From Candidatus Blackburnbacteria bacterium (GTDB lineage Bacteria; Patescibacteriota; Microgenomatia; UBA8517; UBA10165): a DNA stretch of 64,000 nucleotides. Of the stretch, positions 1 to 64,000 are shown piece after piece; position 1 is the first letter of the stretch; each line of letters begins with the position of its first letter. The stretch is taken from assembly GCA_016183565.1 (NCBI GenBank), contig JACPEJ010000001.1, forward strand, positions 48,196 through 112,195, in the 5' to 3' direction. Under the pieces are notes generated by a model that saw nothing but the letters and a program-made list of their open reading frames with translations, ran no database searches and was not told the DNA's origin. Both the position numbers and the translations under genes were made by a program.

Positions 1-31
1 TCCGAATAATCCCTTTTATTTTGTAAAAAGA

Positions 32-2263
32 ATGGAGGAAGTTGTAACTCTCACGTTTACATTCAACCCAGAGCAAAGAGAGGTTACTCGGTTACAGCTT
101 GCAGGAGAAAGACTGCATGAGATGGAAACGGTTGCCCAGGCAGGAAACATAGACACAGTTGAGTCTCTTGTGGAAAATTATCGTGACACAGCTTCCACAA
201 TTGCTGACAACTTAGAAAGTCTAGGAAACCAGGGTCGTGATGTTTCTAGTCTTTCCACGGAAGTTGATGAAGAATTTTCAAGACATAAACTAGTACTTGA
301 GGAGGTTGCTCTTATAGTTCCTCCTGAGGCTGAAGATGGTATACAAACTGCTTTGGCAGCAAGTGAGAGAGCAGTGGATACGGTTGCAGACGTTCGCGGT
401 CAGCTAGCTATGCCAGATGAAGTAGTACAAAGGCTTCAAGCTCTTAAGGCTGTTGGTATATTAAGTGAGGAGGAGGTAACAAAACTAGTAAGCGTTGGCT
501 CACGACAAGAGGCGCGAGAGGAGATGCGAAAGTATGTTAGAGAAAATCTTATTCCTGAATCTGACTTTTTGAAATTTGACCAAACTGCTGCACGTAGATT
601 TCCACAAGCTTTTTATACTAATCTTGAGATGAAGAAATTTGAGGAACTTAGAGCTTTGGAAACAGAAAAGCCAGATGATCAAACACTTGCTAGAGTACAG
701 GAGTTTGCTAGGGAGTATAAGCCTGGTGATATGGTTCCTCAGGATTTGCGGCGTTGGTGGGTTCCGATGGTCAGACTTGAGGAGCTTCAAAATACAATAA
801 GGCTAGACCTTATACCACAAGATCTTTTAAGAAATCGGCCTGAGGAATTCCAAAAATACCAAGAAATTGTCGAGCGAGTGAGACCAAGAAAAGAGGATGT
901 GGAGTATATAAATAGGATGATACAGCAAAATCCTAATCTTCTTAATGACCCTTCATATGCCCGTGTTAAGGCTCTGGCTGATAAATTCGGATCGATTGAG
1001 GGGCAACCCCCTAGTGGCAGGCCAGTACAAGACTGTGGTACAGGTTCTCACTGGGTTAATATTCCCTATATGCCTCAAGGAGGATATTGTGTACCAAATT
1101 ACGATTTTCCTGCACCAAGAGACAGTTCTGAGCAAGCGTGCCCTTCCGGTTACCACAGACCTTTTCCAGGAGCTGCTTGTTATTCAGATGATTCAAGTTC
1201 CGGTCGCAGAGGCATTGACACAGCCCCTGGAACCTGTCCGGCTGGATACAACTGGGTTACAGGATCAAGAGGAAGTAGTGGCTATTGTGCTCCTAAAACC
1301 ATAACAGATGGCGATGGCTTCCCCAGCCCAATTTATGTTGGCTATTGTTTGCCCGGTCAAACTTTTGTAGATGGAAAGTGCGAAACATATAATCCTCCAC
1401 CTAAAGAAGGGTGCGCTTCGGGTAGTCGGTGGAATGGTAGTCAGTGTATAGAGCAAAAAGACTGCGGCCCGGATGGCTATCAAGACCGAAGTGGAGAGTG
1501 CAAACAAATAACTTCAGGCACAGGGAGAATTTGTCCAGCGCCGGCTGAGGGGTGCGGACTGAATGCTGTTTGGGACTCGGTAAATTGTGGTTGTAGGTCA
1601 ACTTTTGATCCTCGGCTAGGCAGCCCACAATCCGGTGGAGGTCAATACCAAGGACCCAGCCGCGAGCAGCAAGAAGCTACTTGTCGAGCGGGTGGGGGTA
1701 CGTGTGTCAGTTGGGTTAATGGAGCTTGTGGCTGTGAACGTTCGGGGGGAGGTGGTTCCACTGGTTCCGTGGGTTCCAAGTGCGGAGATGGGTATGACTG
1801 GAATGGTAGCTATTGTTATCCAAGAGGAGGGAGCTCAGGAGGTAATTCCACAGGTTCTGGATCAAGTAGCTCTCAACAAGAAGCAGCCTGTAGGGCGGGA
1901 GGTGGTACATGTGTATCTTGGGTCAATGGAGCTTGTGGCTGTGAACGTTCATCGGGAGGTAGTAATTCTGGTGGAGGTAGCTATTCGGGTGGTTCGTCGT
2001 CTGGTGGGTCATATTCTGGAGGCGGTTCATACTCAGGTAGTGGTGGCAGTTACAGCGGAGGTAATTATTCAGGAGATGGTGGTACTTATACTCCTCCTCC
2101 GACTGGTTACAACCCGTCCCCGTCTGATTCTAGTTCTTCAGGGAGTTATACTCCTCCTCCATCTGAGCCACAACCGGCGCCAGCACCTGCGCCATCTACT
2201 GAATCAGCACCAGCTCCTGCACCTCTTGAGTCTGCTCCTCCGCCTTCAACTATAACTCAGTAG
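32..2263 (+). CDS. Cys-rich tandem-repeat protein: helical N-terminal region, two CRAGGGTCVSWVNGACGCERS modules, Gly/Ser-rich and Pro-rich C-terminus; likely extracellular
   Basis: 743-aa ORF; two ~80-nt repeats at 1666-1745 and 1876-1955; low-complexity SGG and PAPAP tail; no stop upstream, so it may start before the window. Confidence 0.55.
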   Translation: MEEVVTLTFTFNPEQREVTRLQLAGERLHEMETVAQAGNIDTVESLVENYRDTASTIADNLESLGNQGRDVSSLSTEVDEEFSRHKLVLEEVALIVPPEAEDGIQTALAASERAVDTVADVRGQLAMPDEVVQRLQALKAVGILSEEEVTKLVSVGSRQEAREEMRKYVRENLIPESDFLKFDQTAARRFPQAFYTNLEMKKFEELRALETEKPDDQTLARVQEFAREYKPGDMVPQDLRRWWVPMVRLEELQNTIRLDLIPQDLLRNRPEEFQKYQEIVERVRPRKEDVEYINRMIQQNPNLLNDPSYARVKALADKFGSIEGQPPSGRPVQDCGTGSHWVNIPYMPQGGYCVPNYDFPAPRDSSEQACPSGYHRPFPGAACYSDDSSSGRRGIDTAPGTCPAGYNWVTGSRGSSGYCAPKTITDGDGFPSPIYVGYCLPGQTFVDGKCETYNPPPKEGCASGSRWNGSQCIEQKDCGPDGYQDRSGECKQITSGTGRICPAPAEGCGLNAVWDSVNCGCRSTFDPRLGSPQSGGGQYQGPSREQQEATCRAGGGTCVSWVNGACGCERSGGGGSTGSVGSKCGDGYDWNGSYCYPRGGSSGGNSTGSGSSSSQQEAACRAGGGTCVSWVNGACGCERSSGGSNSGGGSYSGGSSSGGSYSGGGSYSGSGGSYSGGNYSGDGGTYTPPPTGYNPSPSDSSSSGSYTPPPSEPQPAPAPAPSTESAPAPAPLESAPPPSTITQ

Positions 2264-2278
2264 TGCAGTGCCTAAAAG

Positions 2279-3025
2279 TTAGCGAGGTAAGACTTGGTTA
2301 AAAATCCAAACTATTATTACACCGGATATTAAGAGTAAAGCTTGATACCAGTGATTGTTTCTTTTTTCCTCTTCTAATTCTGGCAAGAGATCGGAGGCGC
2401 CGATATAGAGAAACAGCCCGCCTGCTATAGCAAGTAAAACTCCTAAATTTTTCTCTGAAAAATTCTGAAAAAGAAAAACAAAGGCAACACCCAGGTAAGT
2501 AGCTAGGGCAGAAAAAATATTTACAGCCATTACTTTTAGCCTGCTCCACCCGGCTTTTATCATGAGGCTAAAATCTCCCATCTCATGGGGAATTTCATGA
2601 AGAAACGTTGCGACAGCAACAACTAAACCAAAAGCAGGATTGACTAAGTAGGAAGCAGCTATCGCAACACCATCCATAAAGTTGTGTATGGTGTCTCCTG
2701 CAACCACGAGAGGAAGAGAGGCTTTAAGTGAGCTTCCCCCGCTCTTTTCGTGGTGGTGTAGATGTAATAAGAACTGTTCAAAAAAGAATGCAGATATTAT
2801 TACAATCAGTACAACTTGCAAACCAAGCTCAACGCCTGTATGGTCAATAGCCTCTGGCAAGACATCTAAAAAAGAAACTCCAAGGAGGACTCCGGCTGCA
2901 AAAGGAATTGCGTGAGTAGAGATTGTCTTACCCAATGCTTTTTGAGACAGGATAATTAAACCTCCCAAAAGACCTGCAAGGCTTCCGAGGGTAGCAAGAC
3001 CAAACACAGGAAGAAGTGTTTCCAT
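2279..3025 (-). CDS. zupT: ZIP family divalent metal transporter
   Basis: HEIPHEMGDF and LHHH motifs; multi-TM 248-aa protein typical of ZupT/ZIP. Confidence 0.8.
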   Translation of the reverse strand: METLLPVFGLATLGSLAGLLGGLIILSQKALGKTISTHAIPFAAGVLLGVSFLDVLPEAIDHTGVELGLQVVLIVIISAFFFEQFLLHLHHHEKSGGSSLKASLPLVVAGDTIHNFMDGVAIAASYLVNPAFGLVVAVATFLHEIPHEMGDFSLMIKAGWSRLKVMAVNIFSALATYLGVAFVFLFQNFSEKNLGVLLAIAGGLFLYIGASDLLPELEEEKRNNHWYQALLLISGVIIVWIFNQVLPR

Positions 3026-3075
3026 CGTAGAACAATTACCGCATAATTACCGCGCTTTTGCCGCAAGGTATCAGA

Positions 3076-3384
3076 TTATCTTTTTTTAAAACCTACTCCG
3101 CCTTCAAGCTTCGCATAGACACCGAATCCGGCTAAAACTGCAGCCATGATAAGCCATTGAGTTGACGCAAGCCAGATGTCTGATCCTAGATACCCAAGTC
3201 CTGCTAGGATAACGGCGATTAATGCTCCAGAAATTAAAACCTGAGAGTAAACTCGCCACAAGATACCATTCGGAACCTTGCTTCGTGGGGTACCATTCTG
3301 CACCCCACTTCGCATTGGTTTGCCTAGAAGATTTGCTTTTTTCGAAGCCATTGTGTCACTTCCTTTGAATCCACTGTAACACAC
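3076..3384 (-). CDS. small two-TM membrane protein, hypothetical
   Basis: 102-aa ORF with two hydrophobic helices; the N-terminal coding region overlaps a repeated 25-nt motif, so the start and the gene itself are uncertain. Confidence 0.35.
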   Translation of the reverse strand: MCYSGFKGSDTMASKKANLLGKPMRSGVQNGTPRSKVPNGILWRVYSQVLISGALIAVILAGLGYLGSDIWLASTQWLIMAAVLAGFGVYAKLEGGVGFKKR

Positions 3385-3513
3385 TTTGACTCTTCAGAAC
3401 AAGAAACAGGGGCCTTTTTAACGAGGCTCCTGTTTCAGTTCTAGGGTACAAGTCTGCACCCTACTTGGCAAGGCACACTGCGCCTTGCTTGTTGTTCCAA
3501 ACCCAAACCCTAC

Positions 3514-3828
3514 TTACCTACCTCTATCTCGGCGTCCGAAATCTCTTCCGCCTTGAGGTCTTTCTTCTCTAGGCCGTGCAACGTTTACAACAATCTTTCG
3601 TCCGTCGATTTCTTGACCGTTTAAGGTATTAATAGCGTTTTGGGTTTCTTCCTCTGTTGACATTTCAACAAATCCAAATCCTCGGGATCTGCCGTTCATT
3701 CTATCTATAACTACTTCGGCAGACACGACACTTCCAGCCTTCGAAAATAAATCTAAAAGTTGTCTTGATTCAACTGTATAAGGAAGATTTCCTATAAATA
3801 ATCTTGATGCCACACTTCTCACCACCAA
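3514..3828 (-). CDS. RRM-type RNA-binding protein with RGG/RD-rich tail
   Basis: RNP1-like RGFGFVEM and RNP2-like LFIGNL motifs; C-terminal GGRDFGRRDRGR. Confidence 0.8.
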   Translation of the reverse strand: MVVRSVASRLFIGNLPYTVESRQLLDLFSKAGSVVSAEVVIDRMNGRSRGFGFVEMSTEEETQNAINTLNGQEIDGRKIVVNVARPREERPQGGRDFGRRDRGR

Positions 3829-3989
3829 TCTTAGTCACTTCACGCGTTGGAAAAGCTATCTTGGGGAGTTTCCTTACGAGGCCTTCTAATAGGGTACCAT
3901 TCGGCACCCTACTTAGTAAGGTACAGTACTGTACCTTACTCCGCAGCGAAAATAATCTGACACCTGTAGTATATCACATGTTTGTCAAG

Positions 3990-5498
3990 TTATCTATTCC
4001 TAACTACTATCCTCTTCTCTACCTTTATCTTGCCTATCATGGTTTCTTCAACAAGTTTTGTTCCTTCCTGCATTAGTTTTAGTTGTTTTTGTTGTTTTTC
4101 CAGATTGCCTCCTTCTTCAATTACTAAGAATCTAAATTTGTCACAACCAAGTGTAGGTGTTGAATAATGCTCACTTCCTGGCACATAAAGATATTTTAAT
4201 GAGGCAGGATAGTTGGAGTATTCACAGGGTACGTATTTATAAACCTTGCGGCCATACCACCAAAAAAGGTATTGATAAGGATAATCGTAGAAAGAAGGCA
4301 TATAGATATAAACGTTAAATCCATCATTTTCTGCGTTTTTGTAAACCCAATCGACAACAGAGATTTTACTGGCTAGAATTCCGGGATCATTTGAGGGATG
4401 AAGGTATTCTGTATACCTTTGTTTAAAAACAAGTAGCTGTGAAGCCATAACCAAAAAAAATATGGGTAGGCCGATTTTCCAAGGCTTGCTAAAAAGTATT
4501 AATAAGGTCGAGGTGAAAAGGAGGGGTGGCAAGTAGGGGTCGTGCCAATCTTGCCAACCTTTGTTTGCAGAGAAGAATAAATAAGAAACAGCAAAAAGGG
4601 CAAGAGTAAGGGAAACAAATTTTTTAGTAAAATCATCTTTCTTTTGCTTAAGCCAAATTAATAAAACTCCAAACAAAAAAATGCTCAAGACCAAGCTTTG
4701 TGGAATCAAAGAATCTCTGATAATTTCCAGGAATGCTTGGGTTACAGTACTAAAGTTGGTTCCAGAAAAAGTACCCAGGGCAGAACCTTGATCAAAATGC
4801 ACTAGAGTGAATACTTGTTTTGGGATTCCTGCTAAAAATAATATGGGAAAGAAAAAATTGGAAAGAATCAGAGTTTTCCATAATAATCGGCCATTTTTGA
4901 CTCCCCATAATCCAACAAGAAAATAAAAGACAAACATTGCTGCTGCACCTGCAACTTCGGTATTAAAAGCAAGTCCGATGGGGATGAAAGCCAAAAAGTA
5001 GCTTTTTTTGTTACCTTCCAGGAAGCTTATTAATAAGAGGATAAGAACCACAGAGAGAAAAACTAAAGGAAAGGGATTAAATGCCCAGCGGGAAGTGTCG
5101 TAAAAAAACCAGAATCCTTGTAGGGCAATTCCTACTAAAAGTCCGGCCTTGGGGGAAACCTTTTTTCCTATCTGCCAGATTAAAAGAGCGGTTGTAGCAA
5201 GACTTAATAAAATAACCATGAACAAAGCACCGAAGGGATGCCCTCCGAAGAGCTTGTAACCTACGGAGATAAAGTAGTACCAGCCGGGACCTGTGTAAAT
5301 TCCTGATATTCCTGTCATTGGGCCTTTAAAAAGGATTTGTCCCCTATCAAAGAGTTCTCTTGCGTGTACTGCATCGTCGCCTTGGTCGATTGTGAAGAAG
5401 AAGTTGTTGTTTTGGATGGGAATAATGCGAAGGATGTATGCAAAGATTAAGATTAAGATAAAAAGGAGCCAAAATAGTTTTTTGCTCATGGGTGTCAA
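3990..5498 (-). CDS. polytopic glycosyltransferase, ArnT/PMT-like (GT83/GT39 fold)
   Basis: 502 aa, ~12 TM helices; N-terminal DQGDDAVHARE loop typical of dolichyl/undecaprenyl-phosphate sugar transferases. Confidence 0.65.
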   Translation of the reverse strand: MTPMSKKLFWLLFILILIFAYILRIIPIQNNNFFFTIDQGDDAVHARELFDRGQILFKGPMTGISGIYTGPGWYYFISVGYKLFGGHPFGALFMVILLSLATTALLIWQIGKKVSPKAGLLVGIALQGFWFFYDTSRWAFNPFPLVFLSVVLILLLISFLEGNKKSYFLAFIPIGLAFNTEVAGAAAMFVFYFLVGLWGVKNGRLLWKTLILSNFFFPILFLAGIPKQVFTLVHFDQGSALGTFSGTNFSTVTQAFLEIIRDSLIPQSLVLSIFLFGVLLIWLKQKKDDFTKKFVSLTLALFAVSYLFFSANKGWQDWHDPYLPPLLFTSTLLILFSKPWKIGLPIFFLVMASQLLVFKQRYTEYLHPSNDPGILASKISVVDWVYKNAENDGFNVYIYMPSFYDYPYQYLFWWYGRKVYKYVPCEYSNYPASLKYLYVPGSEHYSTPTLGCDKFRFLVIEEGGNLEKQQKQLKLMQEGTKLVEETMIGKIKVEKRIVVRNR

Positions 5499-6382
5499 AA
5501 TAATTTTCGGATTACCCCGTTTATTAAGTTAGAGTTGGAAGGGATAATTGTTTCAATTTCGTATTTATTGCATATAGCTTGGGCAAATGCACTACAGGCT
5601 CTTGCACCGTGCATCCATTGGGGGTTGTCGTTCATCAAGGACTCAAGTTCGTTTAAGGTTACTTGAGAGAAAATTTCTTCGTTTCTTTTTGCAAAGTTGT
5701 TTGTTTGTATAATCGAGGGATGGTCCGAATCTTCAAAAAGCTTGTTTTTTGAAAGAGTATAAGAAGCAAGACTCATATAGGTCAATTCTCCGCCTGTGTA
5801 AAACGCAATTTTTACTTTTTCTTTTATCTCCGGTAATTTGGGAGTAACAAATTCTATAACACGGGACAGAGTGACACTTGAGTAGGTTTCGTTTATATTT
5901 GAAAATTCTGAGATTATACTTCCTACACCCAAGTCGATGTTGTAGTGGTTACTTGAATCACGGTTTACTATAACTAGTTCTGTAGATCCACCACCGATAT
6001 TGATTAACAGAATTGGTTCATTTGTTGGATATTTTCCTACAAGAGCTAGCTCTAGAAATTCACTTTCTTCCTCTGGGCTGATTAGCCTGAATTCAATGTC
6101 CCCTACTTTTTGTATTCCATCAACCAAGCTTTTAAGAACAATTGGAGAAAGTTTACGGAAAACAGCTGTTGCATAAACGCAAAATTTAACTTTAGGATGT
6201 TTACTTTTTAGTTTTCTTAAAAAGTTTAAAAGGTCGGTCTTGTTGATTTCGGATATGCCTTTTTCGCTAAACCCTTCTTTGAAGGGAATGCTTTTTGTGC
6301 AGGCCAGTTTTAGGTTTGGCTTGTTGTAGGTATAAGCTTTGACACTTGAGGAGCCGAGGTCAATAAGTAGTAACTCTTCCAT
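5495..6382 (-). CDS. Ppx/GppA-family phosphatase-like (ASKHA fold)
   Basis: N-terminal LLIDLGSSSVK and NIGGGSTELV motifs characteristic of Ppx/GppA; overlaps the upstream gene by 4 nt. Confidence 0.55.
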   Translation of the reverse strand: MEELLLIDLGSSSVKAYTYNKPNLKLACTKSIPFKEGFSEKGISEINKTDLLNFLRKLKSKHPKVKFCVYATAVFRKLSPIVLKSLVDGIQKVGDIEFRLISPEEESEFLELALVGKYPTNEPILLINIGGGSTELVIVNRDSSNHYNIDLGVGSIISEFSNINETYSSVTLSRVIEFVTPKLPEIKEKVKIAFYTGGELTYMSLASYTLSKNKLFEDSDHPSIIQTNNFAKRNEEIFSQVTLNELESLMNDNPQWMHGARACSAFAQAICNKYEIETIIPSNSNLINGVIRKLF

Positions 6383-6435
6383 TTTTTTCTATTGTAGCAA
6401 CTTGACAAGTAATACTGCGTATGTAAAACTGATTT

Positions 6436-6750
6436 ATTGCGAAAGAAACCCGAACTTATAGAGATAGAGCCACCTATCTAATTGGGGCAGTAGCAAGACG
6501 AAGAAGAAAACTAAAGGAGCTTGCAATTCTTCACAAGAGAGGTGGTTGCATATTTTGTGGTTACTCAAAATATAATGGTGCAACTAGATTTCCATCACAC
6601 AGATCCAACGCACAAGGAGTTTAATTTATCAGTTAGAGGACTCACGCGAAGTTGGGAAAAAATTAAAAAAGAAATCGAAAAGTGTATACTCGTGTGTTAA
6701 AATTGTCACAGAGAAATTCATGCCGGGATAGTGGAACACCCTACTTCGTT
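6436..6750 (+). pseudogene. degenerate HNH endonuclease gene remnant (frameshifts and stops)
   Basis: frame 1 gives ...RGGCIFCGYSKYNG...HRSN followed by stop; another frame gives ILVC(stop)NCHREIHAG; together these form a CxxC...N...CH..H HNH signature broken across frames. Confidence 0.45.
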
Positions 6751-6809
6751 TCTAAAAAGGACCAGACAAATCAGGGCTAAAATGATATAATATCTCTGCT
6801 CGTTTACAT

Positions 6810-7123
6810 TCCCCGGTAGCTCAGTGGTAGAGCGGAAAGCTGTGTTAGCAGCCTTTGAGGGAAACCTCGGAGTGAAAAGTGGGTGAATTCAGGGAACGTC
6901 CTGAGCTTGTCGAAGGATAACCCTGAGCCAAGGGATGTACCAGACGGTACATCCAAGGTGCAGAGACTAGATGATTACATCCAAAGTCGAGCTTGCCTCG
7001 ACATGAGCGCCCACCACCTAAAGCCAGCTCTTGGTCACGGTGAAGAGATAGTCCATGCCGAAGAATTATTAAATGATTCTGAAAGTAACTTTAAGGTCGT
7101 AGGTTCGAATCCTACCCGGGGAG
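6810..7123 (+). tRNA. tRNA-Asn(GUU) interrupted by a group I intron between anticodon positions 35 and 36
   Basis: 7-bp acceptor stem TCCCCGG/CCGGGGA, D-arm GCTC-AGTGGTA-GAGC, T-arm GTAGG-TTCGAAT-CCTAC; exon junction gives anticodon loop CUGUUAA; no encoded CCA. Confidence 0.75.
6844..7085 (+). ncRNA. group I self-splicing intron (242 nt) within the tRNA anticodon loop
   Basis: R element CAGAGACTA (6961-6969) and S element AGAGATAGTCC (7044-7054) forming P7; P1 hairpin GCUGU/guua/GCAGC with U·G at the 5' splice site; terminal G at 7085. Confidence 0.75.
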
Positions 7124-7130
7124 CAAGATA

Positions 7131-7162
7131 GGACGCTTAAGGCACAAAGCGTCCTTTTTTGT
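7131..7162 (+). terminator. rho-independent terminator after the tRNA
   Basis: GGACGCTT-aaggcacaa-AGCGTCC stem-loop followed by TTTTTTG. Confidence 0.6.
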
Positions 7163-7336
7163 TGAATTGTCGGGCAATTCTTGATGTTCGAATTTTCCAT
7201 TTTCAAAATTTCCCAAATTTATATCTGGTAAACATCATAAATCTCTTCATAAAAAGTAATTGAAAAATTGGCAATTATTTTGTATGCTAGTGTCATCAAT
7301 TGGTAAGTAGTGTACTTCCACCAAAGGCGGACAAGT

Positions 7337-7504
7337 ATGGAAAAACTCTTAAAACTCAGAGAAGCGGCAGAGATACTGAGCGTTCACCCCAACACCCTTC
7401 GGCTTTGGGATCGCAAGGGTATTTTGGTGGCGGTACGCATTGGGGAGAAGAAAATCAGACGCTATCGTCTTGAGGATATTAAGAGGTTTATCAAGAAAAA
7501 ATAA
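7337..7504 (+). CDS. small HTH DNA-binding protein (MerR/excisionase-like)
   Basis: LREAAEILSVHPNTLRLWDRKGIL helix-turn-helix; AAGGCGG RBS-like motif 6 nt upstream of the ATG at 7337. Confidence 0.6.
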   Translation: MEKLLKLREAAEILSVHPNTLRLWDRKGILVAVRIGEKKIRRYRLEDIKRFIKKK

Positions 7505-7505
7505 T

Positions 7506-8336
7506 ATGACCAAAAAACAACAAAAAATTCAAGTTAAAGGTATCGAAATCGTAACCTTTAAAAAGAATGAAAACGACTATATTTCCCTAACTGATATTGC
7601 TCGGTATAAGGACAAAGATCGGAGTGATTACATTTTACAAAACTGGATGAGAACTAGGAGTGCGATTGAATATCTCGGTTTATGGGAAAAACTTTATAAC
7701 CCTAATTTTAATTCCATCGAATTCGATGGGTTTAGAAAACAGTCTGGTTTGAACAGTTTTGTGCTTACTCCTAAGAAATGGATTACTCAAACCAACGCCA
7801 TTGGGATCGTCTCAAAGGCAGGAAGATACGGAGGCACCTATGCTCACTTAGATATTGCTTATGAGTTCGCTTCGTGGATTAGTGCTGAATTTAAACTGTT
7901 TCTAATCAAGGAGTTTCAAAGACTCAAGCAGGAAGAAAACTTGCGACTAGAGCAGGGCTGGGATATCAAGCGTATGCTGGCTAAGATCAATTACAAAATT
8001 CACACTGATGCAGTTAAAGCTCACTTAATTCCTGCCAATATTTCAAAGAACAGGATTAACATGGTTTATGCCAATGAAGCAGATGTACTTAACGTAGCTT
8101 TATTTGGCAAGACGGCTAAGGATTGGCGTGATGAGAATAAGAGTAAGGATGGCAACATCCGCGATTACGCTGATGTTACCCAACTAGTCGTGCTAGCCAA
8201 CCTGGAAGGTATTAATGCAGAGCTGATCCGTCAGGGACTATCTCAACCGGATCGTTTATTACAACTTAATCAAATTGCCATATCCCAGATGCAATCTTTG
8301 CTGGGAAGTAGCAGTGTGAAGAAGTTGAAAGCCTAA
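7506..8336 (+). CDS. KilA-N domain protein
   Basis: N-terminal IEIVTFKKNENDYISLTDIARYK... matches the KilA-N DNA-binding domain; typical of phage/mobile regions. Confidence 0.65.
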   Translation: MTKKQQKIQVKGIEIVTFKKNENDYISLTDIARYKDKDRSDYILQNWMRTRSAIEYLGLWEKLYNPNFNSIEFDGFRKQSGLNSFVLTPKKWITQTNAIGIVSKAGRYGGTYAHLDIAYEFASWISAEFKLFLIKEFQRLKQEENLRLEQGWDIKRMLAKINYKIHTDAVKAHLIPANISKNRINMVYANEADVLNVALFGKTAKDWRDENKSKDGNIRDYADVTQLVVLANLEGINAELIRQGLSQPDRLLQLNQIAISQMQSLLGSSSVKKLKA

Positions 8337-8395
8337 AATTCAACTGTCCGGAAAAATGTCCGGAAAAACCGGATGGTTCAAAAATAAGAATATAA

Positions 8396-9829
8396 ATGAC
8401 TATGAATAACCAAATTAAATGTCCCTACTGCAACAAGTCGTTTGAGCCAACTGACGCTTATAAGCATGAACTAGAAGAAAAGTTACTTAGTGAAACTCAA
8501 CAAAAGCATCAGGAGGAAATCGATAAATTAAAGCTTGAGAAGCAAGAGCTTAGTATTGCCAAGGATAAAGAGTTAGAAGAAGCCAAGAAGCAGGTGGCTG
8601 AAACCGTACGCACAGAGGTTGAGAAAGAGATCAAACAAGAGTTACAAGACAAGATGGATGCGACTCAGGAACAAGCTGAAAATCAGGCGAAACGAAACAC
8701 CAAACTGCAGGAACAACTTGAAGAACAAACTAAGCTTGTGGGTGAAATGAAGAGTGAAAAAGATAAACTCCGCTTAGCACATGAGCAGGAGTTGGAAGAA
8801 ACGAAAAAGAAAACAACAGAAGCAGTTCGCCAGGAAGCCGAAAATAAGATAAGGAAAGAATTCGAAGTAAAGGTGGCATCAAGCCAAGAGGAGGCACAAG
8901 AGAGAGAAAAGCAAAATCAAGAGCTTCAAAAACAAACTGTTGAGCTCATGAAGCAACTGAGAGAATCCAAAGACGCAGAGGGTAAACTGAAAATTCAATT
9001 TGAGAGGATGTTGCTTGAAGAACAAGACAAAATCAAACAGGACGCGAAAAAGGAAACTGAAGATGCCTGGAATTTGAAAATGGCGGAAAAAGACAAACAA
9101 CTAGAAGATGCTCGCAAAGTTAATGTGGAATTACAAAGAAAACTTGAACAAAAATCGCAACAACTCCAAGGTGAAGTGCAAGAACTAAAGTTGGAAGAAC
9201 AACTCAAAGGTGAATTTCTCTTCGATGAAATAAGTGAAGTTCCCAAGGGTAGGGGCGGTGCAGATACAATCCAGGTGGTAAGAACCCAGTCAGGAGTTGT
9301 CTGTGGAACGATAGTCTGGGAGTCAAAACGGGCCCAAAGATGGGATCAAAAATGGATACAAAAGCTTCTTGATGATCAGCGTGCGGTTAAAGGAGATCTG
9401 GCTGTGTTAGTTTCCAACGTTTTCCCTGATTCTGTTAAAGGGTTTGGGATGGTTGAGAGTATTTTTGTTACAGATCTACCATCTGCACTTAGTGTCGCCT
9501 ACTTATTAAGGCAACAGCTGATGAAGGTACATTCAACCCAGATTGCCAACAGTGACAAGACAACGAAGGCAGAGATTGTTTATAACTATTTGATCAGTAA
9601 CGAATTTAAACAACGGATTGAGGTTTGGGTTGAGTATTTCAGAGAGAGGCAGGAAAAAATAAATAAAGAAAGAGTCTATTTCATCAAAAAATGGCAGGAA
9701 GAAGAAAAAAGTATTCATAAGGTTATCGCTACAACTTCTGGGATTTATGGTGATTTACAGGGATTGATCGGAAATGCTTTACCTAAGGTAGGTTATTTAG
9801 AGTTGCCGGATTCTGTAGAAGAAAAATAA
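8396..9829 (+). CDS. zinc-ribbon plus long coiled-coil protein with DUF2130-like C-terminal domain (possible PD-(D/E)xK-like fold)
   Basis: CPYCNKSF at the N-terminus, ~250 aa of E/K/Q-rich coiled coil, C-terminal GGADTIQVV...GTIVWESKR; 12-nt gap to the downstream helicase gene. Confidence 0.5.
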   Translation: MTMNNQIKCPYCNKSFEPTDAYKHELEEKLLSETQQKHQEEIDKLKLEKQELSIAKDKELEEAKKQVAETVRTEVEKEIKQELQDKMDATQEQAENQAKRNTKLQEQLEEQTKLVGEMKSEKDKLRLAHEQELEETKKKTTEAVRQEAENKIRKEFEVKVASSQEEAQEREKQNQELQKQTVELMKQLRESKDAEGKLKIQFERMLLEEQDKIKQDAKKETEDAWNLKMAEKDKQLEDARKVNVELQRKLEQKSQQLQGEVQELKLEEQLKGEFLFDEISEVPKGRGGADTIQVVRTQSGVVCGTIVWESKRAQRWDQKWIQKLLDDQRAVKGDLAVLVSNVFPDSVKGFGMVESIFVTDLPSALSVAYLLRQQLMKVHSTQIANSDKTTKAEIVYNYLISNEFKQRIEVWVEYFRERQEKINKERVYFIKKWQEEEKSIHKVIATTSGIYGDLQGLIGNALPKVGYLELPDSVEEK

Positions 9830-9841
9830 TTAAAATAGACA

Positions 9842-12800
9842 TTGAATATGAGCAATTCTTCACCACCACTCCAGACAAAATTACTCCAAAGAGCAAAAAA
9901 TAGCGATGAGTTTAATTTGTATGTGGCGGGTATAGAATGGGATCTTATTGAGCCAATTGTCATTGAAGACCGTGACGATATGCACTCCGAAAAGAAGTGG
10001 AGTGAGTTGTTGGAGCCATATTACCACCAAGTTACGAACCTGATTACATTTTGCCGTAGATTGCCAGTTACTTTATTAGCTGATGATGTTGGTTTAGGTA
10101 AAACAATTAGTGCTGGATTGGTGACAAGTGAATTAATGGCTCGTGGCAGAGTAACAAAAATACTTATTGTTTGTCCTAAATTATTAATGTTTCAGTGGAA
10201 GGAAGAGTTAGAAACTAAGTTTGGTATATCTTCCGTTATTGCTACTGGCAGAGACTTAATTAAAGCTACTCCACCAGGAGAGTTGGGAGCAGTGATAACT
10301 ACTTATGATTCTGCCCGTCTCCATCTCGATAAAATTTCTGACGTTGGTTACGAAATGTTGATTTTAGATGAAGCTCATAAGCTGCGAAATTTGTATGGTA
10401 TTGACCCGCCTCCTAAAAGAGCGGTTCGTTTTAAGCAAGCACTAGAAGATCGATTATTCAAATATGTTCTCATGCTTACTGCTACGCCGATTCAAAATAG
10501 GCTGTGGGATATTTATTCTCTAGTTGACTTACTGACTACTGCAAGGGGGCACGAAAATCCTTTCGGGAATCCGGGGATTTTTGCCCGCAGATTTATTGCG
10601 GACGCCAGGACAAAAGCCCGTCAATTAGTGCCATCAATGAAAGATGAGTTTCGGTCAATTGTCTATGGCTATATGTCACGGGTGAGACGAGCAGACGCAA
10701 ATCTTTATTTTCCTGAAAGAACTGTGCAGCTTCACAAGGTCACACCGACCCCTGACGAATTGAAGTTAATTGACATCATTGCTGAGCCAATTCAAAAGCT
10801 GAATCGTCTAGCACAAATCTCAATCCTCCAAGCACTCACAAGTAGTCCTCATGCTTTGTCAGCTCAATTAAAAAATATGGCGCGCAATGGAACCATCCCG
10901 GAGTCGTTATCATTGGAGGTTAGCGCTGTCGTTGAAAATATGAATGGCTCGGCAAAACTAAAAGGCCTCAGTACTCTTATTGACAAACTTGAAACTGAAA
11001 GACCGAATGATTGGAGATTAGTTATTTTTACTGGTCGTCGTGAAACTCAAACCACAATTGAGGAATTTTTGGGGAAACGAGGAATTACTTGCGGGCTAAT
11101 CAATGGAGATTCTGGGTTAAGGAACCAAGAAACTATAACTCAGTTTAAACAAAAACCTCCGGACATTCATGTAATTGTCTCAACAGAAGCTGGAGCTGAG
11201 GGTATAAATCTTCAAGCTGCTAATGTACTGGCTAACTACGATTTGCCGTGGAATCCAATGATTGTTGAACAAAGAGTAGGTCGGATTCAGAGGTTGGCCT
11301 CCGAGCATGCAAAGGTAAGCATTTTCAATATTATCTTGTCAAATACATTTGAAGAATACATCGTTGCTAGGCTTATGGAAAAACTCCAAATGGCCTCACA
11401 GGCAATTGGTGATGTTGAAGCAATGCTTGAAGCATCCGGGCTGGACGAGGATGAAAATGGATCGGTTGGTTTTGAGGAAATGGTAAGGCGACTTGTTATC
11501 GATTCTTTGGCAGGTAAAGATGTAGAAGTAGCAACAAAAATCGCTAGTGAAAGCATAACGAAGGCTAAGACTAAACTTAAGGAGGAACAAAAAAACATCA
11601 GTTCTATGTTAGGTACTATGGGGGATGCTTCTGAGTTTGGTCCTCGATGCCCAAGTTTACCGAAGCTAAATCACTCCATGGATATACGTGATTTTGTTTT
11701 GACTGCTCAAGAAGGCTTTGGTGCAAAAATAACTCCCCAATCTAAGGGAATATATTTTTGTGAACTTAATGATGAAAAAGAATCAATATATTTTGAGGAA
11801 AAAGATAACGGTCGAATAGACGGGGTGTTGTACGCGCAAGGTACATCTGCCTTTGAACGTTTGGTAAGTAAAGTAATTAGTAAACGACTTCACGATGTTG
11901 AAGATCTGGACAAAGATCTTGAATTAAACACGCAAGAAACCATACGAGGATGGGTCAGCAGTTTTAATGGTGCATTTAAAGAAACAGAAACAAACAAAGT
12001 CTGGAACTGTTTTGAAGGGACAGCTCTTATCAGGGTTCGTTCAACTGTAGCGCATGATAGTTATGAACGATTAGTTAGCATCGAATGCTTGTCCAAAGAT
12101 CATAAGATAGAAGTCAGACCAAAGAATCTCAAGCCCTTGGGAGAATTTATTGATGGACACTTAGGAGTTGGTGTGGTCCCAGACCAGTTGGTTGAAAAGG
12201 CAATGCTTGATGAAGGGATAGATGAATTTTGTCGTTTTTATAAAGAGAGAATGGTTCAGGAAGTGGTTGCTGCAGGCAGTGATTTACGCAAGAAAAAGAA
12301 ACTAGAAGATGAATTTACACCAAGAGTGGAAATGAGCTTAGTAGGATTGGTTGGCACGATGCACCGCCAATTACAAGTCGATGTTGCATACGATATTGAT
12401 TCCATTGCTGAGTATAAGAGCTCAATACTTGTTTTGCCTTTTAAAAAGGAGGTAATTGAAGCGCCAGTTTTGTACAAATGTGAATCAACAGGAGAGGAAG
12501 CCCCTCATGATTGTCTGGGCATATGTGATATTAGTGGACGTAGAGTACTACGTCACTTACTTGTAAGTTCTGAAGAAAGCGGAAGGAAAGCTCTGCCTGA
12601 ATATATTAGAACATGCGCTCTTTCAGGCAAAAAGGTTCTAAGTGATGAAATCGAAAAGTCAGCAATCACAGGCGAATCCGTTACAAGTTCTCTACTTAAA
12701 ACTTCAGCTTTAAGTGGCAAACGTGCAGAACTAAAGTTCTTTGGAACTTGTGAATTCACCTCTGCAGAAGTTCTCGAGGATGAATTGGCAATAAGCCAGA

Positions 12801-13552
12801 TTTCAGGAAAAAAATACAGAATGGATGAGCAACTTCAGTCTGTAGTTTCTAAGAAGACTGGTCATAAACAAGAATTTATTTTTTGTGCTGAGACGGGACA
12901 ACCTCTGTTGTCAACGGAGACAGAGACATGTGAGCTAACTAAAAAGGTTGTTATTCCCGGCCTACTTGAAACGTGTGAAGTATCTAAGAAAAAAGTTCTA
13001 CCTGCAAAGCTAGAAAAATCAGCACTTTCAGGCAAAAAAGCACTCAAGAAATACTTTGTATCAAGTAGTATTTCAGATGCACGACTACTTGAAGGAGAAG
13101 CAATTAGGTCAGTTGATGGCAATTTCTGTTCTCCTTTGGAGGCTAAAAGGTGTTCGTGGAGTGATCGAGAATGTCATTCGGATGATTTAAAGATTTGTAA
13201 TTTAACAGGTCTTCCTATTTATCTAGAGTATGTGACTAGGAAGAAACCGAGTCGATTAGAGCCACTTGTTGACCTCTTGGGAAATATCAGAAGGACGGCT
13301 GACGAGGGGGAGACTTGGGTAGCAGTCGCAGAGAAAGCTTCAACAATTCTCAAGATGAAAGGTTGTAAGGTGGAGTCTGCAGTTCTATCTCCAGATAAGG
13401 GAAAATTGGCGGTATGTATAGAGGTAAAGACTTGGTTGGGTTTGAAAGTTCGCTATGCGGGGTTGGTTTTTCTGATAAAAGATGAAGAAGTCATTGGGAA
13501 GATATCTTTAGGTAGACGCGAAAAAGGAAACTGGTTAATGGAGAATTCTTAA
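9842..13552 (+). CDS. SNF2-family helicase (DEAH ATPase core) with ~450-aa C-terminal extension containing tandem SGKK-type repeats
   Basis: motif I LLADDVGLGKTISAG, motif II LILDEAHKLRN, TATPIQNRL, helicase-C QRVGRIQRLAS; C-terminal repeats SALSGKK/AITGESV/QISGKK and Cys-rich tail. Confidence 0.85.
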   Translation: MNMSNSSPPLQTKLLQRAKNSDEFNLYVAGIEWDLIEPIVIEDRDDMHSEKKWSELLEPYYHQVTNLITFCRRLPVTLLADDVGLGKTISAGLVTSELMARGRVTKILIVCPKLLMFQWKEELETKFGISSVIATGRDLIKATPPGELGAVITTYDSARLHLDKISDVGYEMLILDEAHKLRNLYGIDPPPKRAVRFKQALEDRLFKYVLMLTATPIQNRLWDIYSLVDLLTTARGHENPFGNPGIFARRFIADARTKARQLVPSMKDEFRSIVYGYMSRVRRADANLYFPERTVQLHKVTPTPDELKLIDIIAEPIQKLNRLAQISILQALTSSPHALSAQLKNMARNGTIPESLSLEVSAVVENMNGSAKLKGLSTLIDKLETERPNDWRLVIFTGRRETQTTIEEFLGKRGITCGLINGDSGLRNQETITQFKQKPPDIHVIVSTEAGAEGINLQAANVLANYDLPWNPMIVEQRVGRIQRLASEHAKVSIFNIILSNTFEEYIVARLMEKLQMASQAIGDVEAMLEASGLDEDENGSVGFEEMVRRLVIDSLAGKDVEVATKIASESITKAKTKLKEEQKNISSMLGTMGDASEFGPRCPSLPKLNHSMDIRDFVLTAQEGFGAKITPQSKGIYFCELNDEKESIYFEEKDNGRIDGVLYAQGTSAFERLVSKVISKRLHDVEDLDKDLELNTQETIRGWVSSFNGAFKETETNKVWNCFEGTALIRVRSTVAHDSYERLVSIECLSKDHKIEVRPKNLKPLGEFIDGHLGVGVVPDQLVEKAMLDEGIDEFCRFYKERMVQEVVAAGSDLRKKKKLEDEFTPRVEMSLVGLVGTMHRQLQVDVAYDIDSIAEYKSSILVLPFKKEVIEAPVLYKCESTGEEAPHDCLGICDISGRRVLRHLLVSSEESGRKALPEYIRTCALSGKKVLSDEIEKSAITGESVTSSLLKTSALSGKRAELKFFGTCEFTSAEVLEDELAISQISGKKYRMDEQLQSVVSKKTGHKQEFIFCAETGQPLLSTETETCELTKKVVIPGLLETCEVSKKKVLPAKLEKSALSGKKALKKYFVSSSISDARLLEGEAIRSVDGNFCSPLEAKRCSWSDRECHSDDLKICNLTGLPIYLEYVTRKKPSRLEPLVDLLGNIRRTADEGETWVAVAEKASTILKMKGCKVESAVLSPDKGKLAVCIEVKTWLGLKVRYAGLVFLIKDEEVIGKISLGRREKGNWLMENS

Positions 13553-13563
13553 AATTAAAAAAT

Positions 13564-14229
13564 ATGCAAAACTCATATCTTCATTCTAGGTTAAGTTCAA
13601 TTCAGAAACAGTTAATTGCTCATCACGAAGGAGGAAGCCCTAGCTCTACCTCTAAAGGAAGAGAGCGAGAGGATTTTATCAATAGTTATCTTGAAAAGAT
13701 AATGCCCCCAGTGTTTCGCTTTGGTTCTGGAGAGGCAATTGATGCGAATGATAAAGTTACAGGTCAACTTGATTTGGTTGTTGAGTATCCATTGTTTCCT
13801 AGCCTTCACCAACCAGGTGGAAAACCCAGACTGTATGTTGCCGAAAGCATCGCAGCAGTCATAGAAGTAAAATCTGATTTGAGTACCCAGTGGGAAGAAG
13901 TTCTTAGTACAGCTAAAGCAGTAAAAGATCTTTACCGCGGTTGGGGAGGAAATATCTTGATTGGTGACGAAAGATTCGCAAAAACTATTCCAGTGTTTGC
14001 AGTAGGTTATGAAGGATGGGCAAAGGAAGAGACGGTGCAATCAAAGCTGATTGATAGCGGCGTTGACGCAATTTTGGTAATAGACCCTGGTATTTTTGTT
14101 GCAAATGAATTGTTTAGTCTAAAGAAAAGTTTTCAGGGGCCTTGGGCTCTTTGGGGATTTTTTACTTGTTTATATTTAGCTTTTGATTCAATAAAAGTTT
14201 TACAAGCTGATTTAGAGAATTACGCCTAG
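13564..14229 (+). CDS. PD-(D/E)xK nuclease-like protein (Hjc/restriction-endonuclease-like core)
   Basis: GQLDLVVEY ... AAVIEVKSD arrangement (D..E.K); 11 nt after the helicase stop, consistent with an operon. Confidence 0.5.
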   Translation: MQNSYLHSRLSSIQKQLIAHHEGGSPSSTSKGREREDFINSYLEKIMPPVFRFGSGEAIDANDKVTGQLDLVVEYPLFPSLHQPGGKPRLYVAESIAAVIEVKSDLSTQWEEVLSTAKAVKDLYRGWGGNILIGDERFAKTIPVFAVGYEGWAKEETVQSKLIDSGVDAILVIDPGIFVANELFSLKKSFQGPWALWGFFTCLYLAFDSIKVLQADLENYA

Positions 14230-14260
14230 GTAATTTAAGAAAAATTGGTCAGGAATCGGT

Positions 14261-14385
14261 TGACCTCCTTCACCGTCCACTCCGCCTACGCCAAGGCTTC
14301 GGCGGACACGTCCGGATACTCCCCTCCAGAGGCGGGCGGGCAGCTCGCTGACCCAATCAATTCGTCCAAAATCATACCATCGTTC
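14261..14385. repeat. copy A of a ~120-nt conserved noncoding element (ccttcaccgtccac...gtccggatactcc...cccaatcaattcgtcc...ccatcgttcgagcca)
   Basis: direct-sequence match to 16809-16922; the conserved blocks flank a central hairpin that differs in sequence but not position between copies. Confidence 0.7.
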
Positions 14386-14760
14386 GAGCCAAGAAATTAG
14401 ATACGAACTCGGATTTTGAAGATGAGTTCGTATTGTCTTCTTTGGCTCCCGAATTAAAACCTTCGCAAACCCCGAAGGAGAACAAGTTCCCTACGGGGCA
14501 TGCTTTTGAAATCATTTTGCCAAATCTGATACACAAATCCAAAACCCTCCTTCGCGTAAAGCTATGAAAGGGCAAAGAGCGAAATCTGAAATGATGCGCC
14601 CCGCCACTATTTTTCTGGGGCAAAGGAGGCGGGGCGACGGACTCGTGAGCGCGCAGGAGCGAGGTCTCGGGGAGGCCCTCCAGAGGCGGGTAAAAATCCG
14701 CGCGGGCTTCGGCTTTCTTTTTTGAAAAAATCGGCGGATACAAATTGAGAAAAGATTAGA
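14386..14760. ncRNA. GC-rich noncoding region contiguous with repeat copy A; candidate large structured RNA of unknown identity
   Basis: ~500 nt without a convincing ORF; local GC is far above the surroundings; internal repeat cctccagaggcggg at about 14321 and 14680; GC hairpins. Confidence 0.3.
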
Positions 14761-14824
14761 TTCATGTTAGTCTAGTTGTGAGAGTTAAGTTCAACGCTCA
14801 TACTTATACTATCATACAAAAAGC

Positions 14825-15220
14825 ATGGAGCAAACTGTGCAAGGTGCGATGAATAGGGCAAAAAATGCTTTCAAGGACTGCGACTTTTCTTTTGGATTAG
14901 AGAGTGGGCTTATAGAAGTTCCAAACACGAAAAGTGGATATATGGATATTACAATGTGTGCCATATATGATGGCAAAAATTTTCACTTAGGCGGGTCTTC
15001 TGCTTTTGAATATCCAAAATCTATGATTGATTTGGTTTTTAGCAAAGATTATGACATTGATGAGGCGGCAAAAGAAGCCGGGTTTTCCCATGATGAAAAT
15101 ATTGGCGAAAGAGAAGGAATGATAGGTGCTCTTACGAAGGGACGGCTAAATCGAAAGGGATATAGCAAGCAGGCAGTAATAACTGCTCTTATACACCTTC
15201 TTAATCCAGAGCATTATTAA
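14825..15220 (+). CDS. YjjX/DUF84-like inosine/xanthosine triphosphatase family protein
   Basis: C-terminal GEREGMIGALTKGRLNRKGYSKQAVITAL resembles the YjjX GRKEGAIGVFTAGKLTR...QAVILAL motif. Confidence 0.5.
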   Translation: MEQTVQGAMNRAKNAFKDCDFSFGLESGLIEVPNTKSGYMDITMCAIYDGKNFHLGGSSAFEYPKSMIDLVFSKDYDIDEAAKEAGFSHDENIGEREGMIGALTKGRLNRKGYSKQAVITALIHLLNPEHY

Positions 15221-15229
15221 AATAAATTT

Positions 15230-15619
15230 ATGAACTACAAAGGCGTAATAATCGAGGAAAGTTTAGAGAATAAAGGCATTCTAAAAGATGTCAAAATTTT
15301 AGAGACAAAGGTTGAAGAAGTTGTAGAGGAACACAAAACTCCTTGGATAAAACAATGGACTTTACATACCGTTGAAATTCCAGAAAATCAAGCAAAAGAT
15401 GTCGCAGAAAAATTAAGCAAAATACTAGACTCTGAACATAACTGGTATGCTGATTTCAAAAATGATTCTCACCATTACATCATTTTCCGCGACAAAGTTT
15501 TTTATATTGACCGAAAAAGTAAGGAACAATACGACGAAGCGAAACGCTATGGTATTTCTCTCGAAATACCAGAATATCAAGTAGATTTTGCTCCCGACGA
15601 TAAAATTTGGGAAAGATAA
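15230..15619 (+). CDS. hypothetical protein
   Basis: 129-aa ORF with no recognisable motif. Confidence 0.4.
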   Translation: MNYKGVIIEESLENKGILKDVKILETKVEEVVEEHKTPWIKQWTLHTVEIPENQAKDVAEKLSKILDSEHNWYADFKNDSHHYIIFRDKVFYIDRKSKEQYDEAKRYGISLEIPEYQVDFAPDDKIWER

Positions 15620-15621
15620 TT

Positions 15622-15897
15622 ATGACAACAATTCATAAAAAAGTTTGGCGAGAATATTTTGACAAAATTGTTTCCGGCAAGAAAAAGTTGGAATTACGCC
15701 TTGCTGATTTTGAAGTAAATGAGGGCGACACTTTAGTTTTGGAGGAATGGGACAAGGATAAAAAAGATTATACTGGACGAAAGATTGAAGTTGTCGCCAC
15801 CTATATTCTCAAAACCAAAGGTCAAACTTTTTGGTCGCCGGAGGAAGTTGAGAAATATGGTTTCCAAATTATTCAATTTGAGCCAAAGGAAAAATAA
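15622..15897 (+). CDS. ASCH-like/DUF3850 small protein
   Basis: KKVWREYFDKIVSGKKKLELRLADFEVNEGDTLVLEEW matches the DUF3850/ASCH pattern; the ATG at 15622 is preferred over the TTG at 15607. Confidence 0.5.
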   Translation: MTTIHKKVWREYFDKIVSGKKKLELRLADFEVNEGDTLVLEEWDKDKKDYTGRKIEVVATYILKTKGQTFWSPEEVEKYGFQIIQFEPKEK

Positions 15898-15899
15898 TT

Positions 15900-16205
15900 A
15901 TGGACATCAAGCAAAAAACGGCAGAAACCTACGACAAAATTGCTTCCGGCTACAGCGCAGGACATTTTGCTCATTTTTGGATTGAAGAATTTGATTTTTA
16001 CAAAAACATTACTGACGGTAAAAAAGTCATTGACCTTGGTTGCGGAGCCGGACGAGACGCCGCCGTTTTTGTAGAAAATGGTTTTGATTACACTGGCATA
16101 GATGCTTCGGAGGCAATGCTAAAGGTAGCAAGTGAGAGAGTGGCAAAGGGGAAATTCCAAAAAATGGATTTCAGCAGAACCATTTTCCAAGTAGCTTGTA
16201 GGTAA
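15900..16205 (+). pseudogene. truncated class I SAM-dependent methyltransferase (N-terminal half only)
   Basis: motif I VIDLGCGAGRD is present, but the ORF stops after 101 aa, before the post-I motifs. Confidence 0.5.
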
Positions 16206-16236
16206 CTGTAGCTAAATGTAGGTAATTGCAGGTAAA
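16196..16236. repeat. short tandem repeat tgtaggtaaYtgYag (x3)
   Basis: tgtaggtaactgtagctaaatgtaggtaattgcaggtaa. Confidence 0.6.
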
Positions 16237-16266
16237 AGTTTTCACTGCCACTGAAAACTTTTTTGC
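16235..16266. terminator. bidirectional hairpin terminator between convergent genes
   Basis: GTTTTCA-ctgccac-TGAAAAC, followed by TTTTTT on the plus strand and AAAA upstream on the minus strand. Confidence 0.55.
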
Positions 16267-16274
16267 TAACCCTT

Positions 16275-16745
16275 TTAATTCAACACCACAATCGCCGCAT
16301 TTAGTATGGTAGCAAAGCTGACCCACAAGAGGTACGGCACCAGTAAATAAAATGCTAGTGTTGATAACGGATAAAACTTTTTCATTGTTACCACAATAAG
16401 TACCCACATCGCCACAATTACGATCAATCCCAAAAACGGTGCTCGCAGTCCAAAGAAAACTGGTGACCAGATAAAGTTAAGTCCCAGTTGGGCCAGAAAA
16501 AACAAACCTGCAGTCTTCATCTTCTTTTTCTTCCACCCCTGCTTCCAAATCAAATAAAAAGCCACGCCCATCAGAAAGTACAAAAGCGTCCAAACCGGTC
16601 CAAAGATCCAATTAGGGGGAGCAAAGAAAGGCTTATTCAAGGTGGCGTACCAAATAGGGATAGCAGAGATGGTAAAAGGAGTTCCTAAGAATCCAACTAA
16701 TTCACAGCCAATCACGGAAACAATAAGTTTGGGCAAGTCTTTCAT
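16275..16745 (-). CDS. tspO: TspO/MBR tryptophan-rich sensory protein
   Basis: LNKPFFAPPNWIFGPVWTLLYFLMGVAFYLIW signature; 5 TM helices. Confidence 0.85.
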   Translation of the reverse strand: MKDLPKLIVSVIGCELVGFLGTPFTISAIPIWYATLNKPFFAPPNWIFGPVWTLLYFLMGVAFYLIWKQGWKKKKMKTAGLFFLAQLGLNFIWSPVFFGLRAPFLGLIVIVAMWVLIVVTMKKFYPLSTLAFYLLVPYLLWVSFATILNAAIVVLN

Positions 16746-16808
16746 CTGCCTTTAGTATGAAACAAATTCGGCAAGAGAGCAATCAATATTGCAGAAACCT
16801 CCCTACTT

Positions 16809-16922
16809 CCTTCACCGTCCACCCCCGCCTGCAACGCTATGCGTCGCATTGCGGGCAGGTCCGGATACTCCAACTCCGTTACCCAATCAATTCGTCCGAA
16901 TTCTTCCCATCGTTCGAGCCAG
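16809..16922. repeat. copy B of the ~120-nt conserved noncoding element (see 14261-14385)
   Basis: same conserved blocks as copy A, with a different central hairpin (CCTGC..CGCTATGCG-uc-GCATTGCG..GCAGG). Confidence 0.7.
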
Positions 16923-17025
16923 ATGGGACGGGAGGGCAACAAAGAGTCCTTTTGTCCCGTAACATTCCGGGTTTTAGTGTTAAAATCCTCACGGGAAAAT
17001 GCCTCTGTTTTGGTATAATTGGAGT

Positions 17026-17631
17026 ATGAGGAAGTGGCTAATTTTACTCATCTTTATAATTATCACGCTATTTCTATCTCCGGCTTTGGTTGCAGCTCAA
17101 ACGAACACAGAAAGTGGTGATCACACAGCGCGTGAGGAACAAGAAGGTAAAGAAATTTGGGGTAAGTTACAAGCAAAACAACTTGAGTGTAACAACCTTA
17201 CTGATGAAAACTACGCAGTGCTTGGTGAATATTTTATGGGTCAATCAATCGGTAACACAGAACGACATGCAGCCATGAATCAGATGATGATAAGTATGGT
17301 GGGTGAGCAGGGAGAGGAACAGATGCATGTTGTTATGGGTAAAAGAAATAGTGGTTGTGATACAGGGACGAAGGGAGGTGGAAATCCTATGATGGGATAT
17401 GGTGGTTGGGGTAATATGATGGGGTGGGGATTTGGAATCTTAGGCTGGCTCTTTATGCTTCTGTTTTGGCTGCTTATAATTCTTGGGGTGGTTGCTCTTG
17501 TCCGCTATTTAGGCGGTTCAGGTAAAACTGCTAAAGATGATAAAACTCCTGTGGAGATTCTCAAAGAGCGTTATGCCCGTGGAGAAATTGATAAAAAAGA
17601 GTTTGAAGAGAAGAAAAAAGATTTAGACTAA
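17026..17631 (+). CDS. secreted/membrane protein with C-terminal SHOCT domain
   Basis: signal/TM segment WLILLIFIIITLFLSPALVAA; C-terminal ILKERYARGEIDKKEFEEKKKDL SHOCT motif; TGgTATAAT -10 and GGAG just upstream. Confidence 0.55.
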   Translation: MRKWLILLIFIIITLFLSPALVAAQTNTESGDHTAREEQEGKEIWGKLQAKQLECNNLTDENYAVLGEYFMGQSIGNTERHAAMNQMMISMVGEQGEEQMHVVMGKRNSGCDTGTKGGGNPMMGYGGWGNMMGWGFGILGWLFMLLFWLLIILGVVALVRYLGGSGKTAKDDKTPVEILKERYARGEIDKKEFEEKKKDLD

Positions 17632-17868
17632 AGTTGCGTCGTCTCAATTCCAATAGCGGGTTAAGATTCTTTTACTACGATTTTCTCCTGATCTTTGATA
17701 AAATTGGAAGGATGAATAAAGAAGCTTTAAGACAATTTTTAGTTGACTCAAATAAAGCCGGCTATGCTGGTGGTGAGGAGAAGAAGTGGATTAAAGAGCT
17801 TGGCAGGCTAGTTTACAAGGCAAATTATATTGGTGGTTTGGTAGACCAAAGGAGGGGCGTATAAAAGT

Positions 17869-17949
17869 ATGGCAAAACGAGCATTTTTAATACATGGTTG
17901 GAAAGGATATCCAGAAGAGGGCTGGAGACCTTGGTTAAAGAAAAGTTAG
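17869..17949 (+). pseudogene. N-terminal fragment of a YdeN-like alpha/beta hydrolase
   Basis: MAKRAFLIHGWKGYPEEGWRPWLKKS followed by a stop; matches the start of the YdeN/RBBP9 serine hydrolase family. Confidence 0.45.
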
Positions 17950-18134
17950 GAGCAGAAGCAATAGATATGCATAATATGAAGCATTTTAGTGGTAATGATG
18001 GGATAAATGAACTTTCAATAGCATTAGATTCAATATCTAACCTTCAACAACTCCACTTGAACTAAATCTTTAAAGGCTTTAACTTCATAGAAATTGTAAT
18101 TATCTTGACAATCACTATAAGGAGGCTTTATTAT

Positions 18135-18461
18135 TTGAATAATCGTTCAAATACTATGGCAGAGTATCAACAAATAAAGAAGGAATTAAAAAGCAAACAG
18201 AAACTTTTGGCGTGTGCAAAGCAGTTTGGGGTGGTTGGTGATGCTACAAGGCTAAAGATTTGTTACCTTCTTTGCCATTATCCTGAAGTTAGTGTTAGTG
18301 AAATGGCTGTGATATTAGATACCTCTGTTTCTGTCGTCTCCCACAGCGTAAAGAAACTTTTGGACTTGAATTTAGTACAACGGAGAAAAGAAGCTCAAAC
18401 AGTGTACTATTCTCTGACAACTAATGATTTCACTAAGACACTTAAAAACTTTATTACATGA
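18135..18461 (+). CDS. ArsR/SmtB-family metalloregulatory transcription factor
   Basis: winged-HTH ATRLKICYLLCHYPEVSVSEMAVILDTSVSVVSHSVKKLLDLNLV; AGGAGG RBS upstream of the TTG at 18135 (ATG alternative at 18156). Confidence 0.7.
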   Translation: MNNRSNTMAEYQQIKKELKSKQKLLACAKQFGVVGDATRLKICYLLCHYPEVSVSEMAVILDTSVSVVSHSVKKLLDLNLVQRRKEAQTVYYSLTTNDFTKTLKNFIT

Positions 18462-19066
18462 CTATTTCAGCGCTTAAATGGGGTATTTTCTCAGCCCTCT
18501 TGGCCTCCTTATGTTGTATCGGCCCCTTAGTCTTAATTTTATTTGGTGTGGGTGGAGCCTCAACAGCGTTAGCCATTGGCTACCGCAAGCCGTACTTTCT
18601 GTTTTTTGGTTTAACAGTGCTTATTATTGGATTAGCTTTCCTCTATTGTAAAAGTTGTAGTACGACAAAGTTAAACAGGAAACAGCAAGTATTCGTCTTT
18701 GGAGGTTCATTTCTGGTTGCGGCATTATTATATTACCTTTTGACCTATGTGGTAGTGCCAGCAGTTGCTCCACTGGTCTATCAGTCCAAAAGTGTTTCAA
18801 GCATACTAAGCTCTTTTTCAAATAGTAGACCCCACAAGACAACACTCAGAATAGATGGGATGTGGTGTACCTCATGTGCAGTAAGCGCGCAATATAGCTT
18901 AAAGAGTCTTCCTGGTGTTACTGACGCTTATGTTGGCTTTACGAAAAACCTTGATGGTGAAGGTTGGGTTATTTACAAACAGGATAAGGTTAGCAAGGAA
19001 CAAATTATTAAAGCAATTGAACCATATAAAGCAGTGATTACATCTGATATTGTGTACACTAAATAA
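18458..19066 (+). CDS. merT: MerT-like mercuric transporter fused to a C-terminal heavy-metal-associated (HMA) domain
   Basis: N-terminal LLASLCCIGPLVL Cys pair in TM1; C-terminal GMWCTSCAVS GMxCxxC metal-binding motif. Confidence 0.65.
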   Translation: MTISALKWGIFSALLASLCCIGPLVLILFGVGGASTALAIGYRKPYFLFFGLTVLIIGLAFLYCKSCSTTKLNRKQQVFVFGGSFLVAALLYYLLTYVVVPAVAPLVYQSKSVSSILSSFSNSRPHKTTLRIDGMWCTSCAVSAQYSLKSLPGVTDAYVGFTKNLDGEGWVIYKQDKVSKEQIIKAIEPYKAVITSDIVYTK

Positions 19067-19080
19067 AGACACAAAATATT

Positions 19081-19770
19081 ATGACAAAACTTTTTACATC
19101 AATTAATGAATGTCGTCGCTCGCCTCAAGGCGAATGCACATTTCATAAAAAGACTGAGATAAACCGAGTAATTCTGCTTCTTATTGGTATTGAACTGTTC
19201 TTTGTTTCTATTTTCGCACTGGCCGGCCCTTTTGTGTCAGTTTTCATCGCCCAAGGCATTAGCGGCGGTGCTATTTCGATAGTTGGCATTGCCTCAATGA
19301 TATTTCTTATAACGAAATCGACTCTTCAAATTCCCTTCTCGCATTTAGTTGATAAGACGGCCAAAGAAAATTCTATTGTCGGCATCCTTTCTCTTGGATA
19401 TGCCACTATGGCCCTGTGTCCTCTTATTCTTGCATTTAGTACGGCAACATGGCACGTATTTGTTGCGCAATTTTTTTGCGGACTTGGCAACGCCCTATCG
19501 TATCCTTCTTGGAATGCTTTGTTTACGCACCACATTGATCAAAAACAGGCTGCATTTGAATGGAGTATTTACGACACTATAATTGGGTTGAGCAGCGCTG
19601 GCGCGGTGGCTCTTGGCGGATTTTTAATTGACAAGACAAGCTTTCAAGCGGTCTTTCTTGTCACGGGTTTTATTATTCTCTTGAGTTCATTTCTACCGCT
19701 TGTTTTTTATAAGCGTTTTGGTAACAGCCATACACATAGTTGGAAAAATAAGAATAGTGCTCTAAACTAA
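19081..19770 (+). CDS. 6-TM membrane protein resembling the C-terminal half of an MFS transporter
   Basis: 229 aa, six hydrophobic helices, MFS-like loop GLGNALSYPSWNALF. Confidence 0.4.
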   Translation: MTKLFTSINECRRSPQGECTFHKKTEINRVILLLIGIELFFVSIFALAGPFVSVFIAQGISGGAISIVGIASMIFLITKSTLQIPFSHLVDKTAKENSIVGILSLGYATMALCPLILAFSTATWHVFVAQFFCGLGNALSYPSWNALFTHHIDQKQAAFEWSIYDTIIGLSSAGAVALGGFLIDKTSFQAVFLVTGFIILLSSFLPLVFYKRFGNSHTHSWKNKNSALN

Positions 19771-19842
19771 ATATATGGAAAATTTTGACTTAATTATTAT
19801 CGGCGGTCCGCCCCGAAAGGGCGAGACTCGCCCAATAAATTT

Positions 19843-21240
19843 ATGAGATACGACTTAATAATTGTGGGCGGTGGGGCAGGAGCATTTGCGGCGGCGATTA
19901 AGGCTAATGAGCTAAAGGCTAAAACCTTGATGGTTAATCAGGGTCTTCCTCTGGGTGGAACCTGTGTGAATGTTGGCTGTGTCCCATCAAAAACTTTACT
20001 TTGGGCAGGAGAAGTAATGCATCTTGCCAAAAATCACAATATTCCAGGAATTGATATAGAAGTTAAAAACTTCGATTTTGCAACTGTTGTTGCTCATGAA
20101 CTTGATCTGGTAGCGAAATTAAGAGATGAAAAGTATGAGAAAGTCTTAAATGGTTTAGAAAATGTTACCCACATAGAAGGTAAAGCTAGTTTTGTTACCC
20201 CTAACGAGATTGAAGTTAACGGTCAAACGTATCAAGCTGAAAAATTTATTATTGCAGCCGGATCAACTGCAACTATACCGCCAATTGAGGGAATTAAAGA
20301 AGTAGGCTATTTAACCCATATAGAGGCTCTAAAGATTAAGAATCAGCCAAAGGAACTGATTGTTATTGGAGCAGGACCAGTTGGTCTTGAGTTTGCTCAA
20401 ATGTATGCTCGTTTTGGCACGAAGGTGACGATTCTTCATCGTGGATCGTCTATATTTCGAGGCGAGGAAGAATTGACCACAAAATTGGCAAAGATACTAA
20501 CCGATGAGGGGATTATGATTAAAACAGGCGTACAGGTGCAATCTACTCGCAAAGAGGACGACAAAAAGGTTGTTTCCTATCTTGTTGAAGGAAAACAGGA
20601 AGAAATGGCCGCAGATGAAATCTTACTTGCTGTTGGGAAAACTCCCAATACCCAAGAACTGAATCTTGATAAAGCTGGCGTTGAACTTGATGAAAAACAA
20701 GCCATTAAAGTTAATCCGCAGTTTCAAACCTCTCAATCTCGTATTTATGCAGTTGGAGACATTACCAATGCTCCACTTCGCCTTGAACCAACTGCCGGAC
20801 GGGAGGGAACATTAGCTACTGAAAACGCTCTAAAAAGTACGCAAAACAGCATTGATTACAATACTGTTCCCTGGACTATCTTCACTGACCCACAACTGGC
20901 AGGGGTTGGGTTTACAGAAGAAGAGCAAATGAAAAGGTTCGGCACTTGTATGTGTAAAACAGTATCGTTTAAAGATATTCCCAAAGCCATAATCATCAAC
21001 CGAACCGAAGGACTAATCAAAATGGCAATTCATCCTGAAACTAAACAGATTATGGGAGTGCATATCTTAGCTCCCAATGCAGGTGAGCTCATTGCAGAAG
21101 CTATGGTACTTATCAAAAATAAAAATACTATTGATGATGTCATAGACAGTTTGCCTGTCTTTCCTACTCTTTCAGAAAGCATAAAAATTGCTGCTTTGTC
21201 ATTTACTGCTGATATTAATAAACTAAGCTGTTGTGTTTAA
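19843..21240 (+). CDS. merA: mercuric reductase core (pyridine nucleotide-disulfide oxidoreductase with C-terminal Cys pair)
   Basis: DLIIVGGGAGAFAAA FAD motif, redox-active GGTCVNVGCVPSK, C-terminal KLSCCV; no NmerA domain. Confidence 0.7.
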   Translation: MRYDLIIVGGGAGAFAAAIKANELKAKTLMVNQGLPLGGTCVNVGCVPSKTLLWAGEVMHLAKNHNIPGIDIEVKNFDFATVVAHELDLVAKLRDEKYEKVLNGLENVTHIEGKASFVTPNEIEVNGQTYQAEKFIIAAGSTATIPPIEGIKEVGYLTHIEALKIKNQPKELIVIGAGPVGLEFAQMYARFGTKVTILHRGSSIFRGEEELTTKLAKILTDEGIMIKTGVQVQSTRKEDDKKVVSYLVEGKQEEMAADEILLAVGKTPNTQELNLDKAGVELDEKQAIKVNPQFQTSQSRIYAVGDITNAPLRLEPTAGREGTLATENALKSTQNSIDYNTVPWTIFTDPQLAGVGFTEEEQMKRFGTCMCKTVSFKDIPKAIIINRTEGLIKMAIHPETKQIMGVHILAPNAGELIAEAMVLIKNKNTIDDVIDSLPVFPTLSESIKIAALSFTADINKLSCCV

Positions 21241-21258
21241 ATTATAAGGGGGTGAAAA

Positions 21259-21666
21259 ATGGAAACTAAAAACATTCTTATTGGTGTAGTGGTTGTATTA
21301 GTTGTTATAGGTGGCGGATATTGGCTACTTTACGGACAAAAAGGAAGTACGTCCCCTACCAACACTCAAACTCCCACAACTGAACCAAACAAAAACATTG
21401 TGACAGTGGAATATTCAGGACAAGGATTTAGTCCGAATTCCATAGTAGTAAAGTCAGGAACTGTGGTTACTTGGGTGAATAAGGGTAGTGATGCAATGTG
21501 GGTAGCATCCAATCCGCACCCGGTTCATACTAACCTTTCAGGGCTTGATGCGCTCAAAGGCACACCTATCGGAGGATCGTATTCATATACCTTTACCAAA
21601 GTCGGAAAATGGGAATACCACAATCACCTTGCACCCAGTAAAACAGGCGAGGTTGTTGTAGAGTAG
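21259..21666 (+). CDS. membrane-anchored cupredoxin-like domain protein
   Basis: N-terminal TM helix; beta-rich domain with His residues (NPHPVHT, EYHNHL) resembling plastocyanin-like folds. Confidence 0.35.
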   Translation: METKNILIGVVVVLVVIGGGYWLLYGQKGSTSPTNTQTPTTEPNKNIVTVEYSGQGFSPNSIVVKSGTVVTWVNKGSDAMWVASNPHPVHTNLSGLDALKGTPIGGSYSYTFTKVGKWEYHNHLAPSKTGEVVVE

Positions 21667-21670
21667 TGGC

Positions 21671-23143
21671 ATGAAACTTATTGATAATTTATTAAACGGT
21701 ATTACTATGTACCGGTTAATGCTCTATTACCTCTCCCTCCTTTTTGGTGTGGCAATTATTTTGAGCTTCTTGCAGATTCTCCCGTACAATCCTTGGGGTA
21801 TTTTTGTCAGCGGTTTTTATATTATTGCAATGTGTTATGCAACAAACCAGTTGTTTGCTTATCTATTTAAAGTAAAACCAAATTATGAATCACAGTTTAT
21901 TACCGGACTTATTTTGTCTTTGATAATCGGTCCATTGCCGCTTTTGCCAAATATACTTTTTTTAACCGTTACTCCGATTCTGGCTATGGCATCAAAATAC
22001 ATTATCAACTTCCAAAAACAACATATTTTTAATCCTGCCGCATTCGCAGTAGTTGCTGCCGCAATCTTCTTGGGCAAGGGGGCAAGTTGGTGGATAGGAA
22101 ATACGGTAATGGCCCCTTTTGTTATTCTTGGCGGAGTTATTCTGCTTCGCAAAATCCACCGGTTTGACTTAAGTTTGGGATTTCTTATACCATACCTTCT
22201 TTTCTACCCCCAAACACTTCTTGCTTCCCCAATGTTCTTTTTTAGTTTTGTCATGTTAACCGAGCCTCTCACTTCACCTGCTAATAGAAATTTTCGTATG
22301 TACTATGGTATTTTCACCGCTCTGGTATTTATCATGCTTCTAAAGATTACACCTTTTCCTTACACGTTAGAACTTTCATTGCTCATCGCCAACGTAGTAG
22401 GAAGAGTAGTCAGATTTAATACTAAATATACTTTAACATTGAAACGAAAAAAGGAAATTGCGCCAACCATCTGGGAATTTTTCTTTGAACCGCTGCGTCC
22501 GTTTCAATTTATTGCCGGACAATTTCTTGAGTGGAGTTTGCCACATAAAGGCGCAGATAGCAGAGGGACCCGTAGATTCTTTACCATTGCTTCAAGCCCG
22601 ACAGAAAAAGAAATTTTGTTAACTGTCAAAATTCCTGCAAAACCAAGTAGTTTTAAGTCTGCCCTAAAGGATTTGCCAGTTGGTGAGAGTGTTTATACAA
22701 CAAGTCTTGAAGGTGATTTTACCGAACCAAAAGAGAAAGATGAAAATTATGTCTTTATTGCGGGAGGGATTGGGATAACACCATTTCGAAGTATTATTAA
22801 ACATTTACTGGATACCAATACGCAAACTCATATAACTCTTTTTTACTCTGCCCGTGTGCCGTTGGAATTTGTCTTTAAAGACATCTTTTCAGAAGCGGAG
22901 AGGAAAATAGGACTAAAAATTGTGTATATAGCTTCAGAAAAACCACGGGGAAATTGGCCAGGTGAAGTTGGGCATATTGATGAACAGATGATTAGAAGAC
23001 ATGTTAAAGATGCTCTGTTGAGTTTTTATTATATCTCCGGACCAGCGGCAATGGTGTTAGCAATAGAGAAAGTGCTTGTTGATATGGGAATCCAAAAATT
23101 ACATATTCGAACAGACTATTTTCCGGGCTATACTACAACGTAG
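21671..23143 (+). CDS. membrane-bound FNR-family oxidoreductase (polytopic N-domain plus FAD/NAD(P)-binding C-domain)
   Basis: ~6 TM helices, then RRFFTIASSP (RxYS-type FAD motif) and FIAGGIGITPFRS NAD-binding motif. Confidence 0.6.
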   Translation: MKLIDNLLNGITMYRLMLYYLSLLFGVAIILSFLQILPYNPWGIFVSGFYIIAMCYATNQLFAYLFKVKPNYESQFITGLILSLIIGPLPLLPNILFLTVTPILAMASKYIINFQKQHIFNPAAFAVVAAAIFLGKGASWWIGNTVMAPFVILGGVILLRKIHRFDLSLGFLIPYLLFYPQTLLASPMFFFSFVMLTEPLTSPANRNFRMYYGIFTALVFIMLLKITPFPYTLELSLLIANVVGRVVRFNTKYTLTLKRKKEIAPTIWEFFFEPLRPFQFIAGQFLEWSLPHKGADSRGTRRFFTIASSPTEKEILLTVKIPAKPSSFKSALKDLPVGESVYTTSLEGDFTEPKEKDENYVFIAGGIGITPFRSIIKHLLDTNTQTHITLFYSARVPLEFVFKDIFSEAERKIGLKIVYIASEKPRGNWPGEVGHIDEQMIRRHVKDALLSFYYISGPAAMVLAIEKVLVDMGIQKLHIRTDYFPGYTTT

Positions 23144-23242
23144 AACGTTCTGGACAACGTACACTCTTACATTGACAATTAGCCTTAAATATACAACTCG
23201 TTTCAAAACTTATAGATTGGTCTTGTTAAATTTTTTGAGATG

Positions 23243-23277
23243 AGATTGGAGAAGCTGTTTTGAAACAGCTTCATAGT
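23243..23277. repeat. 35-nt conserved hairpin element, copy 1 (gagaYtggagaagctgttttgaaacagcttYatag)
   Basis: near-identical to 43617-43651; palindromic core GAAGCTGTTTTGAAACAGCTTC; lies between convergent genes. Confidence 0.75.
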
Positions 23278-23288
23278 TTCTGATATTA

Positions 23289-23879
23289 TCACAAGTTTCG
23301 CACTTTGCAACACTGGAAAGTTGCCAGATAAGCCCCCCTGCCAACTCCTCGGCCTTGACGACCTACTTCCTCTCGGATGTACATTGCTCGCTCAAAGGTG
23401 GGAATGGGTGTAAGGTCATTATCTTGAATATCCGCCCCAGGAATAGTCGCAGATGTGCCTGGTCTACCTTCAACATAAGATCCAACTATAGTAAGGCAAT
23501 TGTTCTCCCGTCTCCAAACAACAGCGTAAGGCCCTTCTCGACTCATACTTGCCCACTCGCTTGGTGAAAGTCCAATTTTTATTTTAATCTTAACCAGTTC
23601 GACCTCTCCCGCATTGGAACGTTCTTTTAATAATTGAAGTGCCCTTACTGCATCCTCGTTTGAATCAAAAGGAGTAATATCATTCATAGCTACAACAGAG
23701 CACCCCTCTCTGCCAAATCCCGTATCTTTACCAAAAAGAACTCTTCTCGCGCCTAGTGTGTCGCTTAAATCTTGCACCACACAAAACAATCCCTCTACTT
23801 CAAGGTAGCCCTGCTCTTTCCATTCCACTTTCAAATGTTTTTCTGCTGTCGTTTGGCAAGTATACAGTAATTTACCCAA
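23289..23879 (-). CDS. hypothetical protein
   Basis: 196-aa ORF with above-local GC and no recognisable motif. Confidence 0.35.
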   Translation of the reverse strand: MGKLLYTCQTTAEKHLKVEWKEQGYLEVEGLFCVVQDLSDTLGARRVLFGKDTGFGREGCSVVAMNDITPFDSNEDAVRALQLLKERSNAGEVELVKIKIKIGLSPSEWASMSREGPYAVVWRRENNCLTIVGSYVEGRPGTSATIPGADIQDNDLTPIPTFERAMYIREEVGRQGRGVGRGAYLATFQCCKVRNL

Positions 23880-24114
23880 TTTACATACTATAAAAAATTG
23901 CTGCTCCCATCTTACTTTATCAATTCCATAATTGGTTTACTAATTCGTCAATGTATAAAAAGAGAGAAAGAAATAGTTTTGAATTAGCGTATTTCCACTC
24001 TCCAGCCAGGTGGGCTGTGTGGCTTTTTAGAACACCGGCTTCAAGTACTTGCCTATCTTTTCGGGTAAATCTGTGGTATAATTGTATTTATTAGAGCAGA
24101 TCTGTTTCTTCAAT

Positions 24115-24342
24115 ATGAGTAACCCCTGTACACGTTGTGGAAATGAACGCATTGTATCTAAAACTTGGAAAGAAGTTGTCGTGTCTTATGGAAGAACAAC
24201 TACCATAACTCATGCCCAGTTTGTTTGTATTGATCCGAAGTGTCAAAAGATAGTGGAGAGTGAACTTCTTGCACAAAAAGAAAAGCGTGAAGCTTTGGCA
24301 AATCAAAAAGAGCTTGAGAAGCAAGCCCGTGCAAAACATTAG
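24115..24342 (+). CDS. small zinc-ribbon protein with K/E-rich C-terminal helix
   Basis: CTRCGN...CIDPKC two CxxC pairs; TGgTATAAT -10-like sequence at 24074-24082. Confidence 0.4.
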   Translation: MSNPCTRCGNERIVSKTWKEVVVSYGRTTTITHAQFVCIDPKCQKIVESELLAQKEKREALANQKELEKQARAKH

Positions 24343-24362
24343 TTCTAAACATCTTTCAAATT

Positions 24363-25127
24363 TTACTTAGAATTTTTTCTTACAAAACCTTCGAAAGCAC
24401 GGAGTATTTCTAAAGGAGTTACAAATACTATTGTGTTGTTTTTGTCAGCCGATAACTCAGAAAGGGTTTGGAGTGTGCGAACATGTAATCCCCCGGGGGT
24501 TTTTGCAAGTTGTGAAGCAGCTATTGCGATATTTTCTGCCGCAGCCTTTTCACCATCAGCTCTGATAACAATAGCTCGCCTTTCTCTTTCTGCCTCAGCC
24601 TGACGAGCAATTACTCGTTTCATCTCGTCAGGAAGAATAATATCTTTTAATTCTACTGATTCAACCTTAACCCCCCAAGGATCGGTTGCTTTATCAATAA
24701 TCTGCTGAATTTTATCAGCGACTTCGTTTCGCTTAGAAAGCAAATCGTCAAGTGATGTCTCTCCGATTACGTTCCTCATTGTAGTCTGGGCTAGTTGAGA
24801 AACAGCATAATAAAAATTCTCTACTTCCAAAACAGCTTTTTGGGCTGTTTCTATGCGGTAGTAAATTACAGCATTAACTCGTGCGGAAACATTGTCCCGG
24901 GTGATTGCTTCCTGATCTGGTACATCAACTGCCTTTACACGAATATCGATTTTTTGCCAGCTTTCAATGATTGGCCAAACAATTCGCCAGCCGGGCACCA
25001 TCTCATCCCTAAATTTTCCAAAGCGAAAGCGCACTCCCCGCTCATATTGGTTGACTTGTTTAATTGAGGCAATTACCACAAAGAAGAAGGATACAATAAA
25101 GAGCCCTGGGCCAAGTAAGAATTCCAT
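24363..25127 (-). CDS. SPFH/band-7 (stomatin/prohibitin-like) membrane protein
   Basis: N-terminal TM helix, then VNQYERGVRFRFGKF...RDNV...VIYYRI SPFH core and A/E-rich coiled coil. Confidence 0.85.
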   Translation of the reverse strand: MEFLLGPGLFIVSFFFVVIASIKQVNQYERGVRFRFGKFRDEMVPGWRIVWPIIESWQKIDIRVKAVDVPDQEAITRDNVSARVNAVIYYRIETAQKAVLEVENFYYAVSQLAQTTMRNVIGETSLDDLLSKRNEVADKIQQIIDKATDPWGVKVESVELKDIILPDEMKRVIARQAEAERERRAIVIRADGEKAAAENIAIAASQLAKTPGGLHVRTLQTLSELSADKNNTIVFVTPLEILRAFEGFVRKNSK

Positions 25128-25166
25128 GTTAGGTAAATCTTACACCAGAACAGCTTTGTTGTCTAT

Positions 25167-25547
25167 CTAGGGGGTGTTCTCTTTGAACTCTAGAAGATAT
25201 CCGAAACCTAAGGGAATAATGAAGATAATTAAGTAAGTAACACCTATGTCTTTTATATAATCCGAAAGAGACATTTTCATAGGGCCCCAGGAAAACATTA
25301 AAGAGTCAAGAAGTAGATTGATTGCAAGCCAGATTATTCCCAGACACAAACCCTGCATAACAAATCCCTTTTTAACCCTCTTGAGATAAAAATATGAAGC
25401 AGCAACTGTTGTGAGTGTTAAAACAACAGGCATGATTGATTCAAACAGAGGTCGTTCGGTTGCACGAAGAGGAAAGACAAGTATTGCTACTGTGAAGGTA
25501 AATGCCCAAATGACAACACCCAAAAGAATTGCTGTTTTGTGATTCAT
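25167..25547 (-). CDS. 4-TM membrane protein, hypothetical
   Basis: 126 aa with four hydrophobic helices. Confidence 0.4.
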   Translation of the reverse strand: MNHKTAILLGVVIWAFTFTVAILVFPLRATERPLFESIMPVVLTLTTVAASYFYLKRVKKGFVMQGLCLGIIWLAINLLLDSLMFSWGPMKMSLSDYIKDIGVTYLIIFIIPLGFGYLLEFKENTP

Positions 25548-25976
25548 CTTTTGCTCTTGAAAAGATCGTTATTATCCTTATTAACTTTATCCTCAACGTA
25601 TGAATCAATAAGTGTTTATTCTTTGTTTACTGGTGACACTAATTACTTTACAACCAGTACCCAAAACGGCCCTCTTGAGGCATTGGCAAGTGGCACTGGT
25701 GGCGTGAATGGTGTATATAAATATGGTTCGGCTGGTGCATTCCCAACTTCATCGTGGAAAAACAGTAATTATTGGGTGGATGTGGTTTTTGTTAAGTAGA
25801 CTTCCTTATCCTCTTTTTGATATAAGTACCTGAAAATTCTGCTTACCTTTTTCTTACATGTGTTTCACTGCTTTCTCAACCCAACCATTTAGCATGGCTT
25901 ACAGTATGCTCGGACGTAAACATTTAGAAACAAAGATTCGCAGTCTTGGAATGGCAGGAGGGGGTGAGTAAACATA

Positions 25977-26228
25977 ATGGGGTTACTACTTTGGATTATT
26001 TTTGGTGCGTTAGTAGGTTGGGTGGCATCCCTTGTAATAGGAACAAACAAATCGCAAGGGATATTGATGGATGTTGCACTGGGTCTTTTAGGCGCTCTTG
26101 TAGGGGGACTGGTTATGAATTTTTTTCTAGGAACTCCTGGTATAACTGGTTTTAATATTTCAAGTTTTATAGTTTCACTTTTGGGCGCAATGGCTTTAGT
26201 GTGGATTGGAAGACGATTGCTGGTTTAG
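25977..26228 (+). CDS. GlsB/YeaQ/YmgE-family stress membrane protein
   Basis: LLWIIFGALVGWVASLVIG...GLLGALVGGLVMNF repeat typical of the transglycosylase-associated family. Confidence 0.7.
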   Translation: MGLLLWIIFGALVGWVASLVIGTNKSQGILMDVALGLLGALVGGLVMNFFLGTPGITGFNISSFIVSLLGAMALVWIGRRLLV

Positions 26229-26353
26229 ATACTTAGGAAAGAACAACAAGGGTGCCTTTTTGAGAAGGTGTGTTTGGGTGTGGTTACGGATCACTTTTAA
26301 GCAAGTTATATACTATATTATTAGATCCAATTCTATACTAAACTAATAAAGTT

Positions 26354-27547
26354 ATGAAGACCTCGCCTAAAATACTAACTGAAATTTACAAAATAGGGGG
26401 GGAGCTCTATCCTACACGAACAAAAGGTGAGAGGGCGAGTTCTGATGTGCTAACACCTATTTTAACTTCTCGGGTGCAGACAAAAAAAGAGCTTTTAGGG
26501 GCTGAGGAACGGTTGCGGTTGGTTCTTGAGGCAGCTAGTTTAGGAACGTGGAGGTGGAATGTTGGTACTAATAAGGTTGAATGGTCTACTCGATTGGAGC
26601 TAATACACGGATTTGTCCCTGGAACATTTAAAGGAACCCTTCAGGCATATTTAAGAAGAATACAATCTGAAGATCGACAGAGTGTTGCCCAGTCGCTCAA
26701 ACAAGCAATACAAAAGGGTGCAGATCACCATGTGGAATATCGTATAGCCTTACCAGATGGAAAATATCGGTGGGTAGAAGAGTGGGGAAAATTATTTTTA
26801 GATAAGCTGGGAAAATCAAGCCACATGCTTGGTGTGTGTATGGATATAACTTCCAGGAAAGAAGAGAATAAGCAAAAAGATAATTTTATAGGCATAGCAA
26901 GCCACGAACTTAAAACTCCGCTTGCTAGTATTAAGGCATTTACTTACATACTCCAGAAACGCCTGGAAAAGCAAAATGATCAGTCGATAAACAACTATCT
27001 TTATAAAATAGATGAGAAGCTAAACACTTTAACAAAACTTATAAATGATCTTGTAGATATAACAAGAATAGGTGCTAATAAATTAGAACTTTTCAAAGAA
27101 CAATTTTTTATAGATGAATTGGTCCAAGAAGTAATACAGGATATTCAGCCAGTAACACCTCAACATACAATCACAAAGAGTGGCAAAGGGAATGTAAAAG
27201 TGTATGCTGACCGTATGAGAATTGGTCAGGTTATGGCAAATCTTTTAAAAAATGCTATTAAATATTCTCCGAATGCAAAGAGGGTTCATGTGAGTATTAC
27301 AAAAAGTCAACGTACTCTTACTGTTGGTGTGAGAGATTTTGGTGTAGGAATACGCAAAAGAGATTTAAAGAAGGTTTTTGATTTGTTTTTTAGAGGGAGT
27401 GGTCGAGAAATCAAACAAAGTACTGGTTTGGGTGTAGGTTTGTATATCTCCTCAGAAATAATTACACAACATGGTGGAAAAATTTGGACAGAGAGTACTT
27501 TTGGAAAAGGTTCTATTTTTTACTTCACCCTACCCCTTGTGAAGTAA
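26354..27547 (+). CDS. PAS-domain sensor histidine kinase
   Basis: PAS region (LEAASLGTWRWN), HisKA H-box IASHELKTPLASI, HATPase N/G boxes (KNAIKYS, GLGVGLYIS). Confidence 0.85.
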   Translation: MKTSPKILTEIYKIGGELYPTRTKGERASSDVLTPILTSRVQTKKELLGAEERLRLVLEAASLGTWRWNVGTNKVEWSTRLELIHGFVPGTFKGTLQAYLRRIQSEDRQSVAQSLKQAIQKGADHHVEYRIALPDGKYRWVEEWGKLFLDKLGKSSHMLGVCMDITSRKEENKQKDNFIGIASHELKTPLASIKAFTYILQKRLEKQNDQSINNYLYKIDEKLNTLTKLINDLVDITRIGANKLELFKEQFFIDELVQEVIQDIQPVTPQHTITKSGKGNVKVYADRMRIGQVMANLLKNAIKYSPNAKRVHVSITKSQRTLTVGVRDFGVGIRKRDLKKVFDLFFRGSGREIKQSTGLGVGLYISSEIITQHGGKIWTESTFGKGSIFYFTLPLVK

Positions 27548-27684
27548 TTTTTTCTATGTTTTCGTGAAAAGGTAATGCTTGCAAAGCTATTTTCATATGA
27601 TAACTTAAAAAGAGAACTTCGAGCACAGCTCGGGTGGAAATATTGAGCATTAGTCCTTACAATATACCTTCTCTATAAAAATCT

Positions 27685-28650
27685 ATGCAACAGCACCCTG
27701 TTCCTCAAGAGATTACATCGTATGAGTTTAGACTTGTGGGGGATATGACCCTAAAGCAGTTTTTACAGCTTGCTTCAGGAGCTGGAATTGCTTTTCTGTT
27801 TTTTGTCTCTCCTATTCCGGGTTTTGTAAAATGGCCGCTTGTTGTTTTTGCGGCTCTTTTTGGTATTGCTTTGGCTTTCTTGCCAGTTGATGAGAGGCCG
27901 TTGTCTCACTGGATTTTTTCTTTTTTTAAGGCTATTTACTCCCCTACTCTTTATGTGTGGATGCAGGGTGGGTCTGAGGGTGTATTTCAGGAAGAGGGGG
28001 TATTGCCTGTTATTATCACTCCTCAGGGAGAAGAAAAAGCTAAAAAGTATTTAAACGAGGTTCCGCAACCACAAGTTATGGCGGGGTTTGAAGAAGAAGA
28101 GAGAACTTTTTTCCAAAAAGTTCATGATGCTTTTGCTACGGAGGCTCCACAGATTTCTACTTCCTCTGTTTTTGCTCGACCAAATGATTCTTTGCAAGCT
28201 CCACTTTCTACTCCTGTAAAAGTAGAGCATACGCAAAAGACGTTTGAGCCAGTCCGTGTGGTAAAACCTGTTTATGCTCCGGTTGGTGTAAGCCCAGTGT
28301 TTGCACAACCAGTGGTTTCTACCAATGTTTCTCAGCAAGCAGTATTTTCCGTTGAAGCAGCTCCTCCAAATCCTCCGACTCAGCTAAACACTGTCGTTGG
28401 TCAGGTCTTGGCTTTGGATGGGAAAATGGTTGAGGGTGCGATTCTTGAGATACGAGAGGTTGGAGGTCTTCCAAAAAGAGCTTTGAGAACAAATAAGGTC
28501 GGTCATTTCTTGAGTGTTACGCCGCTTGAGAACGGAGAATATGAGATAGAGACTGAAAAAGAAGGTTTTGGTTTTGATGTAGTTTCTTTTAAGGCCGAGG
28601 GGAATATAATACCGCCAATACTAATTCGCGCGAAAGCTCTGGTGAATTAA
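27685..28650 (+). CDS. PrgI-like type IV secretion membrane protein
   Basis: N-terminal PQEITSYEFRLVGDMTLKQF followed by two TM helices, a pattern seen in PrgI-family proteins next to VirB4. Confidence 0.5.
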   Translation: MQQHPVPQEITSYEFRLVGDMTLKQFLQLASGAGIAFLFFVSPIPGFVKWPLVVFAALFGIALAFLPVDERPLSHWIFSFFKAIYSPTLYVWMQGGSEGVFQEEGVLPVIITPQGEEKAKKYLNEVPQPQVMAGFEEEERTFFQKVHDAFATEAPQISTSSVFARPNDSLQAPLSTPVKVEHTQKTFEPVRVVKPVYAPVGVSPVFAQPVVSTNVSQQAVFSVEAAPPNPPTQLNTVVGQVLALDGKMVEGAILEIREVGGLPKRALRTNKVGHFLSVTPLENGEYEIETEKEGFGFDVVSFKAEGNIIPPILIRAKALVN

Positions 28651-28656
28651 ATTTGT

Positions 28657-29364
28657 ATGACAAAGCCAATAACAGCTCCGACACAACACCATTTGCCGAT
28701 TGCTGACATTGCTGATGATATTGTTTTAACAAAAGATGGTGGTGCAGCTGTTGTTCTTAAAACTACGGCTCTTAATTTTTCGTTGCTATCCGATAAGGAA
28801 CAAGAGGCTGTTACGTTTGCGTATGCAGCTCTTATTAACTCGTTGTCTTTTCCGATTCAGATCTTGGTGAGGTCGCATAAAAAAGATATTTCGAATTATA
28901 TTGCTTTTTTGGATTCTCAAGCAAAAGGTCAGCAGAATAGCAAGCTTAGGGATTTAATGATTTCTTATAAGGACTTTGTCTCTCAAATTGTTAAAAAAAG
29001 AAATGTTTTGGAGAAAGAGTTTTTTATAGTAATTCCTTTTTCCCCACTTGAGTTGGGTTTGTCTGCTGATTTTCTTATGAGTTTATTGAAGCCTGGCGGG
29101 CATAAGAAAATTCCTTTTTCTAAAGACTATGTTATAAAAAAGGCGAAAACTGCTCTTTACCCTAAACGTGACCATTTAATAAGACAATCGGGGCGTCTTG
29201 GAATTCGGATACAGCAGTTAACAACAGAGGATTTAGCTATTCTTTTTGCGAAAACATATACGCCAGAAGAGGAGAAAGTAGTACAGGGAGAACAGGTAGG
29301 GGCAGGCAATACCGAAGGTAGAAAGGAGGAGTTAAAGGAGGTTAAATATGAACCCGCTGTCTAG
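28657..29364 (+). CDS. VirB4/TrsE N-terminal domain as a separate ORF
   Basis: DIADDIVLTKDGGAAVVLKTTALNFSLLSDKEQEAV resembles the CagE/TrbE/VirB4 N-domain; overlaps the next gene by 17 nt in another frame. Confidence 0.5.
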   Translation: MTKPITAPTQHHLPIADIADDIVLTKDGGAAVVLKTTALNFSLLSDKEQEAVTFAYAALINSLSFPIQILVRSHKKDISNYIAFLDSQAKGQQNSKLRDLMISYKDFVSQIVKKRNVLEKEFFIVIPFSPLELGLSADFLMSLLKPGGHKKIPFSKDYVIKKAKTALYPKRDHLIRQSGRLGIRIQQLTTEDLAILFAKTYTPEEEKVVQGEQVGAGNTEGRKEELKEVKYEPAV

Positions 29365-31360
29365 TTTGGTATCTCATATCAAAACACCGAAGAAAAACGG
29401 CGCAAAAGAAACCACACAGGTGTCTTCGATACAAGACGTGGTTGCTCCACAAAAGATTGAGGTTGATTTTGACTTTTTCAAAGTAAATAACAAATTCTTT
29501 AGAACTTTATTTGTTGCTGGTTATCCTCGTTTTGTTTATCCGGGGTGGCTAGATAGTGTTATAAATTTTGACCACTCTTTGGATTTATCCTTTTTTATAT
29601 ATCCTGTTGAGGGAAAAAGTGTTTTGGATGAATTGAGGCGAAAAATTACTGAAATGGAAGCAGAAATTGCAACAGATTTGCAGCGTGGTAAGGTAATAAA
29701 TCCATCAACACAGGTAAGGCTGGAGGATGCCAGATCGATACAGGATCAGCTGGTTAAGGGTGCTGAAAGATTTTTCCAGTTTTCCTTTTATGTTACGATT
29801 CCTGCCAATTCAATAGAGGAGCTTAACAATATAACTGCTCAGGTTGAGTCAACATTGGGGTCTTTGCTGGTTGTTGCAAGACAGGCAAGACTTAGAATGG
29901 AGGATGGTTTTTTGACAAGTGTTCCTTTGGGGATTGACAAACTTGCAATTATGCGGAATATGGATACTACAAGTCTTTCTACCACCTTTCCCTTTTCTTC
30001 TACTGAGTTATCATCGGATCGTGGGGTGTTGTATGGAATAAATGAGGATAATGACTCTCTGGTGGTTTTTGATAGATTTGGTTTGGAAAATTATAACAGT
30101 ATTTTACTGGCCACCTCGGGCTCCGGCAAGAGTTTTTCTGTTAAATTAGAAGCGTTACGTTCTCTGATGCTTGGGGTAGAGGTTTTTATTATCGATCCTG
30201 AGCAAGAATATAAAAAATTAACAGAGGCGGTTTCTGGTGAGTTTATATCATTCTCTTTTAACTCTTCAGCAAAAATAAACCCGTTTGATCTTTCAACCCT
30301 TCGGCATCCTTCGACTTCGCTCAGGACAAGTGCTCAGGGCGAGCTGTCGGCAGAGGTAGAAAATCAGCTGGCCTTAAAAATTCTTTCGCTTCATTCTTTG
30401 TTTGGGGTGATGATGGGTAAACTTAATCCATCAGAGCAAGCTCTTCTTGATAGAGCTCTTGTTGCAACATACAAAGCAAAGGGTATTACTACTTCTCAAA
30501 CACAGGCCCGCCAGCCGGACGGGCAGGCAAAGCAACCTCCTTTAATGGAAGATTTATATAAAACACTTCTGGGTATGGAGGATCCTATTGGTCGTTCACT
30601 TGCTGACAGGCTAGAAAAATTTGTTAAAGGTTCTTTTCGGGGAATATTTGATCAACATACAAATATTAATCTTGATAATCCGTTCACGGTTTTTTCTGTG
30701 CGGGATTTAGAGGAGTCTTTACGACCCATTGCAATGTTTATAATTCTTGATTTTATATGGACTCGCGTTAAACAGGACTTAAAGAAGCGAATTTTAATAG
30801 TTGATGAGGCGTGGCACATGATGCGTTATCCGGATACTGCTCAGTTTCTTTATTCTGTTGCTAAGCGTTCTAGGAAATATTGGCTGGGCCTAACAACCAT
30901 TACGCAAGACGTTGAGGATTTTTTGTCTTTAGATATTGGGAGGGCAATTGTTACAAATTCGGCTTTAAGGCTTTTAATGAAACAGTCTCCTGCAGCAATC
31001 GATAAGGTTGGAGAGGTATTTAAGTTATCAGAAGGAGAGAAACAATTGCTTCTTTCTGCTGATGTTGGTGAGGGGATATTTTTTGCCGGAGCAAATCATG
31101 TTGCGATAAGAGTTGCTGCTTCTGATCAAGAGTATAAGTTAATTACTTCTAAGCCGGCTGATCTTAAGGAAGATAAAGATATAGAAACAGATACAGATAA
31201 AGAAGCTAGGAATAATATACAGACTCGAGCCGATGCTCAGGTTAGTAGTGTTCCACCAGTAGTAAGTAATACAGAGAGCTCTACTCCTACACCGGTGGTT
31301 TCGAACAACAAACCACCTGTAAACAAACCGGTCTTTCTTGTAGAAGAACAGGAAGGATGA
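29348..31360 (+). CDS. virB4: VirB4/TraC-family type IV secretion ATPase (C-terminal ATPase part)
   Basis: Walker A ATSGSGKSF, Walker B ILIVDEAWHMM; own AAGGAGG RBS 6 nt upstream. Confidence 0.85.
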   Translation: MNPLSSLVSHIKTPKKNGAKETTQVSSIQDVVAPQKIEVDFDFFKVNNKFFRTLFVAGYPRFVYPGWLDSVINFDHSLDLSFFIYPVEGKSVLDELRRKITEMEAEIATDLQRGKVINPSTQVRLEDARSIQDQLVKGAERFFQFSFYVTIPANSIEELNNITAQVESTLGSLLVVARQARLRMEDGFLTSVPLGIDKLAIMRNMDTTSLSTTFPFSSTELSSDRGVLYGINEDNDSLVVFDRFGLENYNSILLATSGSGKSFSVKLEALRSLMLGVEVFIIDPEQEYKKLTEAVSGEFISFSFNSSAKINPFDLSTLRHPSTSLRTSAQGELSAEVENQLALKILSLHSLFGVMMGKLNPSEQALLDRALVATYKAKGITTSQTQARQPDGQAKQPPLMEDLYKTLLGMEDPIGRSLADRLEKFVKGSFRGIFDQHTNINLDNPFTVFSVRDLEESLRPIAMFIILDFIWTRVKQDLKKRILIVDEAWHMMRYPDTAQFLYSVAKRSRKYWLGLTTITQDVEDFLSLDIGRAIVTNSALRLLMKQSPAAIDKVGEVFKLSEGEKQLLLSADVGEGIFFAGANHVAIRVAASDQEYKLITSKPADLKEDKDIETDTDKEARNNIQTRADAQVSSVPPVVSNTESSTPTPVVSNNKPPVNKPVFLVEEQEG

Positions 31361-31373
31361 GAAAATAGTAAGT

Positions 31374-33308
31374 ATGGCGTTTTTCCGACGAGGTCTTTTT
31401 GGTTTTTTAGGGAAAATTGTTTTTGATATTCGTGAGAAGTTTTCTCGGAATATTATTAGACCTTATCCTTCGACAGGCTCCCGCCAGTCCGGCGGGCAGG
31501 CAGGACAAGTTCCTTCGACTCCTCCTAGACCGCCTCGACAAATTTTTCAAAAACCCAGAGAGGAAGTGGTGGTTTCGCCTCCACCAGAAAAACCCAATAT
31601 TGCCCAATGGCTGGAACAATTTAAAGAAAAGCCGACACACAGAGATACAGACACAGATACAGATACAGAAGCAGAAGTGGGCGAGGTTGGAACCTTACCT
31701 GTGTTACCTAGACGGGTTGGAGTTTTAAGAACGGAAAACGAAAAACGAAAAACGGGTGACGGAAAAACAGGTTTAGATAATGAGCTGTTATTGCTTTATA
31801 AAAGACAATCTGTTTTGGCGGATATCAAAAATTCACTTTTATCAGCAGTTCCTTTTTGGCCACAGACCAGCCTCGCGTCTAGGCAGGCCAGGCAAGAGAG
31901 AACAGAGGGGCTTTTAAGAGTTGCCTTGGAGGAGCGGGTTCGCAAAGATCCTGAGTTTCTAAATAGTGAGACATATAGACTTTTGAAGGCCAGTATTCAA
32001 CCCGTTGCAGAAGAGGTTTTAAAAGAAACTCGGTTCCTTCCTTCTGGGGTAAAAATTGTAACCCAAAGGGAGGTTGATTCCCAAAAAGAGCATATTTGGG
32101 GTTTTGACAAGGTTTTAAGGTTACAGACTGATGTACGCAAGGGTGTTATTCGAGCTGTTCATGAACCCCTTATAAGGTTTGCTTCTAGGATTTCTCCTAC
32201 TGTATCTCGTGGGGTGGCACAGGGTGTTGGGTCGATTGCGAAAAATGTTATTTCAAGTGGGGGTTTGGGGGTACGCACTTTGGCTGGGGGTCTGTTTAGG
32301 GGTGGTGGTCAGTTGGCAGTGAGGGGTTTATTTGGGTTGGGACAGGTTATTTCTAGTGTCAGTGCCGGAGCAGCAATAGGTATCTCAGGGGGTTGGCTTG
32401 TGGTTATTATTGTTCTGGTTATCGTGGGAGCTGGTGTGTTTATGATGCTTTTGGTGGGCTCTGCGATCGGTCCTTTTGCCATTCCTAGCCGAGGTGGTGC
32501 TGTTATACCAGCTGGCAACCAGTATATAAGTATAGAGAAAGTTGTTACTCCAACTACGCTTAAGAATGAGGATTTACCTTCAAAGGCTTCTTATATTATC
32601 CGGGTCAGACCCAGAAAAGGAGAGCTAACTTTTGTTGAAATTAAGGATAGTGTGGTTGCGAGTTCTAGAAGTGGAACAAAAACCTTGGCAGAAAAAACTT
32701 GGAGTGAGGCTAGTATTGCGGGTGAAAAGACTTTTGAATATTCGATTGATTTAGACCACGATCTTTCGGATTCTGTTGTAAGTAATACAGTTACTATATC
32801 TTTTACTGTCCTAGGACAGCCAGCAAGACAAAACGATTCGGTTAATCAGGCTTTGAGAATTGGAAATCCGCCTGAGGAGTGTCCAAGTGGGTGGCCAACG
32901 GATTATGGAAAGATTACACAGGGGGCTAACTCTGGGTTTACTCATAAAGGGTATGAGGCGATTGATATTGGTAATACTTCTGGTAAAAGAATTGCTGGCG
33001 CAACTATTCGCGCATCACACAGGGGCCGAGTTTCGACAAATTGTGGATCTTCGCTTTATGGAACTTGTGCTACTATAACTACGACATGTGAAGGCAAACA
33101 AGTTACAACTCTTTATGCGCACATGTTATCTCGCAGTGTAAATGATGGACAAGAAGTGATGCGTGGTGCGGAAGTGGGAAAAGTTGGCGCAACTGGAAAT
33201 GTTTATGGGTTTGATCCCAACCATCTTCATTATGAGTTTAGAAATAATGTGCTTAAGATTGTTCCGCCTTATATTCCTGTGTTCCCGGCAGTTGGGGTAA
33301 GTTGGTGA
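31374..33308 (+). CDS. membrane-anchored M23 (LytM-type) peptidoglycan peptidase
   Basis: central TM helix; C-terminal HKGYEAIDI ... LYAHM ... HLHYEF zinc-ligand motifs of M23 peptidases. Confidence 0.75.
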   Translation: MAFFRRGLFGFLGKIVFDIREKFSRNIIRPYPSTGSRQSGGQAGQVPSTPPRPPRQIFQKPREEVVVSPPPEKPNIAQWLEQFKEKPTHRDTDTDTDTEAEVGEVGTLPVLPRRVGVLRTENEKRKTGDGKTGLDNELLLLYKRQSVLADIKNSLLSAVPFWPQTSLASRQARQERTEGLLRVALEERVRKDPEFLNSETYRLLKASIQPVAEEVLKETRFLPSGVKIVTQREVDSQKEHIWGFDKVLRLQTDVRKGVIRAVHEPLIRFASRISPTVSRGVAQGVGSIAKNVISSGGLGVRTLAGGLFRGGGQLAVRGLFGLGQVISSVSAGAAIGISGGWLVVIIVLVIVGAGVFMMLLVGSAIGPFAIPSRGGAVIPAGNQYISIEKVVTPTTLKNEDLPSKASYIIRVRPRKGELTFVEIKDSVVASSRSGTKTLAEKTWSEASIAGEKTFEYSIDLDHDLSDSVVSNTVTISFTVLGQPARQNDSVNQALRIGNPPEECPSGWPTDYGKITQGANSGFTHKGYEAIDIGNTSGKRIAGATIRASHRGRVSTNCGSSLYGTCATITTTCEGKQVTTLYAHMLSRSVNDGQEVMRGAEVGKVGATGNVYGFDPNHLHYEFRNNVLKIVPPYIPVFPAVGVSW

Positions 33309-33333
33309 GTGAGAGACACAGATACAGATAAAG

Positions 33334-34314
33334 ATGAAATTTTTGCAGAAATATTGGCTGATTTTAGTTTTAGCGATTATCGCTACTGTTTTGTTGTTTT
33401 TTTGGATTCAGGGTAGGAATTCTTCGGCTCCTGCGGACGAGGTGTTGGATGCAACCCTACCCAAGATACCATATCCAGAAATAGGTGGCCAGGAAATTCC
33501 TGCTGGTGCGAGTGTTAGTATAAATGCTTTCCCTAATGCATCAGAGGCCGTGGTTTATCAGGTTACACCTATTGCTTTTAATCATCAACAAGCTTTATCA
33601 GCAGCACAAAGTTTAGGTTTTCCTGAACAACCATCTTCTATAAACAATGATGTAGTATTTGGATCTTATTACCTGTGGATGACAGAGTCGCAGACTTTGA
33701 CAATAAGACTCTCCCCTGTTGATGTTGCTATATCAAGTGATGTTTTGAATTTGAATACAGGGCAAGAATTTCCAGATGATAGTGCGGCTGTGAATTTTAT
33801 TAATGATATTGTTGGAAAGATTGGAGTTAATACTACTGGTCTAAGGTTTATACAAACGGCATCTCGAACAGTTTTTAATGACCAAGTAAAAGAGGTTGGT
33901 TTAGTTCCTGTTGTCGAGGGGGTTCCAGTTGTTGATATTAATCCCACAGCTCCAATGGTTCTCGGGCGATTTAAAGAAGATGGTAGCTTGTTCGGTTTTT
34001 CTTATCGGAGTGGCTTCTCAAGTCCTCAGAGTGCTCTGCGCTACAAAATTAAGACAGAGGGGGAAATGAAATCTTCTTTGTTTAACGAGGGCAAGATTAT
34101 GGTGCTTGGTGATCCCCAAGAAGCACCTCGTGTTTTAACACCTTCTGTTGTTAATATTGAAAAGATAATCAATTCTCTTCTTTTTTATCCACAGAAGCCA
34201 ACCATCTTGTTTCCTATTTTTGTTCTTGAGGGTAAGGCACAGACTGGAGATGGTGAGGTGCCTATAGTTATTTATATGCCGTCTGTGAAGTCGGATTATT
34301 TGGAAGGTAGATAG
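33334..34314 (+). CDS. secreted/membrane-anchored hypothetical protein
   Basis: N-terminal TM/signal YWLILVLAIIATVLLFFWI; no known motif. Confidence 0.4.
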   Translation: MKFLQKYWLILVLAIIATVLLFFWIQGRNSSAPADEVLDATLPKIPYPEIGGQEIPAGASVSINAFPNASEAVVYQVTPIAFNHQQALSAAQSLGFPEQPSSINNDVVFGSYYLWMTESQTLTIRLSPVDVAISSDVLNLNTGQEFPDDSAAVNFINDIVGKIGVNTTGLRFIQTASRTVFNDQVKEVGLVPVVEGVPVVDINPTAPMVLGRFKEDGSLFGFSYRSGFSSPQSALRYKIKTEGEMKSSLFNEGKIMVLGDPQEAPRVLTPSVVNIEKIINSLLFYPQKPTILFPIFVLEGKAQTGDGEVPIVIYMPSVKSDYLEGR

Positions 34315-34372
34315 GGTAAGTAAAGCAAGATCATTTCCTGTTGGAAATGGAAAAATAGTAAAAGAGGGAGAA

Positions 34373-35536
34373 TTAATTGTTTTGGATTCGTACTGGCATT
34401 ATGATGTGTTTATAGGTTGAATCGCTTGTGTCTTGAAATACTCCGGGGGCGGTTGATCCTTGGGTTTCTAGTGATATTGTTTCTTTGCTAACGCTATTGA
34501 AGAAATCAAGGAGATATCGATAATTGTAAGCAATTTGTGTACTTTCCCCTTCTGTTTTTGCTTCTACTGTAACTTCTTCTTTCCCATGGAGGTTACTTTC
34601 GCTGGTTATTGTTATTTGGTTTTGTTTTATGTTTAGTTTAATTATACTTGCGGATTCTCTTGCAAAAACTGCTGCTCCTTTGACTGCTCTTGCTAACTCA
34701 TCTTTTCCAGCTATTACCTTTACTGTCCAATCTTTAGGTATCACTCGGTTGTAATCTGGGAATTGGCCTTCTAGGACTCGACTTGTTAAAACCACAGATT
34801 CGCTCCCAAATAAAAGCTTACCCTCTTTTTCGAGGACTGCTACTCTGATTTTTTCTGTATCGTAATTTGCTATTTTTTCTAATTCTTCGATAACTTTTGC
34901 TGGAAGTAATACTTGCTTTCCTGAATTATTTATTTGTTTTTCTTCTTTGTTTTTGTTTGTTTCAATTTCTTTGTTGAACAAATCAGAATTTGTCTTCAAC
35001 TCCGTATATGACATTCGGAATCCGTCGGTTGCTACAGCTATCAGTCGGTCTTCTTCGAATTGAAGAAGTATTCCTGTTAGAACAGGACGAGTGTCGGTGT
35101 CGGCTGCGGCAAATGCTATTTGTTTTGCAAGTGTGGAAAGTGTTTCTTTTGTGAGGGAGAAAGTTGTAATTGGTAGCTCAGAAGGTACGTTTGGGAACTC
35201 TGCTGCGGGAATACCAGCTATTGAGGCTGAAAAATCTGCGGTTGATATTTCTAGATGTCCTTTTTTTTCTTCTAGCTCTATTTTTCCTGGACGAAGATTA
35301 CCTATAATTTCGCTTAAGATTTTGGCGGGTATGGTTATATCTCCTGGTTCTTGTACTTTTGCGCCGATGCTTGCTGATATTCCTATTTCTAAGTTTGTTG
35401 CTGATATTTGAAGTTTTCCTTCTTGGGCTTTTAGAAGTATATTTCCCAGTATCGGAATTTGGGCGCGGGAGGAAACAAAGCGTGATGCTAGGGTTATTTT
35501 TTGTAGAAAATCTTCTTGAAGTACTGAAATTTTCAT
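34373..35536 (-). CDS. dnaN: DNA polymerase III beta sliding clamp
   Basis: MKISVLQEDFLQKI...PILGNILL N-terminus and three-domain length; directly downstream of dnaA. Confidence 0.9.
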   Translation of the reverse strand: MKISVLQEDFLQKITLASRFVSSRAQIPILGNILLKAQEGKLQISATNLEIGISASIGAKVQEPGDITIPAKILSEIIGNLRPGKIELEEKKGHLEISTADFSASIAGIPAAEFPNVPSELPITTFSLTKETLSTLAKQIAFAAADTDTRPVLTGILLQFEEDRLIAVATDGFRMSYTELKTNSDLFNKEIETNKNKEEKQINNSGKQVLLPAKVIEELEKIANYDTEKIRVAVLEKEGKLLFGSESVVLTSRVLEGQFPDYNRVIPKDWTVKVIAGKDELARAVKGAAVFARESASIIKLNIKQNQITITSESNLHGKEEVTVEAKTEGESTQIAYNYRYLLDFFNSVSKETISLETQGSTAPGVFQDTSDSTYKHIIMPVRIQNN

Positions 35537-35657
35537 TGTGTTTAAGGTATCACAAGCATTGTGACTATTACAAGTGTTCGTTTTCTCTTTTTATTAATTG
35601 TTGTTGTTGTAGATATTGTTGAAAAGTGTAAAAGATGCTTAAAAAGCTTTGTTTTAT

Positions 35658-35699
35658 TGTGGATATGGGCTTGTATTGTTTCTGGATAAAGTTGATGCA
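35658..35699. promoter_or_regulatory. DnaA boxes in the dnaA-dnaN intergenic region
   Basis: TGTGGATAT (reverse complement ATATCCACA) at 35658-35666 and TTTTCCACA at 35691-35699. Confidence 0.55.
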
Positions 35700-35719
35700 C
35701 TTTTCCACAGGGTGTTTGG

Positions 35720-37120
35720 TTATACGGAAAGTGTTTTTTTAATCCCCAATAGATCGTCTCTTAATCCACCATTCACCGACAAGTTTTTAGATATCTTTTC
35801 CACAGCGTGTATTACTGTAGTATGATCTTTCCCTCCCACTATTCTTCCCACTTCCTGGAGAGGTAGGCGTAGTTCTATGCGCAGGAGGTACATGAGGACT
35901 TGTCGAGGTAGGGCTACTGTTTGGGCTCTGTTGGTTCCAAGGAGCCTTCTTTTTCCGATTGAGTAGTAGGTTGCAACTGCGTTGATGAAATCTTGAGGAG
36001 AGGTGTGTTTTTTAAAGCCTGAATTTTGTTGTTCTGATGTCCCCAAGAGCTTGTGGACGACTTCTATTGTTATTTCTTCATGAGCGAATTGGGTGTGTGT
36101 GAATAAGCGTGTTATAAATCCTTCTATTTTCCTAGCAGCGTCGATATTTGCAGCTATTGCTTGGGCAATTTCCATGGGGAGTTCGAAGCCTCTTTCTTGG
36201 GCTTTGATTAAAGTTATAGCTGTTCGGAGTTCGAAGTCAGGGGGTGAGATATCAACGATAAGCCCAGCCTCGAACCTGCTTCTTAATCTTTCTTCTAGTT
36301 TTTCTATTTCAGAGGGGGGTTTATCTGAGGTTAGTATTATTTGGCCACCTTCTCTTTGAAGGGTGTTGAATGTGTGGAAGAATTCTTCTTGGACTGCATT
36401 TTTTCCTGCTAAAAATTGAATATCGTCTATCATTAGGAGCTTTAGTTTTCTGTATTTATTTTTAAATGCTATGGTGTTTTTAGTGCGTATGGCGTCTACT
36501 ATTTCTGTTGTGAATTCTTCTCCCATACAGTAAAGAATGGGAAAATCTGGGTTTTTTCTAAGCGCTCTATCTGCTACGGCTAACATTAAGTGAGTTTTTC
36601 CTACCCCTACTCCTCCCCACAGGAACAGGGGGTTGTATGCATGGCCCAAGTTTTCAGAGACTGCTTCGGCTGCTGCCCAGGCCATTTGGTTTGTTCCGGA
36701 AACTGCGAAGTTTTCAAATGTAAAACCAGGTCTTACCCGAGCATACTTGAGTGTGTTACTAAATACTTCTTCTGACGGGACGGGGTTTGTAAATAAGGGT
36801 TCGAGTAAGGTTTCGTTTTTTTTCAAGCCTGGCTTTTGTTTAACCAAGAAGGAGAGGTCGTTTGTTAGTCCGGTTATTTGATTTAGGCTGTCTTGAAGGA
36901 GTCCGAAGTATCTTTTTTCTATTGAATCAGCGATAAAGGGTGATGGGCAACCTATTTCTACAAATTGCCGGTCTTCGCCTAGAGTTTTTGTGGAGTAGAT
37001 GAATGTTTTGGATAGCCATGTTGAAAAGTTTGCGCTTGAGATGGAAACGCGGACGCTTGCTAGAACTTCTTTCCAAATTTTTTCTGTATCCATGGTCGGA
37101 ATGTGTTGCCCGTGCTGCAT
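35720..37120 (-). CDS. dnaA: chromosomal replication initiator DnaA
   Basis: Walker A GGVGVGKTHL, Walker B LLMIDDIQF, C-terminal DNA-binding HTH HTTVIHAVEKI; start may be the ATG at 37090. Confidence 0.95.
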   Translation of the reverse strand: MQHGQHIPTMDTEKIWKEVLASVRVSISSANFSTWLSKTFIYSTKTLGEDRQFVEIGCPSPFIADSIEKRYFGLLQDSLNQITGLTNDLSFLVKQKPGLKKNETLLEPLFTNPVPSEEVFSNTLKYARVRPGFTFENFAVSGTNQMAWAAAEAVSENLGHAYNPLFLWGGVGVGKTHLMLAVADRALRKNPDFPILYCMGEEFTTEIVDAIRTKNTIAFKNKYRKLKLLMIDDIQFLAGKNAVQEEFFHTFNTLQREGGQIILTSDKPPSEIEKLEERLRSRFEAGLIVDISPPDFELRTAITLIKAQERGFELPMEIAQAIAANIDAARKIEGFITRLFTHTQFAHEEITIEVVHKLLGTSEQQNSGFKKHTSPQDFINAVATYYSIGKRRLLGTNRAQTVALPRQVLMYLLRIELRLPLQEVGRIVGGKDHTTVIHAVEKISKNLSVNGGLRDDLLGIKKTLSV

Positions 37121-37210
37121 TCAGCAGGCAAGTGACACGCATATATTAGCGGGCAGGGGTGAAACTTGGGGTTTGACAGGCAACATGGTTTTGGATGTCC
37201 AAGCTACCTG

Positions 37211-37239
37211 CTATTGATAATATTAAGCAGTTATCCACA
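37211..37239. promoter_or_regulatory. oriC-associated perfect DnaA box plus AT-rich stretch upstream of dnaA
   Basis: TTATCCACA at 37231-37239, preceded by ctattgataatattaag; lies between divergent dnaA and rpmH. Confidence 0.6.
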
Positions 37240-37352
37240 GCTGGTCAACACCCATTTTTAGGAAAGTAGCAGATTATTCCATTCTGGAATGGAAAGGTAG
37301 TAAAGGTAGCGTGTGTTTGCATAGAGGGAGTTTGGTGTGTAAAATATTACAC

Positions 37353-37493
37353 ATGGCAACTAAAAGAACTTACCAGCCGAGTAAAACAAGGCGCAGGCGA
37401 AAGGTTGGTTTTCGCGCAAGGCGTGCAACGAGTAATGGAAGAAGGGTACTTAAGAGAAGAACCTTGAAAGGGCGTAAACGTTTAATTGTTTAA
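37353..37493 (+). CDS. rpmH: 50S ribosomal protein L34
   Basis: [36 protein letters not shown]. Confidence 0.9.
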
Positions 37494-37514
37494 CACTCTA
37501 CTCTTTTTTCCTGT

Positions 37515-37856
37515 ATGCTCCCCAAAAAATATCGGTTGACGGACAAAGCAGATTTTGATGTAGTTTTTTCTAAGGGGTGGCGTATAAGTGGGAGATTTTT
37601 CGTGGTTTTAGTTCTTGAGAAGTCTGAGCTTTTCAACTCCTTGTTAGGTATTATTGTTTCTAGTAAAGTATCTAAGAAGGCTGTTGATAGAAACAGGATA
37701 AAGAGGGTTGTTCGAAGTGCACTGGGGCAGTCTATTGTTGAATCGAAAACTTTTTATTTGGTTGTAGTGATTGCGAAGGCAGCTGCAGTTACTGCCCCTT
37801 CGAAATTACTTGAGGAGGAGGCTATTACACTTTTAGGCAAGATTGTGAGGTTTTAA
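37515..37856 (+). CDS. rnpA: RNase P protein component
   Basis: basic 113-aa protein with RLTDKADFDVVFSKG...RNRIKR, in the conserved rpmH-rnpA order. Confidence 0.85.
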   Translation: MLPKKYRLTDKADFDVVFSKGWRISGRFFVVLVLEKSELFNSLLGIIVSSKVSKKAVDRNRIKRVVRSALGQSIVESKTFYLVVVIAKAAAVTAPSKLLEEEAITLLGKIVRF

Positions 37857-38068
37857 TGGTAACTTTTTTGCGATTTTTGATTAGGACTTATCAGTTGGTT
37901 TTTTCAAAAGATGGTGCGCCTTTAAGGTTTGTATTGGGTATAGGAGGCTGTAGGTACTCCCCTACTTGTTCCGAGTATACATATGCGGTTTTAGGAGAGA
38001 AGGGTCTTTTGAGGGGCTTGTGTTTGGCTGTACGACGTGTTTTGAGGTGTAATTCGTTCATGTTTTAA
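37856..38068 (+). CDS. yidD: membrane protein insertion efficiency factor YidD
   Basis: CRYSPTCSEYTYAVL...RRVLRCNSF conserved Cys motif. Confidence 0.8.
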   Translation: MVTFLRFLIRTYQLVFSKDGAPLRFVLGIGGCRYSPTCSEYTYAVLGEKGLLRGLCLAVRRVLRCNSFMF

Positions 38069-38069
38069 A

Positions 38070-38855
38070 ATGTTGCAAACTATTTGGGTGCCGCTTATTA
38101 ATTTGTTGATAGTTTTTTACCATTTGTTCTTTAGTAATTTGGGTTTGGCGATTGTTGCTTTTACTGCTTTTATCAGGCTTCTTCTTGTTCCTCTGACACT
38201 TCCTTCTATGCGTACAATGCAAAAAATGAAAGAACTTGCCCCGGAACTTGAAAAGATAAAGAAGCGACACTCTAATGACAAGAAGAAGCTTATGCAGGCT
38301 CAGGCAGATTTTTATAAAGAGAAAGGTATAAATCCAGCTTCGGGATGTTTACCACAGATTGTTCAGATAGTGATTCTTATTGCATTGTTTAATGGTTTTG
38401 TGAGTGTTTTTGGCGGGAGTGATATTACAGTTCAACTTAATAGTGTTTTATATCCCCCCCTTCGTGTATCTGGCGAAATCAATAAGGTTTTTTTGGGGAA
38501 AGATTTGACTGCGCCGGATGTTGTTAACTTGCCTGGTTTTCCATTTGCTTTGCCTGGGTTGTTTTTGACTTTGGTTGCGGTTGTTCAGTTTTTATCGTCT
38601 AAGATGATGATGCCAGTGGTTGATCAGGCGAAGAAGGTTGCCGCAAAAACCGAGGGAGGTTTTGATGATATAGCAGCTTCTATGCAACAGCAAATGCTTT
38701 ATATGTTTCCCTTGATTACAGTGTTTATTGGATTAAAGTTTTCGTTGGCAATTGTTCTTTATTGGGGGGCTTTTTCTCTTTTTCAAGCTGTTCAGCAATA
38801 TTTTGTTTCTGGTTGGGGTGGGTTGGCTCCTCTTGTACGTCGTATCTCCGGGTAA
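38070..38855 (+). CDS. yidC: membrane protein insertase YidC (short form)
   Basis: LLVPLTLPSMRTMQKMKELAPEL...GCLPQIVQIVILIALF; 5 TM helices. Confidence 0.85.
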   Translation: MLQTIWVPLINLLIVFYHLFFSNLGLAIVAFTAFIRLLLVPLTLPSMRTMQKMKELAPELEKIKKRHSNDKKKLMQAQADFYKEKGINPASGCLPQIVQIVILIALFNGFVSVFGGSDITVQLNSVLYPPLRVSGEINKVFLGKDLTAPDVVNLPGFPFALPGLFLTLVAVVQFLSSKMMMPVVDQAKKVAAKTEGGFDDIAASMQQQMLYMFPLITVFIGLKFSLAIVLYWGAFSLFQAVQQYFVSGWGGLAPLVRRISG

Positions 38856-38898
38856 TTTTTAGTAATAGTTCATATCCACTGACGTAGGGCCAGAAGTA

Positions 38899-40809
38899 CT
38901 AAACCTGCCGAATCGAATAGAAGCCTTTTCCTCTAATCCAGCGATAGGTGCCTTTATTAGTGGCAATCTGTCCTTGCTCTGCCAGCAGCTCGCTGGCAAT
39001 TTTATCATACATGGCTTTTATTACCTCTGGATCTTTCAGCGCTTCTTGCTCTTCTTCAGTTCCTTCAGTCAGAATGATATTCATTCTGTAGGTAAACGCG
39101 CCTATTGCTTTCACCATCCACACATGAGGATCATCCACTCCCTGAAATTTATTGAGAACATACAATGCCTCATCACGTGTTCCCATATCAACTTTCCCGC
39201 CTTGAGTGGCAACGGCTACTACCGCTATTTGCCCTTCTTGTGATACTCCTTCGAATCCACCTGTTGCTCTGGTTATATTGGTTAAGAATTGGAAAGCAAA
39301 GACTTTTTGCTGTGCTGTTTCATCTATTATCCCCCTGGCTCTGATCTCCACCGATGCTGCCTCCCCTGCCTCATAAGCGCTGCGAGCTATGACCTCAGGC
39401 GGCATGGCGGTCTGCTGCAGTTGTTCCACTGATAGTCTAACTGCTTCGGCAACTGGGGCTGGAGCTTGATTAACTACTGCAGTTAGTCTATTAACCACAG
39501 CTATTGGTACTTGAGATCTTTGAAATATCTCAGCAAGTTGTGCTGCCTCGGCTGTACGAGGGGTTACTGCAGCTGGTGGAGTTGGCCTTGGTTCAGGAGT
39601 TGGCGGTGGTGCTGGCCGTGGTGTTGCAGGCGGTGTTGTAGGTTGTTCTGAAACTCTGGGGGTAGGAAACCTTTGAGGCTGTAGAGTAGCTGATGCTGCC
39701 AGAACAGCAGTAGGCGCAGAAACTGGCTCTTCCTTTTTAGCTTCTTGCGTTGGTGTATTGGTTGCTGTTGCAGTAGCAGTTCTGGTCGCTGTTTTTGTTG
39801 CAGTCTGAGTTGCCGTAGCAGTATCTGTTGGGGTGGCTGTTGGAGTGGGGGTTGGGATAGGGGTTTCACTTGGGATGGCTGTGCCAGTTGCTGTGGCAGT
39901 CTTAGATGTTGTGGGTGACGCAGTTTCAGTAGGGGTTGGAGTTCTAGTTGGGGTAGATTCTGGGGTGGGAGTTTTGGTGGGAGTGGCAGATTCGGTTGAT
40001 GTACCAGTGGCTGTAGCAGTTGCAGTCGGAGAAGGAGTTGATGTATCCGCTGGTCTTGATGTCTCAGTCGGCGGGGGTGTTGGGGTATTCGATGGAACAG
40101 GTGAGGGTGTAGTGGTTGACGGTTCTGGTAGGGTTCCCGCGCCTTCTGCGCCAGAAACCGATTCTCCATTCGCTCCACCATAAGCAAGAATGCCTACTAT
40201 CACAGCCGCCGCTAATCCTTTTGCTAAATGTGCTAAATTATTTTTAATGATTCGTGGAGTTCTTCGCCAGGTGTTAGCGATGCATTGAACCGTTCCTTCC
40301 GCTTTTCCCTTAAGCTTCTCAAGAAGATGTGGGTTGAGCTGGAAAAATGGGTTCTGCCCAAGCTTGTCAAAGTTTAAAGACCCATCAGGATTTCTGTCAG
40401 AATCTGTAATATATCCATGTCTGGCGAGGTAGTCTTCCCTTCCCAGCCAGCCCAATTGGGCAGCTTGCGAACGTTTGATCGTAGAAATCAATGACTTTAC
40501 TTGTTGACGGGTCTTTTCATCAACTTCCTCAGTCTGTTCTAAAACAGCGGATGCCTTTTGCGTCACTCGCGCTGCATCGCTATCAGCCGCCTGAGACAAC
40601 CTCTCAAGTGATGCGCGCAGATATGTTTCATTCCTGACCAGACCCACGGCAGCCGAGGCCTTCATAATCTCGTCATCGGTAAGGTTGTAGAAGCGGGGAT
40701 CAACAAACTTTCTATACTCTTCCTTTGCTTGCGCCCGTCGCATCTTGCCCACCGCGCTCAGCATTTGCTGCGTTGGTGTTCTAGGTGCTTGTTCGATTCG
40801 TCGTGACAT
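38899..40809 (-). CDS. membrane-anchored hypothetical protein with long Pro/Thr/Ala-rich linker
   Basis: TM helix near residue 190; ~170 aa of TPTP/TATAT low complexity; overlapping ORFs on both strands are low-complexity artefacts. Confidence 0.5.
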   Translation of the reverse strand: MSRRIEQAPRTPTQQMLSAVGKMRRAQAKEEYRKFVDPRFYNLTDDEIMKASAAVGLVRNETYLRASLERLSQAADSDAARVTQKASAVLEQTEEVDEKTRQQVKSLISTIKRSQAAQLGWLGREDYLARHGYITDSDRNPDGSLNFDKLGQNPFFQLNPHLLEKLKGKAEGTVQCIANTWRRTPRIIKNNLAHLAKGLAAAVIVGILAYGGANGESVSGAEGAGTLPEPSTTTPSPVPSNTPTPPPTETSRPADTSTPSPTATATATGTSTESATPTKTPTPESTPTRTPTPTETASPTTSKTATATGTAIPSETPIPTPTPTATPTDTATATQTATKTATRTATATATNTPTQEAKKEEPVSAPTAVLAASATLQPQRFPTPRVSEQPTTPPATPRPAPPPTPEPRPTPPAAVTPRTAEAAQLAEIFQRSQVPIAVVNRLTAVVNQAPAPVAEAVRLSVEQLQQTAMPPEVIARSAYEAGEAASVEIRARGIIDETAQQKVFAFQFLTNITRATGGFEGVSQEGQIAVVAVATQGGKVDMGTRDEALYVLNKFQGVDDPHVWMVKAIGAFTYRMNIILTEGTEEEQEALKDPEVIKAMYDKIASELLAEQGQIATNKGTYRWIRGKGFYSIRQV

Positions 40810-40812
40810 ATA

Positions 40813-41229
40813 TTACTCTTTTGTACTGCTTACACTAACCATACGTTCGCACTGGTTGATATGTTCCTCCAGTAGAGACAGTGATTGTTGGTAGTTTTGG
40901 TACATCTCCTCTGCTTGTTGCTGAAACTCTTTGATAGTTTGCGGATCTTTTTCCTGGATGATTTCTTGGGCGATAATCTGTAAATCTTGCTGAAAGCGAT
41001 TTCTAAGTATCTCCACAAGCGCAATGACGCTACCAAGCTCTTGTGAAATCTTTGAGCGCTTACTCATGAGGCTCATTGTACACATAATCCCATAAAGGTC
41101 AAATTGGTGTCCTGGTTGTAATAATTCTCGACTACCTTTGATCCCCGTGGCGGAATCTTTTTGTTTTTGGTAAAATACCTTTACATGAATGAAATGCAGT
41201 ATGAAACTCTTATTCAAGAGGTGGCACAA
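40813..41229 (-). CDS. hypothetical protein
   Basis: 138-aa ORF, 3 nt from the upstream gene. Confidence 0.4.
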   Translation of the reverse strand: MCHLLNKSFILHFIHVKVFYQKQKDSATGIKGSRELLQPGHQFDLYGIMCTMSLMSKRSKISQELGSVIALVEILRNRFQQDLQIIAQEIIQEKDPQTIKEFQQQAEEMYQNYQQSLSLLEEHINQCERMVSVSSTKE

Positions 41230-41652
41230 AATTTTCTTGATTTGGTTGGTATAAACGGTGCAGTTCGGGTTTCTGGTGAAGAAGATTCCTATCGGGTGCA
41301 GGTAGAATCTGATGAAGCCGGAATATTGATAGGACGGCGAGGTGAGACTGTGGCTGCTTTACAGTTGGTGATAAAACAAGTTGTGTACAATCGGGTTGGG
41401 AAGAACGTTGATAAATTTCATTTGATTGTTAATGTTGGAGATTGGCAGGAACGGCGTGAGGATGTGTTGCGCTCGCTTGCCATGTCAGCAGTTACAAAGG
41501 TGAAAGCAACCAATGAACCTTGCCATATTTATGATCTTTCTCCTTCGGAGCGGCGGTTTGTGCACATTCTTCTTTCTGAAGACCAGAGTGTTTCTACGGA
41601 ATCAGAAGGTGAAGGACGAGATCGACATTTGGTGGTTAAACCTTGTGAGTGA
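41161..41652 (+). CDS. jag: Jag/KhpB-like KH plus R3H RNA-binding protein
   Basis: KH GILIGRRGETVAALQLV and R3H ERRFVHILL; start ambiguous among 41161, 41185 and 41194. Confidence 0.7.
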   Translation: MFLVKYLYMNEMQYETLIQEVAQNFLDLVGINGAVRVSGEEDSYRVQVESDEAGILIGRRGETVAALQLVIKQVVYNRVGKNVDKFHLIVNVGDWQERREDVLRSLAMSAVTKVKATNEPCHIYDLSPSERRFVHILLSEDQSVSTESEGEGRDRHLVVKPCE

Positions 41653-41886
41653 TTTTTCAGGTGGGTCCTGTCAGGAGCTCCCGAGTCCGACGTCCTCGCT
41701 TAACGCTTCTGGCGCTCGATGGGACTCCTCGTTCGAGTCTGAGCCGATTCGGCCTGAGCTCACTGTCGAAGGACCTGAGGGCTCATCCCTCAGAGTCGAA
41801 GACCTCCCATACTGACACCCACTTCACTTGAAAACTGGATTGTTTTTCGGTTAACGGCTACTATTGTAGTAATATCACTATTTTTC

Positions 41887-43191
41887 ATGGCTATATTCCA
41901 TGTTGTTTTTAAGAACACCTTTTTTCAGGTATTTTCAAAACTTTTTACTCTTGGCCTATCGCTTTTTGTTATTACCCCTCTTCTTACTCGTCATTTAGAA
42001 GAGGGTGGTTATGGTGCATATACACTTGTAACTGCGTTTATTTTGTTTTTTGGTACTCTATCTGATTGGGGTACAAACATTATTGCGGTTCGGGAAGCAG
42101 TTGGTGATAAAGATAAGGGTCGAGTTGTTTTTGGCACCTCGGGCATTCTCCGTTTGTTTTTGTCTTTGATTGGGTTTATTGTTTTAAACATTGTTGTGAG
42201 GATGAATCCGAGTTGGGATTATTTGGTAGGGGTTCTTACGATTGCTTCTTTTGTATTATTGTTTTTATCTATAAAAACAACGGTTGGGATTGTTTTTCAG
42301 ACCTTGCTTAGGTATGAGCTCTTTGCGATTGTGGAAATGGTTTCGACTGTTGTTTTTCTTGTTTTTGTTTTTTTGTCTGTGAGTTTTTTTGGTGGTTTAT
42401 CCCCTATTATTGTGGCTTGGTTGGTTGCTACTGTCGCTGCAAGTTTGATAGGAGTTATATTAGCGCTTCGAATTTCGCGGATAGATTTTTCCTTTGATAA
42501 AAAAATTGCTCGAAGAATTTTGGCGGAGGCGTTTCCAACTGGAGCTCTCTTGATGCTTTTTTCGGTTTACAATCGGATAGATACAATAATTTTGCAAGTA
42601 TTTCAGGGTGATTTTTCGGTTGGCATATATGGTCTTTCTTATAAGGTTTACGATAACTCGGTTATGGGTGCAGCGTTTTTGATGAATGCTGTATTCCCTA
42701 TTATGGCAACCCGGTTTCGTTCTTCCCCAAGAGCGAATTTGCAGAAGTTTTATCAAAAAATTTTTGATGTTCTTTTTATGTTGGGGGTTTTTGTTTTTGG
42801 TGTTATTTTTATTACTGCCCCCTTTGTTGTTGAGATGCTGGGACGAGGAGGTTTTAAGGACTCGGTGGGTGTGTTGCAAATTCTTTCTGTTGCAGTGATG
42901 TTTGCATATCTTAATCATTTGACAGGGTATTCGCTTATTGCTTTAGGAAAGCAACGAGTTTCTCTTGTTATTGCTTTGGTTGCGTTATTGTTTAATGTTT
43001 TGCTTAATTTGATTTTTATTCCAAGTTACTCATACAATGCTGCTGCAATTATTACCATTGCTACAGAGGGTTTGATTTTGGTATTATCGACAATTGCTGT
43101 TTGGAAAACTATTGGGGTTGTTCCCCGCTTACTCTCTTTTCCAACGACTGCTGTTTTTATATTACGATCTAAGAATAATTTTCTAAAATGA
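41887..43191 (+). CDS. MOP-superfamily flippase (MurJ/Wzx-like polysaccharide biosynthesis protein)
   Basis: 434 aa, ~14 TM helices; typical length and topology. Confidence 0.65.
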   Translation: MAIFHVVFKNTFFQVFSKLFTLGLSLFVITPLLTRHLEEGGYGAYTLVTAFILFFGTLSDWGTNIIAVREAVGDKDKGRVVFGTSGILRLFLSLIGFIVLNIVVRMNPSWDYLVGVLTIASFVLLFLSIKTTVGIVFQTLLRYELFAIVEMVSTVVFLVFVFLSVSFFGGLSPIIVAWLVATVAASLIGVILALRISRIDFSFDKKIARRILAEAFPTGALLMLFSVYNRIDTIILQVFQGDFSVGIYGLSYKVYDNSVMGAAFLMNAVFPIMATRFRSSPRANLQKFYQKIFDVLFMLGVFVFGVIFITAPFVVEMLGRGGFKDSVGVLQILSVAVMFAYLNHLTGYSLIALGKQRVSLVIALVALLFNVLLNLIFIPSYSYNAAAIITIATEGLILVLSTIAVWKTIGVVPRLLSFPTTAVFILRSKNNFLK

Positions 43192-43604
43192 TGAGTTTAA
43201 ATTTGCGTGTTTTTTGTGATGGCGGGGCTAGGGGCAACCCGGGTCCTGCTGCCAGTGCGTTTGTTGTAATGGATGGGGAGAATGTTTTAACAAATGGAGG
43301 AAAATATTTGGGATATGCTACTAATAATGTTGCAGAGTATAGTGCTGTTATTTTTGCACTGGAATGGTTGGTTTCTCATGCGGAAGGCGCGGAACGCATC
43401 TCGTTTTTTTTGGATTCACAGTTGATTGTTAAGCAGCTTTCAGGTGAGTTTCGGATAAAGGACCAGAAACTTTTAGGTCTTGTTTTGGCTCTACGCAAAA
43501 TAGAGCGGCAGCTTGGGGTACCCATATCTTATCAGCATATTCCCCGTTCTCAGAATAAATTGGCTGATGCATTGGTGAACAAGATTTTGGATGAGAACAG
43601 ATAA
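43188..43604 (+). CDS. rnhA: RNase H (type 1) family protein
   Basis: VFCDGGARGNPGPAA, NNVAEYSAVIFAL and DSQLIVKQL catalytic DEDD region. Confidence 0.8.
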   Translation: MMSLNLRVFCDGGARGNPGPAASAFVVMDGENVLTNGGKYLGYATNNVAEYSAVIFALEWLVSHAEGAERISFFLDSQLIVKQLSGEFRIKDQKLLGLVLALRKIERQLGVPISYQHIPRSQNKLADALVNKILDENR

Positions 43605-43616
43605 CTTGTGTAAAAT

Positions 43617-43651
43617 GAGACTGGAGAAGCTGTTTTGAAACAGCTTTATAG
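43617..43651. repeat. 35-nt conserved hairpin element, copy 2
   Basis: gagactggagaagctgttttgaaacagctttatag; both copies are preceded by an ATG giving the identical mini-ORF MRLEKLF. Confidence 0.75.
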
Positions 43652-43758
43652 ATCTCTGTCAAATTCGTCTAATCTTTCACATCGTGGAGATTCCACTTTT
43701 GGTTTTTTACACAACTTGGGTTGGGGTGGGGAAGTGGTGATACAAGTGGTATTTTCGG

Positions 43759-46755
43759 GTGACTCGCCCTCCTGGTCTTAGCTTGCGCCTTTTTTGTACT
43801 ATTCGTACACGATGCAAAGAGCGACTTTGGGAGGACTGCGGTCCGACGTTACGTCGGACCTTGAATTTGCGCGGGGATTTGCTTACTATGGAAGTAATGC
43901 GTGACGCTCTGCCCCGAGGCTTTTCTTCCGGGTCTTCTCCTGTTGCACTTATTGCTGGCGGTGCGGGTTTTATTGGATCTTTTTTTTGTGCGGAGTTATT
44001 AAAACGGAACGTTAGGGTAATTTGTATTGATAATTGGCAAACTGGACTTAGGGAGAATATTAGTTCTTTGGAAGGTGATCCAAACTTTGTTTTGCTGGAG
44101 GATGATATTACAGAGTTTGGATTGTTTAAAAAGAGGGGCATTAGTCGGGTTGACTATGTTGTTCACTTGGCTGGGGTGGAGGCATACCTTAACGGGGAGG
44201 ATGTTTCCATTGAAACACTGGAGGCAAATTCAGTTGGGGTTAAGAACCTTCTTGATTTTTCTCTTGCTGCTGGGGCTAAATTTTTGCTTGCTTCGACTGT
44301 CGATGTGTTTTCTGCAAAAATGTCGTCGCAAAGTATTAGTACATACTTTGGTCGAGGGCGTGTAGATGAAGGTGTTTTTTCACATCACGAGGCGAAACGT
44401 TTTGCCGAGGCTTTGGTTAGTGAATATGAGCAAAAGCAGGGAGCTGATGTAAGAATTGCGCGGTTGGGGGATGTGTATGGGCCGAGAATGATGCTTTCGA
44501 CAGGAAACCTGATGGCGCGAATGGTGCGAGCTTGTTTGTACAATCAACCTTTGGCTGTTCCGTCACAGGACGCAAGTTTATACCCAATTTTTATAGCAGA
44601 TGCTGTAGATGGGCTTGTAAAATCGCTATTTTCGTCTGGGACGAAAGGGCGAATAGTTTCTTTAGCCGGGCCGCGTACGGGAATTATTTCACTTATACAA
44701 TCTATTAAGAACCTTAACCCTGGTTTAGAAGTAAGATTTGATCCTAATTTGGAGTTTCCTTGTAGAGAAGTTTCAGAAGACCTTTTGGTTTCGGGGAGGG
44801 AACTTATTTCGTGGTTACCAGAGAAAGATCTCCTTGTGGGGGTTGAGGAAACAATTGGGTGGTTTGCTAAATATCGACATGGATTAAGCGGGAAGGAGGT
44901 TGTTTCTATGCCTACTTCAGATGGGGGCTTTTGGGAAGGTAGGGAATTTGGGAATGTTAGGGGCACTGTGGCTTCTCGTGGGGGTGCTGATTTACCGAAG
45001 AACAGAAAATCCGGGTTTTTGAGCAGAGGCGGTTTTGTTTTACTTTTGTTTGTTTTAGTGTTTCTGGGGTGGTTTTTTGTTTGGCCGTTTGTAGAATTTG
45101 GTATTGGAATGGGGAACATATATGTTGCGAAAGATAAACTTAAGGTGGGGGATACTAATTCGGCTGGCCAATGGAGCGAGACTGCGGGTTTTTGGTTTGA
45201 CCGTGCGCATGGAGATTTTTTGCGATGGTTTAAAGTACCCGGGCTACGCAATGAGTCTTTGAAAATGGCTCAAAAGAGCCGGGTTTTTATGAAGGTTTCA
45301 AATGTTGGACAAAAAGTGGCGCGGGTTTTTGGTGAGGGAAGTTCGCTTTTGGCTGGGGTTTTGGGAGGGAATTATACTTATTCTGATTCAGATGTTAACT
45401 TGTTGGTTTTAGACTTGTACTCACTGGAACAGGATCTGTCCTTTCTGGAGGCGGAGGTACAGGATAATAAGGTTCTTTTGGAGTTACCTTTTGTGGATCG
45501 ATTTAGTTTATCTGACAATCTAAGCGTGGCAGATGGAAGGAGGGTTGTGCTGGGTCTTGCTGGGATTGTTGGCGAGTTTCGAAAGATTTTTGGGGGAGAG
45601 GGAACTAAAACATATCTTGTTCTTTTTCAGGATGATACGAAATTGAGGCCGACAGGTGGGATTATTACTACTTTGGCTTTACTGACTTTTGATGGTGGGC
45701 GACTTGTTGACACAGAGGTTTATGATGTTGCGGAATTGGATAAGCGTCTTCAGGGGCAAGTTGAATTGCCAGGTCCCTTGCGAGAATACACTCAGGAGAA
45801 TACGTGGCTTTTGCGTGACTCAAACTGGAGTCCTGACTTTTCTGTGAATGCAAATCGGGCGGTTTGGTTTGTTAATAAAGAGTTGGAGAGGAAGGTTGAT
45901 GGTGTGATAGGAGTGGATGGGGAACTTGTTCGCCAGAGTGTTAGTTCTAACCTTTTTAAGAAAGGGGAAGGTGGAATAACAGTTTCTGTTGCACGTGATT
46001 TGCTTTCGAATTTGTTTTCTCCTGACCAGGTTTCGAGAAATATTCCCTTGTTGGGTAAGACTTGGGTTGTTGGCTTTGAGGATCGTCATGGGGCTCTTTG
46101 GTTTTCTGATAAAAGAGTAAATACTATATTTAAACAACTGGGGTGGGATGGATCTTTGAAAAAGATAAATTGCTCAAAAGGTGTGTTGGTGGGGAATGGT
46201 TGTGTTGCTGATTATTTAGCTTTAATAGAAGCAAATTTAGGGGGTGCATCTGATTTGGTTAGGAGATCTTATTCTTTTGATCTTTCTTTGGAGTCAACCA
46301 AGGTGACACATCGGTTGGTTGTGTCTTATCAGAATGGGCCTGTGGAATATCGAAATTACTTTAGGGTATTGGTGCCTTCCAGTGCAGAAAATTATTCTGC
46401 GGTTCTTGTTGATAGTGGTGCAGGGCAAGAAGAGGTACGAATTGATGATTCTTTGGAGCAAGGAAAGAAAGCTTTAGGGATGTTTGCGCCGGTACCTTCT
46501 GGCAGCTCTCGTCAGCTAGTGGTGTCGTGGGATATTCCGATTGAAGCTTTTGAAGGTCGGGGGGATTTATTGTTTTTGTGGCAGAAACAGTTGAGTACCC
46601 CCTCGGATCCTTTGTGGGTGAGGTTTGCTTTCCCGCAAAACTATCTTATCGAGGCGCACCCCGCACCCTCATTGACGAGTGGTGCTTCTATAGGATATAA
46701 TACGGTGCTGGGTCGGGATTTATTTTTTGACATTAAATGGCAGCAACAAAAGTAA
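43759..46755 (+). CDS. NAD-dependent epimerase/dehydratase domain fused to a TM helix and a ~600-aa uncharacterised extracytoplasmic domain
   Basis: Rossmann GGAGFIGSFFCAELLKRNVRVICIDN; TM FVLLLFVLVFLGWFFVW; the true start is probably the ATG at 43891. Confidence 0.55.
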   Translation: MTRPPGLSLRLFCTIRTRCKERLWEDCGPTLRRTLNLRGDLLTMEVMRDALPRGFSSGSSPVALIAGGAGFIGSFFCAELLKRNVRVICIDNWQTGLRENISSLEGDPNFVLLEDDITEFGLFKKRGISRVDYVVHLAGVEAYLNGEDVSIETLEANSVGVKNLLDFSLAAGAKFLLASTVDVFSAKMSSQSISTYFGRGRVDEGVFSHHEAKRFAEALVSEYEQKQGADVRIARLGDVYGPRMMLSTGNLMARMVRACLYNQPLAVPSQDASLYPIFIADAVDGLVKSLFSSGTKGRIVSLAGPRTGIISLIQSIKNLNPGLEVRFDPNLEFPCREVSEDLLVSGRELISWLPEKDLLVGVEETIGWFAKYRHGLSGKEVVSMPTSDGGFWEGREFGNVRGTVASRGGADLPKNRKSGFLSRGGFVLLLFVLVFLGWFFVWPFVEFGIGMGNIYVAKDKLKVGDTNSAGQWSETAGFWFDRAHGDFLRWFKVPGLRNESLKMAQKSRVFMKVSNVGQKVARVFGEGSSLLAGVLGGNYTYSDSDVNLLVLDLYSLEQDLSFLEAEVQDNKVLLELPFVDRFSLSDNLSVADGRRVVLGLAGIVGEFRKIFGGEGTKTYLVLFQDDTKLRPTGGIITTLALLTFDGGRLVDTEVYDVAELDKRLQGQVELPGPLREYTQENTWLLRDSNWSPDFSVNANRAVWFVNKELERKVDGVIGVDGELVRQSVSSNLFKKGEGGITVSVARDLLSNLFSPDQVSRNIPLLGKTWVVGFEDRHGALWFSDKRVNTIFKQLGWDGSLKKINCSKGVLVGNGCVADYLALIEANLGGASDLVRRSYSFDLSLESTKVTHRLVVSYQNGPVEYRNYFRVLVPSSAENYSAVLVDSGAGQEEVRIDDSLEQGKKALGMFAPVPSGSSRQLVVSWDIPIEAFEGRGDLLFLWQKQLSTPSDPLWVRFAFPQNYLIEAHPAPSLTSGASIGYNTVLGRDLFFDIKWQQQK

Positions 46756-47462
46756 AAACTACGAGTTCTTCAGAATTGAAACATACACTTGATGCTGAAA
46801 AGCGTGAGGTTTTTGGCAGAAAAGTCAAGGGTTTGCGTCGTAATGGTGTATTGCCGGCGAATGTGTATGGCAGAAGTATGCAGTCGCTTTCAGTGCAATT
46901 ACCTACGGGGGTTTTTAAAAAGATTTTTGAAGAGGTAGGGGAGACTGGTTTGGTTGGTCTTAAGGTGGGGAATGATGTTTATCCAGTTTTGGTTCATAAT
47001 CTACAGGTTGATCCTGTTACTGAGGAGCCACTTCATGTTGATTTTCTTCAGGTAAATCTTAAAGAGAAGGTTACTGTTACTATCCCTTTGGAGTTTGTTG
47101 GTGAGTCGTCAGCGGAGGTGGCAGGTGAGGGAATTGTGGTTCATCAGTTGAATGAGGTTGAGGTTGAAGCTCTTCCGACAGACCTTCCTGAGAAGATTGT
47201 GGTCGATATTTCTGGTCTTTCTGGTGTTGATGAATTTATTAAGGTTGTCGATTTGAATGTGGATAGAAGTAAGGTTGAGATAAGGTCTGATTTGGAGCAA
47301 GTGGTTGCTATAGTTGCTCCTCCTGCAAAGGCAGAGGAGATTGCGCCTCCTCCCGAGGTGCCGGCAGAGGAGGGTGCAGCACCTGCTGAGGGTGAAGCTC
47401 CGGCAGAGGTAGCTACAACCACAGATACAGAGACAGAGAAAGAGAAAAAGAGAGAGGGATAG
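46737..47462 (+). CDS. rplY: ribosomal protein L25/general stress protein Ctc with acidic/Pro-rich tail
   Basis: REVFGRKVKGLRRNGVLPANVYG...HVDFLQV, typical of the L25/Ctc family. Confidence 0.8.
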   Translation: MAATKVKTTSSSELKHTLDAEKREVFGRKVKGLRRNGVLPANVYGRSMQSLSVQLPTGVFKKIFEEVGETGLVGLKVGNDVYPVLVHNLQVDPVTEEPLHVDFLQVNLKEKVTVTIPLEFVGESSAEVAGEGIVVHQLNEVEVEALPTDLPEKIVVDISGLSGVDEFIKVVDLNVDRSKVEIRSDLEQVVAIVAPPAKAEEIAPPPEVPAEEGAAPAEGEAPAEVATTTDTETEKEKKREG

Positions 47463-47475
47463 GGATAGGAACAGA

Positions 47476-49611
47476 CTAGGTCTTTGTTGGCCAGGGGGCG
47501 AGTGTTATCGATTCTTCTTTGCCCATTTTGGTCCACAGTTCTTCAGTTAGAAATGGCATAAAGGGATGCAGTAGTCTAAGTATAGAGTCTAAGACTAAGG
47601 TAAGACATGATTGTGCCTCAGGTCTTCGGGATTTTGATTTTTCTATATAAATGTCTGCAAACTTGTGCCAAACGAAGTTGTAAAGTTCTTCGGTTGCCAA
47701 GTGCAACTCGAATTTTTCGATGTTTTTTGTTACTTGTTCTATTGTTGAATGAAGTTCTTTGAGGATCCATTGGTCGTCTTTGTTTTTTACACTGATCTTT
47801 TTACTTGAATTTTCCGGTTTGAGTTCGATAACAAATTTCGCAATGTTTCTTAGTTTGTTGCCGAAGTTTCTGAAGTTTTTGCAACGGTTGTCCATTACGC
47901 TTTTTGAAGTTCTTCCGTCTCGACCTGGTGCGCTGTATGTGTAAAGTGCCATCCTGGTTGCGTCAGTTCCCCAGGTTTTTATTAGTTCTTGTGGGTCGAT
48001 TCCGTTGCCGAGGGATTTGGAAAATTTTCTACCCTGAAGATCGCGTAACATGCCGTGGAAGAACATGTGCTTGAATGGGATAGTATCTGTGTGCCATAAA
48101 GATAACATGATCATTCGGGCAATCCAGAGGTATTTTATTTCTCCAGCTGAGATTTCGAAATCCCAAGGGAAGTACCGCTCTAGTTCCTTGGTTTTCTCGG
48201 GCCATCCTAAGGTAGAGAGGGGCCAGAGGCCGGAGGAGAACCAGGTATCAAGAACTTGTTCGTCTTGTATCCAGTAGTGGCTGTGCCCGGTTTTACATGG
48301 TTTTTCTGGTTTCTCGAGCGAGATTAACATTTCTTTGTTTTTGCCTACTTTGTTTTGGGGATTGCACTTTTGGCAGTACCAAACAGGAATTCTGTGTCCC
48401 CACCAGAGGGAGCGAGAGATGGACCAGTCGTGGATATTTTCCATCCAATCTGTGAGAATTTTCTTGTAATTTGTTGGATAGAAGTTGATTTGGCCTATGT
48501 TCAAGATTCCCTTTTCGGCAAGTGGCTGCATCTTTACAAACCACTCTTCGGAAATTAATGGCTCAACTGTAGTTTTACAGCGTTCACAGACAGGAACGGC
48601 ATGGGTGTAGTCTTCGATTTTTTCGATTGCACCTAATTCTTCTAATTTTTTGGCAGCAAGTTCCCGAGCCCCTTCGATTTTCATGCCAGCTAGTTCTTGG
48701 GCTAGCTCTGTTGTTCGACCCGTCTTGTCGATCGCGTGGAGAATGGGTAGGTTGTGGTTTTTACCTATTTCGTAATCCAGGGGGTCATGGCCTGGTGTGA
48801 TTTTTAGTGCTCCTGTTCCGAACTCTGGTTCTACACGCTTGTCTTCAAATATGGGTATAGAATCTTTGGTTAAGGGGTTAATAGCTTTTTTATCAAGATA
48901 CTTTTTGAACCTGGGATGGTTAAGAGATATGGCTATTCCTGTATCTGCGTAAATTGTTTCTGGGCGGGTGGTAGCAATAGTTATATAGGCACTTTCTGAG
49001 TCTTGTATTGGATAATTAATGTAGTATAGTTTTTGTTTTCTTTCTTCATACTCCATTTCAATATCTTCAATTGCGGTGCCGCATTTTGGGCACCATTGGA
49101 CAATGTATGCTCCTTTGTAGAGGAGGTCTTGATCCCAGAAACGTTTAAACTGTTCAAAAACAGCTTTTTCTACTTTTGGTTCGAGTGTGAATACTTCCTT
49201 GGGCCAGTCGGCGGAGAGTCCTATTACTGTCCATGCTTTGTGGAAGGATTGGTATACCTCTTCTTTGAATTTCCAGGCGCGCTCAAGCCATTTTTCGCGA
49301 CCGAGCTTTTGCTTTGAGAGGCCTTCTTTGGCAAGGATTCTATCAAGTGTTCCTTCAAACTGGATTCCGGCATGGTCTACACCGGGGAGAAGTAGAACAT
49401 CAAACTCTTGCATTCTTTTTATGCGAGCGATTGCGTCAAGGATTGCATGTTGCATTGCATGTCCTAGGTGGAGTTCTCCTGTAAGGTTGGGAGGGGGCAT
49501 TAGGAGGGAGTAGGGGGGTTTTTCTGAGTTGGGGTTAGCAGTAAAAAGCCCTTCCTTTTCCCAGGAGGAGTAAAGCTTGCCCTCATAATCAGTGTGGTGT
49601 GTTTTATCCAT
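47476..49611 (-). CDS. valS: valyl-tRNA synthetase (short form lacking C-terminal coiled coil)
   Basis: PPPNLTGELHLGHA (HIGH region), KFSKSLGN (KMSKS), editing-domain region; 711 aa. Confidence 0.9.
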   Translation of the reverse strand: MDKTHHTDYEGKLYSSWEKEGLFTANPNSEKPPYSLLMPPPNLTGELHLGHAMQHAILDAIARIKRMQEFDVLLLPGVDHAGIQFEGTLDRILAKEGLSKQKLGREKWLERAWKFKEEVYQSFHKAWTVIGLSADWPKEVFTLEPKVEKAVFEQFKRFWDQDLLYKGAYIVQWCPKCGTAIEDIEMEYEERKQKLYYINYPIQDSESAYITIATTRPETIYADTGIAISLNHPRFKKYLDKKAINPLTKDSIPIFEDKRVEPEFGTGALKITPGHDPLDYEIGKNHNLPILHAIDKTGRTTELAQELAGMKIEGARELAAKKLEELGAIEKIEDYTHAVPVCERCKTTVEPLISEEWFVKMQPLAEKGILNIGQINFYPTNYKKILTDWMENIHDWSISRSLWWGHRIPVWYCQKCNPQNKVGKNKEMLISLEKPEKPCKTGHSHYWIQDEQVLDTWFSSGLWPLSTLGWPEKTKELERYFPWDFEISAGEIKYLWIARMIMLSLWHTDTIPFKHMFFHGMLRDLQGRKFSKSLGNGIDPQELIKTWGTDATRMALYTYSAPGRDGRTSKSVMDNRCKNFRNFGNKLRNIAKFVIELKPENSSKKISVKNKDDQWILKELHSTIEQVTKNIEKFELHLATEELYNFVWHKFADIYIEKSKSRRPEAQSCLTLVLDSILRLLHPFMPFLTEELWTKMGKEESITLAPWPTKT

Positions 49612-49662
49612 TGGGTGATTATACGCTAATTGAAGTGTTTTTCTTAAAATGATTATACCTTG

Positions 49663-50853
49663 TTAACCTGTGATAGTTAAGCTTGGATGTACTGTGACCT
49701 TTTCCCACTCCGTAGGTTTGTAATTAAAGTAGGCGGCGGAGGCGATCATTGCAGCGTTGTCTGTGCACAACTGCGGAGGCGGTATGTGCAAGTCTAAGTC
49801 TAAGTTTAAGTCTAAGATTCGCTGTTGGAATTTTTCGTGCAGGCGTTTGTTGGCCGCAACTCCACCTGCTACCAAGAGGGTATTAACACCGTAATTTTGT
49901 ACTGCTTTTAGGGTTTTATCTACTAGAACGTCGGTTATGGATTCTTGAGTTTCGTAGGCTAAAGCAGAGGTGGGAAGTGAGAGGTGAGAGGCTGGATTTT
50001 GAGATTGGACGTGGGACTTTTTGAATTTGTCGACCTCACGCAGAACGGCGGTTTTTAGGCCGCTGAAGGAGAAGTCGTAATTGTCCTTGTCCAGGAGGGG
50101 ACGAGGTAGTTTAATTTTCAATTTACCCGCTTCGCGAGGCGAGTAATTTGAGGATCCTCGGACAGCAATTTTCAATTTTGCTGCGGCGGAGGCGATTGCG
50201 GGGCCGCCGGGGTAACCTAGGCCAAGGAGGCGCGCGGTTTTGTCGAAAGCTTCACCTGCTGCATCGTCTCTCGTTCCGCCGATCCACTTAAGTTCTCCGT
50301 GGTTTTTTAGGAGAACTAGGTCTGTGTGGCCGCCTGAGACGACGAGGGCAATGGCAGGAAGGGTTGGAATGCTATGGTGCGATGAAGCCATGGAGCGATG
50401 GAGCGATGAAGCTATGGAGCTATGGCGCTTTATAGTATGGTTTAGCCAGTTTGCGTAAACGTGGCCGATGAGGTGGTTTATGGGTACTAGTGGTTTGTTC
50501 CACGTCCAAGAGAGAGTTCTTGCTGTTTCTACTCCTACAAGAAGTGATCCGATAAGGCCTGGGCCGATGGTTGTGGCGATGGTATCGATGAAGCTATGGT
50601 GCGATGAAGCTATGGAGCCATGGTGCTTTATAGCCTTATGGCCTAATTGCTTCATAGCTAACGCGAGTGACTCTTGTACCACAGGGATGATTGCTTTTAC
50701 TTGTTCTCTTGCGGCTTGCTCTGGGATGATGCCGCCTGTTTTTGCGTGCATTTCAGCGGAGGAGGCAACCACATTAGATAGTATGGTTGTTCCGTTTTCT
50801 ACTACGGCTGCTGTAGTTTCGTCACAGGAGGTTTCGATAGCAAGGATTATCAT
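49663..50853 (-). CDS. tsaD: tRNA N6-adenosine threonylcarbamoyltransferase TsaD with two in-frame His/Ser-rich repeat insertions
   Basis: MIILAIETSCDETTAAVV N-terminus and HxxH region; insertions encode KHHGSIASSHHSFID and KRHSSIASSLHRSMASSHHSIP. Confidence 0.9.
   Translation of the reverse strand: MIILAIETSCDETTAAVVENGTTILSNVVASSAEMHAKTGGIIPEQAAREQVKAIIPVVQESLALAMKQLGHKAIKHHGSIASSHHSFIDTIATTIGPGLIGSLLVGVETARTLSWTWNKPLVPINHLIGHVYANWLNHTIKRHSSIASSLHRSMASSHHSIPTLPAIALVVSGGHTDLVLLKNHGELKWIGGTRDDAAGEAFDKTARLLGLGYPGGPAIASAAAKLKIAVRGSSNYSPREAGKLKIKLPRPLLDKDNYDFSFSGLKTAVLREVDKFKKSHVQSQNPASHLSLPTSALAYETQESITDVLVDKTLKAVQNYGVNTLLVAGGVAANKRLHEKFQQRILDLNLDLDLHIPPPQLCTDNAAMIASAAYFNYKPTEWEKVTVHPSLTITG
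50371..50640. repeat. two related ~60-nt insertions (atggtgcgatgaagcYatggagc...gctttatag) inside tsaD
   Basis: blocks at about 50371-50440 and 50585-50640 share the motifs atggtgcgatgaagc, atggagc and gctttatag. Confidence 0.65.
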
Positions 50854-50999
50854 ATAACTTGGACGGTAGACGATGGAGGGTAGAAGATAGTGGTTGAAGA
50901 TGGAAGGTAGAGGATAGACAGGTTTTCTATCTTCAAACTTCTACTTTCCACTACTACCCTCCATCTTCTATTTTCCATTGTCTACTGCTTTTCTATTGT

Positions 51000-52724
51000 C
51001 TACTGCGGGGTTATGCCCCGAAGGTATATTGCTTGCCAGGGTCGGTAATTTGAATAGAACGTTCTTTGTTGTAAGATTTCTCCATTTCTGGTTACCTTGT
51101 AATCAAATGCTGCTTTTGCCCCCGAGCTTGCGAAGTCGACTTGTTTTAGAGTTCCTATAGGAAGAGTTGGATCGTCCTGATAAAGAGGTGGGGGAGAGGA
51201 TACTGTATCCCAAACGCGAGGTGTTGAGACTTGAGAAACTCGGCTGTCGTTTGTTCCGTATAGCTCAAAGACAAGTGTTTGTTTTTTGGGGTTTATGGAA
51301 GTTTGGATAAGTATGTGTCCGGGTGTATCGTTTTTGATTTTTAGATCTGTGGAGGGAGAATAAACAGTTGCGTCAATTCCTGGTTTGGAGTCTTGTTCAT
51401 AGTAGCCTACTCGGTACGAGTGGGCTTTTCTTTCAATTATAGGTAGGCCTGTGTTTAGTGCTGCTCGGAAAAGTGTTGTTGAGACTTGGCAGACTCCGCC
51501 GCCGTCTCCCAATATAGTTCTTCCATCTCTTATGACATATGCTTGTTGGTAGCCGGTGTAAACTGAAACGTCGCCGAGGGCGTTGTTGAAGGAGAGTGTG
51601 TCGCCGGGTTTTATTAATATTCCGTTGAGTCTACTTGCTGCTAGGGTAACGTTATGAACTCTGGATGGGGTGGATCCGACGAATTTTGAAGAACCTCTAC
51701 CGATTAATTCTGTGATACCTAGATTGTTTACTTCGGATGTTGATACATCAGGTTTTGTTCTTTTGGCAGGCACTTCTATTTTTGCTGTTTTGTCTTCGCT
51801 TACGACGAGGTTTTCAATTGCTGCATGTATTTCTAAGAGCAGCTGATCGCTTTCTATGTCAATTCCATCTTTGGCAGGAGTAAACTCTCTTACCTTGCCG
51901 CTTTCGAATACTAGCCTTGCGTCTATTGGGGCTCTATCTAGTGTTTTTTTGATGTCGTCTACTATTACTTTTAGTTTTTCTGTTCTTATTCCGTTTGGCG
52001 AGAGTAGGGGAATTGTGTCGCTGTCATCATAGTGGAAGTTTTGGTATTCGAAGTTTATTTCTAGTTTTTTACCGAGAATGTTTTTTGCACGGTCGTGGAT
52101 AAGCTCTACTTCCATGTTTTCAAGGTGGGAAGAAGTTTGTTTTAGGGGGATTGTGATGGGGTCGCTTTTGTTGTAGGCGACTCTCTCGGTTATTTGTTTT
52201 TGCAGAGCTTCTTTGTCTACTTCTATGCCGTCTTTTCCTTGATTAACAACTATTTCTCCTTTGTAAACCAATACTCCTGGTTCTATTGCAGGTACACTGA
52301 GTTGGTCTGCGACTCTTGTTAGTTCCTGTTCTAGGGTTTTTTGGTCGACACTGACGGTTGCAGGAAGATTTACACTTTTAGTTAGTGCTGTCCATTTTTC
52401 GAGAGTAGCTTGAATAACTCCACTTGCCCTTCCGATTTTAAGTGCTTGTTGTGCGCTTTCTTGGGTGTTGTAAACTATTTCTAGGCTTAGGGTTGTTTCG
52501 AATTTTGGGTTTTCAGATTTAAGGAGTAAAGAAGGGGGTTTTATTTGAGCGATTTTGTCTGAGGCTTCTTGTGAGGTTAGGCCGGAGACATTAATGTTAC
52601 TTATTTTTATTCCAGGATATATTCGTCCTAGAAACATTAGGTGGTAAAGAGTTACTGCGGAGAGTGTTAGTATTAGTGTTAGTAGTAGGGGTCCTGTTAT
52701 GCGTTGGTGATTCTCAAGCCACAT
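51000..52724 (-). CDS. VanW-family protein with N-terminal TM anchor
   Basis: GDGGGVCQVSTTLFRAALNTGLPIIERKAHSY, a VanW-domain signature. Confidence 0.75.
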   Translation of the reverse strand: MWLENHQRITGPLLLTLILTLSAVTLYHLMFLGRIYPGIKISNINVSGLTSQEASDKIAQIKPPSLLLKSENPKFETTLSLEIVYNTQESAQQALKIGRASGVIQATLEKWTALTKSVNLPATVSVDQKTLEQELTRVADQLSVPAIEPGVLVYKGEIVVNQGKDGIEVDKEALQKQITERVAYNKSDPITIPLKQTSSHLENMEVELIHDRAKNILGKKLEINFEYQNFHYDDSDTIPLLSPNGIRTEKLKVIVDDIKKTLDRAPIDARLVFESGKVREFTPAKDGIDIESDQLLLEIHAAIENLVVSEDKTAKIEVPAKRTKPDVSTSEVNNLGITELIGRGSSKFVGSTPSRVHNVTLAASRLNGILIKPGDTLSFNNALGDVSVYTGYQQAYVIRDGRTILGDGGGVCQVSTTLFRAALNTGLPIIERKAHSYRVGYYEQDSKPGIDATVYSPSTDLKIKNDTPGHILIQTSINPKKQTLVFELYGTNDSRVSQVSTPRVWDTVSSPPPLYQDDPTLPIGTLKQVDFASSGAKAAFDYKVTRNGEILQQRTFYSNYRPWQAIYLRGITPQ

Positions 52725-52769
52725 GTTTATATGATACCATGTATCAGGCTAGATGAGCTTGGGTGAATT

Positions 52770-54200
52770 GTGATGTTTAACCAAAATACAGAAGTTGATA
52801 ATTCAAATTTAAATCTGCAAGAAGAGTCTTTTGCACAGGGTAGTTTGGGTAGTGACCCACCTTCTGAGGTGGTGGGTTCGGGTGGTGAGAGGAAGAATCC
52901 TCCTTGGATTTGGGTGTTGGCAGGTACTTTGTTGTTTTTATTTCTAGTGGGAGGGGTTGGATCTTGGTTTCTTTTTACCAAAAAGTTTACCCCTCAGGAA
53001 GTAAAGGAGGTTAAATTGGTTTACTGGGGGCTTGAGGATTATACGGTTATGCAACCTATGATTGCCGATTACCAGACCAAAACGAATGTTAAAGTAGAGT
53101 ATATTCAGCAAGATAAACAAGACTACAGAGAACGTTTGACTAATGCTTTAGCTCGTGGTGTTGCGCCTGATATTTTTAGCTTTCATAATACATGGGTGCC
53201 GATGTTTTCTTCCCAGTTTGCCACTCTCTCTCCTCAAGTTATGGATCCTGGGACATATCAGGCTACTTTTTACCCCAGTGCTACCTCAGATCTTAGGCGT
53301 GGTCCAGACATAGTGGGAATTCCGCTTGCTTTTGATGGATTGGGCCTTTTTGTTAATCAGGATATTTTTGATAAGTATGGCAAGTCGCCTCCTGCTACTT
53401 GGGATGAGTTGAGGAAGTTGGCTGTGGAGTTAACTGTAAAAGATGCGGAAGGAAGGATTGAGCAGTCGGGGGTGGCGTTGGGCAATACTCAAAATGTTGA
53501 CCATTGGCAGGACACACTAGGGTTAATGATGCTTCAGAATGGGGCTGATTTGACCAATCCTACGGATCAGAAGGCGCAGGATTCTCTTTCTTTTTTTAGT
53601 GTTTTTTCTAAAGAAGATAAAGTTTGGGATGAGACCCTACCTTTTTCAACTGCCCAGTTTGCCTTAGGGAAGCTTGCCATGTACTTTGGTCCTTCTTGGA
53701 GAGTTGCTGAGATTAAGAGATTGAACCCGAATCTTAACTTTAAGGTGGTTCGTGTTCCACAGCTTCCACGAGCCACTCCTTCTGATACGGACGTTTCTTG
53801 GGCTTCTTATTGGGCCCAAGGGGTTTCTATAAAGAGTAAAAACAAACAAGAGGCGTGGGAGTTTTTGGTGTTTATTTCTTCGAAGGAGGGTTTGTTGAAG
53901 ATGTCTCAGGGTGTGATTCAGAGTAGGCAGGTTGGATTTCCTTTTTCTCGGGTAGATATGGCAGGGTTTTTGGGTGAGGATCAGTTTATGGGGTCTTTTG
54001 TTAGAGATGCTCAGAGCGCCCGTTCTGGTTATCTTGCTTCTTATACTTTTGATGGTCCTACTGGTATTAATTCTCGAATTTCAAGTTTTTATTCTGATGC
54101 GATCACTTCTATTTTGGAGGGAGAGGATCCAGATTCTTTGTTGATACCTCTTTCGGAGGGTGTAAAACAGGTTTTGGTTGAGTATACAGGTTCCCGCTAA
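52770..54200 (+). CDS. extracellular solute-binding protein (ABC transporter family 1-like), membrane-anchored
   Basis: N-terminal TM helix; LVYWGLEDY...DIFSFHNTWVPMF pattern of sugar-type SBPs. Confidence 0.6.
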   Translation: MMFNQNTEVDNSNLNLQEESFAQGSLGSDPPSEVVGSGGERKNPPWIWVLAGTLLFLFLVGGVGSWFLFTKKFTPQEVKEVKLVYWGLEDYTVMQPMIADYQTKTNVKVEYIQQDKQDYRERLTNALARGVAPDIFSFHNTWVPMFSSQFATLSPQVMDPGTYQATFYPSATSDLRRGPDIVGIPLAFDGLGLFVNQDIFDKYGKSPPATWDELRKLAVELTVKDAEGRIEQSGVALGNTQNVDHWQDTLGLMMLQNGADLTNPTDQKAQDSLSFFSVFSKEDKVWDETLPFSTAQFALGKLAMYFGPSWRVAEIKRLNPNLNFKVVRVPQLPRATPSDTDVSWASYWAQGVSIKSKNKQEAWEFLVFISSKEGLLKMSQGVIQSRQVGFPFSRVDMAGFLGEDQFMGSFVRDAQSARSGYLASYTFDGPTGINSRISSFYSDAITSILEGEDPDSLLIPLSEGVKQVLVEYTGSR

Positions 54201-54202
54201 TT

Positions 54203-54844
54203 TTAGCTAAACATCTTTAGTTTTCTTCGCTTAAATAAGAGGAAGACGAGAAAGATGAGTATTGCACCTGCGGCCAGTGCTTGAAGTTTTGACTCTGTGC
54301 TTTCGAGACCTCTTACTAGGGAGCCGAACGTTGATAGACCAATAAAACCAAAATAGAGGAAGAGTAGGTCTCTGAAGTATGTTCCGACGAGCGTGGCGGT
54401 GATGTAGGTTTTTTTGTTGACTTTGATGGTGCCACATACTACTGAGACGAGGGTGCTTGAGATAATTGGCAGGGTTCTTAGGATAGTAAGTACTACGATA
54501 TCGCGATAGCCTTGGTTGAGGTGTTTTCCGATGCCTTCTATTTCTTTGTGAGTTACCCCGAATATTTTACCGAACTTTCCGATTACAATGTCTTCTGCTT
54601 TGTCTGCTGCAAAATAGAGAACGTACGCACCAAGTACTTTTCCCATTGCACCAAATGCTGCAAGCCATAGAAGTATTGATAGAGGTTTTCCTTGAAGTGC
54701 TGTTACAGAACCGGCTGCTATTGGTATGAAGGGAGATGGGAGAGGGGCAATTACTTCTTCGATTATGGAGCCTAAGAACATGAAGATTTCGAGAGGGACT
54801 TTGTCTGAGTAGGATATAATTAGTGATTCGATTTGTGTGAACAT
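54203..54844 (-). CDS. dedA: DedA/SNARE-associated (TVP38) family membrane protein
   Basis: GSVTALQGKPLSILLWLAAFGAMGKVLGAYVLYFAADK, characteristic of the DedA family. Confidence 0.8.
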   Translation of the reverse strand: MFTQIESLIISYSDKVPLEIFMFLGSIIEEVIAPLPSPFIPIAAGSVTALQGKPLSILLWLAAFGAMGKVLGAYVLYFAADKAEDIVIGKFGKIFGVTHKEIEGIGKHLNQGYRDIVVLTILRTLPIISSTLVSVVCGTIKVNKKTYITATLVGTYFRDLLFLYFGFIGLSTFGSLVRGLESTESKLQALAAGAILIFLVFLLFKRRKLKMFS

Positions 54845-54861
54845 ATAGTTATTTTTGTGGT

Positions 54862-55347
54862 TTATTGTATGGTTTTTTCGTAGGAAACTACCCCGCCGGA
54901 TTTTAGCACAAAGTCAACAGAGAGTTTAATGTTTTTTACATCCTTGTGGTATGTGCAAACTTTGTGGGAGCATGTACCGAGCAACAGACTTCTTGAGAGC
55001 CTCCTTTTTCTTTTGGGAAGGTTTATTGTGCCTCCTGCACCTTGTGGGCCTTTGTTGGAGTCATAAGTGAGTTCATAGGAGATGGATTTTAGATTTTGTA
55101 TACTCGTGAAGTTTACTACTACTGAACGTTTGTTTCTTGTTTTGTAAGCTGAGACTTTGGGGTTTGAGGCTCCTAATACTTCTTTTGTGAAGGTTAGAGA
55201 AAAAAGGGATAGGGTTAGTGTGGCAAGAAGCAGGGCAGTTAGTAGTTTTCGCACTTGTTCATTATTCCATGGTATTTGTTTTCTTTCAACAGTAAGGGTG
55301 GGTTTTTGGTTGTTTGGCGAGATTAGGAAAGATGAAGCGTTTTTCAA
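54862..55347 (-). CDS. secreted hypothetical protein
   Basis: N-terminal signal/TM LLTALLLATLTLSLFSL; no known motif. Confidence 0.4.
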   Translation of the reverse strand: MKNASSFLISPNNQKPTLTVERKQIPWNNEQVRKLLTALLLATLTLSLFSLTFTKEVLGASNPKVSAYKTRNKRSVVVNFTSIQNLKSISYELTYDSNKGPQGAGGTINLPKRKRRLSRSLLLGTCSHKVCTYHKDVKNIKLSVDFVLKSGGVVSYEKTIQ

Positions 55348-55669
55348 AACAGATAGCCGCTGTTGCGGCTATCTGTTGCTACCCTGATTAATTTATTAGG
55401 TAAGTTTTTAGATTATCCTCCTCCTTTCCCTGTGCGTCCATGTGCTTGCGGGTTACTATATTGCCCTCTATGTTGGCTTTCCATCTCTCGGTTAGAAAGC
55501 TTTCCAGGTAATTCATCCTGGTAATGTGAAATTGTGTAACCTTGCTTACGTTGGACAATGCGACTCATTTTTTGATCTTAGCTTTGCCTTTTTGGGTGAT
55601 TTCGGACCAACCTTTGGTTTTTCTTGAACGTTTTTAGACTAGTGCTTAGGTTTAAGAAAATGGAGAAAG

Positions 55670-56419
55670 ATGTGTAATAAACAAGTAAGGAAGAGGGGTT
55701 TTTACTGGCTCGCGCTTGGGGGGCTTGGCTTCGTGCTGTATAATATGGGTGTGTTAAATAAAATACTGATTGTTGAGGATGATGAAGATTTGCGCGATTC
55801 CCTGAGAGATTTCTTTTCGGAGGCTGGTTATTTTGTTAGGACAACAGATGATGGGGTGGGGGCGTTGAGGATTGTTAATAGTGACGAGTTGGATTTGGTT
55901 ATTTTGGACTTGGGTTTGCCGGTTATGAGTGGAGAGAGTGTTTGTTTAGAGATTAGGAAAAAACATCCTTCGTTACCTGTTATTATACTTACAGCTCGCG
56001 ATACTACTCCGGATGTTATAAATGGTCTTAATTTGGGGGCAGATGATTATGTTACAAAGCCCTTTGTGATGGAGGAGCTTTTGGCTCGTGCTAAAGCAAG
56101 ACTTCGGGCTAGGGAGGGTAATGACAAACTGATTGTTGGGGACTTAGAGCTTGATAATATTACATTAGAGGTGTGGCGAGGTAAGAAATTAATTCAATTG
56201 ACCCCTCAGGAGTTTAAGCTATTGCAGTATTTGATGGCTAATAGAGGTCGAGTTTTAACAAGGGATGCAATTCTTAACAAAGTTTGGTTTTACTCGCCTG
56301 AGGTAGAGACGAGAGTTGTGGATGTTTATGTTGGTTATTTACGGCGAAAGATTGATGGTGATGCTCGGAAAAAGCTAATTCGTTCTGTACGAGGATTTGG
56401 ATATGTAATAAAAGAGTAG
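55670..56419 (+). CDS. OmpR-family response regulator
   Basis: receiver ILIVEDDEDLRDSL...LDLGLP...ILTAR and winged-helix trans_reg_C; the start may be the ATG near 55745. Confidence 0.85.
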   Translation: MCNKQVRKRGFYWLALGGLGFVLYNMGVLNKILIVEDDEDLRDSLRDFFSEAGYFVRTTDDGVGALRIVNSDELDLVILDLGLPVMSGESVCLEIRKKHPSLPVIILTARDTTPDVINGLNLGADDYVTKPFVMEELLARAKARLRAREGNDKLIVGDLELDNITLEVWRGKKLIQLTPQEFKLLQYLMANRGRVLTRDAILNKVWFYSPEVETRVVDVYVGYLRRKIDGDARKKLIRSVRGFGYVIKE

Positions 56420-56811
56420 ATAAAGGAAGGTTGTTTATTATCTACTTTTATCTCATGGGGGTGGTGAAGAGGGTGTAGAAGTGGTCTACAATTGTTCCTC
56501 TGAATAATTTTTTAATTGAACTTTTACTTGTTTTTGTTTGGTGCGAGAGGATTTTCTCGTTCATGCGGGAGATGTACGAGAAACCTCGTGAGGAGCGTTC
56601 TGACTGGTGTGTATCTTGCCAGTGTTGTTTTGTTTCCTCTTGGATTGGTCTCTTGATTCCTCTTCCTTGGAGTCCGGTGAGTGTGGAGTAAGGAAAGTGG
56701 CTAATACTTAGTGTGTGGATACTGATGTTTCTGTACTTCATTGTGAATCTACATTTAAACGGAGAGGGTTAAGGAGGGGGATAGAGAAGGGTAAGAAGAT
56801 TGTAAGAAAAC

Positions 56812-58188
56812 CTAGTGTCTGTTTATTGTATCGGCAGAAGAATTGAACCAAGCGACGAAAGAGGCTATGAAGTGACTATCAACTTCTGTGTTTCTGGTTT
56901 TATCGGGGTGGGTGGCCATAATAACCTTTCTTCTGGCTTTTTGGAGTTTTTCTGTATCTCTACCGACAATTTGTCTTACTATTCCCGAGCGGTTTTCTGC
57001 GTATTGATCGAGAAAGGCGGTCCAACCTGCTGGATTGAGAGATTGTACTCGGCCGTGTGGTGTGGTTGCTAAATTTTTGACTAATTCTTGTACTTCTACA
57101 AGTGTCTGCTCTGGTTTGACAAACTCGTCGCTTGCTTTTTCTATAACTCTTGCAACCCCGCGCATAAGACCGTTGGCTCGTGCTTCTGTGATGTCGCGGG
57201 CTGTTGAAAAAGGTCCGATAGGTAGGAGTTTCCAGACTTCTTGCCAAAACTGTCGGGCATCAGTTTGCCATATGGGTCGATTTTGTTCGAGCCATTTTTT
57301 CTCTTTGTCTTCTTTTTCTCTTTGTTGTTTTTTTTTGGCTTCTTCGAATGGATTTGTTCTGTGTGTGCTGTTGTTTTCGCCGTTCCCTCTTAATCCTCTA
57401 AAGTATTCAGCAGCTTCTCTTAACTTATCTTCGGAGGCTGTATTTGGTTCGGCTGTTGTTTCTGGCTCTGGGGCTGGTCCAGTTCCCAAAAGACTGGGAG
57501 ATCGTCTTCTCTCGCGCCAGAGCCTCCCTTCTTCTTCAACTGCTTTTGCTTGTGCCTCATCCTCCGCCTTTCTTCTTTCTTCCTCTTGACGAAGGTATTC
57601 TGTTTGTTGGGCGAGTGCTTCTTTAAGGTGTTGCTCGGCCTTTTCTTTTTGTTTTCTTTCTTCTGTTTCTTCTTGCGCACGCGTTCTTGCCTTTGCTGCT
57701 TCGAACCAATCATCAGGTGTTCTGGAAGCTCTTCTTGTTTGTGCTTCACGGGCTGCGTCGTCTGGGTCAAGAGGTTCTCTTCTTGATTCCGCTCTCTTTG
57801 TATTGACACCAACGGCTCTCCCATTTGTAAAGTCAACCAAATCCTTTTTAGTTGGGAGGACACCTCCTGTTATTCCCAAAAGTTCACGAGTTTGGCGAAT
57901 AATTTCGTCATTTGGGCTATGTCTGGCACAAATTCTTAGGGAAGTAGCCCAATCACCACAGATTGTATCCTGAGCAGCTTCTTTGCTCCCTTTTAAAAAG
58001 GCGGAATCTTCAAAGAGTTTGTCCCAAGCCATAGTTTTTGTTTTGAGATCAATGCTGTGAGGGTCAGAGGGATCAGTTCCAAGTTCCTTTAATCTGATAC
58101 CCCATTCATAGCGAATATCCTCAACTAATTTCACAGGGTTTCGTATTCTTGATTCTGGAGAGTGGGGTTCGGCAGGTGGTACTTCCAT
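56812..58188 (-). CDS. hypothetical charged coiled-coil protein with C-terminal J-domain-like HPD motif
   Basis: C-terminal KARRKVIMATHPDKTRN; E/R/K-rich central region; GC-rich relative to neighbours. Confidence 0.4.
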   Translation of the reverse strand: MEVPPAEPHSPESRIRNPVKLVEDIRYEWGIRLKELGTDPSDPHSIDLKTKTMAWDKLFEDSAFLKGSKEAAQDTICGDWATSLRICARHSPNDEIIRQTRELLGITGGVLPTKKDLVDFTNGRAVGVNTKRAESRREPLDPDDAAREAQTRRASRTPDDWFEAAKARTRAQEETEERKQKEKAEQHLKEALAQQTEYLRQEEERRKAEDEAQAKAVEEEGRLWRERRRSPSLLGTGPAPEPETTAEPNTASEDKLREAAEYFRGLRGNGENNSTHRTNPFEEAKKKQQREKEDKEKKWLEQNRPIWQTDARQFWQEVWKLLPIGPFSTARDITEARANGLMRGVARVIEKASDEFVKPEQTLVEVQELVKNLATTPHGRVQSLNPAGWTAFLDQYAENRSGIVRQIVGRDTEKLQKARRKVIMATHPDKTRNTEVDSHFIASFVAWFNSSADTINRH

Positions 58189-58262
58189 CTTATTAAATAT
58201 AAATCTCTTTGTATTAACAAAGCAAATTTTCTTTGCTTAGGGGAACATCATAGGATATAATA

Positions 58263-60299
58263 TTGAGTATGGCAGAGGTACCCAGGGGAGCACAAGAAGG
58301 GAGAGAAGTTTATCCACCGTCAGACTTTGGGCTTGCACAGCGGGGGATTGATCGTATCGAGAAAATTTCCCAAGACGAAATTACAACAGAAGACATGAGC
58401 GCTTGGCATGGATTGCGAAGGGAAAGAGCGAGGCTTTTTGCTGAACCGGAGGTTGCCCCTGCGCTTGGTGCCGCAAAGATTGCTTTGGGTGCAGCTTTGG
58501 AAAGGGCGCTTGATGAAGGGAAGGGTGGAGCGCTGGGGGTGGCTACTTACATTCAGAAAAACAGGGCATCAATTCATTCAGAAATTAGGGCTCTTGTTGA
58601 CCCTCTCTTGAGTAGTAAACCGGAAAGGCATTTGGGTATGGGTTCGTGGTATGTTGATCGCGCTCTCGATAGAATGTATGCAACTTTTGCTCAGAGGGCT
58701 GGGATAGATATAAGCAACAACCCTCGACTTGCTTCTGCGCTTCGTCCTGAGGATTTTGAGTGGGAACTTCCGGAAAATTGGGAAGGAAGGGTGGGACAGC
58801 GGGGGCCGGAACCAGTAGGGGTTGGGGTAGTCAACGGTGGTGGCCCAAGAGGGCCAGAACCATCACCAGCAGGCGGTGGTACCGAAGCTGGAGCTGGTGG
58901 GCCGGGTGGGCCTAGGGAACCGGGTTTGCCTCCATCTCCTCTGCCGCGGGGGTCAGAACGTGGGGAGGCCCCGCGTGAGGGGAGGATGTTTTCGTTGCGT
59001 TGGACAAGGCTTCATGGTTTACCTGATGTTTTACCACCCGCTCCTGCTCTTGGGGTGAATAGGTCGTTATCTTCGTCTGTTGTGCTAAGCCAGATCTACG
59101 AATCGGGGTTTTCCCAATTTCTTTTAAGACAAGCGGAAGTAATAGTTGGTTCATCCGAAGAGGATGAGTTTCAGGCAGCAGTTTCTTCAGGCCTTTTTCC
59201 TTTAATGGCTCTTGATAGAGCAATGAGGGCGAGTAGAATAGATTCTGTTTCTGAAACCATGCGCTCTAGTGGGCCTTCTCCTGAGGGGGTGAGTAGGTGG
59301 CTTAGGATAGATCAGGAGACGCGTCGTTGTTTAACTCTTTTGTTAAGGCTTCAGGGGTATGAAGTTGCTGATGAGGGAGGGGTTCATGATGAGGTGGTAA
59401 ATTTACAGCGCGTTGGCCACTCTGATCTTGATTATCTTTTTCCTCAGTCAACAGTGAGATTACAAGGGGTAGGGCATAGATTTTCGGAGGTTGTGGGTAG
59501 AAACAGAGAGGGGGAAATCGACCCTAGATCCGGAATAACGCCGGGGGAAATAAGTAAATATTTGGAGGCAGTAAGACAAGCGGTTGGGGTAGCACCTGGG
59601 GTTTCCACGGACATGGGAGTTGTGAGACTTGCGTATACTATTTTCCGATATTTTGGGTTTCCACACGCCAATGGCAAGATGTTGGAGTTATATGAAGAAC
59701 TTTATGATCGCCGAACAGGAAGAGGAGATTTAGCCTATCAGGATATAAGGCCACTTGTGGATCAGACTACGGTTCCAGACGCTCGCAAAAAGTTGAGGGA
59801 TGTATTGGCGGAAGGTAGAAGTGTAGTTACAGGGGAACGAGTTGGAGGTGTAGTTGCTTTTGCGGAGGCTTTGGAGCTTATAAGACAAGAGCAAATTGTG
59901 CGGGATTGGGCCGATCTTCAGAGATTATTAGATTTGAAAGATGCCGTGAGTGCACTAAGAGAGGGAAGAGGGCCAGAAGCAGGCAGGTTGGAATATGACG
60001 ACAGAGTGAGGGGTTTGCAAGATCTGATGAAAAATGAGTTTGGAATACTTGATGTTAAACGTAAGCTTACTGATGAAACGGTGGTAAGGTTAAAGGATCC
60101 GCGCAAGGTTTCGACGGTGGAGCCAAGGGGTAAACCTAGTAGATTACAGAGTGAGATAGCGGGGTTTAAAGGAGTTTTGAATGATGCTACGTCTCCTGTT
60201 AGGTTGGCGGAAGGTATAGGTAGTAGTGTTAGAAGATTTTTTGGGGTAGAGGATCTTTATCAGAAGAGAAGACGAGAGAGAGAAGGAAGGGGAAGATAG
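58263..60299 (+). CDS. hypothetical protein with central Gly/Pro-rich segment
   Basis: 678-aa ORF, GC-rich; GGGPRGPEPSPAGGGTEAGAGGPGGP linker. Confidence 0.4.
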   Translation: MSMAEVPRGAQEGREVYPPSDFGLAQRGIDRIEKISQDEITTEDMSAWHGLRRERARLFAEPEVAPALGAAKIALGAALERALDEGKGGALGVATYIQKNRASIHSEIRALVDPLLSSKPERHLGMGSWYVDRALDRMYATFAQRAGIDISNNPRLASALRPEDFEWELPENWEGRVGQRGPEPVGVGVVNGGGPRGPEPSPAGGGTEAGAGGPGGPREPGLPPSPLPRGSERGEAPREGRMFSLRWTRLHGLPDVLPPAPALGVNRSLSSSVVLSQIYESGFSQFLLRQAEVIVGSSEEDEFQAAVSSGLFPLMALDRAMRASRIDSVSETMRSSGPSPEGVSRWLRIDQETRRCLTLLLRLQGYEVADEGGVHDEVVNLQRVGHSDLDYLFPQSTVRLQGVGHRFSEVVGRNREGEIDPRSGITPGEISKYLEAVRQAVGVAPGVSTDMGVVRLAYTIFRYFGFPHANGKMLELYEELYDRRTGRGDLAYQDIRPLVDQTTVPDARKKLRDVLAEGRSVVTGERVGGVVAFAEALELIRQEQIVRDWADLQRLLDLKDAVSALREGRGPEAGRLEYDDRVRGLQDLMKNEFGILDVKRKLTDETVVRLKDPRKVSTVEPRGKPSRLQSEIAGFKGVLNDATSPVRLAEGIGSSVRRFFGVEDLYQKRRREREGRGR

Positions 60300-60334
60300 T
60301 AGACTCTCCCCTGGGTAGATAAATAGGGAGAAGC

Positions 60335-61741
60335 TTACCTTCTTCCGCCACCTATACCTCCTAGGATGCGGGATCCTGCAGACCATAGTCCACTTGCAGT
60401 GGCTCCTGTAGCTCGTCGTGATCTTGCTTCCATATAGCCAGAAGCAGGTTGGGTAATAGTCGTTCCGACTGCTTGACCTACGGCAAATCCTAGGCCTCTT
60501 ATGCCAAAGGCGTTTCTGACGGCGCCAGGGACTTGGTGTACTATTAATAAGATTCCAATTCCTATAAGAAGAGGCAAAGCAGAGGCGATTATTCCTCCTC
60601 CGGCTAAAAGTGGCGGGCTCCATAAGTTTCCTCCTGCAACTTTTGTTATTGCTCCTCCTAACAGTAAAATAAAAGCGACTGCTACAAAAATTGATAGGTT
60701 TGCTGCGATTCCCTTGATCCAAGCTCCGAATCCCGGCAGGCCTGGGATTACACCTAGAGCAATTTGTAAAGGTCCTAGGATAACCGCCAAAAGTATACCT
60801 ATATAAGCAGTTAGCAGTTCTGTAAAGAGTTTGAAGAGAATATATAGGATAAGCACGAGTAAGACTAACAGGATGATTCCGGCGCCACCTCCAACCAGTA
60901 TCGCTGCAGTGCCTGCAACTGGGTTTAGTAAGCCAAGAAACGCACCTCCAATTATTCCTACTACAGCTGTCAAGCTCAAGGTGATTGCGGTGGCACCTCC
61001 TCCGATTATTCCCCATAAGTGACTCCAGGCGACTCCGAAACCACCAGTTGTGAATTGGTTCTGGAGGTCTGCGGTTGCGGTGGCGGCGGGGTTGTTGCCT
61101 ACGAAAAGGAGGACTACAAGGGAGAGGGCGATATATAAAAGATCAATCATAAAACCGGCGATGGCGTAGGAAAATGTGACTAACAGGAGTCCGATAATTA
61201 TTCTGGGGATTGCGGATTGGATTGTGATAACTGTGCGAGGGTCTAATTTCATCCGGAACATTATTGCCAGACCTATTGCGATGAAAACGATTGTGAATGC
61301 TACATAGGCAAAGTTACGAAATGTTCGCCATAACGGAAGAAGAGCTTCTAGTGCTCTAAAACCTGTTCCGGCGGTTTGTGCGTATGCCGGTTGGATTGGA
61401 TTAAACCTGTGGATTATATCTTGCGTGTAAGCAAGGCCGGAGGCTGGGGGATTGGCATAGAGGGTTGCAATCATTTCGCCAGTTATATTAAGGGCGCCCA
61501 CTTTTAAGTCGTTTGGGCAGCCTGATTTATCTCCACATCCGAGGAGTGTAGTGTTGGCGGAGTTTACGAATCCGGCGAAGGTTCCCTGGTTAAATTTTTG
61601 ATTACTTTGGCCGGGGTTTGAAATGGCTTTTTGGTGTGCATCTAGTGAGTATTGGGCTTTAGCGATAGAAAGAGGGGCGAATAAAAAGGAAAAAAGAAGG
61701 AATGCAAAGAGAGTTTTGTGGCGGAGGATTAGGGAAAGCAT
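60335..61741 (-). CDS. signal peptide plus polytopic Gly-rich membrane protein, possibly VirB6/TrbL-like
   Basis: N-terminal signal, ~120-aa periplasmic region, then 6-8 TM helices rich in GGxxG; topology reminiscent of T4SS VirB6/TrbL. Confidence 0.4.
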   Translation of the reverse strand: MLSLILRHKTLFAFLLFSFLFAPLSIAKAQYSLDAHQKAISNPGQSNQKFNQGTFAGFVNSANTTLLGCGDKSGCPNDLKVGALNITGEMIATLYANPPASGLAYTQDIIHRFNPIQPAYAQTAGTGFRALEALLPLWRTFRNFAYVAFTIVFIAIGLAIMFRMKLDPRTVITIQSAIPRIIIGLLLVTFSYAIAGFMIDLLYIALSLVVLLFVGNNPAATATADLQNQFTTGGFGVAWSHLWGIIGGGATAITLSLTAVVGIIGGAFLGLLNPVAGTAAILVGGGAGIILLVLLVLILYILFKLFTELLTAYIGILLAVILGPLQIALGVIPGLPGFGAWIKGIAANLSIFVAVAFILLLGGAITKVAGGNLWSPPLLAGGGIIASALPLLIGIGILLIVHQVPGAVRNAFGIRGLGFAVGQAVGTTITQPASGYMEARSRRATGATASGLWSAGSRILGGIGGGRR

Positions 61742-61802
61742 GGTTTATAGTAGCATTAAACACACGGTTTCTGCAAGATTAAGAAAATGCTATAATTGTC
61801 TT

Positions 61803-62213
61803 ATGGAAATAGAAGTAAACAAGGCTAAGCTTGAGGATATAAGAAAAGAGCATGGACTTCTGCTTATTCTTTTGCATGGTTCACAAGTTAACGGAAGAAC
61901 TCATGAAAAAAGTGATGTCGATATAGCTGTTTTGAGAAAAGACAAGAAGAGTAAATTGAAGCTAATGGAACTGATTAGAGACTTGTCGGTTGCCCTGGGG
62001 ACCGATAAGGTTGATTTAAGTGATTTAACCAATGCAGACCCACTCTTTCTTTTTGTCGCAACAAAGAAAGCAATGCTTTTATCGGGGAAAGAGAGTGATT
62101 TTGAAAAGCTGCAGAAACTAGCTTTTCATAAATACAGCGATTACCTGCCGTTTTTAAAAAAAGAAGAGGAGTTTGTTAGACAGAGGATTAAGAATTATGT
62201 CGCTAATAGATAA
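61803..62213 (+). CDS. mntA: MNT-type nucleotidyltransferase (antitoxin of a HepT/MNT pair)
   Basis: LLILLHGSQVNGRTHEKSDVDIAVL GSx(n)DxD nucleotidyltransferase motif. Confidence 0.7.
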   Translation: MEIEVNKAKLEDIRKEHGLLLILLHGSQVNGRTHEKSDVDIAVLRKDKKSKLKLMELIRDLSVALGTDKVDLSDLTNADPLFLFVATKKAMLLSGKESDFEKLQKLAFHKYSDYLPFLKKEEEFVRQRIKNYVANR

Positions 62214-62622
62214 ACAGCTTGTTACTAGGAAAGCTAAATTAATCGAGGAGGATCTTGCAAAACTTGAAGATTTTGAAGCAATTTCCTTGGAGCAATATCT
62301 GAAATCTTTAGAAGCTAGGTTGCAAGTAGAGAGACTTCTTGAGAGAATTATCGGGCGAGTGATTGATATTAACTATCATATATTAAGAGAGGAATTTAAG
62401 ATTATTCCTAATGATTACTTTCAATCATTTATGCAGCTTGGAGAGAAAGGTATTATTTCTAAGGATTTTGCAGAGGAAATTGCTGCGTCTACAGGACTCC
62501 GGAATGCTCTTGCTCACGAGTATGATACAGTAGACAGTACTTTGGTGTATGCTTCAATTAAAAAATGTTTAAGAGAGATACCTAAGTATCTGAGTCAGGT
62601 GTTAGAAAAATATTCTAAGTGA
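62197..62622 (+). CDS. hepT: HepT-like HEPN toxin (DUF86)
   Basis: RNALAHEYD R-x4-HxY HEPN motif; overlaps the MNT gene by 17 nt. Confidence 0.7.
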   Translation: MSLIDKQLVTRKAKLIEEDLAKLEDFEAISLEQYLKSLEARLQVERLLERIIGRVIDINYHILREEFKIIPNDYFQSFMQLGEKGIISKDFAEEIAASTGLRNALAHEYDTVDSTLVYASIKKCLREIPKYLSQVLEKYSK

Positions 62623-62638
62623 AGCAAGTTGCTGTTTT

Positions 62639-63043
62639 CTATGGTGCTACTTCTCTTGTTGCGCTCCATTCTATATTTACAAACTCCGGTTCGACTCCGT
62701 AGTTTCTAAGCCAGCTTTCGGCCTGGCTTTTATATGTATTGTACGGGCTTTTGTTTACTTGAATAAAGAAGTAATCTTGGTCAGGGAAATATTCGACTGT
62801 GTATCCATCACCGTTGTAAGGAAGCTGTTCAATCAGTCTTTTTTTATTGACGACTAGTTGTTCTAGGTTGGGTTTATTTGGTGTTGTGAGACTTTCTCTT
62901 TGTGAGGTTTTTGTTTGTTTTTGGTTGGTTTTAGATGGGTACAAAAATAAGAGTAGAGAGAGGATGACGATAAAACCAATAAGCAACAGAAGCCTTAATT
63001 TACTTTTAAGAAAGAAATTGCCGATAGGGTCAAGGATTTTCAT
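62639..63043 (-). CDS. small secreted hypothetical protein
   Basis: N-terminal TM/signal LLLLIGFIVILSLLLFLY. Confidence 0.4.
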   Translation of the reverse strand: MKILDPIGNFFLKSKLRLLLLIGFIVILSLLLFLYPSKTNQKQTKTSQRESLTTPNKPNLEQLVVNKKRLIEQLPYNGDGYTVEYFPDQDYFFIQVNKSPYNTYKSQAESWLRNYGVEPEFVNIEWSATREVAP

Positions 63044-63048
63044 CTCTT

Positions 63049-63840
63049 TTAAAAGTCTACTACATTAGAGTAGGATTTGTATGTTTTTAAAACGTTTTCA
63101 CAATAATTTGTTCCGGCATTTGTTATACAAGAGTCGCCGTGATAGGTGTTAGCAACTCTTAAAATAACGTCGTCTGGCCAGTTTGTGCATTGTCCATCTC
63201 CCATTTGGGCATCCTTCTTTAGTTTGATAGCTGCGGCAACAATTGAGTTTCGGACAATACAGCGCTCTTTTTCCTCGTCTGTTACTTGTGCCCCAAATTT
63301 GCTGCTGACTATGTTTTTGATTTCAGGCAAGATCCCTTTCCATGTATTGAGGTTAAATTGCATTGCTCCCTTTACATTGTCAGTTGGTTTACACTTGGAG
63401 CCTGGTAAGGCGCATGTATCGTAACAATATCCTCTGTTTTTTTGTTCGGTAGTTGCGCTGTCCCACCAGCTGTTGGTCGAGAAGAACCCAACTTCTTCTT
63501 CGGTATACTCAAAGGTCCTTCTTGCCTCGTTGTGCATAATGGCTAGCAGAAGTGGAGGTGGGACACATTGCGATTCAGCAGCGGTTTCTATGATAGAAGA
63601 AAGGGTTGGTGAAGTGACCTGAGTATATGAGACGTCAGTTAAGGTTCCTGTTGAGATGTATGTGCCCATGTCAGGTAGTGTGGATTCGATTAGAAACCTT
63701 GTAGCTCCTCTAAATTCGGCGTTGTCATCGCTTCCTATTTTAGGAAAAGGAGTTTCTGGTGGTTTAGGAAAATTAAGAAATCCTGCCTTGCCGACAAAGA
63801 GATTGAGGAATTTGAAAAGACCGCTGAGGGTTTCTTTCAA
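63049..63840 (-). CDS. lysozyme-like/lytic-transglycosylase-like protein (weak)
   Basis: LLLAIMHNEAR ... GAMQFNLNTW resembles SLT E...GLMQ motifs; the ORF may extend upstream beyond 63840. Confidence 0.35.
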   Translation of the reverse strand: MKETLSGLFKFLNLFVGKAGFLNFPKPPETPFPKIGSDDNAEFRGATRFLIESTLPDMGTYISTGTLTDVSYTQVTSPTLSSIIETAAESQCVPPPLLLAIMHNEARRTFEYTEEEVGFFSTNSWWDSATTEQKNRGYCYDTCALPGSKCKPTDNVKGAMQFNLNTWKGILPEIKNIVSSKFGAQVTDEEKERCIVRNSIVAAAIKLKKDAQMGDGQCTNWPDDVILRVANTYHGDSCITNAGTNYCENVLKTYKSYSNVVDF

Positions 63841-64000
63841 ACCACCGGTACCAGAAGGTGGGGAGGTGGATACTGTGGGGCTTGGTGCTGAGTCAAGCGT
63901 TTCTGTTTCGCCGTCTGGTAAGAAAATACTTGGCCAAAATTTTCTGCACTTGTCATCATTGACGAGGGCTGATAATCCTTGGCAGTCAGGAACAGATTCT

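What the first reader, a model, noticed from the sequence alone, without database searches (positions are those of the whole stretch)
6810..7123. tRNA-Asn(GUU) split by a 242-nt group I intron in the anticodon loop
The 5' half (acceptor, D-arm, anticodon stem, then C-U-G-U) and the 3' half (U-A-A, anticodon stem, variable loop, T-arm, acceptor) of a canonical tRNA are separated by 242 nt. That insert carries group I hallmarks: R-like CAGAGACTA and S-like AGAGATAGTCC elements that would form P7, a P1 hairpin (exon GCUGU with intron GCAGC) giving U·G at the 5' splice site, and a terminal G. Ligating the exons yields the loop CUGUUAA, a typical Asn anticodon loop. The classical bacterial tRNA group I introns I know of sit in Leu(UAA), fMet, Ile(CAU) and Arg(CCU), so Asn(GUU) with an insertion between positions 35 and 36 is unusual. 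An ORF caller would miss it and instead report the spurious 82-aa ORF at 6883-7131.
Basis: partly seen in the sequence, partly recalled or inferred. Interest (0 to 1): 0.75.

Follow-up and report, generated by a model that had tools for sequence, protein, structure and literature searches.

The report
Self-splicing intron inside a tRNA-Asn gene
A tRNA-Asn gene in a Patescibacteria-like genome is split by a 242-base self-splicing group I intron, a real but already published kind of feature, and a decayed copy of the homing endonuclease gene that travels with this intron family lies just upstream.

Summary
The observation and the interpretation both hold. Window 6810-7123 is a tRNA-Asn(GUU) gene interrupted between anticodon positions 35 and 36 by a 242-nt group I intron (6844-7085). 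Rfam RF00028 scores 61.3 bits against a gathering score of 50. ARAGORN finds the gene only when long introns are allowed. A full P1-P10 fold can be drawn, with U35·G at the 5' splice site, a 4-bp P10 and a terminal G. Thirty homologous tRNA-Asn introns support that fold by covariation. P7.1 and P7.2 point to subgroup IA.

The kind is not new. Williams 2020 (tFind, class "Asn.4Ug") and Nakagawa et al. 2026 described tRNA-Asn 35/36 subgroup IA introns in Patescibacteria, and the latter showed self-splicing in vitro. Synteny with a Ca. Blackburnbacteria MAG places this window in that group. It is therefore a new member of a known kind.

One extra point came up. At 6436-6742, just upstream of the tRNA, lies a broken HNH gene. 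Intact relatives were found in 8 of 8 contexts examined, either inside the P1 loop of tRNA-Asn introns or free-standing beside intron-bearing tRNA-Asn genes. This suggests homing assisted by a free-standing endonuclease, which the two papers do not mention.

The parts
6436..6742 (+). Decayed free-standing HNH homing-endonuclease gene (pseudogene) of the family associated with tRNA-Asn 35/36 introns
   Evidence: Three lesions relative to the intact homologue in L246: ATG replaced by ATT at 6436-6438, a +1 frameshift near 6580-6583, and an in-frame TAA at 6698-6700. The repaired peptide is up to 78% identical to intact 104-115-aa HNH proteins. It is 49-53% identical to HNH genes encoded inside introns. 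The Pfam HNH score is 20.6 bits, just under the cut-off of 21.4. An independent assembly, L001, carries the same lesions.
6763..6791 (+). Putative sigma-70 promoter of the tRNA gene: -35 CAGACA, 17-nt spacer, extended -10 TGaTATAAT
   Evidence: It is the best promoter-like site in 6400-7400, matching 10 of 12 positions with TG before the -10. A TATAAT at the same distance upstream of the tRNA is also present in L246, L248 and L255.
6810..6843 (+). tRNA-Asn 5' exon: acceptor arm, D arm, 5' anticodon stem, loop C32-U33-G34-U35
   Evidence: ARAGORN intron mode.
6836..6856 (+). P1 hairpin: exon 6836-6843 paired with intron 6848-6856 (internal guide sequence GCAGC), U35·G wobble at the 5' splice site, 4-nt loop GUUA
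   Evidence: All pairs are standard. The four core pairs are invariant in 30 homologues. The unconstrained MFE fold also predicts it.
6844..7085 (+). 242-nt group I intron, subgroup IA by architecture, with no ORF for an endonuclease
   Evidence: Rfam RF00028 at 61.3 bits. P1-P10 fold. Covariation. MFE z-score -4.55.
6857..6868 (+). P2 with GAAA tetraloop
   Evidence: 96.6% of cells are paired, and 4 of 4 pairs show changes on both sides.
6879..6885 (+). P3 5' strand (pairs with 7008-7014)
   Evidence: 99% of cells are paired, and 4 of 7 pairs show changes on both sides.
6889..6959 (+). P4-P5-P6 domain: P4 6889-6894/6921-6926, P5 6898-6902/6914-6918, P6 6927-6929/6957-6959, P6a 6933-6941/6946-6954
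   Evidence: P4 is 98.3% paired and P6 is 100% paired and invariant. P6a is 88.5% paired with 9 of 9 pairs covarying.
6963..6969 (+). P7 5' strand (R element, with bulged A 6964), which pairs with 7049-7054 (S element); inferred guanosine-binding helix
   Evidence: All six pairs are invariant and standard in 30 sequences. The role in guanosine binding is inferred from established knowledge of group I introns.
6970..7002 (+). P7.1 (6970-6973/6978-6981) and P7.2 (6986-6991/6997-7002), two extra hairpins between P7 and P3'
   Evidence: They appear as a 36-nt insertion relative to the Rfam model at exactly this place. All pairs are standard and every pair shows compensatory changes. Only 62-64% of cells are paired, which I put down to length variation in the MAFFT alignment.
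7015..7042 (+). P8 (7015-7018/7039-7042) and P8a (7023-7026/7032-7035)
   Evidence: P8 is 100% paired and 3 of 4 pairs covary.
7062..7080 (+). P9 hairpin
   Evidence: It has 8 standard pairs in the window and the MFE fold predicts it. It is absent or different in the closest relatives, which end ...GUCCAAAAAG, so it has no comparative support.
7085..7085 (+). Terminal guanosine (omega-G) at the 3' splice site
   Evidence: Sequence. A G is invariant at this position in the alignment.
7086..7123 (+). tRNA-Asn 3' exon: U36-A37-A38, 3' anticodon stem, variable loop, T arm, acceptor arm, discriminator G73. Bases 7086-7089 (UAAC) pair with intron 6844-6847 (GUUA) to form P10. CCA is not encoded
7130..7165 (+). 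Intrinsic-terminator-like hairpin (9 bp) followed by a T-run, just after the tRNA

Best explanation
Window 6810-7123 is a tRNA-Asn(GUU) gene of a Patescibacteria (Microgenomates-like) chromosome. It is interrupted between U35 and U36 by a compact 242-nt group I intron of subgroup IA that carries no endonuclease gene.

The gene appears to be transcribed from its own promoter (6763-6791) as a pre-tRNA of about 315 nt that ends at a terminator (7130-7165). The intron folds into P1-P9. The internal guide sequence GCAGC pairs with anticodon-loop bases C32-U35, which places U35·G at the 5' splice site. An external guanosine bound at P7 attacks that site. The intron's first four bases (GUUA) then pair with U36-A37-A38-C39 to form P10. 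The terminal G (7085) enters the guanosine site, and the exons are ligated to restore the loop CUGUUAA.

The sequence, the fold, the covariation and the homology to introns of a class proven to splice are shown. The chemistry in this particular RNA, and promoter use, are inferred.

The broken HNH gene upstream (6436-6742) is the remnant of the homing endonuclease that accompanies this intron family. This intron copy is therefore probably fixed and no longer mobile.
For: Detection:
- Rfam group I hit above the gathering score over the full model.
- ARAGORN intron-mode call, and a spliced cloverleaf with anticodon GUU and discriminator G73.

Fold:
- All 78 proposed pairs are standard pairs in the window.
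- On 30 homologous pre-tRNA-Asn sequences, 82.3% of cells are paired, against 69.4% in shuffles and 34-42% when partners are slid.
- The covariation score is 0.320 against 0.121, with 0 of 500 shuffles reaching it.
- P2, P3, P6a and P8 are rich in compensatory changes, and P4, P6 and P7 are invariant.
- The window keeps every invariant column of the alignment.
- The unconstrained MFE fold recovers P1, P2, P3, P6, P7.1, P7.2, P8 and P9, with z = -4.55.

Assembly and context:
- The sequence is identical in an independent assembly.
- Promoter-like and terminator-like sites flank the gene.
- Synteny with a Ca. Blackburnbacteria MAG runs PMT_2, then tRNA-Asn with intron, then Band_7, then dnaN. The exons are nearly identical, and they differ in the anticodon stem by a compensatory A29-U41 to G29-C41 change.

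Literature:
- Introns of this class and position in Patescibacteria self-splice precisely in vitro (PMC13011429).
Against: No RNA data or splicing assay exists for this sequence. Only 64 kb is visible, so I cannot tell whether this is the genome's only tRNA-Asn gene.

P5, P7.1, P7.2 and P9 have weak comparative support (39-64% of cells paired). I attribute this to length variation in the MAFFT alignment. The subgroup IA assignment rests on architecture and on the published classification of relatives, not on a subgroup covariance model run here.

The mature tRNA would carry a G27·A43 mismatch at the top of the anticodon stem. The closest relatives share it, which argues against decay.
Confidence: 0.93

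Rival explanations
1. The locus is a dead tRNA gene, and its intron has lost splicing activity, like the endonuclease gene next to it. A functional tRNA-Asn would then be encoded elsewhere in the genome.
For: The adjacent HNH gene is clearly decayed. The mature tRNA would have a G27·A43 mismatch. The rest of the genome cannot be seen.
Against: Every helix is intact, and every column that is invariant among 30 homologues is kept. The G27·A43 mismatch is shared by L003, L025, L049 and L122. Promoter-like and terminator-like sites are present. Nakagawa et al. report that intron-bearing and intron-less copies with the same anticodon rarely coexist in one genome.
Confidence: 0.04
2. The split tRNA has a different isotype because the splice sites are shifted. 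The usual alternative is tRNA-Thr(UGU) with the intron at 33/34, as ARAGORN and tFind call some relatives.
For: ARAGORN called 7 related metagenome loci Thr(tgt), one His(gtg) and one Thr(agt). The paper documents this ambiguity.
Against: In the window the intron ends GAAAG and the 3' exon starts UAAC. A 2-nt shift would make the intron end in A and would not give a 7-nt loop. P1 places U35·G at the splice site, and P10 (GUUA with UAAC) fixes the 3' site. Discriminator G73 fits Asn; this last point rests on established knowledge of AsnRS identity elements.
Confidence: 0.01
3. The 82-aa ORF at 6883-7131 is a real protein-coding gene, and the RNA-level features are coincidental.
For: The ORF exists with a GTG start.
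Against: It has no Pfam match. It lies entirely within a region explained by a covariance-model hit at E = 4e-13, and the substitution pattern in homologues preserves base pairs. Homologous introns differ by indels that would break such a frame.
Confidence: 0.01

Closest known systems
Group I introns at position 35/36 of tRNA-Asn(GUU) in Patescibacteria (Nakagawa et al. 2026, mSystems, PMC13011429; class 'Asn.4Ug' of Williams 2020, bioRxiv 10.1101/2020.01.27.920355)
   Same: The host tRNA, the insertion site and the splice-site rule (U at -1, terminal G) are the same. The IA-type architecture with P7.1 and P7.2 matches, as does the compact size; 242 nt falls within the published range of 184-894 nt (mean 257). 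Default tRNA finders miss the gene in both cases. The host lineage is also Patescibacteria, here inferred from synteny with Ca. Blackburnbacteria.
   Different: This is a new sequence, found here only in Logan read assemblies. The closest sampled genome, L003, has a 279-nt intron with a different P6, P8 and 3' end. The window intron has a P9 hairpin that its nearest relatives lack. An HNH pseudogene lies outside the gene, just upstream, an arrangement those papers do not describe.
Classical bacterial tRNA group I introns: cyanobacterial tRNA-Leu(UAA) at 34/35, tRNA-fMet at 33/34, and Azoarcus tRNA-Ile and Agrobacterium tRNA-Arg at 36/37
   Same: All are self-splicing introns in the anticodon loop. 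P1 is built from anticodon-loop bases, and the introns are small and mostly lack an ORF.
   Different: The classical introns are mostly subgroup IC; 81% of bacterial tRNA introns are IC. They occupy other positions and other tRNAs. The window intron has the IA hallmarks P7.1 and P7.2.
Collaborative (trans) homing of endonuclease-less group I introns by adjacent free-standing endonucleases. Examples are cyanophage S-PM2 psbA with F-CphI and phage T4 mobE with I-TevIII (PMC6083498 and PMC2790892, listed; mechanistic details are from my own knowledge).
   Same: An intron without an endonuclease gene sits next to a free-standing endonuclease gene whose relatives reside inside homologous introns.
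   Different: The host here is a bacterial chromosome and a tRNA gene, not a phage protein-coding gene. The endonuclease copy in the window is a pseudogene. Cleavage of the intron-less tRNA-Asn gene by this family has not been tested.

Membership tests
Group I intron (Rfam RF00028) | Covariance-model score at or above the curated gathering score | tested here: met
   61.3 bits against 50, E = 4e-13, full model 1-253.
Group I intron (Rfam RF00028) | P1 formed by the 5' exon and an internal guide sequence, with U·G at the 5' splice site, and a terminal G at the 3' splice site | tested here: met
   U35·G at 6843/6848. GCUGU pairs with GCAGC. G at 7085. These pairs are invariant in 30 homologues.
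Group I intron (Rfam RF00028) | Conserved core of P3-P8 and P4-P6 with the P3/P7 pseudoknot, supported by covariation | tested here: met
   P3 is 99% paired with 4 covarying pairs. P8 is 100% paired with 3 covarying pairs. P4, P6 and P7 are 98-100% paired and invariant. All five whole-structure measures exceed all 500 shuffles and all slid controls.
Group I intron (Rfam RF00028) | Guanosine-dependent self-splicing | not testable with these tools
   Shown in vitro for two introns of the same class in PMC13011429, not for this sequence.
Subgroup IA | Extra helices P7.1 and P7.2 between P7 and the 3' strand of P3 (Michel and Westhof scheme, from my own knowledge) | tested here: met
   Two hairpins, 6970-6981 and 6986-7002, sit at this place as a 36-nt insertion relative to the Rfam model. 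Every pair shows compensatory changes, although only 62-64% of cells are paired.
Subgroup IA | Best score with the IA subgroup covariance models used in PMC13011429 | not tested
   Those models are not available here. 25 of the 28 published 35/36 introns are IA.
tRNA-Asn(GUU) | Cloverleaf after intron removal, a 7-nt anticodon loop with GUU, and discriminator G73 | tested here: met
   ARAGORN calls tRNA-Asn(gtt), 73 nt, on the spliced sequence. The loop is CUGUUAA and G follows the acceptor stem.
Patescibacteria tRNA-Asn 35/36 intron class (Asn.4Ug) | Insertion between positions 35 and 36 of tRNA-Asn | tested here: met
   The same CUGU|...G|UAA junction occurs in about 40 homologous loci.
Patescibacteria tRNA-Asn 35/36 intron class (Asn.4Ug) | Host belongs to Patescibacteria | tested here: inconclusive
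   The closest genome hit is Ca. Blackburnbacteria (Microgenomates), with shared gene order and 45-92% amino-acid identity. A DUF5667 protein and the names given to the HNH homologues point the same way. No marker-gene phylogeny was done.
HNH homing endonuclease associated with tRNA-Asn introns | Homology to endonucleases encoded inside these introns | tested here: met
   49-53% identity to the HNH genes inside the introns of L027, L089, L105 and L115. 65-68% identity to the intronic P0043, P0065, P0079 and P0088, and up to 78% to free-standing ones.
HNH homing endonuclease associated with tRNA-Asn introns | Intact reading frame | tested here: not met
   Start codon lost, +1 frameshift, and in-frame TAA. 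The same lesions occur in an independent assembly.
HNH homing endonuclease associated with tRNA-Asn introns | Pfam HNH (PF01844) above its gathering score | tested here: inconclusive
   20.6 bits against a cut-off of 21.4 for the repaired peptide. The intact homologues score 20.5 and 21.7.
HNH homing endonuclease associated with tRNA-Asn introns | Cleaves the intron-less tRNA-Asn gene at or near the insertion site | not testable with these tools
   Inferred only from genomic association.

The most novel reading that the evidence does not exclude
The small HNH gene family found beside this tRNA is a dedicated partner of the tRNA-Asn 35/36 intron across Patescibacteria. It alternates between living inside the intron's P1 loop and living free-standing just outside the tRNA gene, usually 20-56 nt upstream on the same strand.

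If so, the free-standing copies would mobilise 'endonuclease-less' introns in trans, by collaborative homing. The intron would shield the host's tRNA-Asn gene from cleavage. Many tRNA introns scored as lacking an endonuclease, and therefore judged immobile in PMC13011429, would in fact be or have been mobile. The window would capture the end stage: a fixed intron with a decayed endonuclease gene.
Probability: 0.45. Interest if true: 0.55.

Novelty: new member of a known kind. Interest (0 to 1): 0.3.

Why it matters
For annotation, this locus is likely to be missed by default tRNA finders and replaced by a spurious ORF call. That makes a small genome look as if it lacks tRNA-Asn and lowers completeness estimates, a problem already described for Patescibacteria. 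As biology, the intron adds one more well-supported member to a class whose splicing has been demonstrated.

The less expected part is the endonuclease gene. Its relatives were linked to intron-bearing tRNA-Asn genes in all 8 public contexts examined, inside the intron in 4 and free-standing in 4. If they act in trans, the mobility of bacterial tRNA introns has been underestimated. These loci would then offer natural snapshots of how an intron and an endonuclease gene merge into, or separate from, one mobile element.

Tried and rejected
- **ARAGORN at default settings:** it found no tRNA in the whole window. This reflects its intron-length limit, not evidence against the gene.
- **blastn against 50,697 phage records:** it matched only 32 nt of the T arm, so there is no close phage relative in that collection.
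- **First literature search ('group I intron' + 'tRNA-Asn'):** it returned only organelle-genome papers. A wider search found the relevant paper.
- **Exon/P1 pattern scan of 185,579 species genomes:** the pattern was too strict and gave only 3 loci. That used the single genome scan, so I could not measure how common the class is in GTDB.
- **IA core motif (CCTGAGCCAA...GGTGCAGAGACTA):** it is not specific to tRNA-Asn. Of the 120 viral contigs, 113 hits are not in tRNAs.
- **Rfam at gathering threshold on L003 and L004:** it missed their introns, which shows the limited sensitivity of RF00028 for this class.
- **Search for a second intron or tRNA fragment around the HNH pseudogene:** there is none in 5400-8400 at E up to 1. 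I therefore rejected the idea that the pseudogene is part of a duplicated intron-bearing tRNA.
- **Search for a repeat of the tRNA 3' end that would mark an integrated element:** there is no exact repeat of 14 nt or more, and no 22-mer match with up to 3 mismatches. No integrase was seen among the ORFs scanned. The 'island' downstream therefore rests only on the comparison with L003.
- **The 82-aa ORF:** it has no Pfam match.

Full report
**1. The observation**

The sequence at 6810-7123 reads as two halves of a tRNA separated by 242 nt. ARAGORN at default settings finds no tRNA anywhere in the 64-kb window. With introns of up to 400 nt allowed, it reports tRNA-Asn(GUU) at 6810-7124 with a 242-nt intron. 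The in-silico spliced sequence folds into a 73-nt cloverleaf with anticodon loop CUGUUAA and a G after the acceptor stem.

The only Rfam hit above gathering score in the window is RF00028, the group I intron family. It matches 6832-7073 on the + strand over the whole model, at 61.3 bits against a gathering score of 50 and E = 4e-13. That ORF has no Pfam match.

**2. Anatomy of the intron**

Starting from the Rfam alignment, I drew a complete fold and checked that all 78 pairs are standard pairs.
- **P1:** exon 6836-6843 pairs with intron 6848-6856. This puts U35·G at the 5' splice site and leaves a 4-nt loop, GUUA.
- **P10:** the same four bases (GUUA) are complementary to the first four bases of the 3' exon (UAAC). 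This 4-bp P10 fixes the 3' splice site after G7085.
- **P2:** carries a GAAA tetraloop.
- **Core:** P3 (6879-6885 with 7008-7014) and P7 (6963-6969 with 7049-7054, with a bulged A) form the usual pseudoknot around the P4-P5-P6 domain.
- **P7.1 and P7.2:** two extra hairpins (6970-6981 and 6986-7002) lie between P7 and the 3' strand of P3. They show up as a 36-nt insertion relative to the Rfam consensus. By established knowledge they are the hallmark of subgroup IA.
- **P8 and P9:** these follow. No ORF for an endonuclease lies inside the intron.

An unconstrained MFE fold recovers P1, P2, P3, P6, P7.1, P7.2, P8 and P9, with a z-score of -4.55 against shuffles. The 2-nt-shifted alternative that makes some relatives look like tRNA-Thr(UGU) is not available here, because the intron ends GAAAG and the exon starts UAAC.

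**3. Comparative support**

A scan of one genome per species with an exon/P1 pattern found three loci. They come from Ca. Blackburnbacteria, Ca. Nealsonbacteria and a groundwater MAG labelled Cyanobacteria. All three are tRNA-Asn(GUU) genes with introns of 196-279 nt.

ARAGORN placed 24 of those cores in tRNA-Asn(GUU). It called 7 more Thr(UGU); their junctions read as Asn with the shifted call the paper describes. Others were called Gln(CUG), Arg(CCG), Tyr(GUA) and Asp(GUC).

I aligned 30 pre-tRNA-Asn sequences and counted pairs for my structure.
- 82.3% of cells form standard pairs, against 69.4% in shuffles and 34-42% when partners are slid.
- The covariation score is 0.320 against 0.121, and 0 of 500 shuffles reach any of the five measures.
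- P2 (4 of 4 pairs), P3 (4 of 7), P6a (9 of 9) and P8 (3 of 4) carry changes on both sides.
- P4, P6 and P7 are invariant and paired.
- P5, P7.1, P7.2 and P9 score lower (39-64% of cells paired), because these parts vary in length and MAFFT does not align them by structure.

The window keeps every invariant column. An independent read assembly (Logan SRR12113430) is identical across the whole locus.

**4. Host and context**

The window is chromosomal. It holds dnaA, dnaN, yidC, ribosomal protein L25, a class I aminoacyl-tRNA synthetase and tsaD.

The 8-kb Ca. Blackburnbacteria locus (Patescibacteria, Microgenomates group) has the same local order: PMT_2 glycosyltransferase (65% amino-acid identity), tRNA-Asn with intron, Band_7 (92%) and dnaN (45%). 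Its exons are nearly identical. They differ by a compensatory A29-U41 to G29-C41 change in the anticodon stem. A DUF5667 protein points the same way, as do the organism names attached to the HNH homologues. I therefore place the window in Patescibacteria. No marker-gene tree was made.

A promoter-like site (CAGACA, 17 nt, extended -10 TGaTATAAT; 6763-6791) and a terminator-like hairpin (7130-7155 plus a T-run) bracket the gene. CCA is not encoded.

**5. How it most likely works**

The pre-tRNA folds so that the internal guide sequence presents U35·G. An external guanosine bound in P7 cleaves after U35. P10 aligns the 3' exon, G7085 replaces the cofactor, and the exons are joined. This yields tRNA-Asn(GUU), which can then be modified and charged.

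The fold, the splice-site geometry and the homology are shown. The chemistry is inferred from the family. It is backed by in vitro splicing of two introns of this class, where RT-PCR confirmed the junction and a terminal-G mutant served as control (PMC13011429).

**6. Comparison with what is known**

The classical bacterial tRNA introns sit in Leu(UAA), fMet, Ile(CAU) and Arg(CCU), and are mostly subgroup IC.

Williams (2020, bioRxiv 10.1101/2020.01.27.920355) expanded the list to 21 classes with the tFind tool. Nakagawa et al. cite one of those classes as Asn.4Ug.

Nakagawa et al. (2026, PMC13011429) report the following:
- 15 tRNA-Asn(GUU) genes with introns at 35/36 in 95 complete Patescibacteria genomes;
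- 19 of the 28 introns at 35/36 across 4,934 bacterial genomes come from that phylum;
- 25 of those 28 are subgroup IA;
- the introns self-splice in vitro;
- standard tools miss or mislabel these genes.

The window matches that class in every feature I could test, so it is a new member of a known kind.

**7. An extra finding: the endonuclease gene**

At 6436-6742, on the same strand and ending about 70 nt before the tRNA, lies a broken gene. Compared with an intact homologue, it has lost its ATG (now ATT). It also has a +1 frameshift near 6581 and an in-frame TAA at 6698-6700. The independent assembly shows the same lesions.

The repaired peptide is 49-53% identical to HNH endonucleases encoded inside tRNA-Asn introns of four metagenome loci. 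There the ORF fills the P1 loop, between the 5' splice site and the guide sequence. A search of the large protein collection gave 1,460 relatives of about 100-115 aa, with a best identity of 78%. Where named, they are called HNH endonuclease from Patescibacteria lineages.

I looked up the genomic context of eight of them.
- Three (P0004, P0006, P0037) are intact and lie 20-56 nt upstream, on the same strand, of a tRNA-Asn gene with an endonuclease-less intron. This is the window's layout.
- One (P0001) lies 650 nt from such a gene, on the other strand.
- Four (P0065, P0079, P0043, P0088) lie inside the intron.

Three further loci (L106, L163, L015) have a relative 42-164 nt downstream of the tRNA. 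In a rough neighbour-joining tree, free-standing and intronic copies are intermixed. No intron-less tRNA-Asn gene was seen next to any of these genes.

The published work counts only intronic endonuclease genes and infers limited mobility. It does not mention free-standing copies. My reading is that this is a partnership between an intron and an endonuclease, like the collaborative homing known in phages, and that it has decayed in the window. It rests on association only; target cleavage is untested.

**8. Verdict**

The finding is real and correctly interpreted, and it belongs to a published, experimentally validated class. Interest in the intron itself is modest. The link to the endonuclease gene deserves a systematic survey.

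Noticed in passing
window 6436-6742 (+): An HNH endonuclease pseudogene lies directly upstream of the tRNA. It has lost its start codon and carries a +1 frameshift and an in-frame TAA. Intact relatives sit either inside tRNA-Asn 35/36 introns or free-standing next to intron-bearing tRNA-Asn genes, in 8 of 8 contexts checked.
   Followed up: yes
window about 7130-24300, compared with L003:1469-4585: The window has about 17 kb between tRNA-Asn and the Band_7 gene (24363-25127), where the Ca. Blackburnbacteria locus has about 3.1 kb. The extra DNA starts at the tRNA 3' end. It encodes an HTH_17/MerR-type protein, KilA-N, DUF2130, a 1236-aa SNF2 helicase, DUF6602, NTPase_I-T, TspO, SHOCT, MerT/HMA, MFS and a pyridine-nucleotide disulphide oxidoreductase. 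This may be a genomic island at the tRNA, but no integrase and no repeat of the tRNA end was found.
   Followed up: partly
L001 (Logan SRR12113430 contig), end corresponds to window 7122: An independent assembly that is 100% identical across the tRNA locus stops exactly at the last base of the acceptor stem. L249 and L250 also stop shortly after the homologous HNH gene, near the start of the tRNA. This fits population variation or repeats at the tRNA boundary.
   Followed up: no
metagenome loci L006-L125: Among the 120 metagenome loci with the same IA core motif, ARAGORN places 37 introns in 'tRNA-Gln(CUG)'. It also Arg(CCG), 4 Tyr(GUA), 2 Asp(GUC) and a few others. The isotype calls were not verified against the shifted-boundary problem. 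An HNH relative also lies near the 'Gln' gene of L023.
   Followed up: no
113 of them are outside any tRNA call and are presumably introns in phage protein-coding genes. One 436-kb viral contig (L163) carries an intron-bearing tRNA-Asn, called Thr(tgt) by ARAGORN, with a free-standing HNH gene 42 nt downstream.
   Followed up: no
window 34373-38855: dnaN (34373-35536, -), dnaA (35720-37120, -) and yidC (38070-38855, +) are clustered here. The 950-nt gap at 37121-38069 is a candidate replication origin. AT skew is positive in the first ~17 kb and negative from about 32 kb, wavering around zero in between.
   Followed up: no
window 27685-33308 (+): A type IV secretion-like cluster is present: a PrgI-family protein, a VirB4/TraG-type P-loop ATPase (670 aa) and a 644-aa protein with an M23 peptidase domain. 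A PAS histidine kinase precedes it.
   Followed up: no
window 6836-6843 / 7089-7093; L003, L025, L049, L122: The mature tRNA-Asn would have a G27·A43 mismatch at the top of the anticodon stem. The closest relatives share it, so it looks like a clade feature rather than damage.
   Followed up: partly

What the first reader, a model, noticed from the sequence alone, without database searches (positions are those of the whole stretch)
7337..14229. tRNA-adjacent island: HTH and KilA-N, then a DUF2130-like / SNF2 helicase / PD-(D/E)xK nuclease operon as a candidate undescribed defence system
Directly 3' of a tRNA-Asn gene, a classic integration hotspot, lie a small HTH protein, a KilA-N domain protein, and a tightly packed three-gene operon with 12-nt and 11-nt gaps. 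Gene 1 is a zinc-ribbon protein with ~250 aa of coiled coil and a DUF2130-like C-terminal domain; that domain shows a D...E-x-K arrangement (GGADTIQVV ... IVWESKR). Gene 2 is a 1236-aa SNF2 helicase with an intact DEAH ATPase core and a ~450-aa C-terminal extension built from 15-aa tandem repeats (SALSGKK / AITGES / QISGKK) plus a Cys-rich tail. Gene 3 is a 221-aa protein with an Hjc/restriction-like PD-(D/E)xK core (QLDLVVEY ... AVIEVKS). Helicase-plus-nuclease pairs beside phage-type genes and a tRNA are the usual signature of anti-phage defence. This particular combination, including the SGKK-repeat extension, does not match any named system I recognise (DISARM DrmD, Hachiman, Gabija, Mokosh and Shedu differ in components), but I cannot survey the full defence-system catalogue from memory.
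Basis: partly seen in the sequence, partly recalled or inferred. Interest (0 to 1): 0.85.

Follow-up and report, generated by a model that had tools for sequence, protein, structure and literature searches.

The report
Mosaic defence island of swappable genes
Next to a tRNA gene in a tiny uncultured bacterium lies a five-gene block of probable anti-virus genes; relatives show that each gene is swapped independently, so it is not one fixed three-gene machine, but it contains a widespread, unstudied helicase family with an unusual repeat domain.

Summary
The proposed DUF2130/SNF2/DUF6602 three-gene system is not a conserved unit. None of 80 genomic loci with the same helicase family carries DUF6602, and only 7 carry DUF2130. 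One relative (L081) has DUF2130 and DUF6602 with an unrelated 142-aa gene in place of the helicase. Another (L001) keeps the HTH and the helicase but swaps KilA-N for RhuM and DUF6602 for a RecB-like nuclease. Recombination breakpoints fall at gene boundaries.

Some of the architecture does recur. In 23 of 80 loci the helicase sits directly beside a Cas4/RecB-like nuclease. DUF2130 repeatedly sits directly beside defence NTPases, including a second SNF2 subfamily.

Two modules are already catalogued: KilA-N matches PADLOC candidate PDC-S22, and DUF6602 is the domain of the published 'Damona' defence.

The helicase family is uncharacterised. Its roughly 700-aa C-terminal region, including about 17 fifteen-residue repeats, has no structural relative in the PDB.

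Verdict: a mosaic defence island, with two real leads (the helicase family and DUF2130). Interest is moderate.

The parts
6810..7124 (+). tRNA-Asn(GTT) interrupted by a 242-nt group I intron in the anticodon loop; forms the left flank of the island
   Evidence: Rfam RF00028 at 6832-7073, 61.3 bits. A terminator-like hairpin lies at 7130-7155.
7260..7288 (+). Promoter-like site upstream of the HTH gene; homology with the L001 island starts here (7259)
   Evidence: TTGAAA-17-TATGCT. blastn homology to L001 begins at 7259. This is a consensus match only.
7337..7504 (+). Small MerR/HTH_17 DNA-binding protein (55 aa), probable regulator of the array
   Evidence: Pfam HTH_17 E 1.4e-9 and PADLOC mad1 E 5e-11. 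93% aa identity to the first gene of the L001 island.
7506..8336 (+). KilA-N domain protein, matching PADLOC single-gene phage-defence candidate PDC-S22
   Evidence: Pfam KilA-N E 4.9e-22. PADLOC PDC-S22 E 5.9e-133 over the full length. In L001 this slot holds RhuM, which matches PDC-S05.
8396..9829 (+). DUF2130 protein: N-terminal CxxC knuckle, long helical/coiled-coil region, C-terminal PD-(D/E)xK nuclease-like domain
   Evidence: Pfam DUF2130 E 9e-58. D290, E309 and K311 are conserved. AF2 model of aa 225-477 has pLDDT 82; its best Foldseek hits are mostly PD-(D/E)xK nucleases, all weak. No PADLOC model matches.
9842..13552 (+). SNF2-family ATPase (1236 aa; 1234 aa from the ATG at 9848) of an uncharacterised, cross-phylum family
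   Evidence: Pfam SNF2-rel_dom and Helicase_C. 4366 homologs, the best 120 each about 1210-1365 aa and 49-100% identical over nearly the full length. Walker A GLGKT, DEAH and motif VI are invariant. Below all NCBIfam family cut-offs.
10049..11461 (+). SNF2 ATPase core (aa ~70-540)
   Evidence: This is the only part with PDB sequence relatives, such as RapA and Sulfolobus Rad54-like (E about 1e-29).
12458..13222 (+). Array of about 17 tandem 15-aa beta-hairpin repeats (aa 873-1127), consensus LxxxLxx[C/S]x[LIV][S/T]G[K/R][K/R]x
   Evidence: Register shown. AF2 pLDDT is about 90 across the array. No significant PDB fold match. The module is found in 481 clusters, in proteins up to about 2100 aa with 5-12 matched stretches, indicating expanded arrays.
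13564..14229 (+). DUF6602 PD-(D/E)xK endonuclease-like protein (221 aa), NucC-like and Damona-like
   Evidence: Pfam DUF6602 E 2e-15. PADLOC PD_DExK 1.6e-18 and NucC 2.9e-11. PDB Serratia NucC E 2.7e-4. D70, E74, E101 and K103 are invariant.
14247..14391 (.). Repeat element at the right edge of the island; a second copy lies at 16792-16921
   Evidence: Direct repeats found. The same element follows the last island gene in L001 and L081. There are only two copies in the window, against 0.13 expected by chance. No Rfam match.

Best explanation
The region 7259-14391 is a roughly 7-kb defence-type island beside tRNA-Asn in a Candidatus Blackburnbacteria (CPR) genome. Its five genes are probably transcribed together, but they are individually exchangeable modules rather than one obligate system:
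1. A small HTH regulator plus a KilA-N protein (PADLOC candidate PDC-S22).
2. A DUF2130 coiled-coil PD-(D/E)xK nuclease that in other genomes sits directly beside many different defence NTPases.
3. An SNF2 dsDNA translocase of an uncharacterised family.
4. A DUF6602 NucC/Damona-like endonuclease.

Proposed mechanism (inferred, not shown): the SNF2 motor hydrolyses ATP to translocate along invading double-stranded DNA. Its basic 15-aa repeat array provides DNA or target recognition. An adjacent nuclease does the cutting. In relatives that nuclease is usually a Cas4/RecB-like plus RNase-H-like enzyme; here DUF6602 occupies that slot by non-orthologous replacement. DUF2130 and KilA-N add further, separable layers.

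Shown here: gene content, conserved catalytic residues, module-by-module exchange between relatives, and the recurrent helicase-nuclease and DUF2130-NTPase adjacencies. Inferred: anti-phage function, cooperation between the helicase and DUF6602, and the role of the repeats.
For: - Cassette exchange with breakpoints within about 25 nt of gene boundaries. Compared with L001, only promoter+HTH, the first 14 codons of DUF2130, the SNF2 gene and the boundary repeat are shared. Compared with L081, only DUF2130, DUF6602 and the repeat are shared.
- 0 of 80 helicase loci have DUF6602, 7 of 80 have DUF2130, and 23 of 80 have a DUF2779 or TM0106-type nuclease directly adjacent on the same strand, on either side.
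- Close DUF2130 homologs sit directly after AAA_13 (PDC-S06), OLD-like ATPases or an SF1 helicase-nuclease. Across 80 metagenomic loci, DUF2130's neighbours include SNF2 helicases, AAA_13, SIR2 and AAA_15/21; in L141 it follows BrxC.
- DUF6602 homologs are stand-alone in mobile or R-M contexts, and Damona carries the DUF6602 domain.
- ATPase and nuclease catalytic residues are conserved.
- The helicase family has a patchy cross-phylum distribution at about 60% identity.
- Recombinases, OLD, R-M and UvrD genes recur near the helicase.
Against: - No experiment exists for any of these genes.
- Many helicase loci, especially alphaproteobacterial ones, have no recognisable partner and have housekeeping neighbours.
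- The helicase family is absent from the phage, plasmid and IMG/VR collections, so mobility is inferred only from phylogenetic patchiness.
- There is no integrase and no tRNA-derived direct repeat at this island.
- Tight spacing is normal in compact CPR genomes and does not prove functional coupling.
- PDC-S22 is itself an untested candidate.
- Neighbour gene calls in the loci were made with a simple longest-ORF rule.
Confidence: 0.55

Rival explanations
1. Pure hotspot packing. Every gene is a fully autonomous single-gene module (KilA-N, DUF2130, SNF2 and DUF6602 each act alone), and adjacency reflects only accumulation at a recombination-prone site. There is no helicase-nuclease cooperation.
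For: - Each gene occurs without the others.
- About 70% of helicase loci show no adjacent nuclease.
- Damona is described as a cassette carrying the DUF6602 domain.
- PDC-S22, S05 and S06 are defined as single-gene candidates.
Against: - The helicase lacks any nuclease or other effector domain of its own. The 'SPD..EVK' motif in its tail is not conserved.
- In 23 of 80 loci a nuclease gene abuts the helicase gene on the same strand, mostly with gaps of -28 to +28 nt, across several phyla.
- DUF2130 often overlaps the neighbouring NTPase gene by a few bases.
Confidence: 0.22
2. One reading: DUF2130, SNF2 and DUF6602 form one dedicated, previously undescribed three-component defence system that needs all three proteins.
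For: - 12-nt and 11-nt gaps, same strand.
- A DUF2130 + SNF2 + nuclease arrangement recurs with other nucleases in L001, L027 and L052.
- A second SNF2 subfamily forms SNF2-DUF2130-SIR2 and SNF2-DUF2130-AAA_13 operons.
Against: - 0 of 80 helicase loci have DUF6602 and 73 of 80 lack DUF2130.
- L081 replaces the helicase precisely with an unrelated 142-aa ORF while keeping both flanking genes.
- L001 swaps the nuclease and the DUF2130 gene body.
- Only 1 of 80 DUF2130 loci has a weak DUF6602-like neighbour.
Confidence: 0.08
3. Not immunity at all. The SNF2 protein and the neighbouring nucleases serve DNA repair or recombination, or the maintenance of a decayed integrative element, and the defence-like neighbours are incidental.
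For: - The closest solved relatives of the ATPase core are RapA and Rad54-type remodellers.
- Cas4/RecB-like nucleases also act in repair.
- Many helicase loci have housekeeping neighbours.
- The family is absent from phage and plasmid collections.
- An RmuC-like gene is near the helicase in 3 loci; that identification was made by reading the sequence, not by a family search.
Against: - The family is rare and patchy across phyla at about 60% identity rather than vertically conserved.
- It co-occurs with OLD, R-M, UvrD-type and recombinase genes.
- In this window it is sandwiched between PADLOC- or literature-listed defence candidates.
- It is subject to cassette swapping.
Confidence: 0.12

Closest known systems
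Hma system, HmaA (Swi2/Snf2 helicase with fused C-terminal PD-(D/E)xK nickase; anti-T4; PMC11232893)
   Same: An SNF2 motor combined with a PD-(D/E)xK nuclease, lying in a locus described as a hotspot for inserted defence genes. The PADLOC HmaA model hits the ATPase core (153 bits).
   Different: In this window the nuclease is a separate gene of another family. There is no HmaB methylase and no HmaC ATPase. The C-terminal 700 aa are unrelated and show no conserved nuclease site.
Zorya ZorD and DISARM DrmD (SNF2 helicases of multi-gene defence systems)
   Same: SNF2 ATPase core; these models give the best PADLOC and NCBIfam hits.
   Different: Scores are far below the family cut-offs (DrmD 200 vs 610 and 171 vs 950; ZorD 55 vs 1500). 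The window has no ZorABC and no DrmA/B/C/MI genes. By contrast, a different SNF2 next to DUF2130 in L105 and L121 is DrmD-like at about 635 bits.
Damona (integron cassette with a DUF6602 domain, anti-phage; bioRxiv 10.1101/2024.07.02.601686)
   Same: A DUF6602 domain with matches to the Cas PD_DExK and CBASS small endonuclease (NucC) models, exactly as reported for Damona.
   Different: Here the gene sits in an operon-like array in a CPR genome, not in an integron cassette.
NucC (cA3-activated endonuclease of CBASS and type III CRISPR)
   Same: Restriction-endonuclease-like N-terminal core. PADLOC NucC E 2.9e-11 and PDB 7zgv E 2.7e-4 over aa 12-126.
   Different: Only the N-terminal half matches. 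No cyclase or CRISPR genes were seen near the island, though the rest of the 64-kb window was not scanned for them. The cA3-binding features were not tested.
PADLOC phage-defence candidates PDC-S22, PDC-S05 and PDC-S06 (untested, found by 'guilt-by-embedding' in BREX, DISARM and type I R-M loci; bioRxiv 10.1101/2024.01.29.577857)
   Same: KilA-N matches PDC-S22 over its full length. RhuM (L001) matches PDC-S05 and AAA_13 (L081, L105, L141) matches PDC-S06.
   Different: These are candidates, not validated systems. DUF2130, which is embedded in the same kinds of loci, has no PADLOC model.
Shield ShdA / RmuC-type nucleases (coiled coil plus PD-(D/E)xK domain)
   Same: DUF2130 has the same general build: a long helical region followed by a PD-(D/E)xK domain.
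   Different: Neither the Pfam nor the PADLOC scan listed any family other than DUF2130 for it. It has a CxxC knuckle rather than a membrane anchor. The resemblance is architectural only.

Membership tests
DISARM (DrmD) | Helicase reaches the NCBIfam DrmD equivalog cut-off | tested here: not met
   200 bits vs cut-off 610, and 171 bits vs cut-off 950.
DISARM (DrmD) | Accompanying drmA, drmB (DUF1998), drmC (PLD) and methylase genes | tested here: not met
   Pfam and PADLOC scans of the genes from 32 to 17631 found none.
Zorya (ZorD) | ZorD equivalog score; fused Mrr-like nuclease; zorABC genes | tested here: not met
   55 bits vs cut-off 1500. No nuclease fold or conserved site in the C-terminal region. 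No ZorABC genes.
Hma (HmaA) | SNF2 with a fused C-terminal PD-(D/E)xK nickase domain, plus HmaB and HmaC | tested here: not met
RapA (RNA polymerase recycling SNF2) | NCBIfam RapA equivalog cut-off | tested here: not met
   112 bits vs cut-off 576. PDB similarity is limited to the ATPase lobes.
Damona / DUF6602 nucleases | DUF6602 domain above the Pfam gathering score, with an intact D-E-K catalytic set | tested here: met
   56.9 bits vs cut-off 27. D70, E101 and K103 are invariant in 30 homologs.
Damona / DUF6602 nucleases | Direct sequence relationship to the tested Damona protein, and anti-phage activity | not testable with these tools
   The Damona sequence is not held here, and no experiment is possible. 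Only the preprint's domain description was used.
NucC (CBASS / type III CRISPR effector) | Full-length NucC fold with a cA3 pocket, and an associated cyclase | tested here: inconclusive
   Only aa 11-126 match NucC models. No cyclase was seen among the genes examined (positions 32-17631). The structure of this protein was not predicted.
PADLOC PDC-S22 (KilA-N candidate) | Full-length match to the PDC-S22 profile | tested here: met
   E 5.9e-133, aa 3-276 vs profile positions 2-274 of 281.
Pfam DUF2130 (PD-(D/E)xK superfamily) | Domain above the gathering score, with the D...(D/E)xK motif | tested here: met
   196 bits vs cut-off 26.7. D290, E309 and K311 are conserved. Listed as a PD-(D/E)xK family in PMC3424549. 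Most of the top (weak) fold matches are PD-(D/E)xK nucleases.
tRNA-targeted integrative island | Integrase gene, and a direct repeat of the tRNA 3' end at the far boundary | tested here: not met
   No integrase among the flanking genes. No tRNA-derived repeat of 16 nt or more in 6700-17200. The related L001 island shows no DNA match to this tRNA gene beside it.

The most novel reading that the evidence does not exclude
The roughly 1233-aa SNF2 helicase with its variable-length array of 15-aa basic beta-hairpin repeats is the core of a widespread, undescribed immune system. It works with interchangeable nucleases encoded next to it (TM0106/DUF2779 Cas4-like, or DUF6602 here), and the repeat array acts as the target sensor. 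Separately, DUF2130 is a general nuclease partner that plugs into many defence NTPases (SNF2, AAA_13, OLD, and BREX- or DISARM-like loci) and has been missed by current catalogues.
Probability: 0.35. Interest if true: 0.65.

Novelty: new variant of a known kind. Interest (0 to 1): 0.45.

Why it matters
If the helicase family is defensive, it adds a cross-phylum SNF2-plus-nuclease system whose recognition domain (a repeat array that expands from about 17 units to several times that) has no structural precedent in the PDB. That could reveal a new way of sensing foreign DNA.

DUF2130 would be a common effector or adaptor that has so far gone uncatalogued in BREX-, DISARM- and R-M-associated loci.

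The locus is also an unusually clean example of gene-by-gene cassette exchange in CPR bacteria, whose immune repertoires are poorly known. It is a warning that tight operon-like spacing in compact genomes should not be read as an obligate multi-gene system.

Tried and rejected
- tblastn alone missed divergent DUF2130 genes such as the one in L001. I replaced it with HMM searches.
- I considered that the helicase tail 'SPD...EVK' might be a fused PD-(D/E)xK site. I rejected this because D and K are not conserved (the family consensus is EVR) and fold searches give only weak nuclease hits.
- I tested whether DUF2130 and DUF6602 are homologous. hhalign probability is 0.2%, so I rejected it.
- I looked for att-like repeats of the tRNA and for an integrase, and found none.
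- I looked for the helicase family in IMG/VR, INPHARED phages and PLSDB plasmids, and found no matches.
- An Rfam scan of the boundary repeat and the 14.2-17.0 kb region gave nothing credible.
- The first metagenome scan with alignment A5 failed because the alignment was too divergent. I repeated it with the closer set A6.
- An exhaustive in-silico splicing scan for the tRNA was uninformative; ARAGORN with introns allowed solved it.
- Literature searches for TM0106 and for group I introns in tRNA-Asn returned nothing relevant.


Full report
**Observation**

The five ORFs exist as described, on the + strand:

| Gene | Coordinates | Evidence |
|---|---|---|
| HTH | 7337-7504 | Pfam HTH_17/MerR |
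| KilA-N | 7506-8336 | Pfam KilA-N, E 5e-22 |
| DUF2130 | 8396-9829 | Pfam DUF2130, E 9e-58 |
| SNF2 | 9842-13552 | Pfam SNF2-rel_dom + Helicase_C |
| DUF6602 | 13564-14229 | Pfam DUF6602, E 2e-15 |

The intergenic gaps are 1, 59, 12 and 11 nt. The SNF2 ORF starts at a TTG; the public record of the identical protein starts two codons later at the ATG at 9848.

Default ARAGORN reports no tRNA anywhere in the window. With introns allowed, ARAGORN calls tRNA-Asn(GTT) at 6810-7124 with a 242-nt intron in the anticodon loop.

GC content is about 0.40 throughout, so the region is not compositionally distinct. The identical helicase is annotated in a 686-kb contig of Candidatus Blackburnbacteria, a CPR bacterium.

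**Is the trio a unit? View from the helicase**

The helicase family has 4366 hits. The best 120 are each about 1210-1365 aa and 49-100% identical over nearly the full length. The named hits come from Patescibacteria, Elusimicrobia, Nitrospirota and Proteobacteria, and the genome loci add Acidobacteriota among others.

I fetched 80 genomic loci carrying it, including cultured Bradyrhizobium, Rhodopseudomonas, Bosea and Arenimonas. The neighbour counts are:

| Neighbour | Loci out of 80 |
|---|---|
| DUF6602 | 0 |
| DUF2130 within 6 kb | 7 |
| ~500-aa nuclease directly adjacent, same strand, either side | 23 |
| Same nuclease type nearby on the opposite strand | 2 more |

The recurrent neighbour is a DUF2779 protein or a TM0106-family RecB/Cas4-like nuclease fused to an RNase_H_2 domain (TIGR03491, 250 bits against a cut-off of 97). 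Other recurrent neighbours are serine and tyrosine recombinases, OLD-family ATPases, a type III methylase and UvrD-type helicases. Many loci, mainly alphaproteobacterial, show only housekeeping neighbours.

**The two closest relatives show module-by-module exchange**

L001 (Paceibacterota; helicase 87% and HTH 93% aa identical) reads HTH, RhuM, a divergent DUF2130 (22% aa identity), SNF2, then a TM0106-type nuclease.

L081 reads AAA_13 ATPase, DUF2130 (82% aa), an unrelated 142-aa ORF, then DUF6602 (98% aa by P0121). The helicase is replaced precisely.

| Comparison | Shared window segments | Content |
|---|---|---|
| Window vs L001 | 7259-7508 | promoter + HTH |
| | 8382-8437 | RBS + first 14 codons of DUF2130 |
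| | 9847-13569 | SNF2, 84.5% nt |
| | 14341-14388 | boundary repeat |
| Window vs L081 | 8399-9819 | DUF2130, 78% nt |
| | 13542-14293 | DUF6602, 92% nt |
| | 14345-14391 | boundary repeat |

Every breakpoint lies within about 25 nt of a gene boundary. This is direct evidence that each gene is an exchangeable cassette. It argues against an obligate three-gene machine.

**View from the other two genes**

DUF6602 homologs (94 found) are stand-alone in their other contexts. They occur with a 245-aa gene near an SF1 helicase-PLD protein (L083-85), in a conjugative-element region (L171), in a Rhizobium mobile region (L172), and beside a type IIG R-M gene (L173).

Close DUF2130 homologs sit directly after, and often overlap, diverse defence NTPase genes:
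- AAA_13 ATPase, matching PADLOC PDC-S06, after a type ISP R-M gene (L086).
- OLD-like ATPases (L087, L090).
- An SF1 helicase-nuclease resembling PDC-S37, MkoC and Hhe (L088).

In 80 DUF2130-centred metagenomic loci, the commonest upstream neighbours are helicases (7 of 65, five of them SNF2). The commonest downstream neighbours are AAA_13 (8 of 70), SIR2_2 (6) and AAA_15/21 (5).

A second SNF2 subfamily of about 960 aa scores about 635 bits on a PADLOC DrmD model. It forms overlapping SNF2-DUF2130-SIR2 operons (L121, L142, L116) and SNF2-DUF2130-AAA_13 operons (L105, L138). In L141, DUF2130 follows BrxC.

So the general architecture of an SNF2 helicase, DUF2130 and a variable effector recurs. 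This particular trio does not.

**What the proteins are**

SNF2:
- Walker A (GLGKT), DEAH and motif VI are invariant.
- Only aa ~53-536 resemble solved structures by sequence (RapA and Rad54-like).
- An AF2 model of aa 530-1236 is confident (pLDDT 84.9). It shows a helical linker, two alpha+beta domains with long hairpins, about 17 beta-hairpin repeats of 15 aa, and a C-terminal alpha+beta cap.
- The repeats are in perfect register at aa 873-1127, with consensus LxxxLxx[C/S]x[LIV][S/T]G[K/R][K/R]x.
- The repeat module is found in 481 clusters at 50% identity. In the listed proteins long enough to carry the ATPase, the match mostly begins around residue 850-900 or further along, as in this protein; the shorter hits are probably gene fragments. 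Relatives reach about 2100 aa and give 5-12 matched stretches, which indicates expanded arrays.
- No conserved nuclease site exists in the protein.
- It fails the NCBIfam cut-offs of DrmD, DpdE, ZorD and RapA by wide margins.

DUF2130:
- It has a CxxC knuckle, a long helical region and a C-terminal domain with D290, E309 and K311 conserved.
- The AF2 model (pLDDT 82) best matches PD-(D/E)xK nucleases: Bax1, the SPARDA nuclease domain, DdmD, BstEII and MspJI. E-values are weak, but probability reaches 0.99.
- It is listed as a PD-(D/E)xK family of unknown function (PMC3424549).
- It has no PADLOC model.

DUF6602:
- D70, E74, E101 and K103 are invariant.
- It is NucC-like over its N-terminal half.
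- DUF6602 is the domain of Damona, an anti-phage cassette from the Vibrio cholerae integron.

KilA-N matches PADLOC PDC-S22 over its full length. The PDCs are 145 untested candidates found by 'guilt-by-embedding' in BREX, DISARM and type I R-M loci.

**Island boundaries**

- A terminator-like hairpin (7130-7155) follows the tRNA. A promoter-like site (7260-7288) sits exactly where homology to L001 starts.
- On the right, a repeat element of roughly 60 to 145 nt (14247-14391) directly follows the last gene in the window, L001 and L081. It has a second copy at 16792-16921.
- There is no integrase and no tRNA-derived direct repeat. The flanks are ordinary cellular genes: Ppx/GppA, a PMT-like glycosyltransferase, NTPase_I-T and TspO.
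- The helicase's C-terminal region has no match in 72,556 plasmids or 50,697 phage records, and no relative of the helicase was confirmed in IMG/VR.

**Interpretation**

The best-supported reading is a mosaic defence-type island built of separable modules.

The helicase carries no effector domain of its own, and in 29% of loci a nuclease gene abuts it. I therefore infer that it works as an ATP-driven dsDNA translocase that cooperates with an adjacent nuclease. Here DUF6602 occupies the slot usually held by a Cas4/RecB-like enzyme. This is functionally analogous to the fused SNF2-nuclease proteins ZorD and HmaA (HmaA is an SNF2 with a C-terminal PD-(D/E)xK nickase active against T4; PMC11232893).

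A role for the basic repeat array in DNA or target recognition is speculation. No step of the mechanism has been tested experimentally.

**Rivals**

| Explanation | Confidence |
|---|---|
| Mosaic island with helicase-nuclease cooperation (best) | 0.55 |
| Pure hotspot packing of autonomous genes | 0.22 |
| A repair or recombination role, not immunity | 0.12 |

**Novelty and score**

The exact trio is not a new system, and two of the five genes are already catalogued candidates. What remains new:
- An uncharacterised cross-phylum SNF2 family with a repeat domain that has no structural precedent in the PDB and a preferred nuclease partner.
- DUF2130 as a frequent gene embedded next to defence NTPases and missing from PADLOC v2.
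- A clean case of cassette-level shuffling in CPR genomes.

This is a new variant of a known kind (helicase-nuclease defence modules in islands). Interest is 0.45.

Noticed in passing
window 6810-7124: tRNA-Asn(GTT) carries a 242-nt group I intron in its anticodon loop. Default ARAGORN therefore reports no tRNA in the whole 64-kb window. A literature search found no report of a group I intron in a bacterial tRNA-Asn.
   Followed up: partly
window 14247-14391 and 16792-16921; L001 15255-15313; L081 8750-8842: A conserved repeat element directly follows the last island gene in three genomes with different cargo, and occurs twice in the window. The window copies carry extra GC-rich inserts. The reverse strand of its core reads WLERW(Y/E)(D/E)FGRIDWV.ELEYP. 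It has no Rfam match. It could be an island boundary or recombination site, or a gene remnant.
   Followed up: partly
L121, L142, L116 (SNF2-DUF2130-SIR2); L105, L138 (SNF2-DUF2130-AAA_13): A different SNF2 of about 960 aa (about 635 bits on a PADLOC DrmD model) forms overlapping operons with DUF2130 and then a SIR2 or AAA_13 gene. This looks like a recurrent candidate system. I did not test whether these loci are DISARM.
   Followed up: partly
L141 2251-9315: DUF2130 sits directly after a full-length BREX BrxC gene and before an AAA_13 (PDC-S06-like) gene. It is therefore embedded in a BREX-type locus, yet PADLOC v2 has no DUF2130 model.
   Followed up: no
window 14825-15220 and 15900-16205: Between the two repeat copies, the NTPase_I-T gene lacks the first ~40 positions of its domain, and the 101-aa methyltransferase ORF covers only the first part of methyltransferase profiles. 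This suggests gene decay in this segment. The 14400-14824 stretch has no convincing ORF.
   Followed up: no
L070-L079 and one search hits (proteins of 1350-2100 aa): Relatives of the helicase have greatly expanded 15-aa repeat arrays (5-12 matched stretches). Repeat number is therefore a variable trait of the family.
   Followed up: partly
phage records BK070121-BK070128 (Helicobacter heilmannii): The only phage-collection matches to the DUF2130 C-terminal domain are seven predicted Helicobacter heilmannii phage records (36% identity), each annotated as a hypothetical protein.
   Followed up: no

Follow-up and report, generated by a model that had tools for sequence, protein, structure and literature searches.

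Orphan integrase-gene tails near a tRNA-Asn gene of a Candidatus Blackburnbacteria bacterium point to a possible self-splitting serine integrase

The window analyzed here, a 64-kb stretch (64,000 nucleotides, 42% G+C) of the genome of a Candidatus Blackburnbacteria bacterium, contains a tRNA-Asn gene interrupted by a group I intron, a run of defence-type genes, and two copies (A and B) of a short conserved element that lie in one orientation with decayed genes between them (Table 1). A preliminary description had reported four sequence blocks common to the two copies. All four proved to be exact and to occur at those two sites only within the 64-kb window, among them CCTTCACCGTCCAC (starting at 14267 and 16809), CCCAATCAATTCGTCC (14352 and 16882) and CCATCGTTCGAGCCA (14377 and 16907). 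The match count of block 1 was reached by 0 of 100 shuffles, and gapped alignment of copy A with copy B gives 84-90% identity within the blocks. The position assigned to the repeat was right, but comparison with 87 relatives, from which the bounds in Table 1 are taken, indicates that homology extends slightly beyond the stretch that had been described. Other features of that description hold equally well, in that 14392-14760 is ~70% G+C, the genes between the copies include an NTPase truncated at its N-terminus (the first 40 profile positions are missing) and a truncated methyltransferase, and copy B lies on the 5' side of tspO, which begins on the minus strand 37 nt past it. No homologue of the GC-rich tract was found, and 14449-14760 was rejected as a decayed integrase when a profile of 121 recombinases had no match in its six-frame translations. 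In the defence-type cargo, the KilA-N gene corresponds to PADLOC PDC-S22 and DUF6602 to a PD-(D/E)xK nuclease. An exact look-up of tspO matched no record, and a scan for promoters and terminators returned sites no more frequently than in shuffled sequence.

Table 1. Features of the repeat region and the tRNA-Asn site (window positions)
Feature	Position	Strand	Description
tRNA-Asn(GUU)	6810..7123	+	Interrupted by group I intron 6844-7085; Rfam RF00028, exon junctions, homologous genes
Integrase 3' remnant fused to tRNA	7124..7216	-	93 nt, reading …NFENGKFEHQELPDNSTKKDALCLKRPI-LLPG-stop; tblastn, ORF
Putative tRNA-proximal island cargo	7310..14229	+	HTH_17/MerR protein (64 aa), KilA-N, DUF2130, SNF2 helicase, DUF6602
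Copy A	14235..14391	-	Orphan tail from the 3' end of a large serine recombinase gene; ancestral form WLERWYDFGRIDWVSEL..EYP..EWTVKEVNRFLTNFS-stop, broken by two insertions (49 nt total); tblastn to full-length recombinases, family-consensus alignment
Copy A insert 2	14285..14314	-	30-nt GC-rich hairpin between TATCC and GGAGTGGAC
Copy A insert 1	14323..14341	-	19 nt, GC-rich, motif CCCTCCAGAGGCGGG
Flank just outside copy A	14392..14448	-	Reads …HLQNPSSYLIS, then WLERW
Putative older, decayed island between tails	14449..16782		GC-rich tract, NTPase, two small genes, methyltransferase, terminator-like hairpin, tspO
tspO	16275..16745	-	Within the putative older island
Copy B	16783..16921	-	Orphan recombinase tail WLERWEEFGRIDWVTELEYP..WTVKEVGRFLQY-stop; one 37-nt insertion
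Copy B insert	16823..16859	-	37-nt GC-rich hairpin, same site as copy A insert 2; frame shifted
Linker ("pre-tail") remnant joined to copy B	16922..16966	-	NVTGQKDSLLPSRPI; profile match E 3e-5

Both copies are the last 33 codons, on the minus strand, of a Patescibacteria large serine recombinase (integrase) gene. The minus-strand reading WLERW.(D/E)FGRIDWV(S/T)EL…EWTVKEV.RFL, closed by a stop codon, is found in both copies, in 7 genome loci and in 80 metagenome loci; in more than 85 relatives it forms one ~95-nt block that has sharp edges in every context and starts right after (T/G)GCTC. Hosts of the related loci are labelled Patescibacteria, and groundwater metagenomes hold hundreds of such orphan tails. 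The same tail ends a complete large serine recombinase of 533 aa (L102), another of at least 400 aa whose gene is cut by the contig end (L026), and a 187-aa C-terminal fragment (L036). Domains of the tail-bearing family are Resolvase, Recombinase and Zn-ribbon, and tblastn with the L102 and L026 recombinases matches both copies in the window. Intact homologues of the protein gene whose 3' end this element represents exist elsewhere (among them the L102 and L026 recombinases and the proteins P0043 and P0053), an outcome that the preliminary description had itself set against its reading of the copies as structured RNA.

The pattern of substitution is that of a coding sequence. Among 72 distinct tails, the fraction of non-consensus bases at codon positions 1, 2 and 3 is 0.10, 0.07 and 0.25, such that third-position variation is 2.5 to 3.7 times that of first or second positions. 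Differing codons are synonymous in 59% of cases in the tail frame, versus 5-12% in the other frames of the same strand, and only one of the 72 has an in-frame stop. In the window itself, both tails are dead relics rather than genes, because inserts have broken their frames, stops lie upstream, and no recombinase body was detected anywhere in the 64 kb by tblastn, leaving no intact expressible gene. A 502-aa minus-strand gene at 3990-5498 was considered as the missing integrase and rejected, as it encodes a glycosyltransferase-type protein. Pfam had no match to the translated copies, and a protein search with the 66-aa ORF of copy B gave no candidate because gene callers skip orphan tails. A 16-mer scan of viral contigs returned 18 matches, none of them a tail; the longer match in L015 and L017 is due to chance. 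The copies were also considered as template and variable repeats of a diversity-generating retroelement (DGR), which was rejected since the differences between them are not adenine-specific, and as a type I toxin peptide, which was rejected since the peptide is not hydrophobic and the start codon is absent.

Given this identity, the proposal that the copies are structured noncoding RNA genes or leaders, with conserved strands around a variable stem and copy B as the 5' leader of tspO, is largely refuted, and we attach next to no probability to it. Several observations are in keeping with an RNA: the inserts of both copies form GC-rich hairpins, copy B is more stable than shuffled sequence (z about -2), and the tail is located beside tspO in at least nine other genomes. 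However, nothing credible was detected by Rfam in 14100-17100 at the gathering threshold or at E <= 10, the sole match above threshold being the group I intron (6832-7073), and ARAGORN found nothing in the repeat region. RNAalifold applied to 32 relatives, on the strand on which the RNA had been proposed, gave a consensus of three base pairs at -1.0 kcal/mol and zero covarying pairs. Copy A is no more stable than shuffled sequence (z +0.8), and folding of the 496-nt GC-rich tract falls within z -1.2 to +0.9 on both strands. Variation tracks codon positions instead, and the block also terminates genuine integrase proteins.

The central hairpins, which had been described as swapped between the copies, do fold as GC-rich hairpins (about -13 kcal/mol in copy A and -18 to -24 kcal/mol in copy B), but they are inserts at a hot spot and not a variable stem. 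Each is a GC-rich insertion, of 30 nt in copy A and 37 nt in copy B, at a shared site between TATCCGGA and GTGGAC where the family consensus has no hairpin. With the second, smaller insertion in copy A, a total of 49 nt disrupts the reading frame there, as 37 nt does in copy B. Hot-spot insertions of this kind are present in only about 5 of the ~92 tails examined. A 60-nt homologue of the larger copy A insert occupies this site in the second tails of L085, L086 and L088, and the motif CCCTCCAGAGGCGGG of the smaller copy A insert recurs at 14676. In blastn-short searches of the window and ~120 loci, these tails and the 14-15-nt motif at 14676 were the only other occurrences of insert sequence. 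A REP-, RPE- or MITE-like palindromic element was rejected as their source, as dispersed copies were found neither in the window nor in the ~120 loci.

The surroundings of the tails bear on whether the pair arose locally. Copy A meets the end of the convergent DUF6602 gene at a junction that is the same in L052 and L075. Its outer flank is shared with L094 and L095 up to 14425, carries a 25-nt imperfect inverted repeat with one arm ending at the GGCTC core, and is either an older integrase 3' end remnant or former tRNA-flanking DNA. Judged by eye, this flank resembles the pre-tail of L102. The pre-tail remnant joined to copy B, NVTGQKDSLLPSRPI, has 14 residues identical to integrase P0012. A decayed gene fragment that had simply been duplicated in place, with no site-specific integration, would leave two direct copies on either side of decayed genes, as seen here over 2.5 kb. 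However, the copies differ in their upstream linker remnants and downstream neighbours, the pairing seen at copy A is found in L052, L075 and L094 and that at copy B in L007, L026, L033 and others, and the same sharp 5' edge recurs in more than 85 unrelated contexts, making a duplication very unlikely. Sharp edges on both sides, many copies across many contexts and a frame that is intact in nearly all of them could equally describe a miniature element that is mobile on its own or a free-standing gene for a 33-residue peptide. That explanation is just as improbable, as LERW is preceded by TGG, GTG, TTG, CTG or other codons and not by a conserved start, stops lie 2-40 codons upstream, terminal inverted repeats and target duplications are absent, and integrase genes run without a break into the block in L026, L102 and P0043.

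A different set of integrase endings is informative as to how tails become separated from their genes. Among the top 120 homologues found for the L026 integrase, ~88 by our own reading (50 by strict pattern match) lose homology at …RPIWL, and ~14 have the tail. The endings that follow RPIWL, namely PG-stop, PREDSNLEP or PRVGSNHGHPP, are the translated complement of a tRNA 3' end. Tail-bearing and tRNA-fused states coexist within at least two subfamilies, and the point at which they switch, GCTC, is the start of every orphan tail. The tRNA was confirmed as tRNA-Asn at all junctions examined: in L110-L113 and L115 the integrase 3' end is overlapped by a tRNA-Asn(GTT) called by ARAGORN, and the integrases of L106, L107 and L109 abut an intron-bearing tRNA-Asn resembling that of the window. 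Sequence common to the tRNA end and the tail junction is limited to GCTC or TGGCTC. Divergent types of tail (WDDFRT…) accompany divergent integrase subfamilies. Two contigs contain whole elements in which pieces of the integrase gene flank the cargo on the same strand, C-terminal piece first, in the order tail, cargo, integrase, tRNA; the window has this arrangement as remnants. In L112 the tail (351-446) and the integrase (10001-11614), which ends in tRNA-Asn, join in frame. In L118 two tails 2.06 kb apart, like those of the window, lie 6.9 kb upstream of an integrase whose 3' end continues as the complementary strand of a tRNA-like 3' terminus, where ARAGORN called no tRNA. No tRNA directly adjoins an orphan tail; tRNAs are located 2-5 kb away or beyond the flank, and in L003, L033, L067, L070 and L097 a tail and a tRNA-Asn separated by 2-5 kb are oriented to one another as the proposed arrangement predicts.

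The same arrangement can be followed in the window. The tRNA-Asn gene would be the integration target, and its 3' end, …GGGGAG followed by CA, holds the proposed crossover core. Immediately beyond it, the 93-nt stump tracks integrase DNA through …CCTATCTTGCTC and then enters the tRNA, with 86.5% DNA identity to the intact integrase-tRNA junctions of L106 and L107; it marks the tRNA-proximal junction of an island that has lost its integrase body by deletion. Direct repeats left by an insertion had been offered as a fallback explanation for the copies. Both copies do appear to be junction scars, but they are junctions of the same kind belonging to two islands, which excludes them as the left and right att sites of a single island, and the partner junction of the tails is 7 kb off, at the tRNA-Asn gene. 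The best reading has two islands inserted beside the intron-bearing tRNA-Asn, one of 7.3 kb and defence type (7124-14391) and an older one of 2.5 kb with tspO, and the decay of the genes between the repeats would be due to the copies being scars of these insertions.

We consider it probable that the copies are stranded integrase tails, left at the far end of an island by integration of an element whose integrase gene spans its own attachment site. Loss of homology at the same GCTC in tRNA-fused and tail-bearing forms suggests that attP lies inside the integrase reading frame, where a disordered linker would meet a small three-helix C-terminal module. The element would integrate at the 3' end of tRNA-Asn through a crossover core of 4-6 bp, TGGCTC in the gene corresponding to GAGCCA at the tRNA end. 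The integrated integrase body would then end in a few codons taken from the complementary strand of the tRNA, and the tail, lacking a start codon, would be stranded at the far end of the island and joined to the former downstream flank of the tRNA. Island 1 of the window would accordingly run from tRNA-Asn (6810-7123) through the defence-type cargo to tail A, and tail B would close the older, decayed island that carries tspO. With somewhat less assurance, we favour extending this to widespread large serine integrases of Patescibacteria that target the tRNA-Asn 3' end with attP in their own frame, the 33-residue module being swapped on integration and restored on excision. As read from assembled contigs, both the direction of the reaction and the rejoining of the tail on excision are those that the layout of the pieces suggests.

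Some observations fit this model poorly. Neither a circular junction nor an empty site was seen among the assembled contigs. A tail was located within 10 kb upstream in only two of seven integrase-tRNA loci examined, of which L110 and L111 covered ~3 kb upstream. In L003, L033, L067, L070 and L097, the tRNA flank has no integrase remnant, for which simple decay is no explanation. Linker codons upstream of the break point are kept in both window tails and in L027; these are therefore not clean host-tail junctions, and tandem accretion or later rearrangement is needed. The L118 tails have ~45 nt of upstream flank in common. The L112 tail is of another subtype than the tail of L026, the closest integrase that bears one; evidently tails change partners, or the correspondence between tail and integrase is less strict than the model would have it. 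Neither the GC-rich tract (14449-14760) nor the hairpin insertions are accounted for by the model.

Some of the same observations would be expected if orphan tails were landing pads in the host chromosome, from which a tail-less integrase gains its tail on integrating, with tRNA fusions representing a second target. Orphan tails are far more numerous than tail-bearing genes, they recur beside tspO, a DsrE-like gene and DUF6602, the five loci above have tails without an integrase, and the L112 mismatch points the same way. Nevertheless, landing pads give no reason for a same-strand tail upstream of the integrase-tRNA junction in L112, L118 and the window, nor for the in-frame join of tail and integrase. 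Furthermore, an untranslated host pad would lose its coding-type substitution pattern, divergent tails pair with divergent integrases as if the tail travels with the element, and contigs of 22-24 kb with P0103 hint at free circular elements in which the integrase is already tailed. We regard landing pads as unlikely.

The stranding of integrase tails proposed here has parallels in known systems. SSV-type ("suicidal") integrases of archaeal viruses and plasmids, such as SSV1, pTN3 and pT26-2, have the recombination site within their own reading frame, and on integration into a tRNA gene the integrase gene is broken into two parts that flank the element (PMC8371274, PMC7253208). This is the layout of L112 and L118 and, as remnants, of the window. 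However, self-splitting integrases are described as exclusively archaeal (PMC8371274), and the SSV-type enzymes are tyrosine recombinases, whereas here a large serine recombinase with a Resolvase domain is found in Patescibacteria, and would therefore be SSV-like in its working rather than a member of the SSV family. In addition, only a 33-residue C-terminal module would be removed; the catalytic and DNA-binding domains stay together, and the integrated form therefore need not be dead. The large serine integrases of phages and islands (Bxb1, phiC31, A118 and TP901-1) share the domain order, from Resolvase through Recombinase to a Zn ribbon with a coiled coil, and the N-terminal domain here matches that of the TP901-1 integrase. 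Further likenesses are the very short common core, typical of serine integrases (PMC8092301), and the small HTH_17 genes nearby, which could encode directionality factors. In contrast, attP of known large serine integrases is outside the gene and their targets are reported to be protein-coding and not tRNA genes (PMC4383910, PMC7192596), and none is known to have a tethered three-helix C-terminal module that is swapped on integration.

Islander-type tRNA islands resemble the present ones in starting directly after a tRNA gene with the integrase gene beside it, in their accessory or defence cargo and in forming tandem arrays at one tRNA. They differ in having tyrosine integrases and a far-end repeat formed by a displaced piece of the tRNA, tens of bases long, whereas the far end here is marked by part of the integrase gene and the tRNA shares only GCTC (4-6 nt); no displaced tRNA fragment was found at the far end, where only GCTC or TGGCTC is common. 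In the integration-dependent immunity of mycobacteriophages, attP lies inside the repressor gene, and the free and integrated forms of the protein differ in their C-terminus (PMC8092301). Integration alters the C-terminus of a phage protein there, as is proposed here for the integrase, but the gene that is split encodes the repressor, the enzyme is a tyrosine integrase, and what is lost is a short degradation tag and not a folded module.

The two apparent RNA elements of the window are best viewed as integration scars that delimit two islands. These findings indicate what is probably a bacterial serine integrase family, as judged from its gene arrangements, that is both tRNA-targeting and self-splitting and most integrated members of which are truncated. 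If this is true, self-splitting would extend for the first time beyond archaea and beyond tyrosine integrases, a serine integrase would have a tRNA gene as its target, and the detachable tail could be a built-in switch for direction or activity. Confirmation would provide a natural case of integration editing the C-terminus of an integrase, which bears on the control of direction in serine integrases. Mobile elements of Patescibacteria are poorly charted, and orphan tails, if confirmed as stranded ends, would offer an easily searched marker of island boundaries in Patescibacteria genomes.

The four sequence blocks of the preliminary description are exact, occur in the window only at the two places reported, and are 84-90% identical between copies in a gapped alignment; both regions have about 60-70% G+C, compared with 42% for the window, so the repeat itself is real. 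The neighboring genes are also as described, namely an NTPase gene that lacks its first 40 profile positions, a methyltransferase that ends after approximately 100 residues, and tspO on the minus strand. Three to four tandem 10-nt units (TGTAGGTAAC-like) lie exactly at the methyltransferase frame cut-off. Interpretation of the repeat as a structured RNA, based on conserved strands around a variable stem, did not survive examination. A cmscan search against Rfam detected only a group I intron in the window, with no credible match in region 14100-17100 even at E <= 10. Fold energies are ordinary relative to shuffled sequence, except for copy B (z about -2), and RNAalifold of 32 related sequences on the originally proposed strand gave 3 pairs, -1.0 kcal/mol and zero covariation.

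Variation among relatives is instead of the codon type. Read on the minus strand, the copies encode WLERW(YD/EE)FGRIDWV(S/T)EL, and the differences between them look synonymous or conservative. A two-block DNA pattern matched seven reference-genome loci, of which four bear the label Paceibacterota, Curtissbacteria or Patescibacteria and three, possibly through mis-binning, Gammaproteobacteria or Pseudomonadales; in all seven the element is approximately 80-95 nt and has no central hairpin. At one locus (L002) the DNA has diverged while the amino acids are kept. Searching metagenomes with a 33-residue alignment returned 178 relatives, of which 80 loci were retained. Nearly all are orphans, in which 32-34 open codons lead to a stop, no start codon is conserved, and further stops lie 2-40 codons upstream. 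Among 72 distinct sequences, variation is highest at the third codon position (0.25, compared with 0.10 at the first and 0.07 at the second), differing codons are synonymous in 59% of cases versus 5-12% when either of the remaining coding-strand frames is used, and only one sequence contains an in-frame stop.

The source of this coding sequence is a large serine recombinase. Locus L102 encodes a complete 533-aa integrase that ends in the same residues, hereafter the tail, as do the integrase of L026 (at least 400 aa, the gene being cut by the contig end) and a 187-aa C-terminal fragment at L036. The family carries Resolvase, Recombinase and Zn-ribbon domains, and its N-terminal domain matches the TP901-1 integrase. 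The element is thus the 3' terminus of a protein-coding gene, intact homologues of which exist at other loci, an outcome that the preliminary description itself had named as refuting an RNA. It is near certain that copies A and B are integrase 3' ends. In the AlphaFold model of the tail-bearing integrase P0073, three short helices (520-552, pLDDT 76-83) follow a 30-residue disordered linker (487-518, pLDDT about 40), and on this model the tail looks like a tethered module.

Alignment to the family consensus indicates that what had been described as a swapped stem corresponds to GC-rich insertions relative to the tail. The 30-nt insert of copy A and the 37-nt insert of copy B occupy one site, between TATCCGGA and GTGGAC. 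With insert totals of 49 nt (A) and 37 nt (B), neither copy stays in frame, and both are therefore dead. A 60-nt insert homologous to that of copy A is found at the same site in the second tails of L085, L086 and L088; any insert is present in only about 5 of about 92 tails. Folding energies of -13 to -24 kcal/mol were obtained for the inserts, which are not a dispersed repeat family among the window and the compared loci. By eye only, the A and B inserts are similar at their GC-rich ends (C.TG.CCGC … G.AGGCGG). A 15-nt GC-rich motif, CCCTCCAGAGGCGGG, occurs twice in the window, has matches of 15-18 nt in L031, L006 and L067, and may represent part of a small, GC-rich type of insertion sequence.

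Using the L026 integrase as a protein query gave 790 matches, most of which cover only 92-93% of the query, indicating that the tail is absent. Their C-termini depart directly after …RPIWL, as PG-stop, PREDSNLEP, PRRDSNAQPYS or PRVGSNHGHPP, endings that read as the translated complementary strand of a tRNA 3' end. Among the 120 best matches, such tRNA-fused C-termini number approximately 88 by reading and 50 by strict pattern match, with a canonical or divergent tail in approximately 14; both states are present within at least two subfamilies. In five loci (L110-L113 and L115) ARAGORN calls a tRNA-Asn(GTT) that overlaps the 3' end of the integrase, and the host core genes rpoD and dnaG lie beyond the tRNA-fused junction. 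The tail-bearing integrase P0103 is located on contigs of 22-24 kb that carry plasmid- or phage-like genes and lack a neighboring tRNA, a setting that may represent the free form of the element.

The 5' edge of the conserved tail block is sharp in every context, directly after (T/G)GCTC, while the sequence upstream is highly diverse. Certain downstream neighbors recur: a DsrE-like gene, by its end; tspO, by its start (copy B); and a DUF6602 gene, again by its end (copy A, L052 and L075). Both ends of an element were recovered in L112 (metagenome Ga0619461), in which a tail at 351-446 is followed 9.6 kb downstream on the same strand by an integrase (10001-11614) that ends in tRNA-Asn. Its two junctions read …ACTCTGCTC joined to GAGAAATGG and …CCCATCTGGCTC joined to CCCCGCG, and a join of the linker to the tail would be in frame. 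The predicted circular junction would be …CGTCCCATCTGGCTC joined to GAGAAATGGTCACAA…, and the predicted empty site tRNA-Asn…GGGGGAG joined to CAGAGTATAAT…. In L118 (GCA_964345375.1), two divergent WDDFRT-type tails 2.06 kb apart lie 6.9 kb upstream of an integrase whose reading frame runs at its 3' end into complementary-strand sequence resembling a tRNA 3' end (…LLRGLDSNQQP), where ARAGORN called no tRNA; this architecture is the same as that of the window.

We propose, as a rather probable mechanism, a self-splitting integrase that targets tRNA-Asn. The attP site would reside within the reading frame of the integrase, where linker meets tail, and crossover with the 3' end of tRNA-Asn would use a short core, TGGCTC on the gene side and GAGCCA on the tRNA side, of a length typical of serine integrases (PMC8092301). 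Upon integration the tail would be left stranded at the island's far end. Multiple tails a few kb apart (L007, L043, L063, L085/86/88 and L118) fit repeated insertion at one tRNA. In L003, L033, L067, L070 and L097 a distance of 2-5 kb separates the tail from tRNA-Asn, and the two are oriented relative to each other as predicted.

Several observations are open problems for this model. The tRNA flank of those same five loci contains no integrase remnant. Both window tails and L027 retain some linker codons ahead of the break point (the GCTC switch at which tRNA-fused forms depart), and the L112 tail subtype is unlike that of its closest tail-bearing relative. Both L118 tails share a ~45-nt upstream flank (938-997 and 2998-3057) with a terminator-like hairpin (AAAGCCCAATAAACTGGGCTTT), which simple accretion does not predict. 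At least 14 loci (L001, L004, L006, L035, L047, L048, L053, L054, L055, L063, L066, L067, L077 and L093) share approximately 40 conserved nt (…TTGTTACTAATTGTAACTTTGTGGTGATTTCTGTTGATCTC) immediately upstream of the break point, regardless of their downstream context; this stretch may represent conserved DNA that flanks tRNA-Asn on its downstream side, or may belong to the recombination site. No tail was found within 10 kb upstream of the integrase in L106, L109, L113/L114, L115 or L116/L117; L110/L111 offer only about 3 kb before the contig end.

Features of the proposed integrase islands and other tracts in the window
Feature	Position	Strand	Length	Remark
tRNA-Asn(GUU)	6810-7123	+		3' end abuts integrase fragment; group I intron inside
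Rfam group I intron match	6832-7073			cmscan
tRNA-Asn group I intron	6844-7085		242 nt	between anticodon positions 35 and 36
Integrase stump	7124-7216	-	93 nt	abuts tRNA-Asn
Integrase fragment as matched	7216-7121	-		tblastn; NFENGKFEHQELPDNSTKKDALCLKRPI-LLPG-stop
HTH_17/MerR gene plus 70 nt upstream	7243-7504			64-aa protein
Island cargo	7310-14229	+		HTH_17, KilA-N, DUF2130, SNF2 helicase, PD-(D/E)xK nuclease
Copy A (tail A)	14235-14391	-
Copy A insert 2	14285-14314		30 nt	alignment to family consensus
Motif CCCTCCAGAGGCGGG	14322-14336		15 nt	in copy A insert 1
Copy A insert 1	14323-14341		19 nt	alignment to family consensus
Motif CCCTCCAGAGGCGGG	14676-14690		15 nt	in GC-rich tract
Tandem 10-nt units	16197-16236			3-4 units
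Hairpin AAAAGTTTTCACTG/CAGTGAAAACTTTT	16234-16262			just after tspO
Copy B (tail B)	16783-16921	-
Copy B insert	16823-16859		37 nt	alignment to family consensus
ArsR-family regulator, then MerT/HMA-domain membrane protein	18105-19066	+		just past outer island
GC-rich intergenic tract	41638-41831		~190 nt	64% G+C vs 42%

No recombinase body is present in the 64-kb window. A third integrase fragment was detected, namely the linker that comes before the tail. DNA across the junction of this stump with tRNA-Asn is 86.5% identical to the intact integrase/tRNA loci L106 and L107; the stump tracks integrase sequence through …CCTATCTTGCTC and then enters the tRNA, breaking at the point where the tails have their 5' edge. 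Together, the stump, tRNA junction and tails give the order tRNA-Asn, integrase stump, cargo, tail A. The intron-bearing tRNA-Asn was missed by ARAGORN, which reported no tRNA anywhere in the window, and is also found in L033, L070, L106 and L109; group I introns in Patescibacteria tRNA-Asn genes have already been described (PMC13011429).

The cargo looks like anti-phage defence. Its KilA-N protein matches the PADLOC candidate PDC-S22 (E 8e-133), the 1236-aa SNF2 helicase is BrxH/DrmD-like, and the nuclease is a NucC-like DUF6602 PD-(D/E)xK protein. Related islands (L106, L109, L112 and L113) carry restriction-modification genes and a PycTM protein. The HTH_17/MerR protein and its upstream sequence are 89-96% conserved in five tail-bearing loci (from the list L041, L043, L046, L049, L055 and L113), and HTH_17 genes occur in every integrase-bearing element examined, so that this protein is a candidate for the excision (directionality) factor.

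A second island, the outer one, consists of tail B, tspO and the decayed genes. The hairpin just after tspO directly follows orphan tails, with tspO absent between, in L002, L035, L043, L044 and L061, as though tspO were a cassette that may or may not sit between tail and hairpin. The metal-resistance-type genes just past the outer island suggest that the variable region extends further. Elsewhere in the window, the GC-rich intergenic tract has several possible stems and no Rfam match; it could represent either an RNA not yet described or a further decayed insertion.

The originally flagged feature is thus two decayed integrase-tail scars at island boundaries and not a non-coding RNA. A small serine recombinase of the Ralstonia phage phiRSM reportedly targets a tRNA-Ser gene. 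The tail and integrase/tRNA arrangement has the same layout as the SSV-type "suicidal" integrases, which are archaeal tyrosine recombinases (PMC8371274, PMC7253208); self-splitting integrases are exclusively archaeal according to a review (PMC8371274), and according to two genomic-island mapping papers tRNA genes are not among the known targets of serine integrases (PMC4383910, PMC7192596). Among the papers searched, no description of serine self-splitting integrases or of Patescibacteria serine integrases was found, and an earlier one may exist. The system proposed here is a variant that combines known kinds of element, a serine integrase island and gene splitting of the SSV type.
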